Notes: generated by a model not told the origin, from the letters alone. A stretch of DNA of 64,000 nucleotides from Patescibacteria group bacterium (GCA_034716415.1 JAYEJB010000059.1:68-64067); one strand, 5' to 3'; counted from the stretch's first letter, positions 1 through 64,000 are shown. Numbers and translations: made by a program.

Positions 1-155
1 GGCGGATTCGCGCATCCCATCGCGGATTGCATCCGCTTTCATTATGGAAACGAAATGACCTCCTCCCCGGGTTCCGCTCCGCTCCACCCGGGGTTTCCTG
101 GGATATGAAAAAGACGCGGACCTTCCCGTCCGCGTCTTTGAACTCTTGCGGGCTA

Positions 156-584
156 TTACGCCACCGGGGGCTGACCACCTTCTTCCGGAGTCGGCATCGG
201 AGGCTGATCGCCTCCCTGAACGGACGGGTTCGGCCCGTACTGGTTGGCCCCGGAATCACTACCCATCACCATGAACACCAGCAATACGATGGGTCCGACG
301 AGCGGCACGAATCCGAGAAGCAACCACCAGCCGGAACGGTTCGTGTCATGAAGTCTCCGCGCACTGACCGCCAGGCTCGGAATCAACACGGCCAGACTGT
401 AAAGCGTAGTGAGCACGCTGACAGCCATCTGCCCCGGCTCGATGGGTCCTGAAATCAGCCGGTCGACTATGCCCAGCACGATGTAAATGATGAAGTTGAA
501 CAGGGCGAAATACCAGTATTCGGCCCGGCCCGCCCGACCGCTGAAGACGGCGTATTTCTTCAGTACGCCAATATAATATTGCAT
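156..584 (-). CDS. DUF805-family small inner-membrane protein
   Basis: 142-aa ORF; RAEYWYF signature plus hydrophobic helices typical of DUF805 (YhaH-like) proteins; Pro/Gly-rich C-tail. Confidence 0.55.
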   Translation of the reverse strand: MQYYIGVLKKYAVFSGRAGRAEYWYFALFNFIIYIVLGIVDRLISGPIEPGQMAVSVLTTLYSLAVLIPSLAVSARRLHDTNRSGWWLLLGFVPLVGPIVLLVFMVMGSDSGANQYGPNPSVQGGDQPPMPTPEEGGQPPVA

Positions 585-675
585 AAATAAACGTTTAGCG
601 ACTCGTTACGTCTGTAAATATAGCATGGATCGCGGATCGACAGAAGCCGTCGTGACAACCCCCCGAATACGGGTG

Positions 676-790
676 ATATCCTATGCACAGTTTGGAGCAA
701 AACACAGACAGTCTGTTCCCCGCGGGAAACAGGCTGCCTGTTTTTACCCCAAACTGTGCATAGGATATCTGCTGTTTACCCCAAAAAAAT
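676..790. repeat. ~95-nt near-perfect hairpin element with conserved 3' tail (copy 1 of 2; other copy 58355-58466)
   Basis: Arms TATGCACAGTTTGG..CAGACAG / CTGTCTG..CCAAACTGTGCATA read directly; both copies share tail ATCT(G/A)CTGTTTAC(C/T)CCAAAAAA. Confidence 0.8.
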
Positions 791-807
791 AATGAGCATA
801 AGGATTT

Positions 808-2613
808 TTATATCGCTTCAACCTGAAGCTTCAACAATAATCTGGCCATCCTCAACTCGTCATACGAATACTCCTCCCCGAGCAGTTCCCGTACCGGGGC
901 CAGTCTGTCTGTTTCGGTCTGCTTGAAAGCTCGTCCGATCTTCGCCAGTCGCTTCGGCTCGATCTGAAGATGGGCGACATCCGGAAAATCTCCGCCCTCC
1001 GCCAAATCCTCCAGGTGACTCATGACGGAGCCGGTCGTAAGACCGCGGCGTTCGGCGATCTGCCCCACGTCCAGACCCTGCTCCAACAATCGTTTGGTCT
1101 CAAGACGGGTGTCCAGTCGCGGCTTCTTCACGGAGTCGGGACTCGGCTCATGCGCCTGGATCACGGCCAGGAACGCCGCACCGAAATCATCCAGCTTCTT
1201 GGCGCCTACGCCGAAGATATCGGCCATGTCAGCCAAGGTCTTGGGTTGTCTGTCGGCCAGCTCATGCAACGTGCGGTCACCGAAGATCACGAACGCCGGC
1301 ACGTCACGCTCATCAGCCAGATCCTTGCGCAGCTGCCTGAGCTTATTGAATAGTACCGGATCGCCCTTGCCGGCCGGTACACGCCGAAATGTCTTCTCTT
1401 CAACCGCCTGCGTCACACTCAGGTCCGGTTCGCAGATATCGCACCCGCCGCAATTGCCTTTCGCGTACCGCTCACCGAAATATCCGAGCAAAAACCGCCG
1501 CCGACACGTCCCGCCCGAACAAAACCTGATGACCAGATCCAACTTCGCCACGGCTTTCCGCCGCTCTTCCGGATCATCCGACTGATTTATAATGAACAGC
1601 TGCTTATGCCGATCGCCATAGGTGTAGAACAGCACGCACCGGGCCGGGAGACCGTCCCGTCCGGCGCGGCCTGTCTCCTGATAGTAGTTCTCGATGGTCT
1701 TCGGTGAATCATGGTGGACGACCAGTCGCACGTCCGGCTTGTCGATACCCATGCCGAACGCGATGGTCGCCACCACCACCTGAACCTCATCACGGATGAA
1801 CTGCTCCTGCACCTGATGTCGCTCGGCCGTCTCCAAGCCGGCGTGGTACGCCTTCGCCGCAATCCCCCTGTCGCGCAATGACTCGGCCACCTTTTCCGTG
1901 GTCTTGCGTGACGAGCAGTACACGATGACGCTCTCATTCTCATAACCTCTCAGCAGACCGATCAGTTTGGGCAGGGACTTCTTCTTCGGCCAGACGGAAT
2001 ACGACAGGTTGGGCCGGTCGAAGCTGGTGATGAATATCCGCCCGCCGCCCAGCCCCAGCTGTTCGGCGATATCACGCCGGACCTGATCAGTGGCAGTGGC
2101 GGTCAATGCCAGCACCGGGACATCCTTAAAGCGTTGTCGCAACGACTGTAGATTCCGATAGTTCGGACGGAAATCATGCCCCCACTCGGAGATACAATGC
2201 GCCTCATCGACCGCGATCAATGATACCGACAGTTCACTCAGAAAATCCGCGAACGACGGCACGGCAAAACGCTCCGGCGCGACATATATTATCTTCAGTC
2301 GCCCGGCCAGTGCTTCGGATTGGACGTCGGCGATCTGGTTCGGTCGCAACGTGCTGTTGATGAAGGCCGCCGGCACGCCAGCCGAGTTCAGCGCGTCCAC
2401 CTGATCTTTCATCAACGATATCAGCGGCGACACCACCAGCGTCACGCCATCAAGCATCAACGCCGGCAACTGAAAACACAACGACTTGCCGCCGCCGGTC
2501 GGCATGATCACCAGAGCGTCCTTGCCGTCCAAGACATGCCTGATGATCTCCTCCTGCCCGGGACGAAATTCCTCATAGCCGAAATACTCTTTCAGTGGCG
2601 CTTGTAGATTCAT
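808..2613 (-). CDS. recQ: ATP-dependent DNA helicase RecQ (with Zn-binding and C-terminal HTH region)
   Basis: 601 aa; Walker A PTGGGKS, DEAH box (AVDEAHCISEWGHDFRP), RecQ Zn cluster CGGCDICEPD, helicase C motifs. Confidence 0.9.
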   Translation of the reverse strand: MNLQAPLKEYFGYEEFRPGQEEIIRHVLDGKDALVIMPTGGGKSLCFQLPALMLDGVTLVVSPLISLMKDQVDALNSAGVPAAFINSTLRPNQIADVQSEALAGRLKIIYVAPERFAVPSFADFLSELSVSLIAVDEAHCISEWGHDFRPNYRNLQSLRQRFKDVPVLALTATATDQVRRDIAEQLGLGGGRIFITSFDRPNLSYSVWPKKKSLPKLIGLLRGYENESVIVYCSSRKTTEKVAESLRDRGIAAKAYHAGLETAERHQVQEQFIRDEVQVVVATIAFGMGIDKPDVRLVVHHDSPKTIENYYQETGRAGRDGLPARCVLFYTYGDRHKQLFIINQSDDPEERRKAVAKLDLVIRFCSGGTCRRRFLLGYFGERYAKGNCGGCDICEPDLSVTQAVEEKTFRRVPAGKGDPVLFNKLRQLRKDLADERDVPAFVIFGDRTLHELADRQPKTLADMADIFGVGAKKLDDFGAAFLAVIQAHEPSPDSVKKPRLDTRLETKRLLEQGLDVGQIAERRGLTTGSVMSHLEDLAEGGDFPDVAHLQIEPKRLAKIGRAFKQTETDRLAPVRELLGEEYSYDELRMARLLLKLQVEAI

Positions 2614-2617
2614 AATT

Positions 2618-2702
2618 CGGGAGCTTAGGAGCCTAGAAGCTTAGGAGCTATTGTTTACTAACACACTCCTTAGCTCCTCGGCTCCTGCGCTCCTTAGCTT
2701 TA
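2618..2702. promoter_or_regulatory. Leader-region array of TTAGGAGC/GCTCCTAAG inverted motifs immediately 5' of recQ
   Basis: GGGAGCTTAGGAGCCTAGAAGCTTAGGAGC ... CTCCTTAGCTCCTCGGCTCC..CTCCTTAGCT; a closely similar array lies 5' of ligA (33282-33372). Confidence 0.4.
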
Positions 2703-2742
2703 TCTTTTCTTCGCTTCGACCAACCTTACCACGTGCGTACCT

Positions 2743-3000
2743 TTAGCCCTTAATAAGGCTCAATATCTCATCCAGCTTCTGCTCGATACTGATCAGCCGA
2801 TCCTGACTGATAGGTTGCGCTTCCGCCGGAATCGGAGCCGATTGTGCGGCTTCGCCTTCTGCCCGGGCAGTCTCGCCACAGCCTCCATTGCGCTTGTCAC
2901 ATGTCCAAAACGCCATATACGGCTTGTTTGTCTTTTTGCTCACTCCAGCCGGAATGAGGCGCATCTCCCTGTCGCATCGTTCACAGATCTTGATATTCAT
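2743..3000 (-). CDS. small zinc-ribbon-like hypothetical protein
   Basis: 85 aa; two Cys pairs (CERC ... CDKRNGGC), Ala/Glu-rich tail; no family recognised. Confidence 0.4.
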   Translation of the reverse strand: MNIKICERCDREMRLIPAGVSKKTNKPYMAFWTCDKRNGGCGETARAEGEAAQSAPIPAEAQPISQDRLISIEQKLDEILSLIKG

Positions 3001-3171
3001 AATGAGTGTCGATTACAGCCGCCTTAGGAGCGGTCGTGGATAAAAAACTCCGATCCCCAAAGAACCGGCGGTGAATATAGGCGGAGCGGAGATTGTTGTC
3101 AAATGGGGGTGGGTGGGGTGAGTAGACACAAGACCCAAGACACAAGTTTTTAAAAAATCCTTTCCCCCCGC

Positions 3172-3256
3172 TCTCCCCTTGTCATTGCGAGGAGCGGAGC
3201 GGCAATCCCGGCGGGATTGCTTCGTCGGCGGCGGTCTCCTCGCAATGACAAGGGAA
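3172..3256. repeat. GTCATTGCGAG...CTCGCAATGAC hairpin repeat, copy A of 4
   Basis: Perfect long inverted repeat CCTTGTCATTGCGAGGAG..GGCAATCCCGGCGGGATTGC..CTCCTCGCAATGACAAGG; family members at 16626, 17390, 37150. Confidence 0.85.
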
Positions 3257-3290
3257 TGGTGGGAAAAACAGGAAAAGAATAGAGGTCAAG

Positions 3291-3358
3291 AAATACAGGA
3301 GTACAGAAGTTTGAGAGTTTAAAAAATACTTCTGTACTTCTATACTCCTGTACTCTTC
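3291..3358. repeat. CAGGAGTACAGAAGT...ACTTCTGTACTCCTG hairpin (copy 1 of 2; other at 43297-43372); probable terminator of the 3368-4417 gene
   Basis: Inverted repeat read directly; sits just 3' of the minus-strand gene's stop codon. Confidence 0.7.
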
Positions 3359-3367
3359 CTGACCCCG

Positions 3368-4417
3368 TCACTGATACTGGATGAAGACGGGTTGCGGTGT
3401 CAGATCAAGGATCTCGGCCGGAGTCAATACGGGAAGGCCGTAATTGAGACGGTCGTTCTTGTAGAAAATCTTGAACCCGGTGAATTGGACCGGATACGGT
3501 ACGATGTAGGAATTGTACGAACCGAATTTCTGCCACGGTGGCCCCCAACCGTCCATGTCCATCACGACCTGCACCTCCGGCGTGGGTTCTATGCCGGTCG
3601 CGTTCGTTACCATCGGACGGGTGTAGCGATGGACGATCAGAACCTTAGGGGGCAGACCGCCGGCCTGAACCAGCCCGGACAGGTATCCGATCGCGGCGTT
3701 CACGTCCGTGGCATCGACGGAACCGACCCTCTGACCGGGCAGGCCGCCGTACTTCATGTTGAATTCCGGATCTATCGCCAGGTGCACCTGCGGCAGGACC
3801 AGATACTTCTCCAGCGCCTTGATCTCGCCCTGAAGGTCGGCCAGTCCCGACTGGACTTCCAGGATGACGATACCGTCGATCTTCTCGGCCATCGCTATCG
3901 CTTTGTCGATTTCCTTATCCGGCATGCGTAGCCGGTACTTGCCGTCCCTGCCCGCACCCGCCTGCGCGACTACCGCGATGTAATCGATCGCCGGCTGGAC
4001 CGGCGTCTCGGGGTCCGCCTCTTCCCAAGCAGCGACCTCGCGCGCCAGCATCTCAAGCATGGTCTCTTCGACGTATTCTCCGAGCACCCCCATACCTCTG
4101 GAATAGAAATTGCCGTAATACGCGACGATACGCTTGAACGGCAGGATAGCTCCGTATTCCGGATAGACTGATTCAGCCGGCCACAATTTTCCCTCATCGG
4201 TGCCGGTACCCACATCCATATGCGCGAGCCGTGCCAGCCTGCGATCATAGTCGAACCTGTCGAGCGTCGGCTCCGACGGCACGGTCGGACCTTCGACGGT
4301 CGACAACCCCCCGTCTCCGCGATCACGCAAGAGCGAAAACAGCGCGACCCCAAACAACGCCAGCGACAGCAACGCGACACCTCCAGCGACCAGCATTTTC
4401 GGAGTCGGTCTTTTCAT
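3368..4417 (-). CDS. exported/membrane-anchored hypothetical protein (possible TIM-barrel glycosidase-like fold)
   Basis: 349 aa; N-terminal hydrophobic helix after MKRPTPK; no catalytic motif I can name; function not established. Confidence 0.5.
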   Translation of the reverse strand: MKRPTPKMLVAGGVALLSLALFGVALFSLLRDRGDGGLSTVEGPTVPSEPTLDRFDYDRRLARLAHMDVGTGTDEGKLWPAESVYPEYGAILPFKRIVAYYGNFYSRGMGVLGEYVEETMLEMLAREVAAWEEADPETPVQPAIDYIAVVAQAGAGRDGKYRLRMPDKEIDKAIAMAEKIDGIVILEVQSGLADLQGEIKALEKYLVLPQVHLAIDPEFNMKYGGLPGQRVGSVDATDVNAAIGYLSGLVQAGGLPPKVLIVHRYTRPMVTNATGIEPTPEVQVVMDMDGWGPPWQKFGSYNSYIVPYPVQFTGFKIFYKNDRLNYGLPVLTPAEILDLTPQPVFIQYQ

Positions 4418-4484
4418 GTATATATAACCGCAGACTTTGTCTACCTGAAATATATCAGGTGCAGGTCATACGGTCGATATCAAT

Positions 4485-4520
4485 GAAAAACCAGACATCT
4501 GATAGATGTCTGGTTTTTCA
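4485..4520. terminator. bidirectional intrinsic terminator hairpin
   Basis: AAAAACCAGACATC-TGATA-GATGTCTGGTTTTT: 10-bp perfect stem with A-run 5' and T-run 3'; lies 3' of the 1019-aa gene. Confidence 0.7.
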
Positions 4521-4635
4521 TGGCTCAACACCGTGAACAACGTTAGAACCATAATTCAACAGAGTGAAGAATATATTTACATCCCAGATTTGAGGGAATA
4601 CGCGATGGTTTAGTTTTACCCTACCCCGCGTTACA

Positions 4636-7600
4636 CTATTTCTCTTCGACAATATCCTCAAATTTCCAGAATATACTGCTTCCTTCGCGAACCAAATCAT
4701 CAATAAGCGTATAGGTGGCCTTTTTTGTTTCCGAAGTATTGTAAAGGGTTCTTAAAGCTTCGACCCATTCGTCATCATACATGAAAGGCATACGCATTTT
4801 TTTACCGCGAACACCACCCTCAAGTAAAAACAGACGGGCAATTTCCAGAGTATCCGACGGACTCGCTTCGGCAAGTTTATCAATGTTTTTTACCAAAGCG
4901 TAATCCCAATCCAATGCACCTTGCGTTTTGCTCAAGGTTTCTTTCACTTTTTCGGCAAGCCATTTAGGGGCAAAAAGATTTTTCTCAAAATTAATCCAGA
5001 AACCAAAAGACTCAAAAATTTTCGAATCCGTATGATTTTCAAGTACCCATTCCCATAATTTGACAAGTCTTTCTCTGCTTTCCGTGTCTTTACTCAATTG
5101 CTCGTTTGCGCGCGCGTTATCACCCGATACGAACATTCTGCCAATAAAACTGATCAAATCAGCTTGTCTTTCGACATCTTTAGCCCAAAACTTTTTAAAA
5201 AGCTCGTCATCAAAACCAAATCTTTTGTGATAAACGATAAAAGCCAATGCGACATGAACCGCAATGCCTTCGTCGGGGTCTTTAAAATATCGACGATTTG
5301 AATCCTCATCGCCCGTTAAATCAAGACCGCGTTCATACAATTTCTGAAATTCGGGATCAAAGAAAATTTCCTCGTAAAGATTGTTGGCCAGATATCCTTC
5401 CCATGAGGCGAGATATAGATGTTGATTATTGCTGTCGGTGGGGAATATTTGGGGTAAAAGTCCATGAATCCAATCTTTATCGCGGAAGTAGAAAGACGGC
5501 AGATAATGACCGAACATGAACATCAAAGCGCGCGTGTTTTCTTCTTTCAAAACCGTTTCGTAAACCCCTTTGACCTCATTTTTGATTTTTACACTATCCT
5601 CTTTTGAGAATTGTTTACCGTCCTGATAAACGAATAAAACAAAAGCCTGGAAAGCCCGTCCTCGAACGGTGTTTATGGCAATGGTAAACGGATCGGTAAC
5701 TTGATACTCTTCTTTGTCTCCCGCCAAGCGCGTCTTAGAAACGGCGGTCTCCAATTCTTCGTCTTTCGGCTCGGGATCAGGTGATGAAAGCAGATACTCG
5801 ATTATATCGAATAGTTTGTCCCTATATTTATCAAAATCAATAACGGGTTGTCCTTCATTTTCATTCAACAATTCTTGTAAGACATCGGTCATTGAAGAGT
5901 GCACACCCGACCAGCTCGCAAGCCACGAGTCATAAGTTTCTCGCTCACGCTTTTCATAATCAAATGGCTTTTCTTTGCCCGATTTAACAACTGTAACCAT
6001 AATCTCGATTAAGTTATCCCAATCCAAGTCTTTAGCAACCGTTTTATCGACCTTCATGGCCTCTTGAATTCCCCTGAAAAATGAGTAAGTGTAATGTTCA
6101 TCGAGCACATCTCTATCGAAAAACAGGCTTGAGTTTGCCAGATAATCCTGCAAACGCTTGGCTATATCAGTACGTAATTGTGAACCGACTCCCTCAGCAT
6201 TAAGGGGATTAAGAAAATCATCATGAGTGTTTTGTACATGCAATACATCGGGTTTCCATTCATTTTTCAATTTTCCAATAATGTCGACGATTGTAAGTTT
6301 ATTAAACTCGTCTTGCGATATAGCTCCTCTCGGTGATACCGTTCCGCCTCGCATTGTTCCGATTGAGGTTTCGGGAATAAATTCGGAATCGCATTTGTTG
6401 CCGAAAATTTTCTCGCATTTATTCTTTTCATCCGCGGAAAGAAATTTGCAAATTGAAGACAAAATCTGCCATCCGTCACGTTTGTGCCACTGTTCTTCTT
6501 TTTTGTCTTCAAGCGATTTTCCGAAATATTGAAGTACTTTAGCGATAAATTCGCGTTGATAATCCGAATCGAAAACACCAAAAGACTTTTTTAAGGCTTT
6601 TTTATATTCGGTTCCCGACTCGATTTCATAATAATTTTTACCCGCTTCCATCACCTCAAACAATCTTGAAAACGCTTGCTTCAACCTATCTTGAAAGGCG
6701 TTCGGGCAAAGACTCATAACGTAAAGTTGCAATCGCCACATTGAACGACATTGAGGCAAGGTTTGAAAGCATTTATCGTAAATGAAAATCGCGGAATCAG
6801 TGTTTTGACAATTACTGCCGATAAGATTTTGAGCCAGTTTTTTAATACTTGCGGCCAATTCTTTGACATTTTCTCTATCTGATCTAAGGCGTTCGTTTTT
6901 CAAATCGAGCGTGAAAAAATCGACATCATAGAAAGAAAACATATCTTCAATCTCGAAAACGGCTTTTTCGTCGGATCTTTTATCACCCAATTTGACGATC
7001 TCGGATATTGTCAGACAGGCAAGTTCAAGTGCTTTTTCGGCATTTTCATCGTTAACGTTAACCAGATATTCAAAGATCTTGGTGTAAGATAAATCTTTAA
7101 AGTAGAATGGATTATCGGCAAGATAACCGTGCGAATTTTTATTGAAGGCCTCTTTCGTTTTTACCGCAAACACAGCTTTCGCCAGAATCAATAAACCGTC
7201 ATATTTTTTATTCTTTGCCAAAGTCGCAAACATTTTTTCATATTCAGAGCCCCAATCGTTGAAAATACTCATCAGCTGAACCCATTTGTCGTCACGAATT
7301 TTAACAACCATCCTTGCCAATTCTTCCGCAGGTAATGAACCGCAAATATGCAAAAATTGATCGACAACTTCGGGATTGAAATTATCTTTTGAAATTTCAA
7401 CTGAAAGCATACTATCAACCACTTCTTTCGGCTTCTTATCGGCAACCTTAACGAGATAATTCAATTCGGGAGTGCGATAACCGTATCGTGTGGGATCTTC
7501 GGATTTTTCTTTTATGACATTCAGAAAACCGTTTTGCCATAGAAAATCGAGCCAATTCTCATCGGCTTTTGTGTAAAAGTATTGCTTTGCATCGAGATTC

Positions 7601-7695
7601 TCTGAAATCAAATTTGACACAGCTTGAATCTGACTACCATCAGGCGCTTTTGACAATATTTCATCTATTCTTTTATGTAATTCAATCTGAGTCAT
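4636..7695 (-). CDS. large (1019 aa) predicted all-alpha hypothetical protein, last gene of AT-rich island operon
   Basis: Long uninterrupted ORF in AT-rich DNA; no Walker A, DExH or other catalytic motif seen; Lys/Glu/Asp/Phe/Tyr-rich helical composition. Confidence 0.7.
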   Translation of the reverse strand: MTQIELHKRIDEILSKAPDGSQIQAVSNLISENLDAKQYFYTKADENWLDFLWQNGFLNVIKEKSEDPTRYGYRTPELNYLVKVADKKPKEVVDSMLSVEISKDNFNPEVVDQFLHICGSLPAEELARMVVKIRDDKWVQLMSIFNDWGSEYEKMFATLAKNKKYDGLLILAKAVFAVKTKEAFNKNSHGYLADNPFYFKDLSYTKIFEYLVNVNDENAEKALELACLTISEIVKLGDKRSDEKAVFEIEDMFSFYDVDFFTLDLKNERLRSDRENVKELAASIKKLAQNLIGSNCQNTDSAIFIYDKCFQTLPQCRSMWRLQLYVMSLCPNAFQDRLKQAFSRLFEVMEAGKNYYEIESGTEYKKALKKSFGVFDSDYQREFIAKVLQYFGKSLEDKKEEQWHKRDGWQILSSICKFLSADEKNKCEKIFGNKCDSEFIPETSIGTMRGGTVSPRGAISQDEFNKLTIVDIIGKLKNEWKPDVLHVQNTHDDFLNPLNAEGVGSQLRTDIAKRLQDYLANSSLFFDRDVLDEHYTYSFFRGIQEAMKVDKTVAKDLDWDNLIEIMVTVVKSGKEKPFDYEKRERETYDSWLASWSGVHSSMTDVLQELLNENEGQPVIDFDKYRDKLFDIIEYLLSSPDPEPKDEELETAVSKTRLAGDKEEYQVTDPFTIAINTVRGRAFQAFVLFVYQDGKQFSKEDSVKIKNEVKGVYETVLKEENTRALMFMFGHYLPSFYFRDKDWIHGLLPQIFPTDSNNQHLYLASWEGYLANNLYEEIFFDPEFQKLYERGLDLTGDEDSNRRYFKDPDEGIAVHVALAFIVYHKRFGFDDELFKKFWAKDVERQADLISFIGRMFVSGDNARANEQLSKDTESRERLVKLWEWVLENHTDSKIFESFGFWINFEKNLFAPKWLAEKVKETLSKTQGALDWDYALVKNIDKLAEASPSDTLEIARLFLLEGGVRGKKMRMPFMYDDEWVEALRTLYNTSETKKATYTLIDDLVREGSSIFWKFEDIVEEK

Positions 7696-7697
7696 AA

Positions 7698-8240
7698 TTA
7701 TTTATTTTTGAATTTAAAATATTTTCCCAAATGCAGAATAAAACCAGTACATAGTTTATCAAAATCTTCTTCACTGATAACTTTAAGAGATTTGTTATCA
7801 GGATCTAGTAAAGTATTAGCATGTCCAATTGCCGAATCTTTAAAGTGTGCAAAATCATTAAAAAAATCTTTATAATTACGTATTGTCTCACACACCTGCT
7901 TTGCTTCATCTGAATCACTTCTTTTGGGTACGCATTTCAGAAATTTTAAGCAATTAGCTTCGAAATGCCCGTCAACCAACTCTCGAATTGATCCAGAACA
8001 ATGCTCTTTCCAAAATTTATCGTTTGATTTGGTATCCTCACTTTTAAATATGCTTTGGGCATTAAAGATAATATCTTCCGGTTTTACGTTTTTTTTATAA
8101 TTACCCATAATCCAGACCAAATGAATGTTAACGTTAACAATTTCAATCACCGATTTTGGTAGATTAACAACATCGTATTCCGCACCATTTGTGGAAATAC
8201 TTTTTTGTTCCGCTAATATTGGATCAAGGGTTTTACTCAT
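7698..8240 (-). CDS. 180-aa hypothetical protein (island operon gene 3)
   Basis: ORF; its start ATG overlaps the Vsr stop as ATGA, and its stop lies 2 nt before the 1019-aa start; no family recognised. Confidence 0.6.
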   Translation of the reverse strand: MSKTLDPILAEQKSISTNGAEYDVVNLPKSVIEIVNVNIHLVWIMGNYKKNVKPEDIIFNAQSIFKSEDTKSNDKFWKEHCSGSIRELVDGHFEANCLKFLKCVPKRSDSDEAKQVCETIRNYKDFFNDFAHFKDSAIGHANTLLDPDNKSLKVISEEDFDKLCTGFILHLGKYFKFKNK

Positions 8241-8650
8241 TTATTTTCTTGCAACTTATTTAGTATTTTTTCCACGGTTTTATCAAATTTTTTCTTTATT
8301 TCATGCTCCCAAATTCTGATAACCGTCCAGCCTTTATTTTTGTAATACCGAGTGACTTCTTTGTCCCGCTCTTTGTTGCGAGCCATCTTGGCCTCCCAGA
8401 ATTCTCTGCGGGTTTCTGGCATTGAACCGTGCTCTTTGCAACCGTGCCAAAAGCAAGAATCCACGAATATTACGGTTTTCAATTTCGCCAGTACGATATC
8501 GGGTTTTCCAAAATGTTTGGTCGAATTTTTGCGGTATCGATAACCGGCTTTCCATAACTCTTTACGCAAGGCGATCTCGATTTTACTGTCCTTATTTCGG
8601 ACTTTGGACATTATTTCGCTTCGTTTTTGTTTGGAAAACTTATCGGCCAT
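8237..8650 (-). CDS. vsr: very-short-patch-repair (Vsr)-like endonuclease
   Basis: 137 aa; GKPDIVLAKLKTVIFVDSCFWHGC matches the Vsr catalytic core (GKPDIV..AIFVHGCFWHGH); C-terminal W..IRIWEHE region. Confidence 0.85.
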   Translation of the reverse strand: MADKFSKQKRSEIMSKVRNKDSKIEIALRKELWKAGYRYRKNSTKHFGKPDIVLAKLKTVIFVDSCFWHGCKEHGSMPETRREFWEAKMARNKERDKEVTRYYKNKGWTVIRIWEHEIKKKFDKTVEKILNKLQENK

Positions 8651-8653
8651 AAT

Positions 8654-8893
8654 TTATTTCGTAAAGCGAACTTGCAAATTAAGTTTGATGAACAAGTCAC
8701 CGTTTTCCTCATAAACGGTTCCGTATCCGTGACGAGTTGCACTCGGCGACTCCATTCTGGTGTGATTGAACAAATAATCCCTGAAAGCTTCGGCATTGTA
8801 CAAGTGATAACAAACCACCTCGCCGTCTTCGCGAACCACAATAACTCCTCCGTGAGCGCGCAAATTACCATCCCAAGCACTTGCGGGTACCAT
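8654..8893 (-). CDS. 79-aa hypothetical protein (island operon gene 1)
   Basis: ORF stop lies 3 nt upstream of the Vsr ATG; intermediate GC; no family recognised. Confidence 0.4.
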   Translation of the reverse strand: MVPASAWDGNLRAHGGVIVVREDGEVVCYHLYNAEAFRDYLFNHTRMESPSATRHGYGTVYEENGDLFIKLNLQVRFTK

Positions 8894-8901
8894 ATAAAAA
8901 T

Positions 8902-8966
8902 GGGGTCAGGTCTTGTATTTTAACATTTTTGATATCTGGTAATGATACTATGTTAGACTTGACCCC
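8902..8966. repeat. Inverted repeat GGGGTCAGGTCT / AGACTTGACCCC bracketing a possible TGnTAAAAT -10 for the island operon; third direct copy at 9234-9246
   Basis: 13-bp imperfect inverted repeat separated by ~40 bp immediately 5' of the 79-aa start; GGGGTCAGGTCTT recurs at 9234. Confidence 0.5.
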
Positions 8967-9040
8967 GAAGCACATTCCCGCGTCAGCAAAATGCTCGCCA
9001 AGGAGCGGGAGAGGGCAAGAGTCAAGATGTGACCCCTATT

Positions 9041-9205
9041 TTAGTGAAGTATTGCCCAAAGACCAATAGCGACTGGCCATAAAAAAACGATATAAAGAAA
9101 AGTAAAAATATTTTCTGGAAACGGTGCGTCAATATATCCGACCCGCCAGAAAAATACTCCTATTGCAAGATAGCTTATTGCGATTAAAAATATTTTTATC
9201 TTCAT
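9041..9205 (-). CDS. 54-aa hydrophobic (two-helix) small ORF, below the ORF-track length cutoff
   Basis: My own translation: MKIKIFLIAISYLAIGVFFWRVGYIDAPFPENIFTFLYIVFLWPVAIGLWAILH; AT-rich; flanked by GGGGTCAGGTCT direct repeats. Confidence 0.25.
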   Translation of the reverse strand: MKIKIFLIAISYLAIGVFFWRVGYIDAPFPENIFTFLYIVFLWPVAIGLWAILH

Positions 9206-9410
9206 CACTCACTTTATTAAATTTTGCTTGGGGGGGGTCAGGTCTTTAATTGTCGGATTTTCGACCTTAAAATCTAGCCAAAATGGTACTCACTGCAATT
9301 TTTGAGACCCGACTCCACACGATAAACAATTTAGCATAGCTACAACAAAAAACCACCACAAAGTGATGGTTTTTTGACTGAACGCATATGGGTCGCCACA
9401 CACGTTCACT

Positions 9411-9444
9411 CATGGCTCCGAGGTGACGATTCGAACCGTTCTCC
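9411..9444 (-). other. degenerate copy of the tRNA-Asn 3' end (putative att-site remnant)
   Basis: TGGCTCCGAGG is identical to the acceptor/CCA region of tRNA-Asn at 16360-16370, followed by a T-arm-like GATTCGAAC; does not fold into a full tRNA. Confidence 0.5.
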
Positions 9445-9484
9445 TGAAATTCAGAACCTAGCTCTAAGAATCTCGTGGTTCGCC

Positions 9485-12400
9485 TTAACCAACCGGCATG
9501 AACAGCCGGTAGAGAAAGGTCCAAGCGTTGAGGGTGACATACCTCTCGGAGAGGGAGAGTGGAGCGGTCCGGGCGGGCTTTATCTTACCGTCCGTGACGC
9601 GCACGCCTCTCGCCTTCATCTCGGCGACATCGAGACCCTTGGCCTTCACGAACTCCTCGGTCATGGGCGTCGGGATGCTGCGACGGAGGTGCTCCGTGCG
9701 ACCGTCGTGGGTGACCTCGATGTCGATGCCCGTGCCGCATTCCCAGCAGGAGCCGATGTCGGTCAAGGTGAACTGTAGGACCTTGTAGTCGGTGTTGACC
9801 TCCGTGGAGAGATTCTCGTAGTCGGCAACGAAACCTTCCGGCGGTTCGACCGTGACCGTGACGCCCCAGTCCCCTTCCGAGTCGAAGACGAACGGGTAGA
9901 GTTCCGTGGTGTCATCCCACTCGATGTACTCCGGTTCGATGACGTAGAGAACCGAGCCATCGTGCTTGGATGTCTTGGCCGGGACGGAAGTGCCGTCCGC
10001 GCGGACGATGACGTTGAGGCGCTTATCGACGGTGTCGCCGTTGGCGAGAATGCCGGAGTGGACGCCGGCCACGACCGTGGTCTGCGGGTCTTCGGAGACA
10101 AGGAGATATTCACCCGGATCGAGGGTCATGAGAGCGTGACCGTCGGATCCGGTGGTGCCGGTGCCGTCAGGGATACAGGTCGAGAGGACGGTGGAGTAGT
10201 CGTGCGGATTGTATCCGATGGTGTCGGCGCAGGAACTGGAGATTTTGGTGTATGCGTTGACTGTGGCACCGACCACGGGCTCCTTGGTGCTGCCAGGTTC
10301 GTTCCCCTGCCCCACGGTGTGACGGCGAAAGAGCACGGAGAGCTCAGCGGAGGACAAGTCGATGGTAATCTCCAGCGTCTGTGTAACTTCCTCGTTCCCG
10401 GCGTTGTCCGTGGCGCCAAAGTGGAGGGTATGGGTGCCTTCTTCGGTGAGTTCGATGGAGCCCGAGTACTCGCTCCAATTGAGGCCGCCGTCGGTGGAGT
10501 ACAGGAGTGAGGCGACGCCGGTGCCTGAAGGGCCGTCGTCGGCTGTGAGGACCACTGTGACCGGGGTGACGTACGTGACGCCGTCAGGGGCGAGAGTGCC
10601 CGTAACCTCGGCGATAGTGACCGGTGCGGTGGTATCGACCACTCCCGGGGCGATGCTGACGTCCGTGGTGCCGGAAACGGCATGGACGACCGCCTCGTCA
10701 GGCTCGACTGACTGGGCTTCAAGAATCGTTGAGGTGTATATCCCCGAGGCCGGATCGATGTACCGGGCATAAATGTCGTATGAGTCGGAGGTATCGGGAA
10801 GCTGCGCGGCGATGTCCGGATTCGCTGCCAGGAACTCGGCGTTGTCGTGCGCGGAGACCACGTGGCGGCACCCTTCATTCCCCTCCGGCGGGAAGAAGAT
10901 CCATTCCGGAGCACCTTGGTTGTCGCCATTCATGATGACGTCATCGATCTCCGCCTCATACTCGCCGGTTTCGTAGTTCATGCCGACGTGCCGCCCGTCA
11001 TCGCAGTACACATGGAGGTCGAGGTCGGGCTGCACAGAACCTTCAACAAACGGGGCATACCTGATCTGCTCGAACGGCCAAGCTGAACGGAACGGAGCAT
11101 CATCGATAAATCTAGCTAAAGCACCGAACACGACGAATGTAATCACCATGATGCCGATCACAACACCGATTACCATCTTCAGACGTTTAATACGTCCCTT
11201 CCCTTGTTCAGAGCGATTCTTTCTCGTTAAGACGACGATTGCGACAGCTGACAGCAAAACCACTAAAATCGCGAGTTCGATAATCAACAACCCAAGAACA
11301 TAGCCCGACGGTTCAACGCGATAGACGTCCTCCACGACAAGCGTACCCTCCTCCTCTGTACCCAGCACCACATTGCCGTCGGGGTTAATGATCAATGTCA
11401 AACCCTGTAAAATTGCAAGCGGCCTTAAGACTTCCCCGACAACAACGCCCGGCAAATTCAATGCGAACCAAGCTGCATCCATCTCACCGATAACAGCCTC
11501 AATCTCCAGTTGGCCATCAACGGCCCTCAGATCATTGGCCTTGATCGTCACGAGATGTGAAAAATCATTATAGCTCTCATGTATCGTGGGACTAAGAAGA
11601 CCGTCATTGGCTGTCATCAACGGATCGACAATACCGTTGCCGGGTATCGTCACTACGTCTGACTCATCGTTCACGTAATACACGACAAGATGATTATCAT
11701 CGATTCCGGGCAACGATGTGTCCCAGTTACCGTATTCTTCGTTACTGGTCCTTGATTCAATCAGCAGATATTCCGATTCAGCCTGCGAAAGATCTAACCG
11801 AAGGACTTCGTCTCCGAAGGAAGACGAGGAAAGCGATTCGACCCAAACATTACTGGGGTAATTCCCTGATCCGTATCGCGATTCAGTCAACCAACCTAAA
11901 TTTATCCTGCTATAAGCGGTCATCGAGGCGGGATTCGATCCACCATCATTCTTACTGGCAGTCGCCATGACACCCCAAGCCCTGACATCACCACGCCTAT
12001 ACAGATCGGGCAGTAAATCTGAATCGGGCGACATAAGTGGCTTCATCACGTGCCCTAACTCATGTACCCATACACCCAGCGGTTCGGTTTCAGCGACTGT
12101 AATGAAATGACTGTCCGGATCATGGATGACGGCAGCAAACGAATGAATCAGGTCGGTCTGATTCTCATGCTCTTTACCGTCGCCGGCATGCACCAACAGG
12201 ACGGCATCAACGGTGGTCGTATCAATACCAGATACCGCTAAAGTATCTGATACAAGAGCCAGTCTTGATGATGGGCTATTTACACCATAATCATTTAAGT
12301 AGCCGGGTAAGTCATACCAATCGCCCGCATTATCCATTATTAATGGTTCGATATTGACTGCACCGAACGAGTTCTCCCGAAAATAATCATTCACGCAGAG

Positions 12401-14080
12401 CAGAAGATCCTCATAGTATTCCCTCCCATGTCCGTCAGCGTAGGTCTTCTCCTCGATGAGCTTGCAGGGCTGGGCGGTGATAGGTCCGGATTCGTGCTGG
12501 ACGTCAGCGAGATCAGCCAGGATGACCGCGACCGTGATGATCTGCGCATCGACTGTCTTCCACGGTTCGAAAGCGACGTTGTCGGAGACGGTATCACCGA
12601 GACCGTCCGGATTGAGCATGCCGTGGTAGGGACCTGATGCGTCACCCCACCAATTGTCGGTCGCGGTGAGGGTGCCGGACGGAGAGTTGTTCAGGGCGCC
12701 GTAATGGACGTTGTCGTGGATACTGCCATCCGTGACCGTGGCGTTCCCACCGGCCATGGCGTAACCGTAGAGGTTGTGATCGATCTCGGTGCGGGAGACG
12801 GTCGCCGTGCCGCCGTATTGGAGGATGCCGTACTCGAGGGAGTCATGGACATGCGAATCGGAGATCAAGAGGGAGATGTTCGTGCCATCCAGGGTGACGC
12901 CGCCGCGACAGGGTCCGGGTGAGCAGACGACTCCGGCGTAACGGATGTCGACGTAATTGATGGTTCCCGAGGTGTTCGGTCCGAAGACGATACCGTCCCA
13001 GTCTCCCGGGGCGGGGGTGGTGACGCTACCGTCGCTGTTCGTATCACCTCCGACCGTGTCGTCATGGATGGAGGTGAAGACGACCGGTGCGGCTGAGGTA
13101 CCGTTCACGACGAGGGTGCCGTCGTTCTGCAAGGTGCTGAATTGTTCGCCCTTGACGACAGTGCCGGGATTGATGGCGAGAGTGTGATATTGCGGAATCG
13201 TAAAACGGGTGCCACCGGGGTGCGTAGCGTCCTCTATTATATATGGAAGGTCCGCGCTCCAGGTCTGGTCGTGGGTGAGGAAACCGTACATCAGGAGTCC
13301 GTTCCGGGCACTGCCGGTGCTGATGTTACCGGAAGCCGAGACGAGGTCCACCCCGCCGTTGATACGAGCCGAGGCGCTGGCGTTCGCGGTGAAGGTGTTG
13401 TTCGTGAGCGTCAGGGTACCTTCCCAAGCGTTGGCGTTCACGCCGTAATAGTCGTTGTCGTGGATGATGTTGTCGGCAAGGGTCGCGGTGCCATGGGCGA
13501 GAGAGAAACCGTACGGCTGATGATCGATCTCGGTCCCGGCGACGGTCACCAGGCCGTCGTACTGGACAATGCCGTATGTCAGAGAATCATGGACGCGTCC
13601 GGAGATGATGTCGATCGGACCGGTGACGATGGTGATGCCGCCACGACAGATTCCGGAACAGGGCGCGCCGGCGTAGCTGATATCGGCGTGGACAAGGGTG
13701 CTCTCTGCACTGCCGGAATCGAAGAGGATGCCGTTCCAGCTTCCGGGAGTCGCGGAGAGAGAGGTGAAGACCGCCGGGGCGGACTCGGTACCGTTGACGT
13801 TGAGACTGCCTTCGACGGTGAGGCCGGTGCCGGTCGCAAACTCGACGGTGACGCCGGATTCGATGGTCAGGGTCGCTCCAGCCGGAACGATGGCGTCGGA
13901 GTCGACCGTGTACGGACTGCTGGCGGCGTTCCAGACCGTGCCGTCGGGGATGGTGCCGGAGACGGGTGTGGCTGCCCGTGCCGAAAAGACGGGCAATAAC
14001 AAGAACAACAGCAGAGACGTTGCAGTCGAAAAGATAAACTTGCGACGGATGAAGGATGATATGTCTTTTACCATATACAT
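9485..14080 (-). CDS. giant (1531 aa) surface protein: signal peptide, two duplicated right-handed beta-helix modules, M6 (InhA/PrtV)-like HExxH metallopeptidase region, 2 TM helices, Ig-like/Big-type domains
   Basis: N-terminal hydrophobic signal; two ~150-aa paralogous blocks (..CRGG.T..G..I....V.DS..YGI.QY.G..TV..TEIDH..YG..); VHELGHVM then AWGVMATAS..AYSRINLGWL resembling the M6 family; hydrophobic segments LGLLIIELAILVVLL and MVIGVVIGIMVITFVVF. Confidence 0.8.
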   Translation of the reverse strand: MYMVKDISSFIRRKFIFSTATSLLLFLLLPVFSARAATPVSGTIPDGTVWNAASSPYTVDSDAIVPAGATLTIESGVTVEFATGTGLTVEGSLNVNGTESAPAVFTSLSATPGSWNGILFDSGSAESTLVHADISYAGAPCSGICRGGITIVTGPIDIISGRVHDSLTYGIVQYDGLVTVAGTEIDHQPYGFSLAHGTATLADNIIHDNDYYGVNANAWEGTLTLTNNTFTANASASARINGGVDLVSASGNISTGSARNGLLMYGFLTHDQTWSADLPYIIEDATHPGGTRFTIPQYHTLAINPGTVVKGEQFSTLQNDGTLVVNGTSAAPVVFTSIHDDTVGGDTNSDGSVTTPAPGDWDGIVFGPNTSGTINYVDIRYAGVVCSPGPCRGGVTLDGTNISLLISDSHVHDSLEYGILQYGGTATVSRTEIDHNLYGYAMAGGNATVTDGSIHDNVHYGALNNSPSGTLTATDNWWGDASGPYHGMLNPDGLGDTVSDNVAFEPWKTVDAQIITVAVILADLADVQHESGPITAQPCKLIEEKTYADGHGREYYEDLLLCVNDYFRENSFGAVNIEPLIMDNAGDWYDLPGYLNDYGVNSPSSRLALVSDTLAVSGIDTTTVDAVLLVHAGDGKEHENQTDLIHSFAAVIHDPDSHFITVAETEPLGVWVHELGHVMKPLMSPDSDLLPDLYRRGDVRAWGVMATASKNDGGSNPASMTAYSRINLGWLTESRYGSGNYPSNVWVESLSSSSFGDEVLRLDLSQAESEYLLIESRTSNEEYGNWDTSLPGIDDNHLVVYYVNDESDVVTIPGNGIVDPLMTANDGLLSPTIHESYNDFSHLVTIKANDLRAVDGQLEIEAVIGEMDAAWFALNLPGVVVGEVLRPLAILQGLTLIINPDGNVVLGTEEEGTLVVEDVYRVEPSGYVLGLLIIELAILVVLLSAVAIVVLTRKNRSEQGKGRIKRLKMVIGVVIGIMVITFVVFGALARFIDDAPFRSAWPFEQIRYAPFVEGSVQPDLDLHVYCDDGRHVGMNYETGEYEAEIDDVIMNGDNQGAPEWIFFPPEGNEGCRHVVSAHDNAEFLAANPDIAAQLPDTSDSYDIYARYIDPASGIYTSTILEAQSVEPDEAVVHAVSGTTDVSIAPGVVDTTAPVTIAEVTGTLAPDGVTYVTPVTVVLTADDGPSGTGVASLLYSTDGGLNWSEYSGSIELTEEGTHTLHFGATDNAGNEEVTQTLEITIDLSSAELSVLFRRHTVGQGNEPGSTKEPVVGATVNAYTKISSSCADTIGYNPHDYSTVLSTCIPDGTGTTGSDGHALMTLDPGEYLLVSEDPQTTVVAGVHSGILANGDTVDKRLNVIVRADGTSVPAKTSKHDGSVLYVIEPEYIEWDDTTELYPFVFDSEGDWGVTVTVEPPEGFVADYENLSTEVNTDYKVLQFTLTDIGSCWECGTGIDIEVTHDGRTEHLRRSIPTPMTEEFVKAKGLDVAEMKARGVRVTDGKIKPARTAPLSLSERYVTLNAWTFLYRLFMPVG

Positions 14081-14360
14081 GGATGTTGAGACCTAAACCT
14101 GCATTGATTGTATCACAGCCGCTCTAGATCAACCGAGATGCGGCTCCACCATGAACATAAGTGATATGCTCTGTGGAATTATTGGCTGACTACCGTGCGT
14201 GGGACTCGAACCGTCAAATAAGTCTAAAATTTCAGATTCCTATCCGAGTGCCGATTTCTGCATAAGATATGACGAGTGCAATCGCCTGCGAAACGAGGCC
14301 TGAAAATATGCAAACTGCTAATGCTGCCCCCCCCCCGACACTTTCGAAAGGAAGACCAAG

Positions 14361-14714
14361 TTGTCTGACTCCCTGGTTGATATCCCTCTTGTCCATGCGC
14401 TTTATGATACATACGCTTGCTGGCACCAGCTTGCACTTAAGTTCCCGAAGTCGCAGCGCTACACCCTCGGCCGGAGGTGCGATGACTATATGCTCTCTGT
14501 ACTGGAACTCGTCCTTGAAGCGGCTACGGCCGGCGAACCGAAGAAAAAAGAATCGGCTATCGTCGCCGCAAGCGCCAAGCTCGACACACTTAAGCTGTTG
14601 GTCCGGCTCTCCAAGGACTGTAAGTGTATCTCACACCGGCACTACCAGGCCATGGAGACCCGCCTTTACCGCATCGGCAGGATGACGGGCGGCTGGCTCA
14701 AGTCGATGCGATAG
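14361..14714 (+). CDS. four-helix-bundle protein (23S rRNA intervening-sequence-type protein family)
   Basis: 117 aa; TLGRRCDDYMLSVLELVLEA and LKLLVRLSKD..ISHRHYQAMETRLYRIGRM pattern typical of the TIGR02436 four-helix-bundle family. Confidence 0.65.
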   Translation: MSDSLVDIPLVHALYDTYACWHQLALKFPKSQRYTLGRRCDDYMLSVLELVLEAATAGEPKKKESAIVAASAKLDTLKLLVRLSKDCKCISHRHYQAMETRLYRIGRMTGGWLKSMR

Positions 14715-14751
14715 GCAAAAAACGCCGACATTGGCGTTCTTTGCGCGGGCA

Positions 14752-14890
14752 GGCACTCCCGGGCAGAGGGCACCGAGTAGTCCGAGTTGTCGTTACTGTG
14801 CCAGTTGGCGTTCAAATTCACCTTGCCGGAGTCGGTGTTGCGGTTCACGATCGGCACGTTCTGCCACGACTCATCGTCGTTCTCGGGGAC
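14752..14890 (-). pseudogene. duplicated fragment of the C-terminal module (plus 3' flank) of the 15214-16053 gene
   Basis: ~135-bp near-duplicate of 15222-15352 at DNA level (CTCCCGGGCAGAGGGCACCGAG...CTTGCCGGAGTCGGTGT..CACGATCGGCAC); encodes WQNVPIVNRNTDSGKVNLNANWHS vs WQCVPIVYRDTDSGKVHLDAYWHS; the containing ORF overlaps the convergent 14361-14714 gene. Confidence 0.4.
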
Positions 14891-15213
14891 CATCAGCATT
14901 ACGCCGCCCCCTTCCGGACCACCGGACACAGACGCGTCCATGCCCTGTATTTTATGCGGAATCCACTGGCCTATGGCCCCGATTCCAAGGGAAGGCGCGG
15001 AGTACCCGTCCATCGCGCCGCGCGCTCCGCAGATCCGTGAACATACGGACTCTGGCGGCATATGCGATAGCGAGGGATTTCGGCGACGCATACCCGTAAA
15101 TATGCGTTCATGAGCCTATTCTCCAATAGTGAGTATACGAAAAAAGAACCCGGAGGGCCAAGGTCCAAAGACCAAGGCCATCCGAGTTCAAAGGTTCCGA
15201 GTGCCGAGTTCCG

Positions 15214-16053
15214 CTACTCCCGGGCAGAGGGCACCGAGCAGTGCGAGACGTCGTAACTGTGCCAGTAGGCGTCCAAATGCACCTTGCCGGAGTCGGTGTC
15301 GCGGTACACGATCGGCACGCACTGCCACGACCCAGCGTCGTACTCGGGGACATTGATCTCGTACCCGGCACAGAACCACGCGCACCATTCATTATAATCG
15401 ATAGCGCGCACCCGGTCGGGCACGAGCCAGGCGAGCACGAGGCCTTCGTCGGCGAGCGACCTTGATCTGCGCACGGACGTGACGGAGTTGCGCTTGCGGT
15501 GAGCGGACAGGTCGGGGATTATGATCCACTCGACCACTGGCATGAGGCTACCGTTGCCGTTCAGGAGCCGGAGCCTGTCCACATTTTCGCCTCGGTACGG
15601 GTGCTCTCCGGATAGCAGCAAGTCCCATCGCCAGGACTTGTCGTGGGCGTGTTTCACGGCATCGGCGTGGGCTTCGAAGGTCCTGATGACCCCATCGCGC
15701 CCCTTGCCGAAACGAATGCGGAAGCTACGGTAGGCGTCCCGACCTTCCGGCCACTCGAGAGCGGTCTCGGCGAGACGCGTACAGACGGCCTCGATATCCC
15801 CGATGTGGGGATGACCGCTGTCTTTCCAGAAGCCGTTCATCTCGCGCAGGGCGGCAAGCTGCTCTTCGACCGTCTGCTTGAAGGGGTTGATGTTCACCAG
15901 GCCGAACACCTGGAGAAGCGCCTCGACCGCTCTGTCCGCGCCGCCCTCCTTGCGGATGGCGGTAGCCAGTTCGGCCGTGAACTTCGGATGCCCGAGAAGT
16001 ACCCGGACGGTCTCGAAACCGCGAGAAAACGTGTCATCATTCAGGCGTGCCAT
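15214..16053 (-). CDS. hypothetical protein (~280 aa from MARLNDD), Cys/Trp-containing C-terminal module
   Basis: ORF; start chosen at the first Met after the upstream spacer; no family recognised. Confidence 0.55.
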   Translation of the reverse strand: MARLNDDTFSRGFETVRVLLGHPKFTAELATAIRKEGGADRAVEALLQVFGLVNINPFKQTVEEQLAALREMNGFWKDSGHPHIGDIEAVCTRLAETALEWPEGRDAYRSFRIRFGKGRDGVIRTFEAHADAVKHAHDKSWRWDLLLSGEHPYRGENVDRLRLLNGNGSLMPVVEWIIIPDLSAHRKRNSVTSVRRSRSLADEGLVLAWLVPDRVRAIDYNEWCAWFCAGYEINVPEYDAGSWQCVPIVYRDTDSGKVHLDAYWHSYDVSHCSVPSARE

Positions 16054-16359
16054 GTGGCATACCTCCTTTTCATGCCGTCGGCTTACCCTTGTCGCGCCCC
16101 ATGCACGATGTCGGGCATACCCGTTGAAAACGGCGTACTGGAGCCGGCGGCTCGGCCACAGTACGTCGTTTTCAACGACAGTGGAATTGGAATGTTCAAC
16201 AGTAGACAATAGCATGAAAATACTCGACTGTCAAGAACACGTGAAGCAAAACGCAGGACTTTCATCCCGCGTCTGCATATCTCCAGTTTCAGCTGTTCCG
16301 GTCTTCCTGAACCCTGCACTCGCAGGGGTCGCGTACCGGTCCACCTGAAAAAATTGTTG

Positions 16360-16434
16360 GTGGCTCCGAGGGCGAGATTCGAACTCGCGACCAATTGGTT
16401 AACAGCCAACTGCTCTACCACTGAGCTACCTCGG
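16360..16434 (-). tRNA. tRNA-Asn (anticodon GTT)
   Basis: Minus-strand read TCCGAGGTAGCTCAGTGGTAGAGCAGTTGGCTGTTAACCAATTGGTCGCGAGTTCGAATCTCGCCCTCGGAGCCA folds as a cloverleaf; anticodon loop CTGTTAA; CCA encoded. Confidence 0.85.
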
Positions 16435-16625
16435 AATATCTTGTTTTTTACTTAGCATGGCTACGATCGGCCACGGCCACGCTTATCACGACTTGTCCCC
16501 CGAAGCTTTACTTGTCCTCCATAGCTTTAGCGAAGGAGGAGCGAAGGGGGAAGCTACCTCGGAATATGCTCTGGCGAAAGGAATATTAACATAATAACCC
16601 GATTTTGCAAGAGCTGGAATGAGAC

Positions 16626-16746
16626 TGTTGCACAGCCTCCTTTGTCATTATGAGGGAGCGGAGCGACCGCGGCAATCCCGTTGGTTTAAGTCCGAACACG
16701 GGATTGCTTCGACCTTCGGTCTCGCAATGACAAAGGAGGCTGTGCA
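16626..16746. repeat. GTCATTGCGAG-family hairpin repeat, copy B (extended outer stem TTGCACAGCCTCCTTTGTCATTATGAGGG...CTCGCAATGACAAAGGAGGCTGTGCAA)
   Basis: Inverted repeat read directly; shares GGCAATCCCG..CGGGATTGCTTCG core with copies A, C, D. Confidence 0.85.
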
Positions 16747-16891
16747 ACGATCTCAAAATAGACATCCGGCAGTCCGCGTGGGATACTGCCCCTACGGCCG
16801 TCAGGCCTATTTTTTGAAGCTCATTCCACAAGGAGGTCTTTTGATAGACGGAAAACAGATATGGCAGGCTATCCTGAAGGACAACGCCTGT

Positions 16892-17344
16892 ATGGAGGAG
16901 ATGCCGGAAGGGGAACAACAGGACGTCATGCGACAATACATCGAGCGTCGCCTGCTCACCGTGTTCGGAAACCTCATCGACGCACCGGCGACCGCGACGA
17001 ACGTCTATCGCGCGCGCATCGCCCACGCGTCAGCCTTCATTCTTGAGGGCTGGTTCCTGCGGATGATAGAGGCCTCGACCGAATACAGGGAGAACCCGCT
17101 TAGGCGAGCTTTCCTCCTATACGAGATTCAGCTTCGTAGTTACGCCATGCTTGAGAGGCTCGCTCCGCTTCAGGGTGACATCTTCAACTTCATGCTGATG
17201 GACGGCAAGTCCGACAGGAAACATCTCCTAGAGCTCGGCGTGACCGCGGAAAACATCTGGCAATGCGTCAGGGGCGAGATGACCATCGGCGAGCTATTCG
17301 CCGGACAGCCCTACGTCTTCCTCAAACTCTACGGCAAAAGCTAA
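16892..17344 (+). CDS. hypothetical protein (~150 aa from MEEMPEGEQQ)
   Basis: Plus-strand ORF; the longer track ORF (16619) begins inside the hairpin repeat, so I chose the first Met downstream; followed by a clean terminator. Confidence 0.5.
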   Translation: MEEMPEGEQQDVMRQYIERRLLTVFGNLIDAPATATNVYRARIAHASAFILEGWFLRMIEASTEYRENPLRRAFLLYEIQLRSYAMLERLAPLQGDIFNFMLMDGKSDRKHLLELGVTAENIWQCVRGEMTIGELFAGQPYVFLKLYGKS

Positions 17345-17345
17345 G

Positions 17346-17370
17346 ACCGCCCTTTCGGGCGGCCTTTTTA
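17346..17370 (+). terminator. intrinsic terminator
   Basis: GACCGCCC-TTTC-GGGCGGCC followed by TTTTTA. Confidence 0.75.
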
Positions 17371-17389
17371 TCTATTCTCCCCTTTCCTA

Positions 17390-17487
17390 TCGTCATTGCG
17401 AGACCGGAAGCCACGGTAATCCCGTCGTCACGAGCCGAAATGACGGGATTGCTTCGTCGGCTGCGGCCTCCTCGCAATGACAAAGAA
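17390..17487. repeat. GTCATTGCGAG-family hairpin repeat, copy C
   Basis: CGTCATTGCGAGACCGG..GGTAATCCCGTCG..GACGGGATTGCTTCGTCGGCTGCGGCCTCCTCGCAATGACAAAG. Confidence 0.85.
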
Positions 17488-17518
17488 GGGTGTCTCCGCC
17501 CCTTCTCACCTTCTCGCT

Positions 17519-18898
17519 CTAATAATCCCTCAACTTGATGATGTCCGGATGTTCTTTTATCTTCTCCAGCGCTTTCGCTTCGATCTGTCTGATACGTTCC
17601 CTGGTGACATCGAACTCCTGCCCGACCTCTTCCAGTGTGTGACTGACACCATCGATCAGACCGAATCGCATCTCCAGGATCTTCTGCTCCCGGGGCGACA
17701 ACTCCTGGATGATCTCTTTCACGTAATCTTTCAAAAGCTGCAACGCGGCGGCGCGGTTCGGCGCGACGTTCTTGACGTCCTCCACAAAGTCAACGAGTGT
17801 CGAATCCTCGTCGTCCTCACCGACCGAAGTCTCCAGCGAGACCGTATCCTGCGAAATCTTGATGATGTGCCGCACCTTGTCGACCTCTTCCCCCATCTCC
17901 GCGGCGATCTCCTCGGGAAGCGGCTCGCGACCGAGGTCCTGGATGAGCTGCCGTTCGATCTGCTGGAACCGATTGATCGTCTCGACCATGTGCACGGGAA
18001 TACGGATGGTCCGGGACTGATCCGCGAGCGCCCGCGTGATCGCCTGTCTGATCCACCACGTCGCGTAGGTCGAAAACTTGTACCCTTTACGATACTCGAA
18101 CTTCTTGACCGCGCGGAACAATCCGATGTTGCCTTCCTGAATGAGGTCGAGCAGTGACAGCTGCTTGCCGACGAACTTCTTCGCGATCGATACCACCAGA
18201 CGCAAGTTCGCTTCGATCAGCCTCTTCTCGGCCTCGCGATCGTTGCGCTCCTTGCGTTTGGCGAGCGCGACCTCCTGTTCGGCGTTCAACAGAGGTATCT
18301 TGCCGATCTCGCGTAAGTACATCTGAATAGAATCCGCGGAGATGTCCGTCAAGTCGAAACGCTTCTTTTCTTTGCTCATCCTGATCTGATCCAGAAGCTG
18401 CTCACGATCTTCCTTCCGGCCGATAATCCCCTCTTTCATCTCGATGACGCCGATGCCGATGCCGTCCAATTCATCCAGGAACTTCTCATAGAGATCGGTG
18501 TATTCCTCAAGATCGTTAAAGACGTACAGAACTTCCGGCTCCGTGATGAATCCGCGCTGCTGACCCTTTTCGATCAATACGGCAATCCTTTCCAGCGTCG
18601 GCGGCGCGGATTTCTCCCGTTTTGTCGCTCTGTGTTTGACCGGAGCTTTCTTCTTCGAGACGACCTTCTTAGCTGGCTTCTTCACGGCCTTCTTCTTCGG
18701 GACGGCTTTCTTCTTCGGGACGGCTTTCTTCTTCGAGACGGCTTTCTTCTTCGAGACGACCTTCTTAGCTGGCTTCTTCACGGCCTTCTTCTTCGGGACG
18801 GCTTTCTTCTTCGAGACGACCTTCTTGGCCGGTTTCTTCACGGCCTTCTTCTTCGGAGCGGCCTTCTTCTTCGTCGTTTTCGTTGCTTTCTTCGCCAT
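17519..18898 (-). CDS. rpoD: RNA polymerase sigma-70 factor RpoD with N-terminal Lys/Ala-rich histone-H1-like repeat tail
   Basis: 459 aa; N-terminus ([18 protein letters not shown])n; sigma regions 1.2-4 with [13 protein letters not shown] (region 2.4) and [23 protein letters not shown] (region 4.2 HTH). Confidence 0.9.
18640..18890. repeat. nested tandem DNA repeats (21-bp GACGGCTTTCTTCTTCGRG subunits inside ~100-bp units) encoding the RpoD lysine-rich tail
   Basis: Direct tandem repetition visible in the sequence; coding, in frame. Confidence 0.8.
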
Positions 18899-18959
18899 AA
18901 CTCAAAATTCGTGAGTGCCCCTAAATTCCGAGGACACATAAACGGACCGTTCGGGACGG

Positions 18960-20777
18960 TTAACCCATGATTTCGTTCAATTGTTCCTGTATCTCCCGAA
19001 TTCTTTCCATGTCACCCTTTTTTTCTGCCGCGCCCATGGCCCGGGCTAATTCTTGTTTTTGACGGCTTATTTGGAGCGATTCGAGTTCTCCGATAAGTTT
19101 GCCCATCTCTTCCGCGCGCTGTTCGGGGGTCAGTCCACCGAACTCCTTTTCCGCAAGGAGTTCCAGGATTACGGCCCTGCGCGCTTCTTCATGACTTTCG
19201 CGCGCTTCCAACCAGACGTGAAACGATGGAGCATTGTCGCCATCGTGCTGAATTGCATTATAGAAACCCCTGAAACTACTGTAAAGTCCGGCATATTCAG
19301 GATGTATACCCTCGGACAGGACCGACTCAATCAATCTTCGGGCTTCTTGGGGCCAGGAAAAGGCCATTCCGACCACATATTCGGTCACCAACGACTCGCG
19401 ATTTTTACTCTTTTTAGCCTTAATTGGCGCATCTGTCGTCGGGTCCGGACTGACCTTCCGACCCTCATACTTTCCGACTTTCAGACCCTTCAATTTCTCG
19501 AAAAGAAGCGATTCCGGCGTACTGAACAGCTGTGCGGCCTTGGTAACCCAATGAGATCGTTCCACCGGATCCGGAATCTTAGCCACCTCGCGCAGAAGTT
19601 CGTCGGCTGACCTGCGTTTCGACTCCCCATCACCGAAATCCGTCCGCTCCGAAGCGATTTCGGTGTACCAAGCCATGTACGGCACCGCGTCCTCGATCGC
19701 TTTCTTCCAGAGCTCGACATCTTTTCTGATACAGTCATCCGGATCCTTGCCGACACCTTCGGGAAGACGCAACACGCGGACAGCGAATCCCGCCGCGACA
19801 GCCGAATCGATCCCGCGACGCGCGGCGTTCTCGCCGGCGGCATCATCATCGAACGACAGCACGACCCGATCCGCGAACCGCTTGAGGACGGTAAGATGAT
19901 CGTCGGTAAGCGCAGTTCCGGAACTCGCGATAACGTTACGGACGCCCGCCTGATGCGATGAGATGACGTCCATGTTCCCCTCGACCACGACCACGGATCT
20001 CTGTTTCCTGATGTCCTGTTTAGCGAGATTGATGCCGTACAAGGCACGGCTCTTATTGTAGATCAGTGTCTGTGGCGTGTTGACGTACTTCGGACCGTCC
20101 GGATCCTTGCCGTCCGCGCCCGGCATGATACGTCCGGTGAATCCGATCACTTCTCCGTTCACGTCGAATATCGGAAACATCAATCTCCCGCGGAAACGAT
20201 CGTACTGTCCGGTGCCCCGTTCACTCTTCACCGCCAACCCCGCGTTGAATATCTCCTGCTCATTGAAGTCACGCTCCTTCAGGAAAGACGATGTGGCTTC
20301 CCAGGAATCCGGCGAAAAACCGAGCATGAAATTCTCAACGGTCTCATCCGACAACGCGCGACACTTCACGTATTCCCTGGCCGCCTCCGCTTTCGGAGAC
20401 TCAAGCAGTATCTTGTGGTACAGCTTGGCGGCCAGTCCGTTGACCTCGTACAACCTGCGTTTCTCCGAACGCTGTCCGTCGTCGGGCCGCCGCTCAAGTT
20501 TGACGCCGGCCTTTTCCGCGAGAAGACGCAGTGCGTCCGGAAATTCCAGCCCCTCTATCTTCATGACGAAGCTGAACATGTCGCCCCCTTCGCCGCAACC
20601 GAAGCAATGCCAGATCTGCTTGTCCTGCGAAACGAAAAACGACGGGGTCTTCTCCTGATGGAACGGGCAAGGCGCCTTGAAAGACGTCCCTGCCTTACGG
20701 AGCTGCATGAAATCACCGATTACCTCGACTATGTCGAGCCGGTTCTTGATCTCCTCGACTGCGCCGTCTCCTGACAT
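18960..20777 (-). CDS. dnaG: DNA primase DnaG
   Basis: 605 aa; CHC2 zinc finger CPFHQEKTPSFFVSQDKQIWHCFGCGEGGD; RNA-polymerase core and TOPRIM (VVVVEGNMD..DDDAAG) motifs; directly upstream of rpoD in the classical arrangement. Confidence 0.9.
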   Translation of the reverse strand: MSGDGAVEEIKNRLDIVEVIGDFMQLRKAGTSFKAPCPFHQEKTPSFFVSQDKQIWHCFGCGEGGDMFSFVMKIEGLEFPDALRLLAEKAGVKLERRPDDGQRSEKRRLYEVNGLAAKLYHKILLESPKAEAAREYVKCRALSDETVENFMLGFSPDSWEATSSFLKERDFNEQEIFNAGLAVKSERGTGQYDRFRGRLMFPIFDVNGEVIGFTGRIMPGADGKDPDGPKYVNTPQTLIYNKSRALYGINLAKQDIRKQRSVVVVEGNMDVISSHQAGVRNVIASSGTALTDDHLTVLKRFADRVVLSFDDDAAGENAARRGIDSAVAAGFAVRVLRLPEGVGKDPDDCIRKDVELWKKAIEDAVPYMAWYTEIASERTDFGDGESKRRSADELLREVAKIPDPVERSHWVTKAAQLFSTPESLLFEKLKGLKVGKYEGRKVSPDPTTDAPIKAKKSKNRESLVTEYVVGMAFSWPQEARRLIESVLSEGIHPEYAGLYSSFRGFYNAIQHDGDNAPSFHVWLEARESHEEARRAVILELLAEKEFGGLTPEQRAEEMGKLIGELESLQISRQKQELARAMGAAEKKGDMERIREIQEQLNEIMG

Positions 20778-20788
20778 GTACCTGTCCG

Positions 20789-21601
20789 TTATTTAGTCAC
20801 GTCGATCAGCTGATCCATACTTAACCGCGACGGCATGACGTTGGGCGCCAAGTCACCGCCACAGATCAGCATCTGCTTCGAATGATGGAAAAACCAGCCG
20901 GCATCCGGTTCACGCCTCTTGAGCTCATCATTGATGGGTGTGAGGTCGATACCGCTTTCGACGCTGGCGCGGATGGAATGATAACTGTGCGCCACGTTCA
21001 TGGTCACGACCAGATTGAAACCCTTCCTGTAGGCGAAGACGTCGGCATCATGAGCCGATGTCTCGATCGCGACCGCCAGACCGACCATGGATTCGAATTC
21101 GATCCGCTTCTCCCAGTCTTTTTCGAGTCGGATCAGGTTGAACTGTGTGTGCAGTAGCGCGTCAAGGATGGCGAACCCGATCGACGCGACCGCGTGCGAA
21201 TCCTTGCCGGCCCGGTCATACTCTCCGCGCAGGACCGCCGACACGCTGAAGTCACGATACTCGATCATCGCCAGTTTGCCGGTATCCTCAAGAAGGACCC
21301 AGTCGACGACGCGACCGAGCGCCTTGGTGATATTACCCTCCAGACTCGCCTTCTCCCTGACATAAGCGAGAACCAACGAGGCAGAACACTCGCCATGGTC
21401 GCCCTTATGCTCATCGAACTTTCCGCGCCCGACTCCGACATAAGTCTTGTTGGGGTCAGCCTCATCCGCGCCACCCTCAACGGGTCCGGCGTTCGCGAAA
21501 TCGATACCGGCGTTCTGATAATCAGGCAGAAAGCGTTTCAAGAGCCACATCGCGCAGACGTCGTCGAGATGGGGCCTGTGGTGAGTGAGAATCGTCTTCA
21601 T
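20789..21601 (-). CDS. hypothetical metal-dependent hydrolase (possible MYG1/UPF0160-like)
   Basis: ~270 aa from MKTILTHHRPHLDDV; His/Asp-rich N-terminal motif; assignment tentative. Confidence 0.5.
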   Translation of the reverse strand: MKTILTHHRPHLDDVCAMWLLKRFLPDYQNAGIDFANAGPVEGGADEADPNKTYVGVGRGKFDEHKGDHGECSASLVLAYVREKASLEGNITKALGRVVDWVLLEDTGKLAMIEYRDFSVSAVLRGEYDRAGKDSHAVASIGFAILDALLHTQFNLIRLEKDWEKRIEFESMVGLAVAIETSAHDADVFAYRKGFNLVVTMNVAHSYHSIRASVESGIDLTPINDELKRREPDAGWFFHHSKQMLICGGDLAPNVMPSRLSMDQLIDVTK

Positions 21602-21980
21602 AGGGCTTAAAGTAGCCAAATTAGCCCAAGATGTTGAGCTTCTCTTATTCCTTAAATTAACCATAAAAAAGAGATGCCGTGAAGAGCGGCATCTGAAGGG
21701 GCGCTTTACTTGCTGGCGCTATATTCGTCGGCCAGACTGCTTATCTTGTGCTTCTCCTCGTCGGTCATCGTCCGGGTATCCCCTGTCTCTTCCATTACGC
21801 TCTGTCCGAAGTCGACACTGTTCCATCCGGAATCGTAACACTGTGCGGCCTCAGGCAACGTGCACCATCTGCTCTTAACCGCCGACGATCATCTCAAAGA
21901 GCGGGAAACGGCTTTGTCGGGACATCTGATTCTCCTGACATCGACGTAAAAATCCCGTCCAATCGGGATTCTCACGTCGG

Positions 21981-22068
21981 TGGCGGAGGGAGAGGGATTT
22001 GAACCCTCGAGACCTCTCGGCCTACCCGCTTTCCAAGCGGGCGCACTAGACCACTATGCGACCCCTCC
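21981..22068 (-). tRNA. tRNA-Ser (anticodon GGA), long variable arm
   Basis: Minus-strand read GGAGGGGTCGCATAGTGGTCTAGTGCGCCCGCTTGGAAAGCGGGTAGGCCGAGAGGTCTCGAGGGTTCAAATCCCTCTCCCTCCGCCA; anticodon loop TTGGAAA; CCA encoded. Confidence 0.8.
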
Positions 22069-22354
22069 GCAGTGGTAGTGGCGTATCGTATTGTAGAACG
22101 AGAAACCACTCTATGCAAGGCGTGAAGCGGGCGGATGCCCGCGATGTCCGACTAACTCCGTCTCAAGTCTGATGCGCAACTCCTTCCGACCGTCAGTGGA
22201 TTTCAGATACCTTTCTCTGCGTAAGGCATCACGTTTTGTCGTATACGCCTCATAGCACATCAAAAGAAGAGGCTTTCACCCCTTCGTCGATCTGACCGAA
22301 CCACTAGACCACTATGCGACCCCTCCGCAGTGGTAGTGGCGTATCGTATTGTAG
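22044..22354. repeat. 53-bp perfect direct repeat (22044-22096 and 22302-22354) spanning the tRNA-Ser 5' half plus 5' flank, bracketing a 205-bp segment
   Basis: CACTAGACCACTATGCGACCCCTCCGCAGTGGTAGTGGCGTATCGTATTGTAG occurs twice. Confidence 0.8.
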
Positions 22355-22385
22355 CCCTAAATTCACTCTGACAGCAAGGACCGGA

Positions 22386-24155
22386 TCAGTTAACCTTCCA
22401 AACATGCACCAACGGCCTATCTTCGTCCGCCAAGGTCTCAAAAATGTACATCAGACTATTGTCACGATCGAATGCCATGGCTCCGACCTGGAACATCACC
22501 TGATCAGATCCGTTCCTGAACATGAACGGCTCAAGGTCCACGGTCGCATACGGTTGTGGTTCCCACGATTCCATCGTACCGGCGGCGACAGCGGCCAGGT
22601 CCGCTGGATCATACATTATCAACTGCGCGACCATTTCCGTGCTCCACCAGCCGCGGGACAACGCGCAATCCAGACACGGGCCATTGATATCACCGTACCA
22701 GTAGTCACCGAGTCCTTTGGTGCCGACAATCGCCACTGCCGCGCGATTCCCTGCCGAGAGCCAGGCCGCGCCGGTCCAGGTGTCAGTGTGATGGTATCCG
22801 TCCATCGTCCTGGCCGTGTCGCTGAAAAGAGCGTCGTTCACGTACGAAGTATCGTATTGCAGCAAAGTTGTCGTGCCGAGCCGTGAACCGGGAGCCGGTG
22901 GATTTCCATCCTGCCAGGGCGCGACAGCGAAGAGCGGCGGGCCCTGACCCGACCAACCGCCGTCGCGATAGCGTCCGGTGATGAGTGTGCGCCCTCCCGT
23001 GTATGCCGCGGCCCAGTCGACGGGCGCTCCGAACATGTAATCGTTGGTGCTGTAGTTATTGCCGTCCGCGACCCACCAGGACCCTCGGGTGTCCGGACTC
23101 GACAGATCGACGTCGCACCACATATGCGACGGGATGTCTTCCGGCGTGCCGGTCTCCTGAAAGTGTTGGCCCCACGCCAGATGCAGCTTGTCGTTCTCCG
23201 GCATATATTCCATGCCGACACGGATGATCTCCACGAATGGATCGAACAGTCCTCCCCTGACGTCCGTGAAATCCTGAAGCGCGACCGCACGATTGAGATC
23301 CACTGGATCCTTCGTCGCCGATATTATCGGTGCGGGAATAGTGACCTCCGATACGCTCATGTTCCAGGCGTGTCCCGTGCCGAACAGCGAACCCGGGTAA
23401 CCGTCGGTCGGGCCGGTGCTGTCACCGGCCGGGTAATGGGTCATGGCATCACCACCCCACTCCCAACCCATCCATTCCGGATGCGTGGGCAGGCGGAAAG
23501 TCCCGCGGTACTCGAAGTCCGAGGCCTGAATCAGGCTGATACCGGTCGGTGTCGGGACTGGAGTCGGATCAGGTTCCGGTTCGGGCGCGGGCGACGGTGA
23601 AGGTGTCGGCGCCGGTGTTCCGGTCAGCCCCTTATCCGTCCTGATATCAGCCGCGCCCGCCATCTGTCCGGAGGGGCTGAAATCGGAACCGCTCTCGACC
23701 GGACGGTCTTCGGTCCTGTAGTTCACGAAAAACGCATCCGGGATGTCACGTACCTGATACCTCCAGTCGGTCCCGTACATTTCACGCGCGGCCGTTTCGT
23801 TCTTGACCCAACGAAGCACGCCGCCCCGCTCGACCGCGTAGACCATGGGCGACGAGATTATCTTGACCAACAGCTTGCCGGGACGATACGTCACGTTTCC
23901 ACCAAGCGGAATGTCCGCGAGTAATCCGGAAGTCACGGTGACCACTCCGGAAAAATCGTCATACCAGCTGAAATACGTCTTCGAGTCCGGAAAGACGTAA
24001 CGATTACCGTCGCTGTAGTAATAGACGGCTGCGTATTCATCCGATTTGATGAGCGACCCGTCGGCCAGCTCGCCCATGTCACTGACCGCCGCGACAGGCG
24101 AACCTAGCATGACGATTGCCAGCAGGACTATCGCTATGGATATGGTTCTTTTCAT
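22386..24155 (-). CDS. secreted hypothetical protein with Pro/Thr/Ser/Glu-rich linker
   Basis: 589 aa; signal peptide MKRTISIAIVLLAIVMLGSPVAA; TPAPTPSPSPAPEPEPDPTPVPTPT linker between two domains; no family recognised. Confidence 0.65.
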   Translation of the reverse strand: MKRTISIAIVLLAIVMLGSPVAAVSDMGELADGSLIKSDEYAAVYYYSDGNRYVFPDSKTYFSWYDDFSGVVTVTSGLLADIPLGGNVTYRPGKLLVKIISSPMVYAVERGGVLRWVKNETAAREMYGTDWRYQVRDIPDAFFVNYRTEDRPVESGSDFSPSGQMAGAADIRTDKGLTGTPAPTPSPSPAPEPEPDPTPVPTPTGISLIQASDFEYRGTFRLPTHPEWMGWEWGGDAMTHYPAGDSTGPTDGYPGSLFGTGHAWNMSVSEVTIPAPIISATKDPVDLNRAVALQDFTDVRGGLFDPFVEIIRVGMEYMPENDKLHLAWGQHFQETGTPEDIPSHMWCDVDLSSPDTRGSWWVADGNNYSTNDYMFGAPVDWAAAYTGGRTLITGRYRDGGWSGQGPPLFAVAPWQDGNPPAPGSRLGTTTLLQYDTSYVNDALFSDTARTMDGYHHTDTWTGAAWLSAGNRAAVAIVGTKGLGDYWYGDINGPCLDCALSRGWWSTEMVAQLIMYDPADLAAVAAGTMESWEPQPYATVDLEPFMFRNGSDQVMFQVGAMAFDRDNSLMYIFETLADEDRPLVHVWKVN

Positions 24156-24173
24156 ACGATTATTCCATTCCGG

Positions 24174-25745
24174 TCAGGAACGATCCTGATCCCCGACCAT
24201 CTCCACCATCGCTTCTGAAATCATTCCGTCGGTCATGTGCTCGATCGGAGCCCAGTCGTCAGTGAAGACACCGGTATCACCGTCATAAGCCACGCGTCGC
24301 GCCGCCAGGAAGGCTTCCGCGACATCCGCGTAATCCTCGGGGAGGCTGCCCGCGACCGCGGTGAAATCAGGCGCGGTATTCCCGGCGATAACGAGCCAGT
24401 TCCACGAACTGCCGGCCTTGAGCACGTAGACATGAGGGAAGACCGAGGCGACCGTGTTGGTCATGACCGTCAGCAGGCGCGAATCGGCATGCGGGGCGTT
24501 GATGTTCATCGCGGCAAAACCCCGGTCAGACAGCCTATCGCGGACCGAAGAAAAGAATTCCCGGGACGCCATGTGAGACGGGATATACAACTGCGTACTG
24601 TACGCGTCGATGATGATGTTATCGTACTGTTCGTCACCGGAAGTCAGGAATTCCCGACCGTCCCGCTCGACGATCTTCAGGGGCAGTTCATCCAGTGCGA
24701 AATACTGCCTGGCTGCGTCGACGACCGCACCATCTATCTCCACGCCCACGATATCCATGACGGTTCCGTCCGGTAGCGCGGAAACGTACTGTCTGACCAG
24801 GGTACCACCGGCAAGACCCAGGACAGCAGCCTTCGAGTGAGGCGTCTCGCTGCCTCCGAGAAACGGAATAGCCGCGAAATGGTCGTAATAATAACGCGTC
24901 CTCCCGCCATCAGGCCGGTAGACCGACTGAACACCGCTCGCTTCGTTGAACGTCAGATAACGGATGCCGCCCCGCTCCTCGATCCTGATGAGCTGATACG
25001 GGGAGTCATGCTCGTAGACCACGGTTTCGGGCCTGCTCCTTCCCTGAACGACGACAAGCGATATCGCCAGCGCCACGACACAGACCGCGATCGGCCTCAT
25101 CACACCCCGCACGAACAGCATCCCGAGAACGCCGAGCACTACCGCAATGGAAATCATGGTCGCGCGCACCCCGAATTCCGGTACGAATACGAGTGTCGGA
25201 GTCACGGTTCCGATGACACTGCCGACAGTCGATATCGCGAAATACTTTCCGGCTACAGCGCCGACATCTTCACCGTCCTCGGCCCATCTCGCGAGTATGA
25301 ACGGCCCAGCCATGGCAAGCAGGAAGACGGGCAGCGAAAAAACCAGGAACGAAACCAGAAGCGAACCCGCAAAAAGCACGGCGGTCGCTCCGCCGAAATC
25401 GGTCAAAAGTTTCGGCACAGAAACGGAAATCCTGCCTGTAGCCCACATGCCCAGCATGAGAAGGACAGATGCCCCGCACAGGAACAACCCCAAGACGCGC
25501 GCATCGGCGAACCTGGACGTGAGCTTACCTCCGAACCAGTAACCCAACGACATCGACAACAGCACGGTCACGATAAGCGCCGTCCAGACGAACAACGACG
25601 CGCCGAAATGCGGCGCCAGCACCCGTGACGCCGTAATCTCGATCGCCATCACCGACGCACCGACGGTAAAAGCCGTGACAGCAAGCATGACGGATTTCAT
25701 CTTATGTTTGACCGTATTTATCATATAGACACACTTTTTTTCCAT
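24174..25745 (-). CDS. spermidine synthase-like (aminopropyltransferase fold) protein fused to N-terminal polytopic membrane domain
   Basis: C-terminal part has LGLAGGTLVRQY..IVGVEIDGAVVDAARQYF..IIIDAYS (SAM-MTase/PABS-like motifs); N-terminal ~9 hydrophobic helices; the track ORF's first 112 aa read through the upstream hairpin, so the start is set at MEKKCVYM. Confidence 0.7.
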   Translation of the reverse strand: MEKKCVYMINTVKHKMKSVMLAVTAFTVGASVMAIEITASRVLAPHFGASLFVWTALIVTVLLSMSLGYWFGGKLTSRFADARVLGLFLCGASVLLMLGMWATGRISVSVPKLLTDFGGATAVLFAGSLLVSFLVFSLPVFLLAMAGPFILARWAEDGEDVGAVAGKYFAISTVGSVIGTVTPTLVFVPEFGVRATMISIAVVLGVLGMLFVRGVMRPIAVCVVALAISLVVVQGRSRPETVVYEHDSPYQLIRIEERGGIRYLTFNEASGVQSVYRPDGGRTRYYYDHFAAIPFLGGSETPHSKAAVLGLAGGTLVRQYVSALPDGTVMDIVGVEIDGAVVDAARQYFALDELPLKIVERDGREFLTSGDEQYDNIIIDAYSTQLYIPSHMASREFFSSVRDRLSDRGFAAMNINAPHADSRLLTVMTNTVASVFPHVYVLKAGSSWNWLVIAGNTAPDFTAVAGSLPEDYADVAEAFLAARRVAYDGDTGVFTDDWAPIEHMTDGMISEAMVEMVGDQDRS

Positions 25746-25775
25746 ACCGACGATGGGGCAGGAAGGGTCGAGCTG

Positions 25776-25835
25776 GAGCGGAGAAAGGGAACAAAGCGGA
25801 GATTGAAATTTTTCTCCGCTCTCTCTGCTTTCTCT
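25776..25835. repeat. GGAGCGGAGAAAGGGAACAAAGCGGAG / CTCCGCTCTCTCTGCTTTCTC hairpin (family also at 31136-31205 and, inverted, 37044-37138)
   Basis: Inverted repeat read directly in the lgt / spermidine-synthase-like spacer. Confidence 0.7.
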
Positions 25836-25849
25836 ACTCAATTTCCTCC

Positions 25850-26629
25850 TCAACTTTCTATTTTTCCAACTTCCTCTCTCTTTACCAACATCCACACACC
25901 CACTCCCACCAACACCATCGCCCCGTACTGCGCCGGTGTCAAATACAGATACCGCGCGTCCGCGTTGGGCAAGTCCCAAGCACGCAGGAAATCGAGAATT
26001 ATCCTGACGATGCCATAGATAATCAATAGCGCGGGCAGATAACGCCAGCGGTCGGCACCGATCTCCCAGCCCCGACGCCACATTATCAGGAACAGCGCGA
26101 ATATACCGAAGCCTGTCAGGGACAACAGCAGTCCGTGATCGAGCCTCGCGCCACCCGGAAAATCGACCGCAAGGAAAAAATCAGTCAGTACGCCCGGATG
26201 GTCATGGATGAGGAAACAACCTAACCTTCCGATCCCGTAACCGATCGGCAGAACGAACGCCCCGACTTCGACATGGCGACGCAATGGTATCTTGCGTCTC
26301 CTGGCGAATAGCCACGCACCGAGCGCGGCACCGAGGTATCCGCCGAAGCTGGACATGCCGCCCTCCCAGACCCGAAAAATCCACAACGGATCCTCCAGCG
26401 TGTGTGACAATCCGTAGAACAATACGAAAATGACGCGCCCGAATATAAGCGCCCCGACCATTACCCAGATCGCCAAATCCATCAGCACGTTCGGATCGAG
26501 TCCGCGCTTGCGCGCGATTCTCCTGCCGACAAATAGCGCCACCAGTAGTCCGGAGGCGACCATGAACCCCCACACATGGATCGTCAGGGGGCCTAGTTGA
26601 ACAGACGAGAATTCGAGATATGGAATCAT
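25850..26629 (-). CDS. lgt: prolipoprotein diacylglyceryl transferase
   Basis: 259 aa, polytopic; GIGRLGCFLIHDH resembling the Lgt GRIGNFIN signature region; W/G-rich periplasmic loops. Confidence 0.75.
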   Translation of the reverse strand: MIPYLEFSSVQLGPLTIHVWGFMVASGLLVALFVGRRIARKRGLDPNVLMDLAIWVMVGALIFGRVIFVLFYGLSHTLEDPLWIFRVWEGGMSSFGGYLGAALGAWLFARRRKIPLRRHVEVGAFVLPIGYGIGRLGCFLIHDHPGVLTDFFLAVDFPGGARLDHGLLLSLTGFGIFALFLIMWRRGWEIGADRWRYLPALLIIYGIVRIILDFLRAWDLPNADARYLYLTPAQYGAMVLVGVGVWMLVKREEVGKIES

Positions 26630-28377
26630 GGCCTTCTCCTGATAAGTACGAACAGCCAGACGACCGCGACCAGCGCGATGATCAGCCCGAGCTCACCGAC
26701 CGAGACCCCGAGCGCGACCGCTTTCTGATCGATCCTCATTACCGCCGCCGAAGCTATCAGCAACGATGCCGCCAGTAACGCCAACACGCGTACGTCGTTC
26801 TGACGATCGAACTCCTCCTTCAGGTCGCGCAGTTCCTGCAGATTGAGCTTCACCCCGATCTCTCCCTTCTCTAGACGTTCAAAAAGCGCCTGCGTCTGTT
26901 CCGGGAGATGACGCATAAAATACAGGCTATCGAACGCACTGGTCTTGAGATTAGCCACGACCTGCCGCGGACTGAATTCCTCTTTGATGACCTCGGCCAA
27001 GAAAGGCCGCATCTCCTTTTCGATATCAATATCAGGAAACAGCTGCAGGACGTTATTCTCTATGGTCACGAAGGCCTTGGCTAAGAGGACGAGATCGGTC
27101 GGGAAGATGATGCCGTAGTTGGCACCGCTGATCAGGACCCTGTAGAGAGACTTCGACATGCTGTTCTTCTCGATCGGCTTGTAGAGTACTCCCTCGAGAA
27201 TGGTCCGCGCCTCGCTGTGGAACGTCTTGATATCCGCATCCTCTTCCTTTTTCGACAGGTCGAGGATGTGCTTGATGTAACCGTCCAGATCACGCTCCAG
27301 GAAACTGACGAAACAGCCGATGAGCTCGAACCGGTGCTTGTCCGATATGCGGCCGATCATGCCGAAATCATACAGACCCAGACGGAGCGGCACGCCTTCT
27401 TCGCCTTCTTTCTTCGGCGGCTCAGCCGGCAACACAGTCAGGTTACCGGGGTGCGGATCAGCATGGAAAAAACCGTCGATCAGGAACTGCCGGATGCCGG
27501 CCCTCAATCCGATTCGCGCGAGCTTCCGCTTATCGACGCCAGCCTCGTCCAGCGCTTTCATGTCATTCACGCGTAAGCCCTGGACGAGATCCGTGACGAG
27601 CACGGACGGCCCGACATAATCCCAGTAGACCTTCGGCACCACGACCTCGGGCATGTCGACGAAACTGTTGCGGAACATATCGATATGCGCGCCCTCTATC
27701 TCGAAATCGAGTTCGCGCATCGTCCAATCGGCGAATTCACGGACCACTCGCATCGGTCTGTAGCGCCTGCTCGACCGGATATGTTTCTCCATCAGCTGAG
27801 CCATATACGCGAGTATATGGATATCATTGACGACCGTCTCTTCTATTCTCGGCCGCCTGACCTTCACCGCGACCGGTGTGCCGTCCCTAAGCTCGGCGCA
27901 ATGTACTTGCGCCAGCGAAGCCGCGGCCAGCGGTTTTTCATCGAACGTCGCGAAGACATTCTCGATGGAGATTCCGAGTTCGGCCTCGACGATCTTTTCG
28001 GCGACTCCCGGCATGAGAGTCGGTCCGCGATCCTGTAGCTTCGACAGCTCCAAGACGAACTCCGGCGGCACGATATCCGGCCTGACACTCAAGAGCTGCC
28101 CCAACTTCATGAAGGCGGGACCCAGCCGCTCGAGAACACACCTCAGCCGCACCTCGGGTGGAACCTCCCGCACCCGGATCCCGACCGCCCGCACGCCGGT
28201 CCGCGCACCCTTCTTCAACGAGTACTTCATCCTGCTCCGGAGCGGTACCAGATACCGCAGATGCATCTCATCGACAAGAAAAGAGAAGCCCTCCTCGAAC
28301 AGTACGGTCACGACCGTCCTGAACCGGCGGATATCTCCGATAGTCTGCTTGAATTTCGGGAAAGGCGAGCCGTTCAT
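26626..28377 (-). CDS. ABC1/UbiB-family atypical protein kinase
   Basis: 583 aa; GPAFMKLGQLLSVRPDIVPPEF, ASLAQVHCAEL..VAVKVRRP, HADPHPGNL motifs of the ABC1/ADCK family; two C-terminal TM helices. Confidence 0.85.
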   Translation of the reverse strand: MNGSPFPKFKQTIGDIRRFRTVVTVLFEEGFSFLVDEMHLRYLVPLRSRMKYSLKKGARTGVRAVGIRVREVPPEVRLRCVLERLGPAFMKLGQLLSVRPDIVPPEFVLELSKLQDRGPTLMPGVAEKIVEAELGISIENVFATFDEKPLAAASLAQVHCAELRDGTPVAVKVRRPRIEETVVNDIHILAYMAQLMEKHIRSSRRYRPMRVVREFADWTMRELDFEIEGAHIDMFRNSFVDMPEVVVPKVYWDYVGPSVLVTDLVQGLRVNDMKALDEAGVDKRKLARIGLRAGIRQFLIDGFFHADPHPGNLTVLPAEPPKKEGEEGVPLRLGLYDFGMIGRISDKHRFELIGCFVSFLERDLDGYIKHILDLSKKEEDADIKTFHSEARTILEGVLYKPIEKNSMSKSLYRVLISGANYGIIFPTDLVLLAKAFVTIENNVLQLFPDIDIEKEMRPFLAEVIKEEFSPRQVVANLKTSAFDSLYFMRHLPEQTQALFERLEKGEIGVKLNLQELRDLKEEFDRQNDVRVLALLAASLLIASAAVMRIDQKAVALGVSVGELGLIIALVAVVWLFVLIRRRP

Positions 28378-28838
28378 ATGGCACCGATCAACTGAAGCGC
28401 TTTCCTGAAGGACCGGACGGCTTTCCGTGCTATCCCCCGATCCAGCCGATAGGTAGCCTCATGGACCAGCTGGTTTCTGACCTTGTGCGCCCACCAGACC
28501 TCACGGATCTTCGGGTATTTATAGGACGCGAACTTCAGCCGCTCACCCAATGTCGTTCCGGGCATCGCCATCGATTTCAGCGCGTGGTCGAGTAGTTTGT
28601 CCGCCTCTATGACGGCGAGCTTTGGACTCAACTCACCCGGTGCGTCCAGGAGGGACTCCACTTCTTTCCACCGCCGTCGCATGGCGCTGCGGTCGCCCAC
28701 CTCATACTGCCTGGATGCGGCAAAACGCCTGAAATTGACGTAGATGAGCCAGAACAGGATCACCAACAAGGCGATCAGCAGTACCGCGCCGATCCCCTTG
28801 GACACTTCCAGAATGTTGAATGTCACTGTCATCGTCAC
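28374..28838 (-). CDS. membrane-anchored hypothetical protein with HEPN-like R-x4-H motif
   Basis: 154 aa; N-terminal TM (IGAVLLIALLVILFWLIYV); AHKVRNQLVHE motif; assignment speculative. Confidence 0.5.
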   Translation of the reverse strand: MTMTVTFNILEVSKGIGAVLLIALLVILFWLIYVNFRRFAASRQYEVGDRSAMRRRWKEVESLLDAPGELSPKLAVIEADKLLDHALKSMAMPGTTLGERLKFASYKYPKIREVWWAHKVRNQLVHEATYRLDRGIARKAVRSFRKALQLIGAI

Positions 28839-29350
28839 TCAATATCAGCTATCCATAGGACCCGCACAGGCAAGTCGTGGTGCGACCAGGTGATGCTTAA
28901 TTCTCCACCCTTTCTGGCCCTATGGAGTTTCTTCCCGATAGCGACCGCTAAATGAGACTTGGCCGTACTCACGACGAAGCCGCTTCTGGTCGACTTGATG
29001 CGCAGTATCCGGTCACAGGCGTCTCTCTGACGCTGCAAATCCCCGATGTTCTCCACCAGATTCAGCAACTCCTGCTTTTCGGATCGGCTGAATTTACCGA
29101 CGGCCGTGACTTGCCCACCGAAATTTACGACCTGACCGCCCTCACGCATGTATTTCGGCCCATGCTCGTGCAGTTCCAGTTCATCGGCATACATGTTATC
29201 GCGTCTAGCCTTAAAATGAAACGAACCGGATATCTCTGACCGGGTCTTTTCGTCAATTTTCCTGACATTCTTGCTAGGTGTTATTTTTCGCCTGATGACT
29301 CTTTTGCCAGGCTTATTTGGATGATTACTCATAAAATCACATCCTTTCAT
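28835..29350 (-). CDS. hypothetical protein (basic N-terminus)
   Basis: ~170 aa from MKGCDF; the longer track ORF would overlap the gatA stop, so an internal start was chosen; no family recognised. Confidence 0.45.
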   Translation of the reverse strand: MKGCDFMSNHPNKPGKRVIRRKITPSKNVRKIDEKTRSEISGSFHFKARRDNMYADELELHEHGPKYMREGGQVVNFGGQVTAVGKFSRSEKQELLNLVENIGDLQRQRDACDRILRIKSTRSGFVVSTAKSHLAVAIGKKLHRARKGGELSITWSHHDLPVRVLWIADIE

Positions 29351-29354
29351 TATA

Positions 29355-30818
29355 TTATACAGTCGCGGGGATGAATTCAGTGAATCCGCCACTGGCCTGC
29401 TCAAAGGCATGCGCAGCCTTAAGCACTGTTTTATCGTCAAAATGGCGCCCGATCAACTGTAGGCCCACGGGAAGCCCGTCCGACAAGCCGCATGGCACGC
29501 TGATCGCCGGAAGACCGGCAACATTCACCGACACCGTAAAGATATCCTGCAGGTACATCGAGAGCGGATCATCCATCATCTCACCGAGTCGCCAGGCAAC
29601 GGTCGGTGCGGTAGGCGACAGAATGCAGTCGACATCAACGAACGCCTTGGTGAAATCGTTGGCGATCAGGCGTCGTACTTTCATGGCGCGCAAATAATAC
29701 GCATCATAGTATCCGGCCGACAGCGCGTAGGTGCCGATCATTATCCGTCTGCGGGCTTCCTTGCCGAAACCCGCGCCCCTCGACTTCCTGTATGTCTCCT
29801 CAAGCGTATCCGCCGGTATGCGCGTCCCATACCTGATACCGTCGAACCTCGCCAGATTGGAACTCGCCTCGCACGGCATGATGATGTAATACGTAGCGAG
29901 CGCGTAATCGGAATGCGGTAGGCTGATCTCCTTGATTTCCGCCCCAAGCTCCTTGAACCGCTCAATCCCTGACCGAACGGCGGCTTCGACACCGTCTTCC
30001 ATCCCGGACACGAAGTACTCCTTCGGAATGCCGATCTTAAGTCCTTTCACGTCATGTCCGATCGATTCCGGCAGCACCCAGTCATCCTTCAGGTCCACAC
30101 TGGTCGAATCATTGCTGTCGCGTCCCTCGATGATGCGCAGCAGATCGGTAGCGTCACGGACACTCCTCGCGAACGGACCGATCTGATCGAGACTCGACGC
30201 GAGAGCGATCAGTCCGTACCTGGAAACGCGTCCGTAGGTCGGTTTGAATCCGACGGTACCGCAAAGAGCGGCTGGCTGACGGATGGATCCGCCGGTATCA
30301 GAACCCAAGGCGATCGGAGCCGATCCTTCCGATACGGCCACCGCTGAACCACCCGAGGAACCACCAGGAACCCGCTCCGTATCCCAAGGGTTCCTGGTCA
30401 CACCGTGACAGGAACTTTCTGTCGACGAACCCATCGCGTACTCATCCATGTTCGTCTTTCCGAGAATCACGAGTCCTGCCTTGCGCACCCTCACCACTGC
30501 TGTCGCGTCATACGGAGCGACATATTCCTTCAAGATGTTCGAGCCCGCGGTCGCGCGCCTCCCGGTGACCAGCATGTTGTCCTTGATCGCGATCGGCACC
30601 CCGTCGAGACACGACAACGTCTTCCCTTTCGAGCGACGCCTGTCGGCTTCATCGGCGGCGGCAAGCGCGCCGTCTTCATCGATATCGACGTAAGCATGAG
30701 TACTTTCGGTGTTCCCCTTGGCGACCCCAAGATAGGCTTCGGTGACATCACGCGAACTGAACTTGCCCTCTTCGAGGTCTTTTGCGATATCGGAAGCCGT
30801 AAGTCCTTTAGTTTCCAT
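29355..30818 (-). CDS. gatA: Glu-tRNA(Gln)/Asp-tRNA(Asn) amidotransferase subunit A
   Basis: 487 aa; amidase signature GGSSGGSAVAV and KDNM...G motif; adjacent gatC. Confidence 0.9.
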   Translation of the reverse strand: METKGLTASDIAKDLEEGKFSSRDVTEAYLGVAKGNTESTHAYVDIDEDGALAAADEADRRRSKGKTLSCLDGVPIAIKDNMLVTGRRATAGSNILKEYVAPYDATAVVRVRKAGLVILGKTNMDEYAMGSSTESSCHGVTRNPWDTERVPGGSSGGSAVAVSEGSAPIALGSDTGGSIRQPAALCGTVGFKPTYGRVSRYGLIALASSLDQIGPFARSVRDATDLLRIIEGRDSNDSTSVDLKDDWVLPESIGHDVKGLKIGIPKEYFVSGMEDGVEAAVRSGIERFKELGAEIKEISLPHSDYALATYYIIMPCEASSNLARFDGIRYGTRIPADTLEETYRKSRGAGFGKEARRRIMIGTYALSAGYYDAYYLRAMKVRRLIANDFTKAFVDVDCILSPTAPTVAWRLGEMMDDPLSMYLQDIFTVSVNVAGLPAISVPCGLSDGLPVGLQLIGRHFDDKTVLKAAHAFEQASGGFTEFIPATV

Positions 30819-30822
30819 ATGA

Positions 30823-31122
30823 TTAAGAGAAAACCGCCTTTACCTTCAGCATGTCGTCCTCGCTTTCCGGGAACGAATCCACGACCTGGTCTCGCACTCC
30901 TTTCGCGCATGGCACGGCTTCATCTTCGCGTAACACATTCAGGACGGGCACGCTGTGGCTCATGGGTTCCGTATCTTCGACATCGACTTTCGACAACTTA
31001 CCGACATATTCAAGAACCGACGAGATATTCTCGCGGAAAGACTCCTTCTCGTCATCCGCCAGCTCCAACCTGGCCAGGCCGGCGATCTTTTCGACTTCTT
31101 CAGAGGTGAGAGACATATGCAT
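30823..31122 (-). CDS. gatC: Glu-tRNA(Gln)/Asp-tRNA(Asn) amidotransferase subunit C
   Basis: ~98 aa from MHMSLTSEEVEKIAGLARLEL; typical GatC N-terminus; the upstream extension in the track ORF reads through a hairpin repeat. Confidence 0.8.
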   Translation of the reverse strand: MHMSLTSEEVEKIAGLARLELADDEKESFRENISSVLEYVGKLSKVDVEDTEPMSHSVPVLNVLREDEAVPCAKGVRDQVVDSFPESEDDMLKVKAVFS

Positions 31123-31135
31123 CAGTAGATAAGGT

Positions 31136-31205
31136 GACGGAGCGGGGAAAGGGGACAAAACGGAGAAACATCCTTCCTCCGCCCCCTCCGCTTCCTCCGC
31201 TCCGA
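31136..31205. repeat. GGAGCGGGGAAAGGGGACAAAACGGAG...CCTCCGC hairpin (same family as 25776)
   Basis: Read directly in the gatC / ligA spacer. Confidence 0.6.
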
Positions 31206-33278
31206 TTACTTCATAACCATAGCCAAAAAGTCAGGCTCCTTCAAGACTGTCACGCCGAACTTCTTCGCCTTATCCAACTTCGACCCCGGACTCTCCCCCA
31301 CCACCAGGAAATCAGTACTTCCGGAAACAGAACCGACGACCTTGCCGCCCAGGACGCGTATCCGATCCTTAGCCTCATTACGGGTCATTTTCCGCATGGT
31401 TCCGGTAAGCACGAAGGTCTTTCCCGTAAGCGGACCGGCCGTCTTCCTGCCGCTGACCGACTGGACTTCCATGTATTCGAGCAGACGATCTACCAGTCTG
31501 GAATTCTTCTTGTCGCTGAAATAAGCTGCCACGCTTTCGGCTACGATCGGTCCGACTCCCTCGACAGAAGCCATCCTCTCTTGTGGTGCCTCCCGCAGGG
31601 CTTCGATGCCGCGGAACTCATCCGCCAGATCCATCGCGGTCTGCGTGCCCACATGTCGGATACCGAGCGCGTAGATAAACTTGCCGAGCGGCACCTTGCG
31701 GCTGGTCTTGATGGAAACGATCACGTTCTCGGCGGATTTCTTTCCAAAACCCTCAAGACCCGTCAGATCCGCCTCGGTCAGCGTAAACAGATCCGCCGCG
31801 TCGCGGACAAGCCCTTCTTCCATGAACTTTTCGATCATCTTGCCACCGACCCCATCCGCATCGATCCCGCCTTTCGATATGAAGTGCATGATACCCCGCA
31901 GTGAACGGGCATAGCAGTCCTTATTGGCGCAGTAATGAGCTACTCCGCCTTCATCCTTCCTGACGGCGGAGCCGCAGAAAGGACACTTCTTGGGCATCCT
32001 GAACTTGCGCTCATCACCGTTCCTGGCCTCTTCGATGACCCTGATCACCTTCGGAATGATGTCACCCGCCTTCTCGATGACGACGGTATCCCCTATCATG
32101 ACGCCCAGCCGTCCGATCTCATCCATATTGTGGAGCGTCGAGTGCGTAACGGTCGTTCCGGCGACCTTGACCGGACGCATGACAGCGACCGGAGTAAGAG
32201 CTCCCGTGCGTCCGACCTGAATGCGGATATCCTCTATCACGGTAGTCGCCTGTTCCGCCGGAAACTTGAAAGCGACACTGCCTCGCGGCGCCTTTCCGAC
32301 GACGCCGAGCCGCCCGAACAACGCATCGTCATTCACCACGACGACGATACCATCGATCCAATACGGCAACCTGTCGCGCTTCTTGTGTATCTTCCGATAG
32401 TGGTCGCCGATCTCGCCCGGCGATTCCACCCGAATGCTGAGTGGATTTATCTTGACCCCCAACAGCTTCATCAGTTCATGGGCCTGTTCGTGAGTACCGA
32501 GACCCAAGTCACCGAGTAACGCGTAACCGAAGAAGTCCAGACCTCTCTGCCGCGCGACGGCCGGATCCAACTGTCGGATACTGCCGGCGGCCGCGTTCCT
32601 GGGATTGGCGAACAACGGCTGCCCTGCTTTCTCCTGCTCCACGTTCAGCCGGTCAAAAATACCCTTTGGCATGAACACCTCACCCCGCACCTCGATCCGC
32701 CCGGCCAATCCACTCATCACCTCACGGAACCTGTCGACATCAAGCCGCTCACCGAACTTCCTGATGAACGCATCGACCTCCTTCTGTTCCGGTCGTCGCA
32801 ACCGCAACGGAATCGCTTCGACTGTCTTGAGATTGTTCAGGACATCCTCACCCACTTCTCCGTCTCCCCGGGTCGCACCGACCGCAAGTAGCCCGTCTTC
32901 GTAGACAAGAGAGACCGCGAGACCGTCCATCTTGAGCTCCACATAATACTCTTCCGGGGTCTCGCCGACATGCTTGCTGATCCGTAAGTTCCAGTCTTCG
33001 AGTTCATCCGACGAAAAGACATCCTCCATCGAGAGCATCCGCGTCTCGTGCCGGACCTTCCTGAACCTGTCGAGCGGTTTTCCCTCGACCCGCTGCGTGG
33101 GCGAATCTGACGTGACCAGGTCCGGATACTCACGTTCCAGCCCGAGAAGTTCATGTTTCAGGGAATCGAGCGCCGCTTCGGATATCTCCTGCTTATCGAG
33201 GACATGATAAAGATAGCGATGATGGTTTATCGCTTCTTTCAGCTGGTCAATACGTTTTTTCGCTTCTTGTTTGGTCAT
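31206..33278 (-). CDS. ligA: NAD-dependent DNA ligase LigA
   Basis: 690 aa; KMDGLAV adenylation motif, Zn finger CPFCGSAVRKDEGGVAHYC, HhH and C-terminal BRCT region. Confidence 0.95.
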   Translation of the reverse strand: MTKQEAKKRIDQLKEAINHHRYLYHVLDKQEISEAALDSLKHELLGLEREYPDLVTSDSPTQRVEGKPLDRFRKVRHETRMLSMEDVFSSDELEDWNLRISKHVGETPEEYYVELKMDGLAVSLVYEDGLLAVGATRGDGEVGEDVLNNLKTVEAIPLRLRRPEQKEVDAFIRKFGERLDVDRFREVMSGLAGRIEVRGEVFMPKGIFDRLNVEQEKAGQPLFANPRNAAAGSIRQLDPAVARQRGLDFFGYALLGDLGLGTHEQAHELMKLLGVKINPLSIRVESPGEIGDHYRKIHKKRDRLPYWIDGIVVVVNDDALFGRLGVVGKAPRGSVAFKFPAEQATTVIEDIRIQVGRTGALTPVAVMRPVKVAGTTVTHSTLHNMDEIGRLGVMIGDTVVIEKAGDIIPKVIRVIEEARNGDERKFRMPKKCPFCGSAVRKDEGGVAHYCANKDCYARSLRGIMHFISKGGIDADGVGGKMIEKFMEEGLVRDAADLFTLTEADLTGLEGFGKKSAENVIVSIKTSRKVPLGKFIYALGIRHVGTQTAMDLADEFRGIEALREAPQERMASVEGVGPIVAESVAAYFSDKKNSRLVDRLLEYMEVQSVSGRKTAGPLTGKTFVLTGTMRKMTRNEAKDRIRVLGGKVVGSVSGSTDFLVVGESPGSKLDKAKKFGVTVLKEPDFLAMVMK

Positions 33279-33281
33279 GGT

Positions 33282-33372
33282 GGAGTTTAGGAGCTAAGGA
33301 GTTTAGAGGCTCAAGAGCAATTCTTTTAAAAAATTCGTCCCTTAGCTTCTCGGCTCCTTAGCTCCTAAGCTT
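33282..33372. promoter_or_regulatory. leader-region TTAGGAGC/GCTCCTAAG inverted motif array 5' of ligA (paralogous to 2618-2702)
   Basis: GGAGTTTAGGAGCTAAGGAG...CCCTTAGCTTCTCGGCTCCTTAGCTCCTAAGCTTCG. Confidence 0.4.
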
Positions 33373-33375
33373 CGA

Positions 33376-34191
33376 TTATGGACAACTTATCGGCCGGTTT
33401 CCCTTGACGAGAGAACATTCACTGAATACCACGAAATCAAAGATGCCGGAAAGCGGCGCGCCATGCAGCATACTGGCCAGAAGACGACGTCTCGTATCAC
33501 CGAATTCACCGGTCACATCTATCTCTATGCGGCCCGGCAGCGCCACCGGATTCGATCCGACATCATAAGCGCGGACGGTCACATTGTCGAGTGTGGCGTT
33601 TTTCGCGCGGAGACGCACCTTGTAGAGCTTGTTGGACGGTCCGGTGGATATCGTAGCCGGCCTCGAAGCGAAGTCATAGGTCCGGGTCTCGGAGCTCGGC
33701 GCCCAGGCGATCGGTGCTCCCGGTATCCAACTGACCATACTCAACGTAAGGACCGAACAGCCGCCACATCCGTCACTCCAGTCTATCTCTACGTTGGCGA
33801 TCGGTGTCGCGATTGTCGGAGCTTCCGGACTGAACAGGTTCACTTCGATGAACTCATCTTCAGGAATGGTCGCGTAGACGATCTCTTTCGTGTCCGAGAC
33901 GACACTCGACCAGGTCGAACCGGACGGTACGGTCCGGAGCGCATAGGACCCAGGCAGATTACCGGTCTTTCTGGCGTTATATAATGACTCCTCGATACCC
34001 GTTTCAGCCGCGTAGAACGCCACAATTGACTGGTCGATGACCTTAGTCTGCTGTAGCAGGTTCAGCACCAGCGAACCGAGCCCTACCGAACCGATCATGA
34101 CAGCGCTCAACACGAGAAGCGAAAACAGCAAGACCGCTCCGCGCCCCTGCCCGACTCCGGACGATCTCGTTTTTTTACCGGAAATAATCAT
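33376..34191 (-). CDS. membrane-anchored hypothetical protein at the distal end of the pilin cluster
   Basis: 271 aa; N-terminal TM (AVLLFSLLVLSAVMIGSVGLGSLVL); no prepilin GFxxxE motif. Confidence 0.5.
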   Translation of the reverse strand: MIISGKKTRSSGVGQGRGAVLLFSLLVLSAVMIGSVGLGSLVLNLLQQTKVIDQSIVAFYAAETGIEESLYNARKTGNLPGSYALRTVPSGSTWSSVVSDTKEIVYATIPEDEFIEVNLFSPEAPTIATPIANVEIDWSDGCGGCSVLTLSMVSWIPGAPIAWAPSSETRTYDFASRPATISTGPSNKLYKVRLRAKNATLDNVTVRAYDVGSNPVALPGRIEIDVTGEFGDTRRRLLASMLHGAPLSGIFDFVVFSECSLVKGNRPISCP

Positions 34192-34814
34192 CGCTCGTAT
34201 CTACGGCTGGTGGCCGTGGTCTGTAAATAAGTATAGGTGCGCTCATCAATCTTGCGTGACGCGCTTTCGAATGACATCACGATCGTGACAGAGGGCTGGA
34301 TATTCGACAGGTAGGAGCCGGCCGCGGAATTGAACGCGAACGGATCCACGTCAGGACTGACGTAAAAACTGACGGACCTGACCCTGATGCCTTTCGGGCT
34401 GATGGGGGCGGGCGGATTGACGCCGACCGCCACCAGCAGACACGGACGACTGTTCTCGTTCGGACAATCGGCTTCAGTGCTTGCGTCGCTCTCGAAAAAC
34501 CTGATCTGATCCCCCTCACTGTCGATCAGAGCGAGCTCCGTATCCGGCGTACCGAGCGGTTGGGCACGGCCGGCATAATAATCCAGGTCGATCACACCCG
34601 TCCTGACTTCTCTGACCATCGCCTCCATCGTATACCTGGCGCTGGCCTGCATGCTTTCGAGGTCGAACACCTTCCTCTGGGTGCGACTGGCCAACAAGAA
34701 AATGTCTGTCGCCGCGACGATGAGCGTCGAAAAGATCGTGATAGCGACGATCATCTCCATCAGCGTGAATCCACGACAGCTACTCCTCACGGCCTTTCGC
34801 TCATGCATGCGCAT
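34188..34814 (-). CDS. type IV pilin-like / pseudopilin
   Basis: RGFTLMEMIVAITIFSTLIVAA prepilin N-methylation motif; start placed at the Met after the upstream CCCGTCTTGCC tandem repeats. Confidence 0.65.
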   Translation of the reverse strand: MRMHERKAVRSSCRGFTLMEMIVAITIFSTLIVAATDIFLLASRTQRKVFDLESMQASARYTMEAMVREVRTGVIDLDYYAGRAQPLGTPDTELALIDSEGDQIRFFESDASTEADCPNENSRPCLLVAVGVNPPAPISPKGIRVRSVSFYVSPDVDPFAFNSAAGSYLSNIQPSVTIVMSFESASRKIDERTYTYLQTTATSRRYER

Positions 34815-34909
34815 ACCCAAAACACGCGGAAAGACGCGAAAAAACAATCCCGTCTTGCCCCGTCTTGCCCCGTCTTTCCACATTTTGCCCCGTCTTGCCC
34901 CGTACATAA

Positions 34910-35566
34910 TCACCGCCAATTAAACATCCGTTCGACCACGTGAATCTCGCGCTCGTCTCCTCCCGCACTGGTCCACCTCACGTATGATCTGACGTCAATC
35001 CCGATCTTTTCGGTGGCGCAACTTTCACCGTCGGCCTTCAGTTCGTAATTGATGAAGTTGGACGTACTGCCGGCCACGACACTACAAAGCGCCCTGGTGT
35101 GCGTTATCCGACGAAAAAGCGTGGTATCGGTGCCAGCTGGCTGAGGAATCCCCTGAAGAAACATTCCCGGCTGTTCGGGTCCGCCGGTCACGACTTGTCT
35201 GTATACGGCGGTCTCGACATCATCGAGACTGCCTGCCCCGAAATCCATCGACCAGGACTTAGTGGCGGCATCGAATATGACGACGCCCGAGTAATCGAAG
35301 CCCGCACCCTCCAGACCCTGATCCCAGTCGTTTCCGGCCAGCCAGTTGGAATCGCGCATGGCCCTGACGACCTCCACGCCCTCTCTAGCCAGATTTGACG
35401 CGATGAGCCTGTTATCACTCTCCTTGGCCGCGTTGATCGAGCTTTGGACCAGCGTCAAAGCGGCCCCCACCGCAGTGACGATGATTCCTGAAGCCACGAT
35501 CGCCTCAAGCAAGCTCTGCCCGGCGCTACGCGCTTTCATATTTTTATGTGCGCTCCTGGAGAACAT
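34910..35566 (-). CDS. type IV pilin-like / pseudopilin
   Basis: 218 aa; N-terminal AGQSLLEAIVASGIIVTAV (G-x-S-L-L-E class III leader-like). Confidence 0.55.
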   Translation of the reverse strand: MFSRSAHKNMKARSAGQSLLEAIVASGIIVTAVGAALTLVQSSINAAKESDNRLIASNLAREGVEVVRAMRDSNWLAGNDWDQGLEGAGFDYSGVVIFDAATKSWSMDFGAGSLDDVETAVYRQVVTGGPEQPGMFLQGIPQPAGTDTTLFRRITHTRALCSVVAGSTSNFINYELKADGESCATEKIGIDVRSYVRWTSAGGDEREIHVVERMFNWR

Positions 35567-35573
35567 AGTGATG

Positions 35574-36206
35574 TCATTCCACTGAAACCAGTCCGGAAAT
35601 GCGGTTCACCGTCACTGATTGCTGCGTACCGGTATGTTGATGCTCGAGAACGATCGTCGCGATGCCGTTTACGATAGAATCGTTGAAATACATCTTGGGT
35701 TTCGGCGGTTCAAATATGATATCCAGAACGTTCGCGTCATTCGGGGTCACTGACAGGATATTGACGAACGGCCCCGATGATATCGCATCGAACCTGACCG
35801 CCTCACCTGACTCATATCGCTTGCTTCCGTTCGTGTCGGCGAATACGATCAGCTCACGATTTTCGCCGGAAAGAGTCGATATCCTGACTCCCCACGCATC
35901 AGGTATGTCCTTCGTGCAGACACCGCCGCCGCATTCCGAATCATTCCCTGACGGACAGACCTTGCCTTCGTCCGCACCGCCATGACAGAAAAAGATCGAA
36001 TATCCGGCAACGGCCTGCGTCTGCGCTCTCCTGACGGTCGATGCGACCAGCCGCGCAGACACCCTTAATTCATCACCTTGAGCACCGGCCCTGAAATTCG
36101 CCACGGCCATCGCAGTGATTACCGCGAATATCGACAGCGAAATCAACATCTCGATGAGTGTGAATCCGCGCTGCCCTCGTTTTCTTCGCATGAATGATTG
36201 CGACAT
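35574..36206 (-). CDS. pseudopilin (GspH/FimT-like)
   Basis: 210 aa; RGFTLIEMLISLSIFAVITAMAV prepilin motif. Confidence 0.7.
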   Translation of the reverse strand: MSQSFMRRKRGQRGFTLIEMLISLSIFAVITAMAVANFRAGAQGDELRVSARLVASTVRRAQTQAVAGYSIFFCHGGADEGKVCPSGNDSECGGGVCTKDIPDAWGVRISTLSGENRELIVFADTNGSKRYESGEAVRFDAISSGPFVNILSVTPNDANVLDIIFEPPKPKMYFNDSIVNGIATIVLEHQHTGTQQSVTVNRISGLVSVE

Positions 36207-36207
36207 A

Positions 36208-37008
36208 CTATAGCAGACCCATATACCAGCCCAGTATCACCTGACCGTAAAGCAAGGTGAATACAGTTCCCGCCGCCAGAAACGTACCGAACGGCAACTC
36301 GCTTTTCATGGTCTTCCTCTTGATGACCATCAACGAAACACCGATCAATGCTCCGGCGACATAAGCGATGAACAGCGCGACCAGGATTAACGGATATCCA
36401 AGGACTGCCCCCATGAACAGACCTAGATAGACATCACCGCCGCCCACCCATTTACCCTTGGACAATAGCCGCTGCAGCCAGAAGAATCCCCCGCCGATCG
36501 CGACACCGATCACAAGATGGGCGATATCCATCCCCAGTGCCACGTTCGCCGCAAGTGCGAGCACTGTAGCCGGAAGCGTAATCGAGCGCGGTATGAGCAT
36601 GTAGCGCAGATCGTAGACGAATACGATCACCAGTACGGAAACCACGAACCAGCCAAGAAGTAAGTTCGCGAACGCGACCGCCCCGATAGACTCGGCTCCG
36701 ACCGGAAAGGATGTCAATGCAACCATCAGAAACAACAGGCCCGTGACTGCCTCAATAAAGAAATATGACGACCCTATCGGCAGGAAACAGTAGCGACACT
36801 TCCCTCTCAAGAGAAGGTAGCTGAATAACGGGACTAGATCGAAGACCGACAGTCGATGCCTGCATTTCGGACAATAGGACCTGCCGTAAAGGAAGCTTTC
36901 CTTCGTCCGAAGGCGCCAGAGGACCGCGTTCAAGAAACTGCCGATCATGGCCCCAAACGCAAAAATAAATACCTGTAAAAATGGTAGCATACGACTGAAT
37001 GATACCAT
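36208..37008 (-). CDS. pilD: prepilin peptidase (A24 family)
   Basis: 266 aa; N-terminal CPKCRH..CRYC zinc motifs, polytopic, GGGDVYLGLFMGAVLG catalytic-Asp region. Confidence 0.85.
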   Translation of the reverse strand: MVSFSRMLPFLQVFIFAFGAMIGSFLNAVLWRLRTKESFLYGRSYCPKCRHRLSVFDLVPLFSYLLLRGKCRYCFLPIGSSYFFIEAVTGLLFLMVALTSFPVGAESIGAVAFANLLLGWFVVSVLVIVFVYDLRYMLIPRSITLPATVLALAANVALGMDIAHLVIGVAIGGGFFWLQRLLSKGKWVGGGDVYLGLFMGAVLGYPLILVALFIAYVAGALIGVSLMVIKRKTMKSELPFGTFLAAGTVFTLLYGQVILGWYMGLL

Positions 37009-37043
37009 GATTCTTACCTATATTATACCGGGGTTGAGGGTGT

Positions 37044-37138
37044 GGGAGCGTAGGGGTTAGAGAGTGAGAAAGTGAGAGGGTGAGAAAGATTCCAATCTCC
37101 GCTTTGTCCCCTTTCTCCACTCAATTTACCCCTTCTCC
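37044..37138. repeat. inverted copy of the GGAGCGGAGAAAGGG hairpin family plus (GTGAGA/GTGAGAAAG) short repeats
   Basis: CTCCGCTTTGTCCCCTTTCTCC is the reverse complement of the 25776/31136 motif. Confidence 0.6.
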
Positions 37139-37149
37139 AGCTCCCCACC

Positions 37150-37252
37150 TTTTTGTCATTGCGAGAAGGCCACAGCCGACGAAACAATCCCGTCGGCTTA
37201 AGCCTAAACCACGAGATTACTTCGGCCTTCGGCCTCGCAATGACAAAAAAGG
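37150..37252. repeat. GTCATTGCGAG-family hairpin repeat, copy D (most diverged)
   Basis: TTTGTCATTGCGAGAAGG..CAATCCCGTCGG..CTTCGGCCTTCGGCCTCGCAATGACAAAAAAGG. Confidence 0.8.
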
Positions 37253-37366
37253 AGCCCCGCTCTCAATCCCCGCCCCCCATAATAAAGACTTCCGCGGAGG
37301 GCGGAAGTCTTTATATTGCCGAATTCGGCCACGAACCGCCCTGTTCATACAAGGCGGCAACGAAGC

Positions 37367-37831
37367 TTATTGAATGCCGTTTGCACTGCCAGTGTGTGCT
37401 CCAGCGGTTAAGTCACCGACTGTGCCACCGATGCAGAACAAAAGCGTGTACCCACTACCACTGCCCGTTTGGGTATAGTCGTACGGGTTGGTTGACGTCG
37501 TACATGTACCGTCAGCAGGCGTAGGAGCGGACGGGACGAGACCCATGTAAGTGGTGTTTGAACCACATGTGGCCTGCCAGCCGTTCGAACACAGAGCCAC
37601 AGCTCCGGTTTCGCCGAGGTAACCGGTCGGATCCGCCGGGTAACCGTTCTGGTCGGCAAAGTACAGCTCAAGTGCGGTCTGGACCTGTTTGATGTCCGCG
37701 ACACGCTTCGAGTCACGAGATTTCTGACGAGCGCTGTTGAGAGCGACGACGGCCAGCGTTGAGAGCAGACCGATGATCGCGATAACGACCAGCAGCTCGA
37801 TCAGTGTGAAACCTTTATTAGTTTTGCGCAT
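37367..37831 (-). CDS. pilA: type IV major pilin (PilA-like)
   Basis: 154 aa; MRKTNKGFTLIELLVVIAIIGLLSTLAVVAL canonical class III signal plus N-terminal helix; Cys pairs in the C-terminal domain. Confidence 0.85.
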   Translation of the reverse strand: MRKTNKGFTLIELLVVIAIIGLLSTLAVVALNSARQKSRDSKRVADIKQVQTALELYFADQNGYPADPTGYLGETGAVALCSNGWQATCGSNTTYMGLVPSAPTPADGTCTTSTNPYDYTQTGSGSGYTLLFCIGGTVGDLTAGAHTGSANGIQ

Positions 37832-37852
37832 ATTACACCTCCCTTCGGGTTA

Positions 37853-37910
37853 GAGATTTTCCTCCAGACGTCTGGAGATGACATGAAATAAATATCCACA
37901 TGTCCTTTAA
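37853..37910 (-). promoter_or_regulatory. putative pilA promoter/leader: extended -10 (TGATATAAT on minus strand, 37902-37910) and 16-bp perfect palindrome CTCCAGACGTCTGGAG (37853-37868) in the 5' UTR; SD GGAGGTG
   Basis: Read directly from the reverse complement upstream of the pilA ATG. Confidence 0.3.
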
Positions 37911-37977
37911 ATTATATCACACACGCATAAGTTCGTTTATAGCTGGCGAGTCAAGTTGAGAAACCTGGGAGTGGTAC

Positions 37978-38068
37978 GGGCGGGAAGCGGGAAGCGGGAG
38001 GCGGGAAGAAGTGTCATAAAATTATGAATACCTCCCGCCTCAAGCCTCGTGCTTCCCGCTTCCCACCC
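37978..38068. repeat. (GGGAAGC)n / (GCTTCCC)n hairpin between pilC and pilA; probable terminator
   Basis: CGGGAAGCGGGAAGCGGGAGGCGGGAAG...CCTCCCGCCTC..CTTCCCGCTTCCC. Confidence 0.7.
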
Positions 38069-38145
38069 ACCGTTTCACAATAACAAAAAGACAGGATTGC
38101 TCCTGTCTTGCCCCTATCCTACTATCAAGCTATCCCGAAAGCTGT

Positions 38146-39354
38146 CTAGAACTGCGTGGCCATGTTGTACATTGGGAGGAGGATAGCGGCCACCATCACC
38201 CCCACAGCCACGCCCATAACCATCATTATCAACGGCTCAATGGCGTGTACAAGATTGGATACGGCGTGCGACAGCTCCCTGGTATAGAAATCCGTCAATT
38301 TAGCCAGGACCTCGGCCAAGCGCCCGGTCTCTTCCCCGACTGATATCATTTGGGGGACCATGTCCGGCATGGAACGCTCCCGAACGAATACAGAAGTCAG
38401 CGGATTACCATCCGAAACCTCCCTCTTCGTTTCCATCAGCTGCTCCCTATAATAGGCGTTACCCACGACATCGGAACTTATCTGCAGACCGCTCGGAATA
38501 TCCACACCCCCGGTAATCATCGTCCCGAAGCTCTGCGTAAACCGGACGACGTAAATCATTTTCAAGATATTACCGAAAATAGGAAGGTACAACTTATACT
38601 TGTCCCAGATATATCGCCCAGTCTTCGTGCTCGTCCACCACTTGAAACCCCCAATGGCGAGAAACGCCGCCACAATGATGTGAATCGCATAGACCTTGAA
38701 GAAGCCGCTGGTGACGATCAGCAGTTCCGTGGTCCACGGAAGGTCGGTACCGGATTGCGACAACACTTCGGTCAACTTGGGAATAACGAACGCCATCATG
38801 ACGAACCCGACGATGACCAGACCGATAAGAATGAATATCGGGTAGATCATCGCCCCCCGTATCCGCTGGTTCAGGTCGTAATCCTTCTCCATCTGATCAG
38901 CCAGATAGTTCATGATCTCTTCAAGCCGGCCAGTGGTCTCTCCAGACCGCACCATGTGGACGAAAAACTCCGAGAAGGCATTCGGGTGGCGCTCCAACGC
39001 GCCGGACAGCGCGGTTCCCGCCTCCACTTCATCCGCCACCTCCAGCAGGATCTTGTGCAATCGAGGATTCTTAGTCTGCCTGGCAACGGTCTGCAATGAT
39101 TGCACGAGCGGAACAGCGGCACCCATCAGCACTGAAAACTGGCGGGAAAAGATCACGATATCCTTGATCGGAATCTTGTTGAAGAACGGCAATTCAAACT
39201 CGAACACCCCGGCCTTCTTCGCCTCCTCCAACGAAACGACAAAAAAACCCCTATCCCTTAGGGTCTCCATAGCGATTTCCGATGTGGGTGCTTCAATAGC
39301 ACCTGTAATCGCCTGACCTTCCTTGTCTCTTACGCGGTAATCGAACCTTGGCAT
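38146..39354 (-). CDS. pilC: type IV pilus assembly platform protein PilC (GspF family)
   Basis: 402 aa; two T2SSF repeats, polytopic. Confidence 0.9.
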   Translation of the reverse strand: MPRFDYRVRDKEGQAITGAIEAPTSEIAMETLRDRGFFVVSLEEAKKAGVFEFELPFFNKIPIKDIVIFSRQFSVLMGAAVPLVQSLQTVARQTKNPRLHKILLEVADEVEAGTALSGALERHPNAFSEFFVHMVRSGETTGRLEEIMNYLADQMEKDYDLNQRIRGAMIYPIFILIGLVIVGFVMMAFVIPKLTEVLSQSGTDLPWTTELLIVTSGFFKVYAIHIIVAAFLAIGGFKWWTSTKTGRYIWDKYKLYLPIFGNILKMIYVVRFTQSFGTMITGGVDIPSGLQISSDVVGNAYYREQLMETKREVSDGNPLTSVFVRERSMPDMVPQMISVGEETGRLAEVLAKLTDFYTRELSHAVSNLVHAIEPLIMMVMGVAVGVMVAAILLPMYNMATQF

Positions 39355-39423
39355 GGGACTGGGGACGAATCCTTAATGCTGACAATCAATTGCCAGCTTT
39401 TCGCGGCGCCCTGAGTTTACCAA

Positions 39424-39813
39424 TCACTCGACCTTAAGTACCGCCTTGATCTTCTCGACCGCCTCCGCCGGCACGAAGTGCGCCTTTATGAGATAGTCTT
39501 GGGCTCCGGCTTCCAGGGCTTGTTCGATATCCTCTTTCTGGCCCAGGTTAGTAAGCATGATCACGGGAATACCCTTCGTCGCCTCGTCCTGCTTGAGCCG
39601 CTTGAGTGTCTCGAAACCGTCCAGCTTGGGCATCAGGACGTCTAGCAGGATTATATTGGGTTTCTCCTCGCCCGCTGCCTTCAGTCCCTCCTCACCGTCC
39701 CTCGCGGTCACGACCTGAAATCCCTCAAGCTCCAGCTTGGTCGCATAGATACCGGAAAGGAACGCGTCGTCGTCCACGATAAGCACCTTGTTTTTTCCGC
39801 CTTCTTCAGACAT
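39424..39813 (-). CDS. single-domain response regulator (CheY/PilH-like receiver)
   Basis: 129 aa; VLIVDDD, phospho-acceptor D in ILLDVLMP, T in MLTN, K in YLIKA. Confidence 0.85.
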   Translation of the reverse strand: MSEEGGKNKVLIVDDDAFLSGIYATKLELEGFQVVTARDGEEGLKAAGEEKPNIILLDVLMPKLDGFETLKRLKQDEATKGIPVIMLTNLGQKEDIEQALEAGAQDYLIKAHFVPAEAVEKIKAVLKVE

Positions 39814-39835
39814 AAGGTTTTCGTCTGGGGGTAAA

Positions 39836-41581
39836 TCAATCTGCGGTGACCCTCATCACCTCCTCAATTGTAGTTAATCCTTCCAAAGCTTTCAACAGCG
39901 CGTCCTGACGCAGGTTTATCATCTGCTGATCCTGGACCGCGGCCCGGACCTCCTCCGCCGGAAAACCTCTTGTCACCAACCGCTCCAACTTATCGTCGAA
40001 TACGATCATTTCTGCCATGGCCACACGACCGACGAAGCCGGAATCCTGGCATCTGATACACCCACGACCTTTATAGAATACGGGCGAAGCGGATTTGTCC
40101 AGTCCCACCTCCTGAAAATACTCGTCGGGAATCTCTTTCAGTTCTTCGATCACACCTCGCTCGACTTCAGCCGGCAGCGCCACCTTGGCCTTGCAACGCT
40201 CGCAGATCTTCCGAGCCAGACGCTGGGCTATGGCGACATTAATCGTAGCACCGAGCAGGAACGGTTCCACGTGCATGTCGACCAGGCGCGGAACCACGCC
40301 GACAGCATCGTTCGTGTGCAGGGTCGAAAAGATCAGGTGACCGGTAAGGGCGGCATGAACAGCCAGCTCAGCCGTCTCCCCATCACGGATCTCACCTACC
40401 ATTATGATGTTCGGGTCCTGACGCAATATGGAACGCAATCCGGCAGCGAACGTAAACCCTACAGCGGGCCTGATCTGTGACTGATTGACGCCCTTTATCT
40501 GATACTCCACCGGATCTTCGAGGGTCGAGATGTTCACGCCATCCTCATTCCTCATGTTCAGTATCGTAAAGAGTGTCGTCGACTTACCGCTACCGGTCGG
40601 ACCGGTGATCAGGAACATGCCGTGTGGCTGTCGAATCTGTTCTTTGATCAACTCGACGTATCTCGGACGGAAGCCGAGCTCATGAAGTTGCGGCACTCCC
40701 CTTGTCGTATCCAAGATACGCATGACGACCTTCTCGTTATCCGTCAACGGAAGGGTCGAGATGCGGAAGTCGATGATCCTGTCTCCGATCGTGTCCCGAA
40801 TCCTGCCGTCTTGCGGAATACGTGTCTCGTCTAGTTTCAGGTTCGCGAGAACCTTGATGCGCGAGACGATGGACGGATGGATATATTTCGGGAGAGTGAT
40901 GGATGTGCGCAATACCCCGTCCACACGATACCTCACCCTTGTCTCCTCTCCATAGGGTTCGATGTGAATGTCGGAGGCGTTTCCCTCGACGGCATGTTTC
41001 AGGATCACCGATACGATCCGTGAAACCGGCGCCCCTTTGATCACCTCTTCGATGTGCTCTTCCGCCTTGACTTCTAACTCCTCCGGCCCCTCGAACTTCT
41101 CCTTGGCCACTTCGAGGGCGTGTTCGACCTCCTTGCCGAGCTCCCGATATTTCTTGAAGGCTGCATCGTATGAAGCCTTGGATATGATGTGATACCGCGG
41201 CTTGAACTTGTTGGTCCTGGCGAGAAAATCAATCGCCTGCGCGGCCCGCATGGCCCGTGGCTCAAGCATGCCTATGCTCACCAGATCATCGACCTTGGCG
41301 AAAGCGACGGCCTTATTGTTGTCGGCGACCTCCTGCGGGATCAGGTTAAGCACGTCGAGCGCGATCTCCTGACCGACCAGATCGGCATAGGGAATACCCA
41401 AAACCGTGCCCCTGGCCTTCACCAGAAGCTCATCATCGACCAATCTCTTCTCCGCGATAAGCTTCTCGTAGGACTTACCGCTTTCACCCTGCTCCGTGAT
41501 CAGCTCCTTGTATTGCTCCTCTGTTATCTGACCGGTCTCGAGCAGGATGTCCAAGAGTTCTGTGCCCTTCTTATTCGCCAT
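39836..41581 (-). CDS. pilB: type IV pilus assembly ATPase PilB (GspE family)
   Basis: Walker A GPTGSGKSTTL, Asp/His boxes, tetracysteine CERC..CIRC; start set at MANKKGTELL (the track ORF's first 50 aa overlap the upstream gene). Confidence 0.9.
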   Translation of the reverse strand: MANKKGTELLDILLETGQITEEQYKELITEQGESGKSYEKLIAEKRLVDDELLVKARGTVLGIPYADLVGQEIALDVLNLIPQEVADNNKAVAFAKVDDLVSIGMLEPRAMRAAQAIDFLARTNKFKPRYHIISKASYDAAFKKYRELGKEVEHALEVAKEKFEGPEELEVKAEEHIEEVIKGAPVSRIVSVILKHAVEGNASDIHIEPYGEETRVRYRVDGVLRTSITLPKYIHPSIVSRIKVLANLKLDETRIPQDGRIRDTIGDRIIDFRISTLPLTDNEKVVMRILDTTRGVPQLHELGFRPRYVELIKEQIRQPHGMFLITGPTGSGKSTTLFTILNMRNEDGVNISTLEDPVEYQIKGVNQSQIRPAVGFTFAAGLRSILRQDPNIIMVGEIRDGETAELAVHAALTGHLIFSTLHTNDAVGVVPRLVDMHVEPFLLGATINVAIAQRLARKICERCKAKVALPAEVERGVIEELKEIPDEYFQEVGLDKSASPVFYKGRGCIRCQDSGFVGRVAMAEMIVFDDKLERLVTRGFPAEEVRAAVQDQQMINLRQDALLKALEGLTTIEEVMRVTAD

Positions 41582-41588
41582 AATGAAA

Positions 41589-41879
41589 TCACTCCTCTTC
41601 GTCGGTCTTCGGTGTCCTGAACGGCACCTCGCTGCCGACATTGCCGACATTCCAGGGGTCGACCGGCGCGGCAAATGTATCCAGACCCTTGTAGACGCCC
41701 CGATTGAAAAGGTTATCCCGTTCTCCCTCATCGAATATCAGCTGCGGGAGTGCCGGAGGAAGCTGAACCGCCATACCGGGTTTTGGGACGAAACGATGTC
41801 TATTGAAGAACACCAATACACCAGCGATGACCACCAGTAACGCTATGAATAGTACAATCTGTTTTTGCTCTTTATTCAT
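41589..41879 (-). CDS. small membrane-anchored protein in the pilus operon
   Basis: 96 aa; single N-terminal TM (IVLFIALLVVIAGVLVFF); acidic C-tail. Confidence 0.5.
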   Translation of the reverse strand: MNKEQKQIVLFIALLVVIAGVLVFFNRHRFVPKPGMAVQLPPALPQLIFDEGERDNLFNRGVYKGLDTFAAPVDPWNVGNVGSEVPFRTPKTDEEE

Positions 41880-41893
41880 GGTCTATACATCGA

Positions 41894-42508
41894 CTAAATC
41901 CTGTCCGGAAGCAGCGGCGCCGTCGGGGCCGCCTGAACAGGAGTGAACCCCGGCTCTATGAAATATGCTGTCAGAATCACGCTGTAATCCGTCCCGCCGG
42001 ACGAAAAAGTCACTGACTCGATATCGGACACCCGCACGAGACGTTCGAGATCATTCAGTAAATTCTGGAATTCCTGATACGTGCCGCCCGCGAGACTGAG
42101 TGAAATACGCACTTTCTTGACCCCATGAGGACCGGTCGTCGCTTCGTCGACGACCGTATCTATCGAAACCAGCACAAGGCCGTTGCCCTGAGCTATCGCA
42201 TCCATCTGCACGTATAGGTTCGGCTCGTCCGGCTTGTCTGGGAGTATCGTCGGTATCTTACTGACATGATCCTTGTGAACTTGCTCGAATTGCTCTTTTT
42301 CTTCGATGATTCGACTCAAATAAGCCTGATAGTCACCTAACCGCGCCTCCAAGGGCTTCAGGTCAAGCGATCCGCCGGGCATCAGATGACCTATCTTCGG
42401 CATGAACAGAAGGAAATATGCCCCCACGCCGTACGACAAGACGACCACCACGATTATGACCGGGAGATACTTTACGATCGGCGATTTCTCCTTCTTCTCC
42501 TCCTCCAT
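41894..42508 (-). CDS. pilO: PilO-like pilus assembly protein
   Basis: Single TM then periplasmic domain; position between pilN-like and pilB; start set at the internal Met to avoid overlap. Confidence 0.5.
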   Translation of the reverse strand: MEEEKKEKSPIVKYLPVIIVVVVLSYGVGAYFLLFMPKIGHLMPGGSLDLKPLEARLGDYQAYLSRIIEEKEQFEQVHKDHVSKIPTILPDKPDEPNLYVQMDAIAQGNGLVLVSIDTVVDEATTGPHGVKKVRISLSLAGGTYQEFQNLLNDLERLVRVSDIESVTFSSGGTDYSVILTAYFIEPGFTPVQAAPTAPLLPDRI

Positions 42509-42509
42509 A

Positions 42510-43283
42510 TTACTGACCGTTACCGTTTCCGGAACCGTTGACGACGACGTCTCCGTTTCCACCGGCCCCTGCCTCGTTCCATACGTCCTGATTCAACTTA
42601 AGCACCATCCCGAACGATACCCCTAGGATATTGCCGACCTCATCGATATTGGCCGATGCTGAAGAGGTTATCACTTCATCGACCATAGGATCCTCCCGAA
42701 GGATGACGATCTGCTCCGCCACGTCGCGGTACGTCTGCCCCATCGCATCAAGTGTAACCACACCACTGGCATAGTCACCGGAAAAGTTCAGAAAAAGCAC
42801 GGAAGGCTTGGTGCGGCTCTGGATGTAATCGAATAACGAAGACCAGTAGACGTGACTGTCCAGGAGGTCGGTGGCCGCGCGGACGCGCGAATCGAAAAGA
42901 GTCATGGTCTTCGTGCTGTCCTCGCTTTCCCGTATCTGCTGAGTCACTTCCGTTAGCGTCTGCTGAAGTTCCTGTCTGTGCACATTGGCCTCGGCTTCCC
43001 GCTTGGACACGAACAGGAACGCACCGCCGATGATGATGGTTTCGATGATGAGCACGGCGAAAAGAATGACCAATTGTCGACGCATGTCCGCCCCCTTCTC
43101 CTCTCTTTCCCCGGATGGCATCAAAGAAACCCGAAGACCCCCCATGAATCCGGAGGGTTCCGCCTCTTTCTTTTCGGGTGAGGGCGGAGGCGACGGGATA
43201 GGCAAAGCTCCGGAACCGGTCGGCTTTTCGGCCGGTCCTGCGCCTTCCTGCCCTTTTGCGTTGTCCCCTTGAAAAAGGTCCAT
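42510..43283 (-). CDS. pilN: PilN-like pilus assembly protein
   Basis: 257 aa; cytoplasmic N-terminus, single TM (LVILFAVLIIETIIIGGAFLFV), coiled-coil periplasmic region; directly after pilM. Confidence 0.55.
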   Translation of the reverse strand: MDLFQGDNAKGQEGAGPAEKPTGSGALPIPSPPPSPEKKEAEPSGFMGGLRVSLMPSGEREEKGADMRRQLVILFAVLIIETIIIGGAFLFVSKREAEANVHRQELQQTLTEVTQQIRESEDSTKTMTLFDSRVRAATDLLDSHVYWSSLFDYIQSRTKPSVLFLNFSGDYASGVVTLDAMGQTYRDVAEQIVILREDPMVDEVITSSASANIDEVGNILGVSFGMVLKLNQDVWNEAGAGGNGDVVVNGSGNGNGQ

Positions 43284-43296
43284 GCTTATTGAGTCA

Positions 43297-43372
43297 GGGA
43301 GTACAGGAGTATGGAAGTATAGAAGTAATTCTTTCTCGCTTCTATGCTTCTGTACTCCTGAACTTGTCCCTA
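43297..43372. repeat. CAGGAGTATGGAAGTATAGAAGT...CTTCTATGCTTCTGTACTCCTG hairpin (copy 2 of the 3291-3358 family) between pilM and pilN
   Basis: Inverted repeat read directly. Confidence 0.7.
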
Positions 43373-44473
43373 TTCCATCTCTGACATGGCGAGGCCGACC
43401 GCCACGGAGAATCTCGTCCCGATTTCATCGAGCACAGGCCTCAAATCACCCGGGTAGGCCACGCGTGCCCATGGATCCCCCACGTACACCTTCATGTTCA
43501 GCTGACCGGAAAAATATCCGGCAAGTGCCGGCAGTGCGGCCGTACCGCCAGTCAGTATGATCTTTTCGACACCCTTCTCTTCCCCTTCAGCCGCCTGACC
43601 CGTGTAGAGATTGATCGAATACTGCAGCTCGGTGACCATGGGCGCCATCGTCTTCTCGAAGATCTTCGGCATACCCTCACCCGGATAGAGAGTCGATACG
43701 CTCTTGATGTCGGTCTTCATCTCCTCGGCCCCTTTCAGATCCATGGACAACGTCTTAGCCATCGCCCTGGTCAGACTGACACCGCCCATGTCGACGCTTC
43801 TGGTGACGTACGGGATTCCGTTCTCGACTATGATGATGTTCGTCCGAGACGCCCCGATGTCCACGAGCATTGTCGTCGAACGGTCCTTGCCGACTAACGA
43901 CCGAATGAGAGCCAGTGTTTCGGTCTCCAGGCTGGCCAGATCAAGACCGGTCCGCCCGAAAACCTTGATGTATTTCTCTATCATCGCCTTCGACGCGCCG
44001 GTAATCAGAACCTGGACTGTCTTTTTCTCCTCATCTCCTTTTCCCTTTCCCCCTGTCTTCTTCTCCTTCTTAGCTTTCTTGCCATACCCGTTAATGGGCT
44101 TGAAATCGAGTTGCATCTCGTCAAGCGGGACCGGTATGAGCTTCTTGGCCTGCCAGCGCGCCGCGTCATTGATCTCCTTTTCGTTTCCTCTCGGCACGGT
44201 CACGACGGAACTGAATACGGAAGCTACCGGCAGACCCGTAATCGCCCTGCTGGTGGTCACCTTCGCTTTCGCGAGCATCTTCTTGAGCAGGTCTGCCGCC
44301 TCTTCGGGTGCATCCACCAGATTCAGCGGTTCTGCTCCCGGCATTCGTTCAGTAAAAGCATAAGTGAAGAGCTTGGCCCTTCCCTTCTCACTTTTAAGCT
44401 CGACTAATTTTATACCCCCGGAACCGAAATCGATGCCGAGGTAACTTTTTTTCTTCGAACCGAACAGACCCAT
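43370..44473 (-). CDS. pilM: type IV pilus assembly protein PilM (actin-like ATPase)
   Basis: 367 aa; YLGIDFGSGGIKLVEL N-terminal actin-fold phosphate-1 motif. Confidence 0.85.
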   Translation of the reverse strand: MGLFGSKKKSYLGIDFGSGGIKLVELKSEKGRAKLFTYAFTERMPGAEPLNLVDAPEEAADLLKKMLAKAKVTTSRAITGLPVASVFSSVVTVPRGNEKEINDAARWQAKKLIPVPLDEMQLDFKPINGYGKKAKKEKKTGGKGKGDEEKKTVQVLITGASKAMIEKYIKVFGRTGLDLASLETETLALIRSLVGKDRSTTMLVDIGASRTNIIIVENGIPYVTRSVDMGGVSLTRAMAKTLSMDLKGAEEMKTDIKSVSTLYPGEGMPKIFEKTMAPMVTELQYSINLYTGQAAEGEEKGVEKIILTGGTAALPALAGYFSGQLNMKVYVGDPWARVAYPGDLRPVLDEIGTRFSVAVGLAMSEME

Positions 44474-44556
44474 AAATCAGACGTGATTAGTTGTCGTTCC
44501 TAATCAAGGTCATTATACACCATTTAAGCGTGGTGTGCATGGTTATACACATGGTG

Positions 44557-44662
44557 GAGTCGAAGAGTCTAAAAGTCTAAAAGTTAAAAAAGGTTTCCGT
44601 TCGCGAAACAGTACAAAAAATCAACACTCTTAGTCTTTTCGACTTTTAGACTTTTTATTACG
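44557..44662. repeat. AGTCTAAAAG / CTTTTAGACT inverted-repeat hairpin (family also at 53815-53888, 57400-57535, 59731-59770)
   Basis: GGAGTCGAAGAGTCTAAAAGTCTAAAAG...CTTAGTCTTTTCGACTTTTAGACTTTTT. Confidence 0.7.
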
Positions 44663-47600
44663 GCGTATCAGTAATCACCGGCAGTGACTTCCCGATATCT
44701 TCAAACCCAGGCGGCGGATTGACGACCGCCCGGCCATCATAGATGAACCGCTCCGACCCCATGTCCACACTCCTTAAGTTGCGCTTGAAGTGGAACTTAC
44801 GCGCTATCGCCAGCCCGTAGACAGTGAGTGGGGTTTCGCTTGCGGGAACCGGCGGCGTTACGGTGTAGATTCCTTCATTGCCCCCGACGAAGAACGCGCC
44901 CACCAGTGCCTGGACCCCCTGATCGATGAAGACATGCCCCTTGGATCCATCTGCCGCCGGCAGGACGATCCACCCGACAGAAGCGAGCTGTGAGAGCCTC
45001 GACACCGTTCCCGGTCCGTAGTCCATGTCACCGGTGATGTAGAGATCGCCACCGACGATAAGGATGGTCCCGTCCCCTTTGTTGCTGAGCGCGCCGTTAG
45101 CGAAAGTGTGGGCTCCGATGGTCGCGTCACCGCCGTCAGTGACGGCGATCACCCGACCGTTCAGGGGATTCCCCATCGTAGTCAAAGTGGCTTCGAGCTC
45201 GGCCGACGTGACGGTCGTGACATCACCATACCGGCCGGCCAGCAGACCATTGACATCAATCCTGCCCAGGATGGTCGCATAGGCGTTCTCCTGCTTCGGT
45301 CGCACGAAATCCACGGTCGAATCCGCTTCCTCACTACAAAGCTCGCTCGTGAAATTCAGTATCGAACTCTTGGCGATGATACAGTAGGTAGCATTAAACT
45401 TGGCGGACGGCGGATCTTCCGGCGCGTAGATCTTCTTGCCCGAAAACACGTTACCGTAGGTAGTCTCCAGCCAGGGGAACATCAGGTTATCGCAAATGTT
45501 GGCGCCCAGACAGGGTCCGTCGACGGTTGCCGCGGCGCAATCCGCGTCCCGTTTGCAGGCCGTGGTGCCATCTCCGGCGCACAGACCAAAACCACCGCTA
45601 CCGTCACAGAGGCCCCCGACACCGGCTAACACACAGTCATTATCCGTAATGCAACCGATGGATAAATCGTTATCGCAATATTTGCATTCCGGGTCATCGA
45701 AACAGACCTGACCACCATAGAGACACAACCCCCACGGGCATTTGCACTCCTGAACAGGACCCGTGTCAGGACAGCACCAGGTATTCCCCGGACAGACCGC
45801 ATCGTCCGAATTATAACCGCAGATGTAATCCCGATCTACTTCGCATCTGCCGGTGTGGCTCTCAGGCGGCCCGCAAGCACCTGGCTCGCACTGCTCCCCG
45901 ACACCGTTGGCGTCCTCGTCATCCTGCGACGGGTTGGCCAGGTTGACGCAGTTGTCGCAGGCCTGATGCGAGGTCCAATAAAGAGTCGTGTACAGCGCTT
46001 CAGCCGCGCCATCCCGGTCGAAATCGGCCCAAGAACAGACATCCTCCGGATCGCCCGGTGCCGGCGTGCTGTTACAGACGTACATGACCTGACGGTTCGA
46101 TTCGACGGTATCACCATCCTCGTCCGTAGCCCTGAAAGTCACGAAGTATTCACCGTCCGCATACGGCCAGCCGGTCAGCGTGGACAGGTCAAGGCTCAAA
46201 TTCTCGCAAATCAAGCTATTTCCGGCGGGCAATCCGACAAAGGATGTCGTATTCAACGGTCCATCCATCACCGCTCCAAACTTGTCCCGAATGAGCACTT
46301 CACAGTTCGGATTAAAATTTCCGCTGGCCGCGGTCAGGAATTCTGTCCTATCGAGGGCTAACGTGTGCTTATTCGTACGGAAAAAGGGAGCCGACGTAAT
46401 GATGCCGTCGGCGGGATACGCGATCAGCTGATCGACCACCTCTGGCGTGACGTTGATGGTAAAATTCTGCACCGGACTCGCGGCCCCGACATTATTGACG
46501 CCGTCCTCGGCGAACGCCGTGACTGGAACGACCCCATCATCGAAAAACTGGATCGGTCCCGTGACGCAGTCGCTATCCGGAGTATCATAATCGATACCAT
46601 CGACCGTCACCGTGCAGGCGCAGATGCCGCTCGTGTCCAGACCGACACCCGGATCCTGCGCAATCGCCCGAAAACGCCGCCCTTCCGCACGTCCGACCCT
46701 GATCGTACCGGCCGGACTCTCTCCCTCGGCCTCCACATCGGACACTATCGGCGGAGTCCCCTCGAACAACGTGTAATCGAAGACCTCATCTCCGTACTCC
46801 GGCACGTCACCCGGCAGTTTCAGGACAGAGATACTGATCGGATAATCCTGGAGCGGTGTCGGTATGGCAGTGGTCGGACAAGTGAACGTCAAATCAAAAC
46901 CGTCGACCGTCTGGCCGGCCAAATTGAAGATCTGGACGACATGACCCGGCACGGCGATGAAATCCAGCTTGGCGCTGTTGGTACCGGCGAGAACGCATGG
47001 CGAGCCAGCGGTCTTCGGCTGGGCATAAGGATAATAATCGGCCGGATTGGTATTATCTCCGATCACGATCGTCAAAGAGGAATAATTACCGGCTCCGATA
47101 AGGCGGATAATGTCGGTAGAATTGACATGCGTGGCCTCGGTCGCCGCCGCGGTCACTGTCGGGTCGATGCCGGCGAACGCACTGAACGGACCCAGGCGCG
47201 GGACTATCTGGCAGACGGCATCCGTCCAACTCTTGGCCGCGCAGGCTCCCACAACACCCCAACAATCCGGATCCACGCAATCGATCAGGCCGTCTCCGTC
47301 ATTATCGTAGACGTCGCCGCACATCACGAGGGTGTTCTCCGACGCGGAGCACTGAGCGAAACCGGCGCAGTCGCCGTCCGCACAATCGGTATCACCATCT
47401 CCGTCATTATCGAACAGGTCCTGGCACATATCGGCTGAATTTTCCGTCGCACCGCAACGGGCCGCATGTCCGAGATAACCGAGACTGGCGTCAGGTCCGG
47501 GGCCACCGACCTGGCAGTCCGGATCCACACAATCGGTGTCACCGTCATTGTCGTTATCCTGACTGTCAGCGCATGAACCGTAGACGACATCCTCGCGCGA

Positions 47601-49004
47601 CGGACACGGTCCGCAATTTCCGAACTGACTGCCGCAGTCTCCGTCAGCACAGTCCGTATCGCTGTCACCGTCGTCATCGAAGCTGTTAGCACATTTCTGG
47701 TATCGCTCGACGATGTCGAATTCCTTCTCGTAACAGATGAGCACTCCGTTATCCATACCGACACAGTCCGGATCCGCGCAGTTGAACAGCCCATCCAGGT
47801 CGTCGTCCAGGGTGTTGAAGCACTGTAGATCAGCGTCGCCCCCGGCCGCGTCACGATGCTCCTGCGACGGACAAGCAGGATCACCGGCACAGTCGTAGTC
47901 GCTACAGTCACGCCCGGTCAACGGATTGGCGTCCCACGCGGAATCGAAAGGACTGTCCTCGTCGTTATCCACCCCATCAGCGCAAAACCCGGCTTCACTG
48001 TCCAAACAGCCGTATGCCACCTGTTTCCAGCACGTCCGCGCGGGATTTCCGACCGGATTGGCGGAAACGTTGTCCACGCAATCAATCAGGCCGTCACCGT
48101 CGTTATCGAACGTATCGCCGCACGTCGCGGCTCCCCACTCATTCTCGAATTGGCAATTCGCTAAAGGTGCCAGCCTTCCCGGAAGGCCGTCGCAGCTGTC
48201 ATCCTGGCAGTCGGTCAGACCATCGCCGTCATTATCGAAACCGTCGGTGCAGGTCACCTCGGGATCCTCGCAAATCGAACCGTCGGCGACCCGACCGATT
48301 TCGCCCGTACACACCGCCGCGTCGAGACAATCGCCGTAAAAATTGATGTCGTTGTCCACAGTGTCGGCGCACGGATCGCTCATGCCGGCAATCGCGCCCC
48401 ACACCTCGCTCTCGTCGCCGTTCGACGGGGCGTTGGTATCGACGTAAAAATCGAGAAGACTTTTGCTACCTCCTTCACCATTCTGGAAAACCGAAATATC
48501 AAAATTATACGCACCTTCGGCCAAACCGGAGAATGTCACGGTCAGCACCTGATCGACGATACAACCGATACAACCGTCGGCGTCGAGCCGCTCATAAGCC
48601 GTCTGCGCGGGATTGATATCCTCACTCGGCAGGAATACGGCGCCGTTCGTGGGATTGGCGTACTTGTCCCAACTATCGAAAGCCGGAAGGCTGTGGATAA
48701 TATGCGAAATCAACGTGGCTTCGCTGTAGACACCTCCATTAAGGCGAATTTTCAGGGTTCCGTTGGGCCTGATGTGCTCCGTATAGGCATAATTGATGGT
48801 CTGTCCGCCGACCACGAATGAGCCGACGCAGACGTTGCCGGGGCAAGGGGTGGGTGAGACGGTCGCTCGTGCATCGGTCGGCATGAACAACAAGAAAGTC
48901 ATCAGAATCAAACCGCATAACGGGAACAGCGGGAAGGAGCGGGAAGGAGCGGGAAAAGAGCTTCTTTTCCCGCTGTTCCCGCTGTTCCCGCTATATTGAC
49001 TCAT
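44658..49004 (-). CDS. giant (1448 aa) secreted protein with >10 Cys-rich thrombospondin-type-3-like Ca-binding repeats (C..DxxDNDGDGxxDCxDxDC)
   Basis: Repeated CGDTFDNDGDGLIDCVDNV / CQDLFDNDGDGDTDCADGDC motifs; hydrophobic signal region; the 5' end of the CDS reads through a (GGGAAGGAGC)n hairpin; start ATG overlaps the upstream gene's stop (ATGA). Confidence 0.75.
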   Translation of the reverse strand: MSQYSGNSGNSGKRSSFPAPSRSFPLFPLCGLILMTFLLFMPTDARATVSPTPCPGNVCVGSFVVGGQTINYAYTEHIRPNGTLKIRLNGGVYSEATLISHIIHSLPAFDSWDKYANPTNGAVFLPSEDINPAQTAYERLDADGCIGCIVDQVLTVTFSGLAEGAYNFDISVFQNGEGGSKSLLDFYVDTNAPSNGDESEVWGAIAGMSDPCADTVDNDINFYGDCLDAAVCTGEIGRVADGSICEDPEVTCTDGFDNDGDGLTDCQDDSCDGLPGRLAPLANCQFENEWGAATCGDTFDNDGDGLIDCVDNVSANPVGNPARTCWKQVAYGCLDSEAGFCADGVDNDEDSPFDSAWDANPLTGRDCSDYDCAGDPACPSQEHRDAAGGDADLQCFNTLDDDLDGLFNCADPDCVGMDNGVLICYEKEFDIVERYQKCANSFDDDGDSDTDCADGDCGSQFGNCGPCPSREDVVYGSCADSQDNDNDGDTDCVDPDCQVGGPGPDASLGYLGHAARCGATENSADMCQDLFDNDGDGDTDCADGDCAGFAQCSASENTLVMCGDVYDNDGDGLIDCVDPDCWGVVGACAAKSWTDAVCQIVPRLGPFSAFAGIDPTVTAAATEATHVNSTDIIRLIGAGNYSSLTIVIGDNTNPADYYPYAQPKTAGSPCVLAGTNSAKLDFIAVPGHVVQIFNLAGQTVDGFDLTFTCPTTAIPTPLQDYPISISVLKLPGDVPEYGDEVFDYTLFEGTPPIVSDVEAEGESPAGTIRVGRAEGRRFRAIAQDPGVGLDTSGICACTVTVDGIDYDTPDSDCVTGPIQFFDDGVVPVTAFAEDGVNNVGAASPVQNFTINVTPEVVDQLIAYPADGIITSAPFFRTNKHTLALDRTEFLTAASGNFNPNCEVLIRDKFGAVMDGPLNTTSFVGLPAGNSLICENLSLDLSTLTGWPYADGEYFVTFRATDEDGDTVESNRQVMYVCNSTPAPGDPEDVCSWADFDRDGAAEALYTTLYWTSHQACDNCVNLANPSQDDEDANGVGEQCEPGACGPPESHTGRCEVDRDYICGYNSDDAVCPGNTWCCPDTGPVQECKCPWGLCLYGGQVCFDDPECKYCDNDLSIGCITDNDCVLAGVGGLCDGSGGFGLCAGDGTTACKRDADCAAATVDGPCLGANICDNLMFPWLETTYGNVFSGKKIYAPEDPPSAKFNATYCIIAKSSILNFTSELCSEEADSTVDFVRPKQENAYATILGRIDVNGLLAGRYGDVTTVTSAELEATLTTMGNPLNGRVIAVTDGGDATIGAHTFANGALSNKGDGTILIVGGDLYITGDMDYGPGTVSRLSQLASVGWIVLPAADGSKGHVFIDQGVQALVGAFFVGGNEGIYTVTPPVPASETPLTVYGLAIARKFHFKRNLRSVDMGSERFIYDGRAVVNPPPGFEDIGKSLPVITDTP

Positions 49005-50569
49005 AGCTTCGTCACATCATCATTCGCGTCACAACACAGGTCTCCCGCTTGATATCCGGGCGCGAAACAATCATCGATTTCGCTCACGTCAAATTCCGCG
49101 GCACTGGTGCAATCGCAATCGTAATAACCGTCATGATCGTCACCGTAAGCGCACTCCGCGCCGTTTACAATATGGAAGATGCCGCTGCTCTCGGAAACGG
49201 GTTGTCGGGTGCAACATAGATCACCGAGTTCATACGTGACTTCCGAACAATCGGCGATGCCGTCGCCGCCCATACCCCAGACGCATTCAGTCCGCGGCCT
49301 GGTCTGACAACGGTAGGAGATGCCCTGGCAATAACGATCGGCGCAGTCGATCTGACCGTTACCGTCGTTGTCGATACCGTCGTGACAGTCGCCCTCAATC
49401 GGCACGCCCCGCCGCATGACAAGCGAAAAGGAGGCGTCACCGGTGAAGTCGCACCAGGCGGCGTTGTTGAAATAACTGGCCGGAAAACCTGAATTGCAAC
49501 GTAATGCCTTGTATTGGTCGTCGCCCAGATCCAGCCCGGACCAGTTATTGGAGTGCGTGAAGATCGGCCACTTGCGTATCTTCTCGCGCAGGGTGAGCCG
49601 ACAAAATCCCGCCGCTTCGTCGCAGAACCGTTGCGCCGCACAGTCCGCATCAGTGACGCACGCATCCGCGGTCAGGATGCTGCCGATACGACAGCCGTCG
49701 ATGAACCAAAGCTGATCCGGATCCACGAAATCGGCGGGCTGCATCACGTATTCGAGATAGTCGTAGTCGTCACGAACCACATCCGGCATGACCTTGCTCA
49801 ACTTCCGGGTCGATGCGTCCGGAACGCTGATATCGCACTCCAGAAGCGCGTCCTTCGGCGCGAACAGATGATCGAAACCGATTCGGAAAGCGGTCAAGTG
49901 CGTACCCACGAGACCAGGATTGTCAGGTTCGTACACCCCCTCCGGACGCAAGACGATACCTAACGACGAAACAGTCCATCTCGTTTCCGCGTAACTGGAG
50001 TCCACCCAGCCCGCACCGGTATCCGCGTCGGTCATACCCCAGGCCCAGTTGTCGTTGAAAGCGCCTTTGTCGAAGACGCCGTTCGTGGTGTCGAGTGATA
50101 CATGATAGTTGGATGACGCGCATTCGGCCAGATTCTCGCAATTCAACGATATCCAACCGTCATCTCCGAGCGAATCGATCTTGGCCCAGCCCCAGAGCTG
50201 GTCCTGTTTACCACCGAAATCGTCACGGAACTGCGCGTATGAAGCGCCACCTTCGGGCGTAGTGCCGCCACAAGTCGTGCCGAAACAGACCCAGCCCATG
50301 GTTTCTGACCAGGCCCAGCCGGTCATGTCGGCCCAACCGAAGAAGCCAGCCGTGTCGGTGAGCGTGACACCATAATCGATGGTCGCGCAGGTCGCTGTAT
50401 TGGTGCAGTTCAGGGAAATCCAGCCGATCGTCCCGGACCAAAGCCAGCCGTAGACGTTGTCCGCGAGACCCGCAAACGCGGGCTTGGGCGTGAACAACGC
50501 AAACGAAGCGACCATCACCGCGATAGCCACCAAAATGCGCGTATTGTAACGACGCGCGTGTATATCCAT
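49001..50569 (-). CDS. secreted Trp- and Cys-rich repeat protein (522 aa)
   Basis: Signal peptide ..VAIAVMVASFALFTPKPAFA; GW(I/V)S..C / GWAWSETMGW repeats; one CHDGIDNDGNGQIDCADRYC repeat of the same type as the downstream giant protein. Confidence 0.7.
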   Translation of the reverse strand: MDIHARRYNTRILVAIAVMVASFALFTPKPAFAGLADNVYGWLWSGTIGWISLNCTNTATCATIDYGVTLTDTAGFFGWADMTGWAWSETMGWVCFGTTCGGTTPEGGASYAQFRDDFGGKQDQLWGWAKIDSLGDDGWISLNCENLAECASSNYHVSLDTTNGVFDKGAFNDNWAWGMTDADTGAGWVDSSYAETRWTVSSLGIVLRPEGVYEPDNPGLVGTHLTAFRIGFDHLFAPKDALLECDISVPDASTRKLSKVMPDVVRDDYDYLEYVMQPADFVDPDQLWFIDGCRIGSILTADACVTDADCAAQRFCDEAAGFCRLTLREKIRKWPIFTHSNNWSGLDLGDDQYKALRCNSGFPASYFNNAAWCDFTGDASFSLVMRRGVPIEGDCHDGIDNDGNGQIDCADRYCQGISYRCQTRPRTECVWGMGGDGIADCSEVTYELGDLCCTRQPVSESSGIFHIVNGAECAYGDDHDGYYDCDCTSAAEFDVSEIDDCFAPGYQAGDLCCDANDDVTKL

Positions 50570-50668
50570 ATTCGGATGGATTATACCACTGAAAATAAGC
50601 GTGCGCCACGCTTTCCGTGGATAAAAAAAGACCGACAGCTGACGGCCTTATTGTTGACGCGTAATTCA

Positions 50669-51208
50669 CTACCAACGCGCGATGATCCGAAAAAGGTGAC
50701 CTTCGCCCTCGATCCAGTCGTCGTCCCGATTTATATGAGGACAGAGCCGACTGTCGACAGCGAACTGCCAGACAGTTGCCGCGTATCCTTTGGCAAAGGG
50801 TTCAATAGGCCAGCTCTCATCGAACTGACTGAACTCCTTCAGGTAGGTCCCGAGCTGGGCCCGAAATCGAGCTATTTCCAGATCATGCGTGTCTTCGTCC
50901 ACTGCGACCGCCCTGAGCTTGACCCTGATATCATCAAGCTCTGCCCGGGCCTGTTTGACACCGTCATCATAGAGACGCTGATCCTCTTCGGCCTGCTTTG
51001 CCTCCTCCTCTAGGCGCATCTCTTCCGCCTCCTGCTCCAGCGGAGACAATTCAGCCCAGGCTTTCTTCTTGTTGCGTTTGTCCCTCGCTCTTGACCGGAT
51101 GCCCCTCAACTCACTACCGAGATCTTCCACGTGCACCCTCCTAAAAATGAACTCTGATGAACATGACCTTATCACAGGGAAAAGAAAAAACCAGCCTGAG
51201 CCAGTCAT
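50669..51208 (-). CDS. hypothetical protein with charged coiled-coil segment
   Basis: 179-aa ORF; EEAKQAEEDQRLYDDGVKQARAELDDIRVKL; start uncertain. Confidence 0.4.
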   Translation of the reverse strand: MTGSGWFFLFPVIRSCSSEFIFRRVHVEDLGSELRGIRSRARDKRNKKKAWAELSPLEQEAEEMRLEEEAKQAEEDQRLYDDGVKQARAELDDIRVKLRAVAVDEDTHDLEIARFRAQLGTYLKEFSQFDESWPIEPFAKGYAATVWQFAVDSRLCPHINRDDDWIEGEGHLFRIIARW

Positions 51209-51289
51209 GCCTGAAACACCCGCGGAAGAAGGTCGTGCCCTTCAGGGAAGGCTTCGGCATGACCAGGCCCCGACCTGTCTTGAACGTGG

Positions 51290-51694
51290 TCAATGTCCGC
51301 GATCCATGGCGTCGTTGGCCAAACGATCGGCGCGCTTATTCTGTTCGCGGCGGATGTGCGTGAAAGTCGCCTTACGAAACGCACAACGCAGGTTGTGCAC
51401 TTTCAGGTACAGCTTGGCGAGTTCAGGATCCTTAACCTTGTACTCTCCGTTCAGCTGGCGTACGACGAGTTCCGAATCAAGATAGCAGTCGACCTCCTCG
51501 CCATCACGGTTCTTGGCATGCTCCAACGCGTCGATCAGCGCGGTGTACTCGGCCTGATTATTGGTAGCCTCGCCGAGATAGCGCGAATGTTCGAGAACGG
51601 TGTTCCCCTCCTCGTCTTCGATAAGCACTCCGATGCCGGCCGGACCGGGATTCCCGCGAGCGCCACCGTCGGTGTGTATAATTAATTTACGCAT
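51290..51694 (-). CDS. rnhA: ribonuclease HI
   Basis: MRKLIIHTDGGARGNPGPAG..AEYTALI..D..YLDSELVV..W catalytic DEDD pattern. Confidence 0.85.
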   Translation of the reverse strand: MRKLIIHTDGGARGNPGPAGIGVLIEDEEGNTVLEHSRYLGEATNNQAEYTALIDALEHAKNRDGEEVDCYLDSELVVRQLNGEYKVKDPELAKLYLKVHNLRCAFRKATFTHIRREQNKRADRLANDAMDRGH

Positions 51695-51797
51695 ACTGAT
51701 TCCATGTATCACTTGCTAAGTCCATCTTGCTACCTCACGTCAGCGGGAACCGCTCCCATTCGGTCGCTAGGCGGGGACCGCCAGGCATTCGCCCGGT

Positions 51798-53615
51798 TTA
51801 GCGGGGATCACTCGCATCGCTCGCTAGCCGGGAAAGAACTTTCTCCCCCCGTTTCTCCCCGCTTTCCCCGCTTTCCCCGCTGGGTTTTACATCCACCAGC
51901 CTCAATTGAATACTCTTCGATCCGTTCCACTCATTCACCCCCACTTCCGCGACCGCGTCAATCGCACTGCCGGGCGTAAATTCCGACATGCGCTCCGTCA
52001 TACCGAATCCTATCATCTTGAACTCCTTCGGTGCATCTCCCTTGACGCCGACGCGGACATGTTTGCCGTCCTTGCCGACCGGATACAGGGAGTTCAACAT
52101 CAGGTTATGGAACATGAACAGCGGCTTCGGGTTGCTTTGACCGAATGGTTCGAACTTCTCCAGTTCGTTCACCAGTTCCCAGGTCACCTGGCTTGTCTTC
52201 AACTCACACTCAACCCGAAGTGTCGGACGCAAATCCGCACCATCGAGCTTCTTGGCCGCGCACTCCCCGGCGATGCGGATGAACTCGTTCAAGTTCTCGT
52301 CGCCCTCGATGGTCAGGCCGCATGCTTCCGGATGACCGCCGTATCGCGCCAGCACATCACTCGCCTCGTTCAACAGTTCCATGACGTCGAACTCCGGGAT
52401 ACTGCGCCCGCTGCCGACAATGTGATCCTTCTGTCTGCAGAGCACGAACGCCGGCATGCCGAGTTCGGTGACAAGCTTTCCGGCGACGATGCCGACGATC
52501 CCGGCGGACCAGCCGTCACCGACGACCACCTGGACCTTCTTCGACGGATCGACCATCTTTTTCGCCTTCCTGAACATCTCCTCGGTCCGTTTCTGTCGCT
52601 CGGCATTGCATAGGTTGAGTTTCTGCGCCAATTCCTGCGCCTCCTCGTCACTCTTCGCCATCACGGTGTCGAGCGCCAGATCGGCATGATCCATGCGCGA
52701 CGCGGCGTTGATGCGCGGACCGATGTAATAACCGACGGAAACGGTATCGAGCTGGCCTGGCTCGAGTCCGGCCGCTTCGATGAGCCTCTTCAACCCCGGT
52801 CGTCGGGTCTTGTTCAGCACGATGAGTCCATATTTCTCCAAAGTCCGATTTTCACCCAAGAGAGGCATGATATCAGTCACCGTGGCGATCGCCACCAGGT
52901 CCAACAGCCACTTCTCACGCCCTTCCGGCACCTCGACACCACTCCTTCTGGCGTAATCCAGAAACGCGGCCGCGAACTTGAAAGCGACACCCGCCGCGGC
53001 AAGTCCCTTGAACGGATACTTCTCCCCGGGCGCGAGCGGATGGATGATGGTGCATTCCGGCACCTTCTCCGAAACCTGATGATGATCGACTACGATAGCG
53101 TCCATCCCCAGCTCCTTGACCCGCGCGATCTCATCGGCGTTCGAGATGCCGCAGTCGACGGTCACCAACAGGTTGTTGCCGTCGGCGGCGAGTTTCTTCA
53201 CGGTATCCATGTTCAATCCGTACCCTTCGTGCTCCCGATGCGGGATGTAACTGGTGAACGCCTCTGAATCACCGCCGACCTCTTGGGCGATCTCCCGAAA
53301 GACCGAGAGCAGTATCGCCGTTCCCGTGACTCCATCCGCGTCATAGTCACCGTGGATGACCACTTTTTCGCGACGGGTCGCGGCGTTCCAGACACGCGCG
53401 CAGGCCTCTTCCATCTCCCGGAAAATGAACGGATCATGCAGGTCCTGCCCGTAATCGGGCAGGAGGAACTCGTCGATCTCCTGTTGGGTCGTGATTCCCC
53501 TGTTCGCCAACAACTGCACCGTTACGGGGTGCAGTTCCGGAAAACCATCACGTAGCGCAGCCGAGACCGGCTCCGCGTTTTTCCATTTCTTTTCCTTCAT
53601 TCGTGGTAACGGCAA
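51798..53615 (-). CDS. recJ: single-stranded-DNA-specific exonuclease RecJ
   Basis: 605 aa; DHH motifs (VIHGDYDADGVTGTA, VVDHHQ), DHHA1 (GGGH-type GGHPEACG), C-terminal OB region. Confidence 0.9.
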   Translation of the reverse strand: MPLPRMKEKKWKNAEPVSAALRDGFPELHPVTVQLLANRGITTQQEIDEFLLPDYGQDLHDPFIFREMEEACARVWNAATRREKVVIHGDYDADGVTGTAILLSVFREIAQEVGGDSEAFTSYIPHREHEGYGLNMDTVKKLAADGNNLLVTVDCGISNADEIARVKELGMDAIVVDHHQVSEKVPECTIIHPLAPGEKYPFKGLAAAGVAFKFAAAFLDYARRSGVEVPEGREKWLLDLVAIATVTDIMPLLGENRTLEKYGLIVLNKTRRPGLKRLIEAAGLEPGQLDTVSVGYYIGPRINAASRMDHADLALDTVMAKSDEEAQELAQKLNLCNAERQKRTEEMFRKAKKMVDPSKKVQVVVGDGWSAGIVGIVAGKLVTELGMPAFVLCRQKDHIVGSGRSIPEFDVMELLNEASDVLARYGGHPEACGLTIEGDENLNEFIRIAGECAAKKLDGADLRPTLRVECELKTSQVTWELVNELEKFEPFGQSNPKPLFMFHNLMLNSLYPVGKDGKHVRVGVKGDAPKEFKMIGFGMTERMSEFTPGSAIDAVAEVGVNEWNGSKSIQLRLVDVKPSGESGESGEKRGEKVLSRLASDASDPR

Positions 53616-53814
53616 GACTTGTCCCTGCTTCTCTGGCGAATCCGCAAAGGCAGGGATAGACCCTGCTACTACGATGTGTCATCGATCAGAACATGGATAA
53701 CCCCGGCGCGACGGTAAAGACGATCATCGACAACACCGCGCAGACCGAGATGACGATCCAGCCGAACCTCTTCAACTGACGCCGACGAATTTTTCTGTTG
53801 AATATTTTCATATC

Positions 53815-53888
53815 GGAGTTAAAAAGCTAAAAAGTTTAACAGCTTAACAGCTTTTGGACTTTTTGGCTGTTAGGCTTTTAAGCTTTAT
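53815..53888. repeat. GCTAAAAAG/CTTTTTGGC and TTAACAGC/GCTGTTAG inverted-repeat hairpin (AGTCTAAAAG family)
   Basis: Read directly in the recJ-end / lepA-end spacer. Confidence 0.6.
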
Positions 53889-55690
53889 CTCTTCAAAACA
53901 GCTATATACGCCTCGGGCGGTATATCCACCTTGCCGCCTTTGCCCATGCGCTTCTTGCCTTTCTTCTGCTTCTCCAGCAGTTTCTGCTTCCGTGACACGT
54001 CACCACCATAGAGACCTGCCGTGACATCCTTGCGGTATGGCGCTATGCGCGACGACGCGATGATCTTACCTCCCACCGCGGCCTGGATGCGGATCTCGAA
54101 CTGTTGGCGCGGCAGGTTCTCTTTCAGGCGATCCACGATGCGCCGCCCTTCGCGCTGCGCGGCATCATTATAGACGATAAGCGAGAGCGACTCGACCGGC
54201 TCGGCATTGACCAGGATATCCATGCGCACCACCTTGGCCGGACGGTATTCGGTCAGCTCGTAATTCAACGAAGCGTATCCGCTCGTGGCACTCTTCAACT
54301 TATCATAGAAATCCACGAGTATCGACGCGAGCGGCATGTCGTAGTGTATGATGGCGCGGGATTCCTTTCCGCCGGAAGACAGATACTCCGTATTCAGATA
54401 GACGCCGCGGCGTTCCTGCGAAAAAGCCATGACCGCGCCGAGATATTCTTTCGGCGTGACGATATCGGCGCGCACCCACGGTTCGGAGATGGACGAGATG
54501 CGACTCGGGTCCGGCAGGTCGGCCGGACTCTTGGCGATGATCTCCTCGCCATCCGTCTTCGTGACCTCGTAGGCGACAGACGGCAACGTCACGACGATAT
54601 CGAGTCCATGCTCGCGTCGCAGACGCTCTTGAGCGATCTCCAGGTGCAACATGCCGAGGAATCCGCAGCGGAAACCGAAACCGAGCGCGGTCGAGTGTTC
54701 AGGTTCGAAGACGAGCGCCGCGTCGTTCAGCTTGAGCTTGAGCACCGCCTCCCTCAAACGTTCAAAGTCGTTCCCCTCCTTTGGAAATATGCCGGCGAAC
54801 ACCATCGGCCTGACCTCGCGGTAGCCGGAGAGCGACTCCGTGCCCAACTCCTTGAAATCAGCGACGGTGATCGTGTCACCGACGCGACAGTTGTCGATAT
54901 CCTTGAATCCGGTGACCACATAACCGATCTCGCCCGCATCGAGCGCGTCAGCCGCCGACATCTTCGGCAGGAAGTGGCCCGTTTCCGTGATCTCGCCCGA
55001 CGCCAGTGTCGCTACCATCTGGAACTTATTGTCACGTGTCACCGAACCGTCGACCACTCGGACATAAGCCACGACACCGCGATAGGAGTCATAGACCGAA
55101 TCGAAAATAAGCGCGCGGAGCGGCGCGTCCGGATCACCCTCGGGCGGCGACACCTTCTCGACGACCGTTTTCACCAAGCCCTCGACACCTTCACCGGTCT
55201 TGCCGGAAGCGAACAATACGTCTTCCGGTTCACAACCCAAAAGGTCGACTATCTCATCCCTGACCCTGTCGGGTTCCGCGTTCGGCAGGTCCATCTTGTT
55301 AACGACCGGAATGATAGTCAGATTCTCCTCGAGAGCCAGGTACAGGTTACCGATGGTCTGCGCCTGCACGCCTTGCGTCGCGTCCACCAACAGGATCGCG
55401 CCCTCGACCGCAGCCAAGGATCGCGAGACCTCATACGTGAAATCCACGTGTCCAGGAGTGTCGATCAGGTTCAACGTGTACTCATCACCGGAATCAGCCT
55501 TATATCTCATCCTGACAGGCTGTAACTTAATCGTGATACCGCGTTCTCGCTCGAGGTCCATCTGGTCCAGGATCTGCTCTTTCATCTCCCGCTTACTGAT
55601 CGTGCCGGTAAATTCCAAAAGACGGTCGGCCAGAGTCGACTTTCCGTGATCGATATGCGCGATTATGCAGAAATTCCTGATGTTCTTCAT
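53885..55690 (-). CDS. lepA: translation elongation factor 4 (LepA)
   Basis: 601 aa; NFCIIAHIDHGKSTLADRLL G1 motif, DTPGHVDF, NKMD; LepA-specific C-terminal domain. Confidence 0.95.
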   Translation of the reverse strand: MKNIRNFCIIAHIDHGKSTLADRLLEFTGTISKREMKEQILDQMDLERERGITIKLQPVRMRYKADSGDEYTLNLIDTPGHVDFTYEVSRSLAAVEGAILLVDATQGVQAQTIGNLYLALEENLTIIPVVNKMDLPNAEPDRVRDEIVDLLGCEPEDVLFASGKTGEGVEGLVKTVVEKVSPPEGDPDAPLRALIFDSVYDSYRGVVAYVRVVDGSVTRDNKFQMVATLASGEITETGHFLPKMSAADALDAGEIGYVVTGFKDIDNCRVGDTITVADFKELGTESLSGYREVRPMVFAGIFPKEGNDFERLREAVLKLKLNDAALVFEPEHSTALGFGFRCGFLGMLHLEIAQERLRREHGLDIVVTLPSVAYEVTKTDGEEIIAKSPADLPDPSRISSISEPWVRADIVTPKEYLGAVMAFSQERRGVYLNTEYLSSGGKESRAIIHYDMPLASILVDFYDKLKSATSGYASLNYELTEYRPAKVVRMDILVNAEPVESLSLIVYNDAAQREGRRIVDRLKENLPRQQFEIRIQAAVGGKIIASSRIAPYRKDVTAGLYGGDVSRKQKLLEKQKKGKKRMGKGGKVDIPPEAYIAVLKR

Positions 55691-57333
55691 GCGTTTTCCG
55701 TTTCGGATCCATCCGGCGGGGTGATGGTCCTGACCGGCGAGAATCTCGCTCTAGCCATGCCGATCAGCCGCCTCGATTCCTCACTGCCCAGAAGGTACGT
55801 CACGATGAAGTAAACCGCAATACCCGCCGTACCGGCGACCGCTCCCTGCGTGAAGATGCCGAAGAAAGTCTGCATGTCAACGACGCCTCCGAGTGCGGTC
55901 TTGATTCCCTGCACGGTCAGACCCATCGCGACCGCGGCGGCCATCATCACGGAAATCGACTTGAGGATGCGCCGTTCGTCCAAAGCACCGATCAACACGC
56001 GTAACAATACCCACAGCAACGTGATACGCAATGCCGCGCTTATCGAATACGCCAGCACCAGTCCCGACGTTCCCATGCCGAGATCGATCAATTTCCAGGC
56101 GAGCAGACGTTCGAAGACGATACTGGCCGCCGCGACCATGAGCGGAAAACGGACGTTATGAAACGCGAAGAACGTCTTGACGATGAACGGTAGCAGCGCC
56201 TGCGCGAACATGCTGATCGAGAAGAGGGCGAGCGCGTCGGCGGTGTCTACGGTGTTGGCCCAATCGAAGTTGCCGCTACCCAGCACGACACGCACGATCT
56301 GTGCGCGCAACAGCACGAACGCCACGGTCGCGGGAATGACCAGGAACATCACCAGACGCACGATACGCGAGAACTCACGTTTGACACCTTCCTTGTCGCC
56401 GCGCTCCACGAGTTCGGCGATGAACGGAAACGACGCGACCGCGAACGATACACCAAGAACGCCGACCGGCAAGCTCTGAAGATTCAACGCCAAATTGAAG
56501 ACCGCAATGCTGCCGACACCTAATGTCGACGCGATTCCGGTCAGTATTATGAAATTGACATGCTCGAGAGCGACGCTCGCGGTCCGCGGCACCATCATCC
56601 GACCGATCTCCTTCATGCTTTCGTCGCATACACTCGGCCGAAAAGCGAACTTGAAACCGAGCCGCCAGACAGAGATCAGCTGGATGAACATGTGCATGAA
56701 CGAACCGCCGACCACACCGATTACCACGCCGAAAATCCCGAAACGTTCCGCCAACAAGACGATGCCGAGTATGATTCCCAAATTGTAGACGACCGGCGCG
56801 AGCGAATAGACCAGGAAACGTTTGTAGGTCTGTAGTATGCCGGAGAACACCGCGGACAACCCGAGGAAGAACGGCGACAGGAACATCAGCCGTGTCAGCA
56901 GAATGGAAATCTGCTGCTGTTCCGATGTGAAGCCTGATGTGTAGAGCGGTACGAACCACTGCGCGGTCGCGGCTCCGATTACGGAGATCACCGCCAAGAT
57001 GACACCCATGATCGAAATGACACGCGAGGCGAATTCGCTGGACGAATCGCCCATGTGACCGTCTCCGTCCTGGACGACATATCTGGTGAAGACAGGAATG
57101 AACCCCGCACTGATCGCGCCCGCGACAAAAAGGCCGAACATAAAGTCCGGCGCGCGGAAAGCGGCGTAATACGCGTCGAGTTCAGCACCCGCGCCGAAAG
57201 TGCCGGAAAGCAGTCGGTCGCGGAACATCCCCAGGAACTTGCTCAACAGCGTGGCCACGCCTAAAAGCGCGGCCGCCCAGGTGACCGAGCTGCGTATCGC
57301 GCTCTGAAGCCTTTTTCCTGACAGTATCGCCAT
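55687..57333 (-). CDS. murJ: lipid II flippase MurJ (MVIN family)
   Basis: 548 aa; 14 predicted TM helices; N-terminal LLSKFLGMFRDRLLSGTFGAGAELDAYYAAFRAPD MurJ signature. Confidence 0.85.
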   Translation of the reverse strand: MAILSGKRLQSAIRSSVTWAAALLGVATLLSKFLGMFRDRLLSGTFGAGAELDAYYAAFRAPDFMFGLFVAGAISAGFIPVFTRYVVQDGDGHMGDSSSEFASRVISIMGVILAVISVIGAATAQWFVPLYTSGFTSEQQQISILLTRLMFLSPFFLGLSAVFSGILQTYKRFLVYSLAPVVYNLGIILGIVLLAERFGIFGVVIGVVGGSFMHMFIQLISVWRLGFKFAFRPSVCDESMKEIGRMMVPRTASVALEHVNFIILTGIASTLGVGSIAVFNLALNLQSLPVGVLGVSFAVASFPFIAELVERGDKEGVKREFSRIVRLVMFLVIPATVAFVLLRAQIVRVVLGSGNFDWANTVDTADALALFSISMFAQALLPFIVKTFFAFHNVRFPLMVAAASIVFERLLAWKLIDLGMGTSGLVLAYSISAALRITLLWVLLRVLIGALDERRILKSISVMMAAAVAMGLTVQGIKTALGGVVDMQTFFGIFTQGAVAGTAGIAVYFIVTYLLGSEESRRLIGMARARFSPVRTITPPDGSETENA

Positions 57334-57399
57334 AATCTAAACCATATTCCCGCTCTTAAGGGCGGGAATGCGTAGTGATTATATATATGATAGGGCCGA

Positions 57400-57535
57400 T
57401 GGGCAAGGGTTTTGGAGAGATCGAAAGCTTAACAGTCTAAAAGCTCAAAAGCCGATAATGTGTCTGGTCTGAAGTCGGACTCCTTATTAAGACTTTTAGG
57501 CTGTTAAACTTTCAAGCTCTCTAAAACCCTTGCCA
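57400..57535. repeat. ~44-bp imperfect inverted repeats (GGGCAAGGGTTTTGGAGAGATCGAAAGCTTAACAGTCTAAAAGC / revcomp) in the divergent murJ / 57592 gene spacer
   Basis: Read directly; long hairpin in a probable divergent promoter region. Confidence 0.65.
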
Positions 57536-57591
57536 CCCCGCCCGTTCCGTGCTATAAATATAAGAAGCTCATTTCAAGGAAGGGAAGAATA

Positions 57592-58308
57592 TTGGACTAC
57601 GAACCGTTGATAAGGCTCTGCAAAGGCGAGGGTGCACTGAAGCAGATGGAGATGGTCGAGAAGACTCTCGTCAAACTGGAACCGATACTGCCTCCGCTGG
57701 CGGCCGGCGAATTCGAATTCGCGCCGGAAGATTCATTCCAGCTCAGCATGACGATCGTCACCGCGTTGACGACGACCGCCGGCATCAAGAAGGAGGACAT
57801 CAAGAATCCTCGCGCCATATCCCTGTCTGAACCGTTCGTCAGACCACCTTGGATGACAGACGAGGTCTTCAGGCGGGGTCAGGAAAGTTGTCTGAAACGG
57901 CCGATGCTCAAGATGATGTACATGTCCATCGACACCTTCAACAGTTGGCACGGTCGATTGCATGACAGGTACGAACGCTCGCTGCGCGATACCCTGGGTG
58001 TCGAACCGCTGAGAGAACTGGATTCGACCCTCCACCACGCGCTCCACCTCGGTGAGAATATCTCCACGGGCGTGAACAGACTGCTCGGTGTCAGACCGTC
58101 CCGCGACGAGAACCGCCCGGGAGAATCGCTCCGGCAATGCGCCTACAACGCCATCTACCACACCATCCGATACGCTATCGGATTCGCGGTAGCCGGTCGC
58201 GGCCAAGAGGTCGACGACTTCGAGACCGCCATTCGCCTGCTCCGCATGGGCCTGCCCCTCGCCGAGACCAAAGGAGAGCCAGGCAGTTGGGGCGTGCTGG
58301 TGAGATAG
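57592..58308 (+). CDS. hypothetical protein (238 aa), one of only three plus-strand genes
   Basis: ORF with downstream intrinsic terminator; no family recognised. Confidence 0.55.
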   Translation: MDYEPLIRLCKGEGALKQMEMVEKTLVKLEPILPPLAAGEFEFAPEDSFQLSMTIVTALTTTAGIKKEDIKNPRAISLSEPFVRPPWMTDEVFRRGQESCLKRPMLKMMYMSIDTFNSWHGRLHDRYERSLRDTLGVEPLRELDSTLHHALHLGENISTGVNRLLGVRPSRDENRPGESLRQCAYNAIYHTIRYAIGFAVAGRGQEVDDFETAIRLLRMGLPLAETKGEPGSWGVLVR

Positions 58309-58316
58309 CGAGATCG

Positions 58317-58344
58317 AAAAACCGGCCAAGGCCGGTCTTTTTTA
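58317..58344 (+). terminator. intrinsic terminator
   Basis: AAAAACCGGCCAAGGCCGGTCTTTTTTA. Confidence 0.8.
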
Positions 58345-58354
58345 TTGGTGGGAT

Positions 58355-58466
58355 GATGTCTTATGCACAGTTTGGGGTAAAACACAGACAGCCTGTTTCT
58401 TACGAGAAACAGGCTGTCTGTTTTTGCCCCAAACTGTGCATAAGACATCTACTGTTTACTCCAAAA
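58355..58466. repeat. ~95-nt perfect hairpin element with conserved tail (copy 2 of the 676-790 family)
   Basis: GATGTCTTATGCACAGTTTGGGGTAAAACACAGACAGCCTGTTTCTTACGAGAAACAGGCTGTCTGTTTTTGCCCCAAACTGTGCATAAGACATC + TACTGTTTACTCCAAAAAAG. Confidence 0.85.
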
Positions 58467-58578
58467 AAGTGAAGAATCTGGGGATCAGAGAGCATTACTT
58501 TAATAATCCCTTCCGACCGCCTGTCCTGAGTGAAGTCGAAGGGTCCGACATTCCGACATTCCGACCCCCTTCTAACCC

Positions 58579-59727
58579 TCAAACTATCTCCCCGACCTCT
58601 CTCGCGATCATCAATTCCTCGTTCGTCGGCACGACCATCACCTTCGGTTTCGGCTTCAGCTTCACCATCGACATGACTTTCTTCCTGATGAGCTGGCTCC
58701 GCTCCCCTATCCCGGCCGTGAATACGATCGCGTCAACGCTTCCGAGGATTCCCGCATAAGAACCGATGTGCTTGGCGACGCTGTAGCAGAACATATCGAC
58801 CGCGATGCGCGCCTGTTCCTTCTCTTCCTTGTTCGGCCGCTTCTTAAGCGAGAACCCGGGGAAATCATGACCGAGCATCGACAGCACTTCGCGCAGGTCG
58901 GCATATCCGGTCAGCCCTTTAAGACCCGACTCGTGGTTCAGGTCATCGTAAACGTCGTCCGGATCGCGACCGACTTCCCTGATCATGAACAGCGGGATGG
59001 CCGGGTCGATGTCACCGCAACGCGTGGACATCACCAGTCCCTGCAGCGGCGTGAAACCCATCGAAGTATCCACGGACTCACCGCCCCTGACCGCCGTTAC
59101 TGACGCCCCGCTGCCGAGATGACAAGTAATCAGATTGACCTTTTCTGACGGCTTTTTCATCTTCCGCGCCGCCTCTTCGCTGACGTACTGATGCGAGATG
59201 CCGTGAAAACCGTATTTACGGATACCATGCTTCTCGTACCAACGCCATGGCAGAGCGTACATATGCGCGAAGTCCGGAATCGTCGCATGGAATGCCGTAT
59301 CGAACACCGCGACCTGTTTCGCCTTCGGTAATACCCGCGTAGCCGCCTCGATTCCCGCGATGTTGGCCGGATTGTGCAGCGGTGCCAGCTTGTCGTACTT
59401 TCGCAGTTGCCTCAAGACCTCTGATGTCACCAATATCGGTCGGGTGAACCGCTCTCCGCCATGTACCACGCGATGCCCGACCGCCTTCACGTCACCATCT
59501 TCAAAACCGAACTCATATAGCAGAGAGAACACTTCGTTCAGCGCTTCCTCATGATCAGGTAGCCCACCCGCAAAAGTCCGATGCTCGTGATCACCGCCGA
59601 ACGCGCATTCGATGAACGAACGCCGCAAACCGACCCGTTCGACGATACCGCCGCCGAGCTCCTTCAGGTCCGCGTCAAATACACGAAACTTGAGCGTTGA
59701 GCTACCGGAGTTGATTACGAAAATCAT
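58579..59727 (-). CDS. ackA: acetate kinase
   Basis: 382 aa; VINSGSSTLKF, HLGSGASV, VHGGE acetate/propionate-kinase motifs. Confidence 0.9.
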   Translation of the reverse strand: MIFVINSGSSTLKFRVFDADLKELGGGIVERVGLRRSFIECAFGGDHEHRTFAGGLPDHEEALNEVFSLLYEFGFEDGDVKAVGHRVVHGGERFTRPILVTSEVLRQLRKYDKLAPLHNPANIAGIEAATRVLPKAKQVAVFDTAFHATIPDFAHMYALPWRWYEKHGIRKYGFHGISHQYVSEEAARKMKKPSEKVNLITCHLGSGASVTAVRGGESVDTSMGFTPLQGLVMSTRCGDIDPAIPLFMIREVGRDPDDVYDDLNHESGLKGLTGYADLREVLSMLGHDFPGFSLKKRPNKEEKEQARIAVDMFCYSVAKHIGSYAGILGSVDAIVFTAGIGERSQLIRKKVMSMVKLKPKPKVMVVPTNEELMIAREVGEIV

Positions 59728-59832
59728 GGTTAGAGTTAAAAAAGTCTAAAAGTCGAAAAGACGAAAAGCATTTTTTAAATATTCCATCCCCGCTTCCCTG
59801 CCCACCGAAGCTTCAGCGTAGGTGGGTCCCCG

Positions 59833-60423
59833 CTACTTGATAATTTCCCCTTCATTACCGACCACGTCCAACCAAGCAGCGTTGCCCTCATCGGTATCGA
59901 GGTGCACGTTCAGCCGGAACGAATCACGCACCCGGATGTTGACTTCATGGAACGTCAGGCCGCGGTCCCCGCCTATCTTCACCGACACGATGTCACCATC
60001 AACTAGTCCGCGCTCCTCCGCTTCCTTGTCGGAAATATGGATATGCCGCCGAGCGACGATGACACCCTCTTCGAGAACGACCTCGCCGGCCGGACCGACC
60101 AGCGTGCAACCGGGCGTGCCGGCGATATCACCCGACAGCCGCAGTGCGGGCTCGATACCGCTCTTGATGCAATCGGTCCTCGAGAGCTCGATCTGGGTCT
60201 GTTTGCGGCACGGTCCGAGGACACGTAGCGCCATGTCCCTCTTGGACGCCTTGAGAGTCACCTTGTCTTCAGCCGCCCACTGCCCGGTCTGCGAAAGCTC
60301 TTTCTTGACGTTCATTACGTATCCCTCGCCGAACAGCGCATCCTGATCTTTCTGCGAAAGATGCACGTGGCGCGCGGAGACTTCGAGCGGGACTTTTTTC
60401 AAGTCATTATCCATATGATGCAA
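59833..60423 (-). CDS. pduL: PduL-type phosphate acyltransferase (phosphotransacetylase substitute)
   Basis: 196 aa; two PduL half-repeats with SARHVHLS and ARRHIHIS metal-site motifs. Confidence 0.8.
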   Translation of the reverse strand: MHHMDNDLKKVPLEVSARHVHLSQKDQDALFGEGYVMNVKKELSQTGQWAAEDKVTLKASKRDMALRVLGPCRKQTQIELSRTDCIKSGIEPALRLSGDIAGTPGCTLVGPAGEVVLEEGVIVARRHIHISDKEAEERGLVDGDIVSVKIGGDRGLTFHEVNIRVRDSFRLNVHLDTDEGNAAWLDVVGNEGEIIK

Positions 60424-60441
60424 CGATTATGTCGAGTTTTC

Positions 60442-61803
60442 TCAGACCAGCAACACCGTCGCCAGTCCCAAGAATACGAAAAATCCGAATATGTCGGTGA
60501 CCGCGGAGACGAATACGGTCGAGGCGAGCGCGGGATCGGTCTTCATGGCGCGCATCGAGAGCGGAATCGCCACGCCGACCAGGCCGGCCGCGAACAGGTT
60601 CATCGTCATGGCCATGACGATGACCGCGCCGATACCCGCGTTACCGGTGAAGACGGACGCGACGATGCCGACGATGACACCGGCCAAGAATCCGTTCAAG
60701 GAACCTACCGCCACCTCCTTCATGATCACCTTGTAAGTGCGCAGATGCTGGAACTCACCGAGCGCCATGGCGCGCACCGCGATGGCCAGTGATTGCTGAC
60801 CGGCGTTACCGCCCATCCCGGCGATGATCGGCATGAATGCCGCAAGTATCACGATCTGTTCGATGGTGCCCCTAAAAAGTCCGATGACACTTGCGGCCAG
60901 AAGGGCCGTCACCATGTTCACCGCCAGCCAAGGGATACGACGACGGGCCGACAACCAGATCGGATCGCTGATGTTCGCGTCCTCATGCACGCCGGCAAGC
61001 CTGATGACGTCCTCACTATGCTCTTCCTCCATGACCGCGAAAATATCGTCCGCGGTGATGACACCCAACAGTTTCCCCTTACGGTTCACCACGGGCAATT
61101 CAATCGCGCCCTCCTCGTCGAACACCAACGCCGCCTCCTCCTGATCCATGTCCGCGGGCAACGAGACCACCGTGGGATCCAGAATCTCGATCAGCGAACC
61201 TTCACCACTCGCCTGAATGAGACGAATCGGCGAAAAACGACCGATCAGCTCGTCGTTCTCGTCCGTGATATATATGTAATGACTCTTCGACCGCGCCTTC
61301 GGATCCTTTACGACTTCCTGACGGATATCATCCACTGTCCGGTCTTGCCGATACTTCAGTATCTCCGTCTTCATCCTGCCGCCGGCGGTATGTTCGTCGA
61401 ACACCAACAGCGGCAGTATCCCATCCGGATCGCTCTCCTTCAGCCGATCCACCACTTTCTTATGCCTCGGTCCGTCGAGCCATTGGATGATGTCCACGGC
61501 GTCATCCGACTGCGCCTTAGAGATCAGCTCCCAGATCTCATCGAACGTCAGACGCGGCAAAAGCATCTGGAACGAATAATCGCTCAAATCGAGCAGTATC
61601 TTCACTTTCCGCTTGGGCTGTAACGCCCTGAACACGATCAGTTTCTGCTTCGGCGACAAGGAATCTATCGTGTGTATGACTTCGTCGTCACCGACTTTCG
61701 GCAGGAACTCGGCCAACAAGGTCTTGCCGTTGCCGAAAAGCGCATCGCGCAGACGATCCTTCAGCGTATCCAGCGGTTTTTTGGTCTTGTCAGTCATCAT
61801 CAC
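60442..61803 (-). CDS. mgtE: magnesium transporter MgtE
   Basis: 453 aa; MgtE-N region, two CBS domains, five C-terminal TM helices. Confidence 0.9.
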   Translation of the reverse strand: MMMTDKTKKPLDTLKDRLRDALFGNGKTLLAEFLPKVGDDEVIHTIDSLSPKQKLIVFRALQPKRKVKILLDLSDYSFQMLLPRLTFDEIWELISKAQSDDAVDIIQWLDGPRHKKVVDRLKESDPDGILPLLVFDEHTAGGRMKTEILKYRQDRTVDDIRQEVVKDPKARSKSHYIYITDENDELIGRFSPIRLIQASGEGSLIEILDPTVVSLPADMDQEEAALVFDEEGAIELPVVNRKGKLLGVITADDIFAVMEEEHSEDVIRLAGVHEDANISDPIWLSARRRIPWLAVNMVTALLAASVIGLFRGTIEQIVILAAFMPIIAGMGGNAGQQSLAIAVRAMALGEFQHLRTYKVIMKEVAVGSLNGFLAGVIVGIVASVFTGNAGIGAVIVMAMTMNLFAAGLVGVAIPLSMRAMKTDPALASTVFVSAVTDIFGFFVFLGLATVLLV

Positions 61804-62369
61804 TTGCTGTTTTCGATGAGTTCCTGTCCCAACTCGAACGCTTTTTGATTGAGCTCGCGCAATTCCGGTCTCTTTTCGTACTTGTCCGCGAACGTCTTCT
61901 CGATCGACTTGGCGAAACCTTCCGGCGACACGTCCGGGATGAAATGCAACATCGCGCCCATGATGATCATGTTGAACGTGCGCGGTTCATCGAACTTCTC
62001 CTTGGCGAGTTCGGTGAACTCGAACGAGTACGGTTTCCATTTCTTGATCTTCGACAGGTCCTTCACGAGATGGCTGTTCACAATGACGACAGAGTCATCC
62101 TTGAGGAACGGATAGATGCGGTCAATCGCGCGCTGTGACAGCGCCACCCACAGGTCGGACTTCATGAACTTCGGGAACGGAATGTGCTCATCGCTGATCT
62201 GCACGAACGCCGACGACACACCGCCGCGTTTCTCCGTACTGAAGTACGGCACATAAGTGACCTTCTTGCCTTGGTTCCAGGCGCTCTTGGCCGTGATCTT
62301 GGCGATTGAGAGAATACCCTGACCGCCCTCCCCACTGATGATGATCTTGTACTTGTCTGACATAAGCAT
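61800..62369 (-). CDS. 2-oxoacid:ferredoxin oxidoreductase, gamma subunit
   Basis: 189 aa; IISGEGGQGILS motif of POR/KOR gamma. Confidence 0.8.
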   Translation of the reverse strand: MLMSDKYKIIISGEGGQGILSIAKITAKSAWNQGKKVTYVPYFSTEKRGGVSSAFVQISDEHIPFPKFMKSDLWVALSQRAIDRIYPFLKDDSVVIVNSHLVKDLSKIKKWKPYSFEFTELAKEKFDEPRTFNMIIMGAMLHFIPDVSPEGFAKSIEKTFADKYEKRPELRELNQKAFELGQELIENSK

Positions 62370-62372
62370 CCT

Positions 62373-63113
62373 TTAGTATTTCCCGGTCGGGAAGACCTTC
62401 ATGTGTTCTTCTTCGAGAAAACGGAAAGTCTCTTCCGGCTTGTCCATCGTCTTCCAATTCAGCGGACACTGCGACAACACCTCTACGAACGCGAAGCCCT
62501 TATTATCCATGACATGCTGCAGACCTTCCCGCATCAGTTTACGCAGATCCGGCTGGCGGGTCGTGATGCCGCGCGCCACGAACGCGGTCGGATTGACGTT
62601 CCTGACGATCTCCGGAGCGCGGATGTAATACTCGTCCGCACCGCACGGGGCGGTCGTGACTTTAGCGCCAGGATGCGTGGTCGGGGCTTCCTGCCCGCCG
62701 GTCATAGCGTAGACCGCGTTATTGACGACGATAGTGAAAATGCGGTCATTGCGGATCGCCGCGTTCAGAAAATGCCCGCCACCGATGGCGTAAGCTCCGC
62801 CGTCACCGACATAGGCGACCGGCACGGAGTCGGTATTGGCCTTAGAAAACCCGACCATGAACGGCACGGTCCGGCCGTGGTGTGTCTCGATCGTGTCCAG
62901 GTTGAAATAGTCCCAGGCCAGTAGCGAACAGCCGATATCGACACCGAAAGCGACCTTCTGTTGGATGTCGAGCTCGTCAATGGCGAAACCGAGCGCCTTC
63001 AGAACTTGCGGATGCCCACAGCCCGGACAGAACGTATGCGGTTTCGATTCGAGCCGGGCGCACTTCGGGAAGGCCGAGCGCAATTCCTTGTCCTTTGCTT
63101 TCTTTGCGAACAT
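62373..63113 (-). CDS. 2-oxoacid:ferredoxin oxidoreductase, beta (TPP-binding) subunit
   Basis: 246 aa; FCPGCGH N-terminal Cys motif; TPP-binding VGDGGAYAIGGGHFLNA. Confidence 0.85.
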   Translation of the reverse strand: MFAKKAKDKELRSAFPKCARLESKPHTFCPGCGHPQVLKALGFAIDELDIQQKVAFGVDIGCSLLAWDYFNLDTIETHHGRTVPFMVGFSKANTDSVPVAYVGDGGAYAIGGGHFLNAAIRNDRIFTIVVNNAVYAMTGGQEAPTTHPGAKVTTAPCGADEYYIRAPEIVRNVNPTAFVARGITTRQPDLRKLMREGLQHVMDNKGFAFVEVLSQCPLNWKTMDKPEETFRFLEEEHMKVFPTGKY

Positions 63114-63117
63114 AGGC

Positions 63118-64000
63118 TTACTGCTTAACCGACTTTACGACTTCGATGATGTCCTCGGCGAGAATACCGATCGACGGCCGGAAGTATTCGGTGATCGGCA
63201 CGGTCAGACCGTACAGCGATTCCTTGACGAAACGCGACAACTGATTGATGGCCGCCTCAGCGACGATGATGCGATCCGCGCCTTCGGCCGTCTTCTTGAG
63301 CTCGTCGTACGGGAACGGATTCAGCGTTATCGGACGGAACAGCCGCACCGACCCGCCATTGTCGTTCATCTCATCTACCGCGGCACGCGCGGCCGCCGCG
63401 ACCACGCCATGCGCCACGATGAGCGTCTTGGCGTCCTTCGGCCCGTAGTTCTCGAACTCGGTCACGTCTTTCGCCATCTTATCCCAGGCTTCCTTGATCT
63501 CCATATTCACGGCGAGCGTCTCTTCCTCCAGATTCAGGCAGTTCCTGATGCAGGCATACTCGACGCCGTCCACGTGACGGACCCAGATTTCCGGTGACGG
63601 AACGACATCGGTGAGCGGAACCTTACGTTCGCGTTCCAACATATACGCTTCGGTCGGCGCCATCTCCATACCGCGCTCTTCCGGAGTCCACAGCTCGACC
63701 TCACCCATCATCTTGGCCATGTAGCCGTCGCCCAGCAGGAACGTCGGGAAGCGGTGGCGCCAGGCCGTGTCGAACACCTTGATGCCGTAATCGTAAAGCT
63801 CTTGCAGGGAGGACGGCGAATAAACAATACGGAAGCCGTTGCCGTTGCCGCCGAAGCAGGTCAGGTTCACTTCTTGTTGCGAAAAGATGACGGTCGACGT
63901 AGACGGACCGCCGCGCTGCATGATGATGGCGACCGAGGGGATACGCATCGCTTCGGCCATCGAGAAGGCATCCTGCATCAAGACGTGTCCCGGCCCGGCG
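63118..64000 (-). CDS. 2-oxoacid:ferredoxin oxidoreductase, alpha subunit (C-terminal part; gene continues beyond the window edge)
   Basis: ORF open to the window end (..PGHVLMQDAFSMAEAMRIPSVAIIMQRGGPSTS..); operon order alpha-beta-gamma. Confidence 0.8.
   Translation of the reverse strand, partial: AGPGHVLMQDAFSMAEAMRIPSVAIIMQRGGPSTSTVIFSQQEVNLTCFGGNGNGFRIVYSPSSLQELYDYGIKVFDTAWRHRFPTFLLGDGYMAKMMGEVELWTPEERGMEMAPTEAYMLERERKVPLTDVVPSPEIWVRHVDGVEYACIRNCLNLEEETLAVNMEIKEAWDKMAKDVTEFENYGPKDAKTLIVAHGVVAAAARAAVDEMNDNGGSVRLFRPITLNPFPYDELKKTAEGADRIIVAEAAINQLSRFVKESLYGLTVPITEYFRPSIGILAEDIIEVVKSVKQ

Follow-up and report, generated by a model that had tools for sequence, protein, structure and literature searches.

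A secreted protein family encoded just before the type IV pilus genes of Patescibacteria and its split, enlarged form at one locus

Upstream of a type IV pilus gene cluster in a genome of the Patescibacteria group lie two overlapping reading frames for large, Cys-rich proteins, here termed A and B. The locus raises the question of what these proteins are and whether their position reflects a role at the pilus. The window analysed is a stretch of 64,000 nucleotides, and every gene of the A-B-pilus locus lies on its minus strand. The main elements are:

49001..50569, minus strand: ORF A, with a Sec signal (aa 1-33) and four Trp-rich repeats (aa ~35-200), then a beta-sandwich (aa ~205-340), a short helical part and a Cys-rich tail with one acidic repeat.
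44658..49004, minus strand: ORF B, 1448 aa, starting at the ATGA overlap.
33376..44473, minus strand: type IV pilus cluster, comprising pilM, pilN-like, pilO, a 96-aa ORF, pilB, a response regulator, pilC, a pilin, pilD and four minor-pilin-like ORFs.

The first-pass annotation had described reading frames of 522 and 1448 aa that share an ATGA overlap and immediately precede the pilus genes on the same strand. Both points were borne out, the first by the positions of A (50569..49001) and B (49004..44658) and the second by domain matches downstream (PilM_2, PilO, T2SSE, T2SSF, peptidase A24 and GspH/PilV/GspJ-like minor pilins). B stops at 44658 and pilM starts at 44473, and the PilN-like ORF that follows pilM has 257 aa. 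Homologues (~50 full-length for B, ~65 for A) show that A and B are real genes.

The same annotation treated A and B as two separate proteins, a view that the relatives overturn, as they reveal halves of one ancestral gene. The two end domains concerned are:

49970..50467, minus strand: Trp-rich repeat domain (A, aa 35-200), placed N-terminally in the single-chain relatives (~99).
44661..45497, minus strand: conserved C-terminal domain of B (aa 1170-1448), beta-helix-like, with a near-invariant ending YDGR..NPPPG..D..K.LP.

In ~99 relatives the Trp-rich domain of A and the C-terminal domain of B are carried by one chain of ~600 aa, and these single-chain genes occupy the A-B slot, rnhA-X-pilM. 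In forms of 460-510 aa the two domains abut directly. Other joins are also found: one relative (P0054) runs from A residues 206-421 directly into the N-domain of B, and another (P0185) joins an A-type Trp domain (57% identity) to the Cys-rich and C-terminal part of B (49% identity). In the window the Trp-rich domain is on A and not on B, so that only A and B taken jointly combine a Sec signal and Trp-rich domain with the C-terminal domain. The ancestral form is a single protein of 460-720 aa, encoded immediately before pilM, in which a Sec signal and a four-repeat Trp-rich domain are joined through a spacer of variable make-up to the beta-helix-like C-terminal domain. The present lineage has gained an insert of ~1,500 residues separating the conserved end domains, and its gene is cut into two ATGA-overlapping ORFs. 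This split arrangement occurs in ~10 of 54 loci, and the overlap is conserved across most of them. The insert contains nine Ca-binding-type acidic disulfide repeats, Ig-like domains (about four), a thrombospondin type 3 (TSP3)-like motif and Cys-rich knots.

The Trp-rich repeats of A have the form GW.WS...GW(I/V)..NC....C...Y.V, in four copies at residues ~38-200, and W87, W93, W128, W139, W177, W188 and W198 are invariant across 60 homologues. An AF2 model of A (pLDDT 86.2, pTM 0.80) gave no PDB or viral match in Foldseek at E < 0.001. The module occurs in many unrelated secreted proteins and also in a protein (P0209) in which a type IV pilin N-terminus is fused to four Trp-rich repeats, indicating that it can be pilus-borne. 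The single acidic repeat of A, within its Cys-rich tail, spans residues 394-417.

The C-terminal domain, the last ~275 residues of B (query B 1170-1448), defines a Patescibacteria-wide family of 608 clusters, and in all matches listed it ends within ~10 residues of the protein C-terminus. DSSP analysis of its model gives short-strand triplets. Of 29 family members examined, 4 matched DUF7305 (PF23981; best E = 9.6e-5; at best 21.1 bits against a cutoff of 27 in separate per-protein scans) and 1 matched choice-of-anchor A (choice_anch_A, TIGR04215), at a sub-threshold 4.2e-5; the domain of B itself matched neither.

The remainder of B is an N-terminal signal sequence and the inserted middle part:

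48864..49004, minus strand: signal sequence of B (aa 1-47), with K/R residues, FPLFPLCGLILMTFLLFMP, then ARA|T, as read from the sequence.
47262..48371, minus strand: nine acidic double-disulfide (Ca-binding-type) repeats (aa 212-581), from NF033662 and a regular expression.
46035..47237, minus strand: tandem Ig-like beta-sandwich domains of adhesin-stalk type (aa 590-990), from AF2 and Foldseek.
45885..46037, minus strand: single thrombospondin-type-3-like motif, ADFDRDG...CDNCVNLANPSQDDEDANGVGEQCEP, found by eye at B ~1016-1040.

In the NCBI annotation B begins 34 codons further downstream, a choice that would cost it the basic n-region common to all homologues; these share a matching signal layout ahead of A(V/I)xPxPCxGNVC. 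The N-termini of both A and B look like Sec-type signal sequences with AxA sites.

Membership of the NCBIfam acidic double-disulfide repeat family NF033662 is defined by a whole-protein score above 41 bits and repeated ~32-aa, four-Cys acidic units. B belongs to it (117.9 bits over 9 stretches, curated cutoff 41), while A, with 32.8 bits over 1 stretch, falls below the cutoff. The earlier count of more than ten Ca-binding-type repeats in the 1448-aa protein was therefore a slight overcount; six of the nine are canonical (C..D..D[ND]D.D...DC.D.DC), while the other three depart from this pattern through degeneracy or an insertion. Ca binding by these repeats is plausible because B residues 560-582 match the C-rich Ca-binding domain of teneurin-4 (PDB 7plp, E = 8.6e-5). 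The likeness to this repeat concerns a spacer module only and is silent on the end domains and on any link to the pilus. B shares with TSP type 3 repeats Asp-rich DxDxDG-type loops framed by cysteines; nevertheless, the term thrombospondin-type-3-like, applied earlier to the repeats in general, does not hold for the nine main ones, which belong to a different curated family, and a Pfam scan of A and B at E <= 10 matched no family, TSP_3 (PF02412) and TSP3_bac (PF18884) included. The term does fit the one motif at ~1016-1040, which agrees with the TSP3 consensus, CDNC...NP.Q.D.D..G.G..C, and in which the Cys, Asp, Asn and Gln residues do not vary among 52 homologues.

About four Ig-like domains follow the acidic repeats, in AF2 blocks with pLDDT >90. 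Foldseek matched this tandem to the SiiE BIg domains (1.2e-8) and also to CFA/I pilins, cadherins, FN3 and an ice-binding adhesin. Like SiiE and the MpIBP/RTX adhesins, B 590-990 would form an extended, Ca-associated stalk of tandem Ig-like domains; unlike them, B has only ~four such domains, a Sec signal and a disulfide-rich make-up, and neither RTX nonapeptides nor a type 1 secretion signal was seen in it. This stalk cassette is shared with giant surface proteins of archaeal-type, likely DPANN, genomic contexts without pil genes.

How tightly is the family bound to the pilus genes? In a survey of 54 species-representative loci, 48 were testable, and in 47 of these a family gene precedes a co-oriented pilM by no more than 3 kb (by no more than 400 nt in 46). 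Single-gene forms end 2-35 nt before pilM, implying co-transcription. The family is a previously undescribed secreted protein, almost always encoded just before the type IV pilus genes of these ultrasmall Patescibacteria. When the A and B genes were sought upstream of pilM in relatives, the A-B-pilM order proved to be kept down to 29-35% identity: it is present in five relatives (L001, L002 at 35% identity, L003, L007 and L008), and in a sixth (L004, 29% identity) pilM is immediately preceded by a B homologue, while an A homologue is missing and the upstream genes differ. The end domains are 35-37% identical where PilM is 48% and PilB 53% identical, and such faster evolution is as expected for exposed proteins. 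On this comparative evidence, the link of the family to the type IV pilus genes is strongly supported. The earlier proposal of a tie to the pilus machinery therefore stands as regards linkage, while the tip-adhesin role it put forward is inference only. Because the family lies nearly always directly before these genes, the A/B pair is probably an outside-the-cell accessory or adhesin of the type IV pilus; in our estimate there is an even chance that A and B are a split, enlarged family form working as a pilus-associated contact or adhesion device.

The closest functional parallel is with the PilY1/PilC tip adhesins of Pseudomonas, Neisseria and Myxococcus, which, like A/B, are large, Sec-exported non-pilin proteins encoded in pilus clusters, with a variable N-terminal part, a conserved C-terminal domain and Ca-binding motifs (PMC11623550). 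A homologue of PilY1 or Neisseria PilC was considered and rejected, as there was no Pfam or NCBIfam match and the C-terminal model is beta-helix-like by DSSP, not a beta-propeller. A/B thus differ from PilY1/PilC in lacking a relationship of sequence or fold, in lying before pilM and not with the minor pilins, and in being split into two ORFs. PilY1-type adhesins usually share a gene neighbourhood with their minor-pilin binding partners. The parallel suggests that A and B may contribute to pilus-mediated contact. A second parallel is with modular type IV pilins such as Streptococcus sanguinis PilB/PilC, which, like P0209, carry an adhesive module grafted onto a pilin N-terminus. A and B differ in bearing Sec-type and not prepilin signals: neither matches a prepilin N-terminus (N_methyl, GFxxxE), whereas four neighbouring ORFs do. 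Nor did A or B match a secretin (PilQ/GspD; secretin and N0/STN domains) in Pfam or NCBIfam.

A less probable reading, to which we give somewhat under one chance in three, is that the family is no pilus-borne adhesin but a stationary extracytoplasmic component of the pilus machinery. Its Trp repeats would sit on the cell's own wall and its C-terminal domain on the PilN/PilO ectodomains, so as to anchor or frame the passage of the pilus through wall and S-layer, in the manner of the TsaP/PilP/PilQ accessory domains of diderms, with the stalk as outward decoration. The A-B gene adjoins pilMNO and not the minor pilins, which counts against an adhesin; presence in nearly every testable genome is what a core component would show; and the end domains, kept clade-wide, are about equally conserved across lineages, which suits a machine part at least as well. 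Trp-rich short repeats are also reminiscent of wall-binding repeat modules. In addition, the candidate phyla radiation (CPR) lacks PilQ (10.1101/335083). Against this, a wall-embedded part would not be expected to bear an adhesin-like insert of 1,500 residues and a split, and the Trp-rich module is found on a pilin and in secreted proteins of unrelated kinds. Moreover, Gram-positive type IV pili, to our knowledge, need no such component.

The linkage itself must be weighed against inherited gene order, and here the transcription signals of the locus matter:

50597..50649, minus strand: two terminator-like hairpins, each with a T-run, in the gap that separates A from the upstream 179-aa ORF.
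50580..50588, minus strand: extended -10-like motif TGGTATAAT, 11 nt before the A ATG.
44563..44655, minus strand: AT-rich long hairpin just after the B stop, a copy of a dispersed 8-nt-unit repeat, without a U-tract.
44512..44539, minus strand: promoter-like site upstream of pilM, TGCACA-16-TATAAT, with GGTGTATAAT at 44512-44521.

The two upstream hairpins set A off as the first gene of a transcription unit, and the position of the extended -10-like motif, with comparable motifs at the same place in relatives, suggests a leaderless-type start. At the other end, the terminator-like hairpin reported at 44557-44662 exists (44563-44655, z = -3.75) but has no U-tract; its dispersed repeat has 11 matches in the window against 0.02 expected, and it is present in L007 and absent in L008. 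A -10-like motif (AAAAGGTGTATAAT/ACT) lies 40-85 nt before pilM and is conserved in 12 of 12 split-type loci. Because of this motif, pilM in such loci probably has its own promoter and strict co-transcription with A-B is doubtful. Heading the pilus operon, as A and B were described, is the ancestral arrangement and may not hold for this locus.

A promoter-like motif for pilM would be in keeping with A and B being giant surface adhesins of an ordinary kind, or S-layer-like proteins, mechanistically unconnected with the pilus and left beside pilM by frozen gene order. The rnhA-X-pilM neighbourhood is broadly syntenic in the clade, and murJ-lepA-recJ-rnhA-X-pilM in most loci, so that part of the linkage could indeed be inherited order; furthermore, one relative (P0056, in L005) is followed by a 3133-aa ORF and YidC instead of pilM, and the stalk cassette has its pil-free archaeal-type occurrences. 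We nevertheless consider this reading improbable, since the gene stays next to pilM even in loci with other upstream genes (L004, L011/L042), the short spacing of single-gene forms speaks for co-transcription, the linkage is far tighter than unrelated neighbours should show at 35% identity, and what occurs away from pil genes is the middle cassette only and neither of the end domains.

At the junction of A and B lies a further element:

48917..48994, minus strand: strong hairpin at the B 5' end, beginning at the G of the B start codon and containing 9- and 10-nt tandem units.

A hairpin within the first 30 codons of B had been reported before and is real: its arms are 48917-48935 and 48976-48994, its tandem units are 10 nt x 2.8 (48928-48955) and 9 nt x 2.9 (48967-48992), and its RNA folds with an MFE of -58.3 kcal/mol (z = -7.8), matched by 0 of 200 shuffles. 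The closest relative, L007 (77% identity), has a comparable hairpin and L008 a smaller one, the structure being confined to such near relatives. That these repeats form a phase-variation switch for B is unlikely: surface adhesins are common targets of phase variation and gain or loss of a 10-nt unit would, as read from the sequence, shift the frame, but slipped-strand switching would usually call for more than the two to three copies present, the frame is intact and the hairpin still strong in L007 although its left arm differs (pointing to selection on structure and not on copy number), z is ~0 in most of nine more distant split-type loci (strongest -2.3 and -1.8), searches of metagenome contigs found neither population data nor variant alleles, and a stem that opens at the start codon, just past the ATGA, is what enforced translational coupling or a control on B initiation would look like.

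Returning to the contact or adhesion device, we infer the following mechanism, in which A/B would act either as a pilus-borne adhesin or as a wall-anchored machine component. Translation of B would be coupled to that of A, with the -58 kcal/mol hairpin at the B start blocking independent initiation. Both products would be Sec-exported and re-associate outside the cell, as may be supposed solely from the fused relatives, into a long stalk stiffened by Ca2+ and disulfides. The conserved C-terminal domain would dock this stalk onto the pilus tip and minor pilins or onto the PilN/O ectodomains, and the Trp-rich module would bind a glycan or cell-wall ligand. The A/B pair would then be a non-homologous functional analogue of the PilY1/PilC-type accessory proteins.

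A broader proposal, which we put forward tentatively, is that the family is a hitherto unrecognised extracellular core part of the type IV pilus in Patescibacteria, acting in host contact at the tip or in coupling PilMNO to the wall, with A/B as a variant split into coupled ORFs and bearing the giant, Ca-stabilised stalk cassette. If this is true, the family would be a missing piece of the type IV pilus in the secretin-less cells of the Patescibacteria.

The type IV pilus cluster of the window is headed by two overlapping ORFs, which we call A and B:

50569..49001, minus strand: ORF A, 522 aa with Trp-rich repeats, locus tag U9Q03_05040, annotated as hypothetical
49004..44658, minus strand: ORF B, 1448 aa, locus tag U9Q03_05035, annotated as hypothetical

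The overlap is a shared ATGA, as the first-pass annotation had read it, and the families of the downstream genes likewise bear out its placement of the pair directly upstream of the pil genes on the same strand. All genes of this region of the contig, which belongs to an NCBI 'Patescibacteria group bacterium' MAG, lie on the minus strand. Downstream of B the order is PilM (PF11104), a 257-aa PilN-like ORF, PilO, a 96-aa ORF, PilB (T2SSE), a response regulator, PilC (T2SSF), a 154-aa pilin, PilD (peptidase A24) and four ORFs that resemble minor pilins (GspH-, PilV- and GspJ-like; 210, 218, 243 and 271 aa), followed by ligA. The genes upstream of A are a 179-aa ORF, RNase H, recJ, lepA and murJ. 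The ~96-aa ORF between pilO and pilB (41589-41879, minus strand) has no family match. An ORF of 83-137 aa occupies this position in most of the related loci shown (L001, L002, L004, L007-L011) and is absent from L003 and L012; it may be an unrecognised component of the pilus machine. The response-regulator receiver gene (39424-39813, minus strand) stands alone between pilB and pilC, a position kept in L001-L003, L009 and L010; the gene is absent in L004.

Full-length homologues of B (~50, at 77-33% identity) and of A (~65) occur on the same contigs. When related genomes were checked for A and B ahead of pilM, the order A-B-pilM-pilN-pilO-small ORF-pilB-(RR)-pilC-pilin-pilD-minor pilins recurred in L001, L002 (35% identity), L003, L007 and L008, while L004 has a 29%-identical B homologue ahead of pilM and entirely different genes upstream. 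An exhaustive search with B residues 1170-1448 gave 608 clusters at 50% identity, with the domain always at the extreme C-terminus of proteins of 270-2700 aa, typically ~600 aa. By domain mapping, ~99 of the retrieved proteins (median, 611 aa) carry A's Trp-rich domain and B's C-terminal domain on one chain; these two end domains abut in the forms of 460-510 aa and are separated by 1-5 acidic repeats in some other single-chain forms. The single-chain genes occupy the same slot as A/B, rnhA-X-pilM. A genome scan, limited to one genome per species and seeded with a narrow alignment, found 54 loci, all in Patescibacteria-type MAGs. Downstream sequence reached 1.5 kb or more in 48 loci; in 47 of these, pilM lay on the same strand within 3 kb, and in 46 within 400 nt. 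Single-gene forms, ending 2-35 nt before pilM, account for ~38 loci and split forms like that of the window for ~10. In L011 (and L042), the family gene is separated from pilM by a 387-aa ORF of unknown type and a gene for an S26 signal peptidase, a hint of a dedicated processing step for the secreted protein.

Every relative is annotated as hypothetical, and neither end domain has a Pfam family above threshold, an NCBIfam family or a solved structure. The literature that we searched describes no pilM-upstream protein in CPR, which is not to say that none has been published, and contains no description of the acidic double-disulfide repeat or of DUF7305. The repeats belong to a curated repeat family, and the Ig tandem resembles known adhesin stalks.

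Each N-terminus has a basic and then a hydrophobic stretch followed by an AxA site, so the signals look Sec-type; a prepilin motif is present in neither protein. The database annotates B as a protein of 1414 aa, starting 34 codons after the ATGA start (48903-49004). This would cut the basic n-region of the signal, which is present in all homologues, and the 1448-aa reading fits better because every homologue has a signal of 25-60 aa ahead of a conserved A(V/I)xPxPCxGNVC. Residues ~38-200 of A form four Trp-rich repeats (GW.WS...GWI..NC....C...Y.V), in which seven tryptophans are invariant among 60 homologues. The first-pass annotation had counted more than ten thrombospondin-type-3-like repeats in B. 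There are nine, acidic and with four Cys each, at residues 212-581, and they match the NCBIfam 'acidic double-disulfide repeat' NF033662 in nine stretches (117.9 bits; cutoff, 41 bits); A has one such repeat. Membership of TSP_3 was rejected because a Pfam search of A and B at E <= 10 gave no family match, TSP_3 included. The thrombospondin label survives only for a single family-invariant motif at B ~1016-1040, which fits the type 3 pattern by eye. The closest solved structure to the acidic repeat comes from teneurin-4, whose Ca-binding C-rich domain (7plp, E = 8.6e-5) was the only match in PDB sequence searches with A and B.

The AlphaFold2 model of A, for which 60 homologues were used, is confident (pLDDT 86.2, pTM 0.80), and Foldseek found nothing similar at E < 0.001 in the PDB and viral structure libraries. 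In the model of B 590-1448 (pLDDT 83.4), residues 590-990 form tandem Ig-like sandwiches, which dominate the Foldseek matches; adhesin stalks and pilus subunits rank highest among these (SiiE, E = 1.2e-8; CFA/I; cadherins; FN3; an ice-binding adhesin). Residues 1040-1170 are Cys-rich and modelled with lower confidence. The last ~275 residues show the short-strand triplets typical of a beta-helix, with the final 11 disordered. A profile of this C-terminal domain gave only chance-level beta-helix matches in the PDB (T4 gp5 and a chimera that contains gp5, E = 3.4-5) and only close, unnamed family members in a word-indexed protein database. DUF7305 and choice-of-anchor A were matched below threshold, in some members only.

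Three related proteins bear on the origin of the pair. P0054 matches A 206-421 (34% identity) and continues directly into B's N-domain with no signal sequence between, ending in a membrane anchor in place of the pilus-linked domain. P0062 is collinear with B 36-1040 (30% identity, E = 1e-86) and lies at L006 in an archaeal-type neighbourhood with Rad50/Mre11/HerA-type genes. P0185 (L019, 599 aa) combines a Trp domain of the A type, at 57% identity, with the Cys-rich and C-terminal part of B, at 49% identity, and looks like a re-fusion within the split-type clade by loss of the middle (~1,350 residues deleted); if so, the middle would be dispensable for core function. On these architectures, A and B are best read as one ancestral pilM-linked gene, into which a stalk cassette of ~1,500 residues would have been inserted and which is now two ORFs. 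Programmed -1 frameshifting at the junction was rejected, because no slippery heptamer precedes the TGA and B carries its own signal sequence. In P0062, P0054 and P0063, proteins from archaeal-type contexts, the stalk cassette (A 206-421 with B 36-1040) is found as a single chain, and P0063 is labelled Nanoarchaeota by one source. These cases hint that surface modules have been exchanged between CPR bacteria and DPANN-like archaea.

Ahead of A come a pair of terminator-like hairpins and, only 11 nt from the ATG, an extended -10 (TGGTATAAT). Such TGnTATAAT motifs lie ~11 nt before the ATG both of A (50569-50588) and of its homologues in L001, L007 and L008, which suggests leaderless or near-leaderless mRNAs; the same motif is found upstream of the pilin gene (37919). 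The ATGA overlap is kept in most split-type loci, and we infer translational coupling of B to A, in which case the two halves would stay in step. The predicted hairpin within the first codons of B is real and strong (-58.3 kcal/mol, z = -7.8), with the start codon at the foot of the stem. It is seen only in the window and the 77%-identical relative (left arm different, frame intact), with a smaller one in a 75%-identical relative; in nine more distant split-type loci most z values are near 0, the strongest being -2.3 and -1.8. Phase variation of B by change in a 10-nt unit is formally possible, but the unit is present at fewer than three copies. Exact-pattern metagenome scans for alleles of the hairpin gave no matches.

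The gap between B and pilM contains a long AT-rich hairpin, present in one close relative and missing from the other, which the first-pass annotation had considered terminator-like. We rejected a classical intrinsic terminator because the hairpin has no U-tract and is one of several dispersed copies of an 8-nt-unit repeat. Units of this family (AGTCTAAA / ACTTTTAG) have 11 matches against 0.02 expected, at 44558-44655, ~53810-53880, ~57420-57515 and 59743-59768, between same-strand genes and with no U-tract; possible identities are REP-like elements and unconventional terminators. Just downstream of the B-pilM hairpin, a AAAAGGTGTATAAT/ACT motif precedes pilM by 40-85 nt, both in the window and in 12 of the 12 split-type loci examined. 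The suggested co-expression with the pil operon is thus upheld in part: the ancestral gene would have been co-transcribed with pilM, since the single-gene forms have no room for a promoter before it, whereas pilM of the window probably has its own promoter, with read-through from B possible.

Elsewhere in the window, a 1531-aa ORF (9485-14080, minus strand) carries right-handed beta-helix, M6-metalloprotease-like and OmpL47/Big_13 domains, with a TGNTATAAT motif just upstream at 14115. A low-GC island at 4000-10000 (GC 0.37-0.45 versus ~0.56) holds a 1019-aa ORF without family match, a 180-aa ORF and a Vsr mismatch endonuclease (8237-8650); it was probably acquired horizontally and is possibly a restriction/modification-type island.

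Established for the A/B family are secretion-type signals, Ca-binding-type and Ig-like stalk modules, near-universal pilM adjacency and two conserved end domains, fused in most relatives. We favour the view that A/B is a pilus-associated contact device, a functional analogue of PilY1/PilC, because the Trp-rich module also occurs on a type IV pilin (P0209), the inserted cassette is adhesin-like and PilM and PilB evolve more slowly than the end domains. The likeness to PilY1/PilC would be one of function; the A/B pair is a large secreted pilus-linked accessory protein of a non-homologous type, in split and expanded form. In such a device A and B would re-associate outside the cell, the C-terminal domain would dock to the pilus system and the Trp-rich module would bind a glycan or wall ligand. 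The main rival to a contact device is a fixed part of the pilus machine, anchored in the wall and partnering PilN/O; the position of the gene beside pilMNO rather than the minor pilins favours it, as does the similar degree of conservation of the two end domains. Synteny alone, with no functional tie, is unlikely, because the spacing to pilM is as short as 2-35 nt and the adjacency persists in changed contexts.

In ultrasmall episymbiotic Patescibacteria, host contact and DNA uptake are attributed mainly to type IV pili, whose known parts are the pilins and the PilB/C/D/M/N/O core. A secreted family that lacks annotation and precedes pilM in almost all genomes of a large clade is a candidate adhesin or wall-coupling part of the pilus. 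It supplies defined domains with putative roles, the Trp-rich domain in glycan or wall binding and the C-terminal domain in docking to pilins or PilN/O. The split A/B form is an example of its extension by ~1,500 residues of Ca-binding and Ig-like modules, and the presence of a homologous stalk cassette in archaeal-type contexts is a hint of module exchange between two groups of ultrasmall symbionts.
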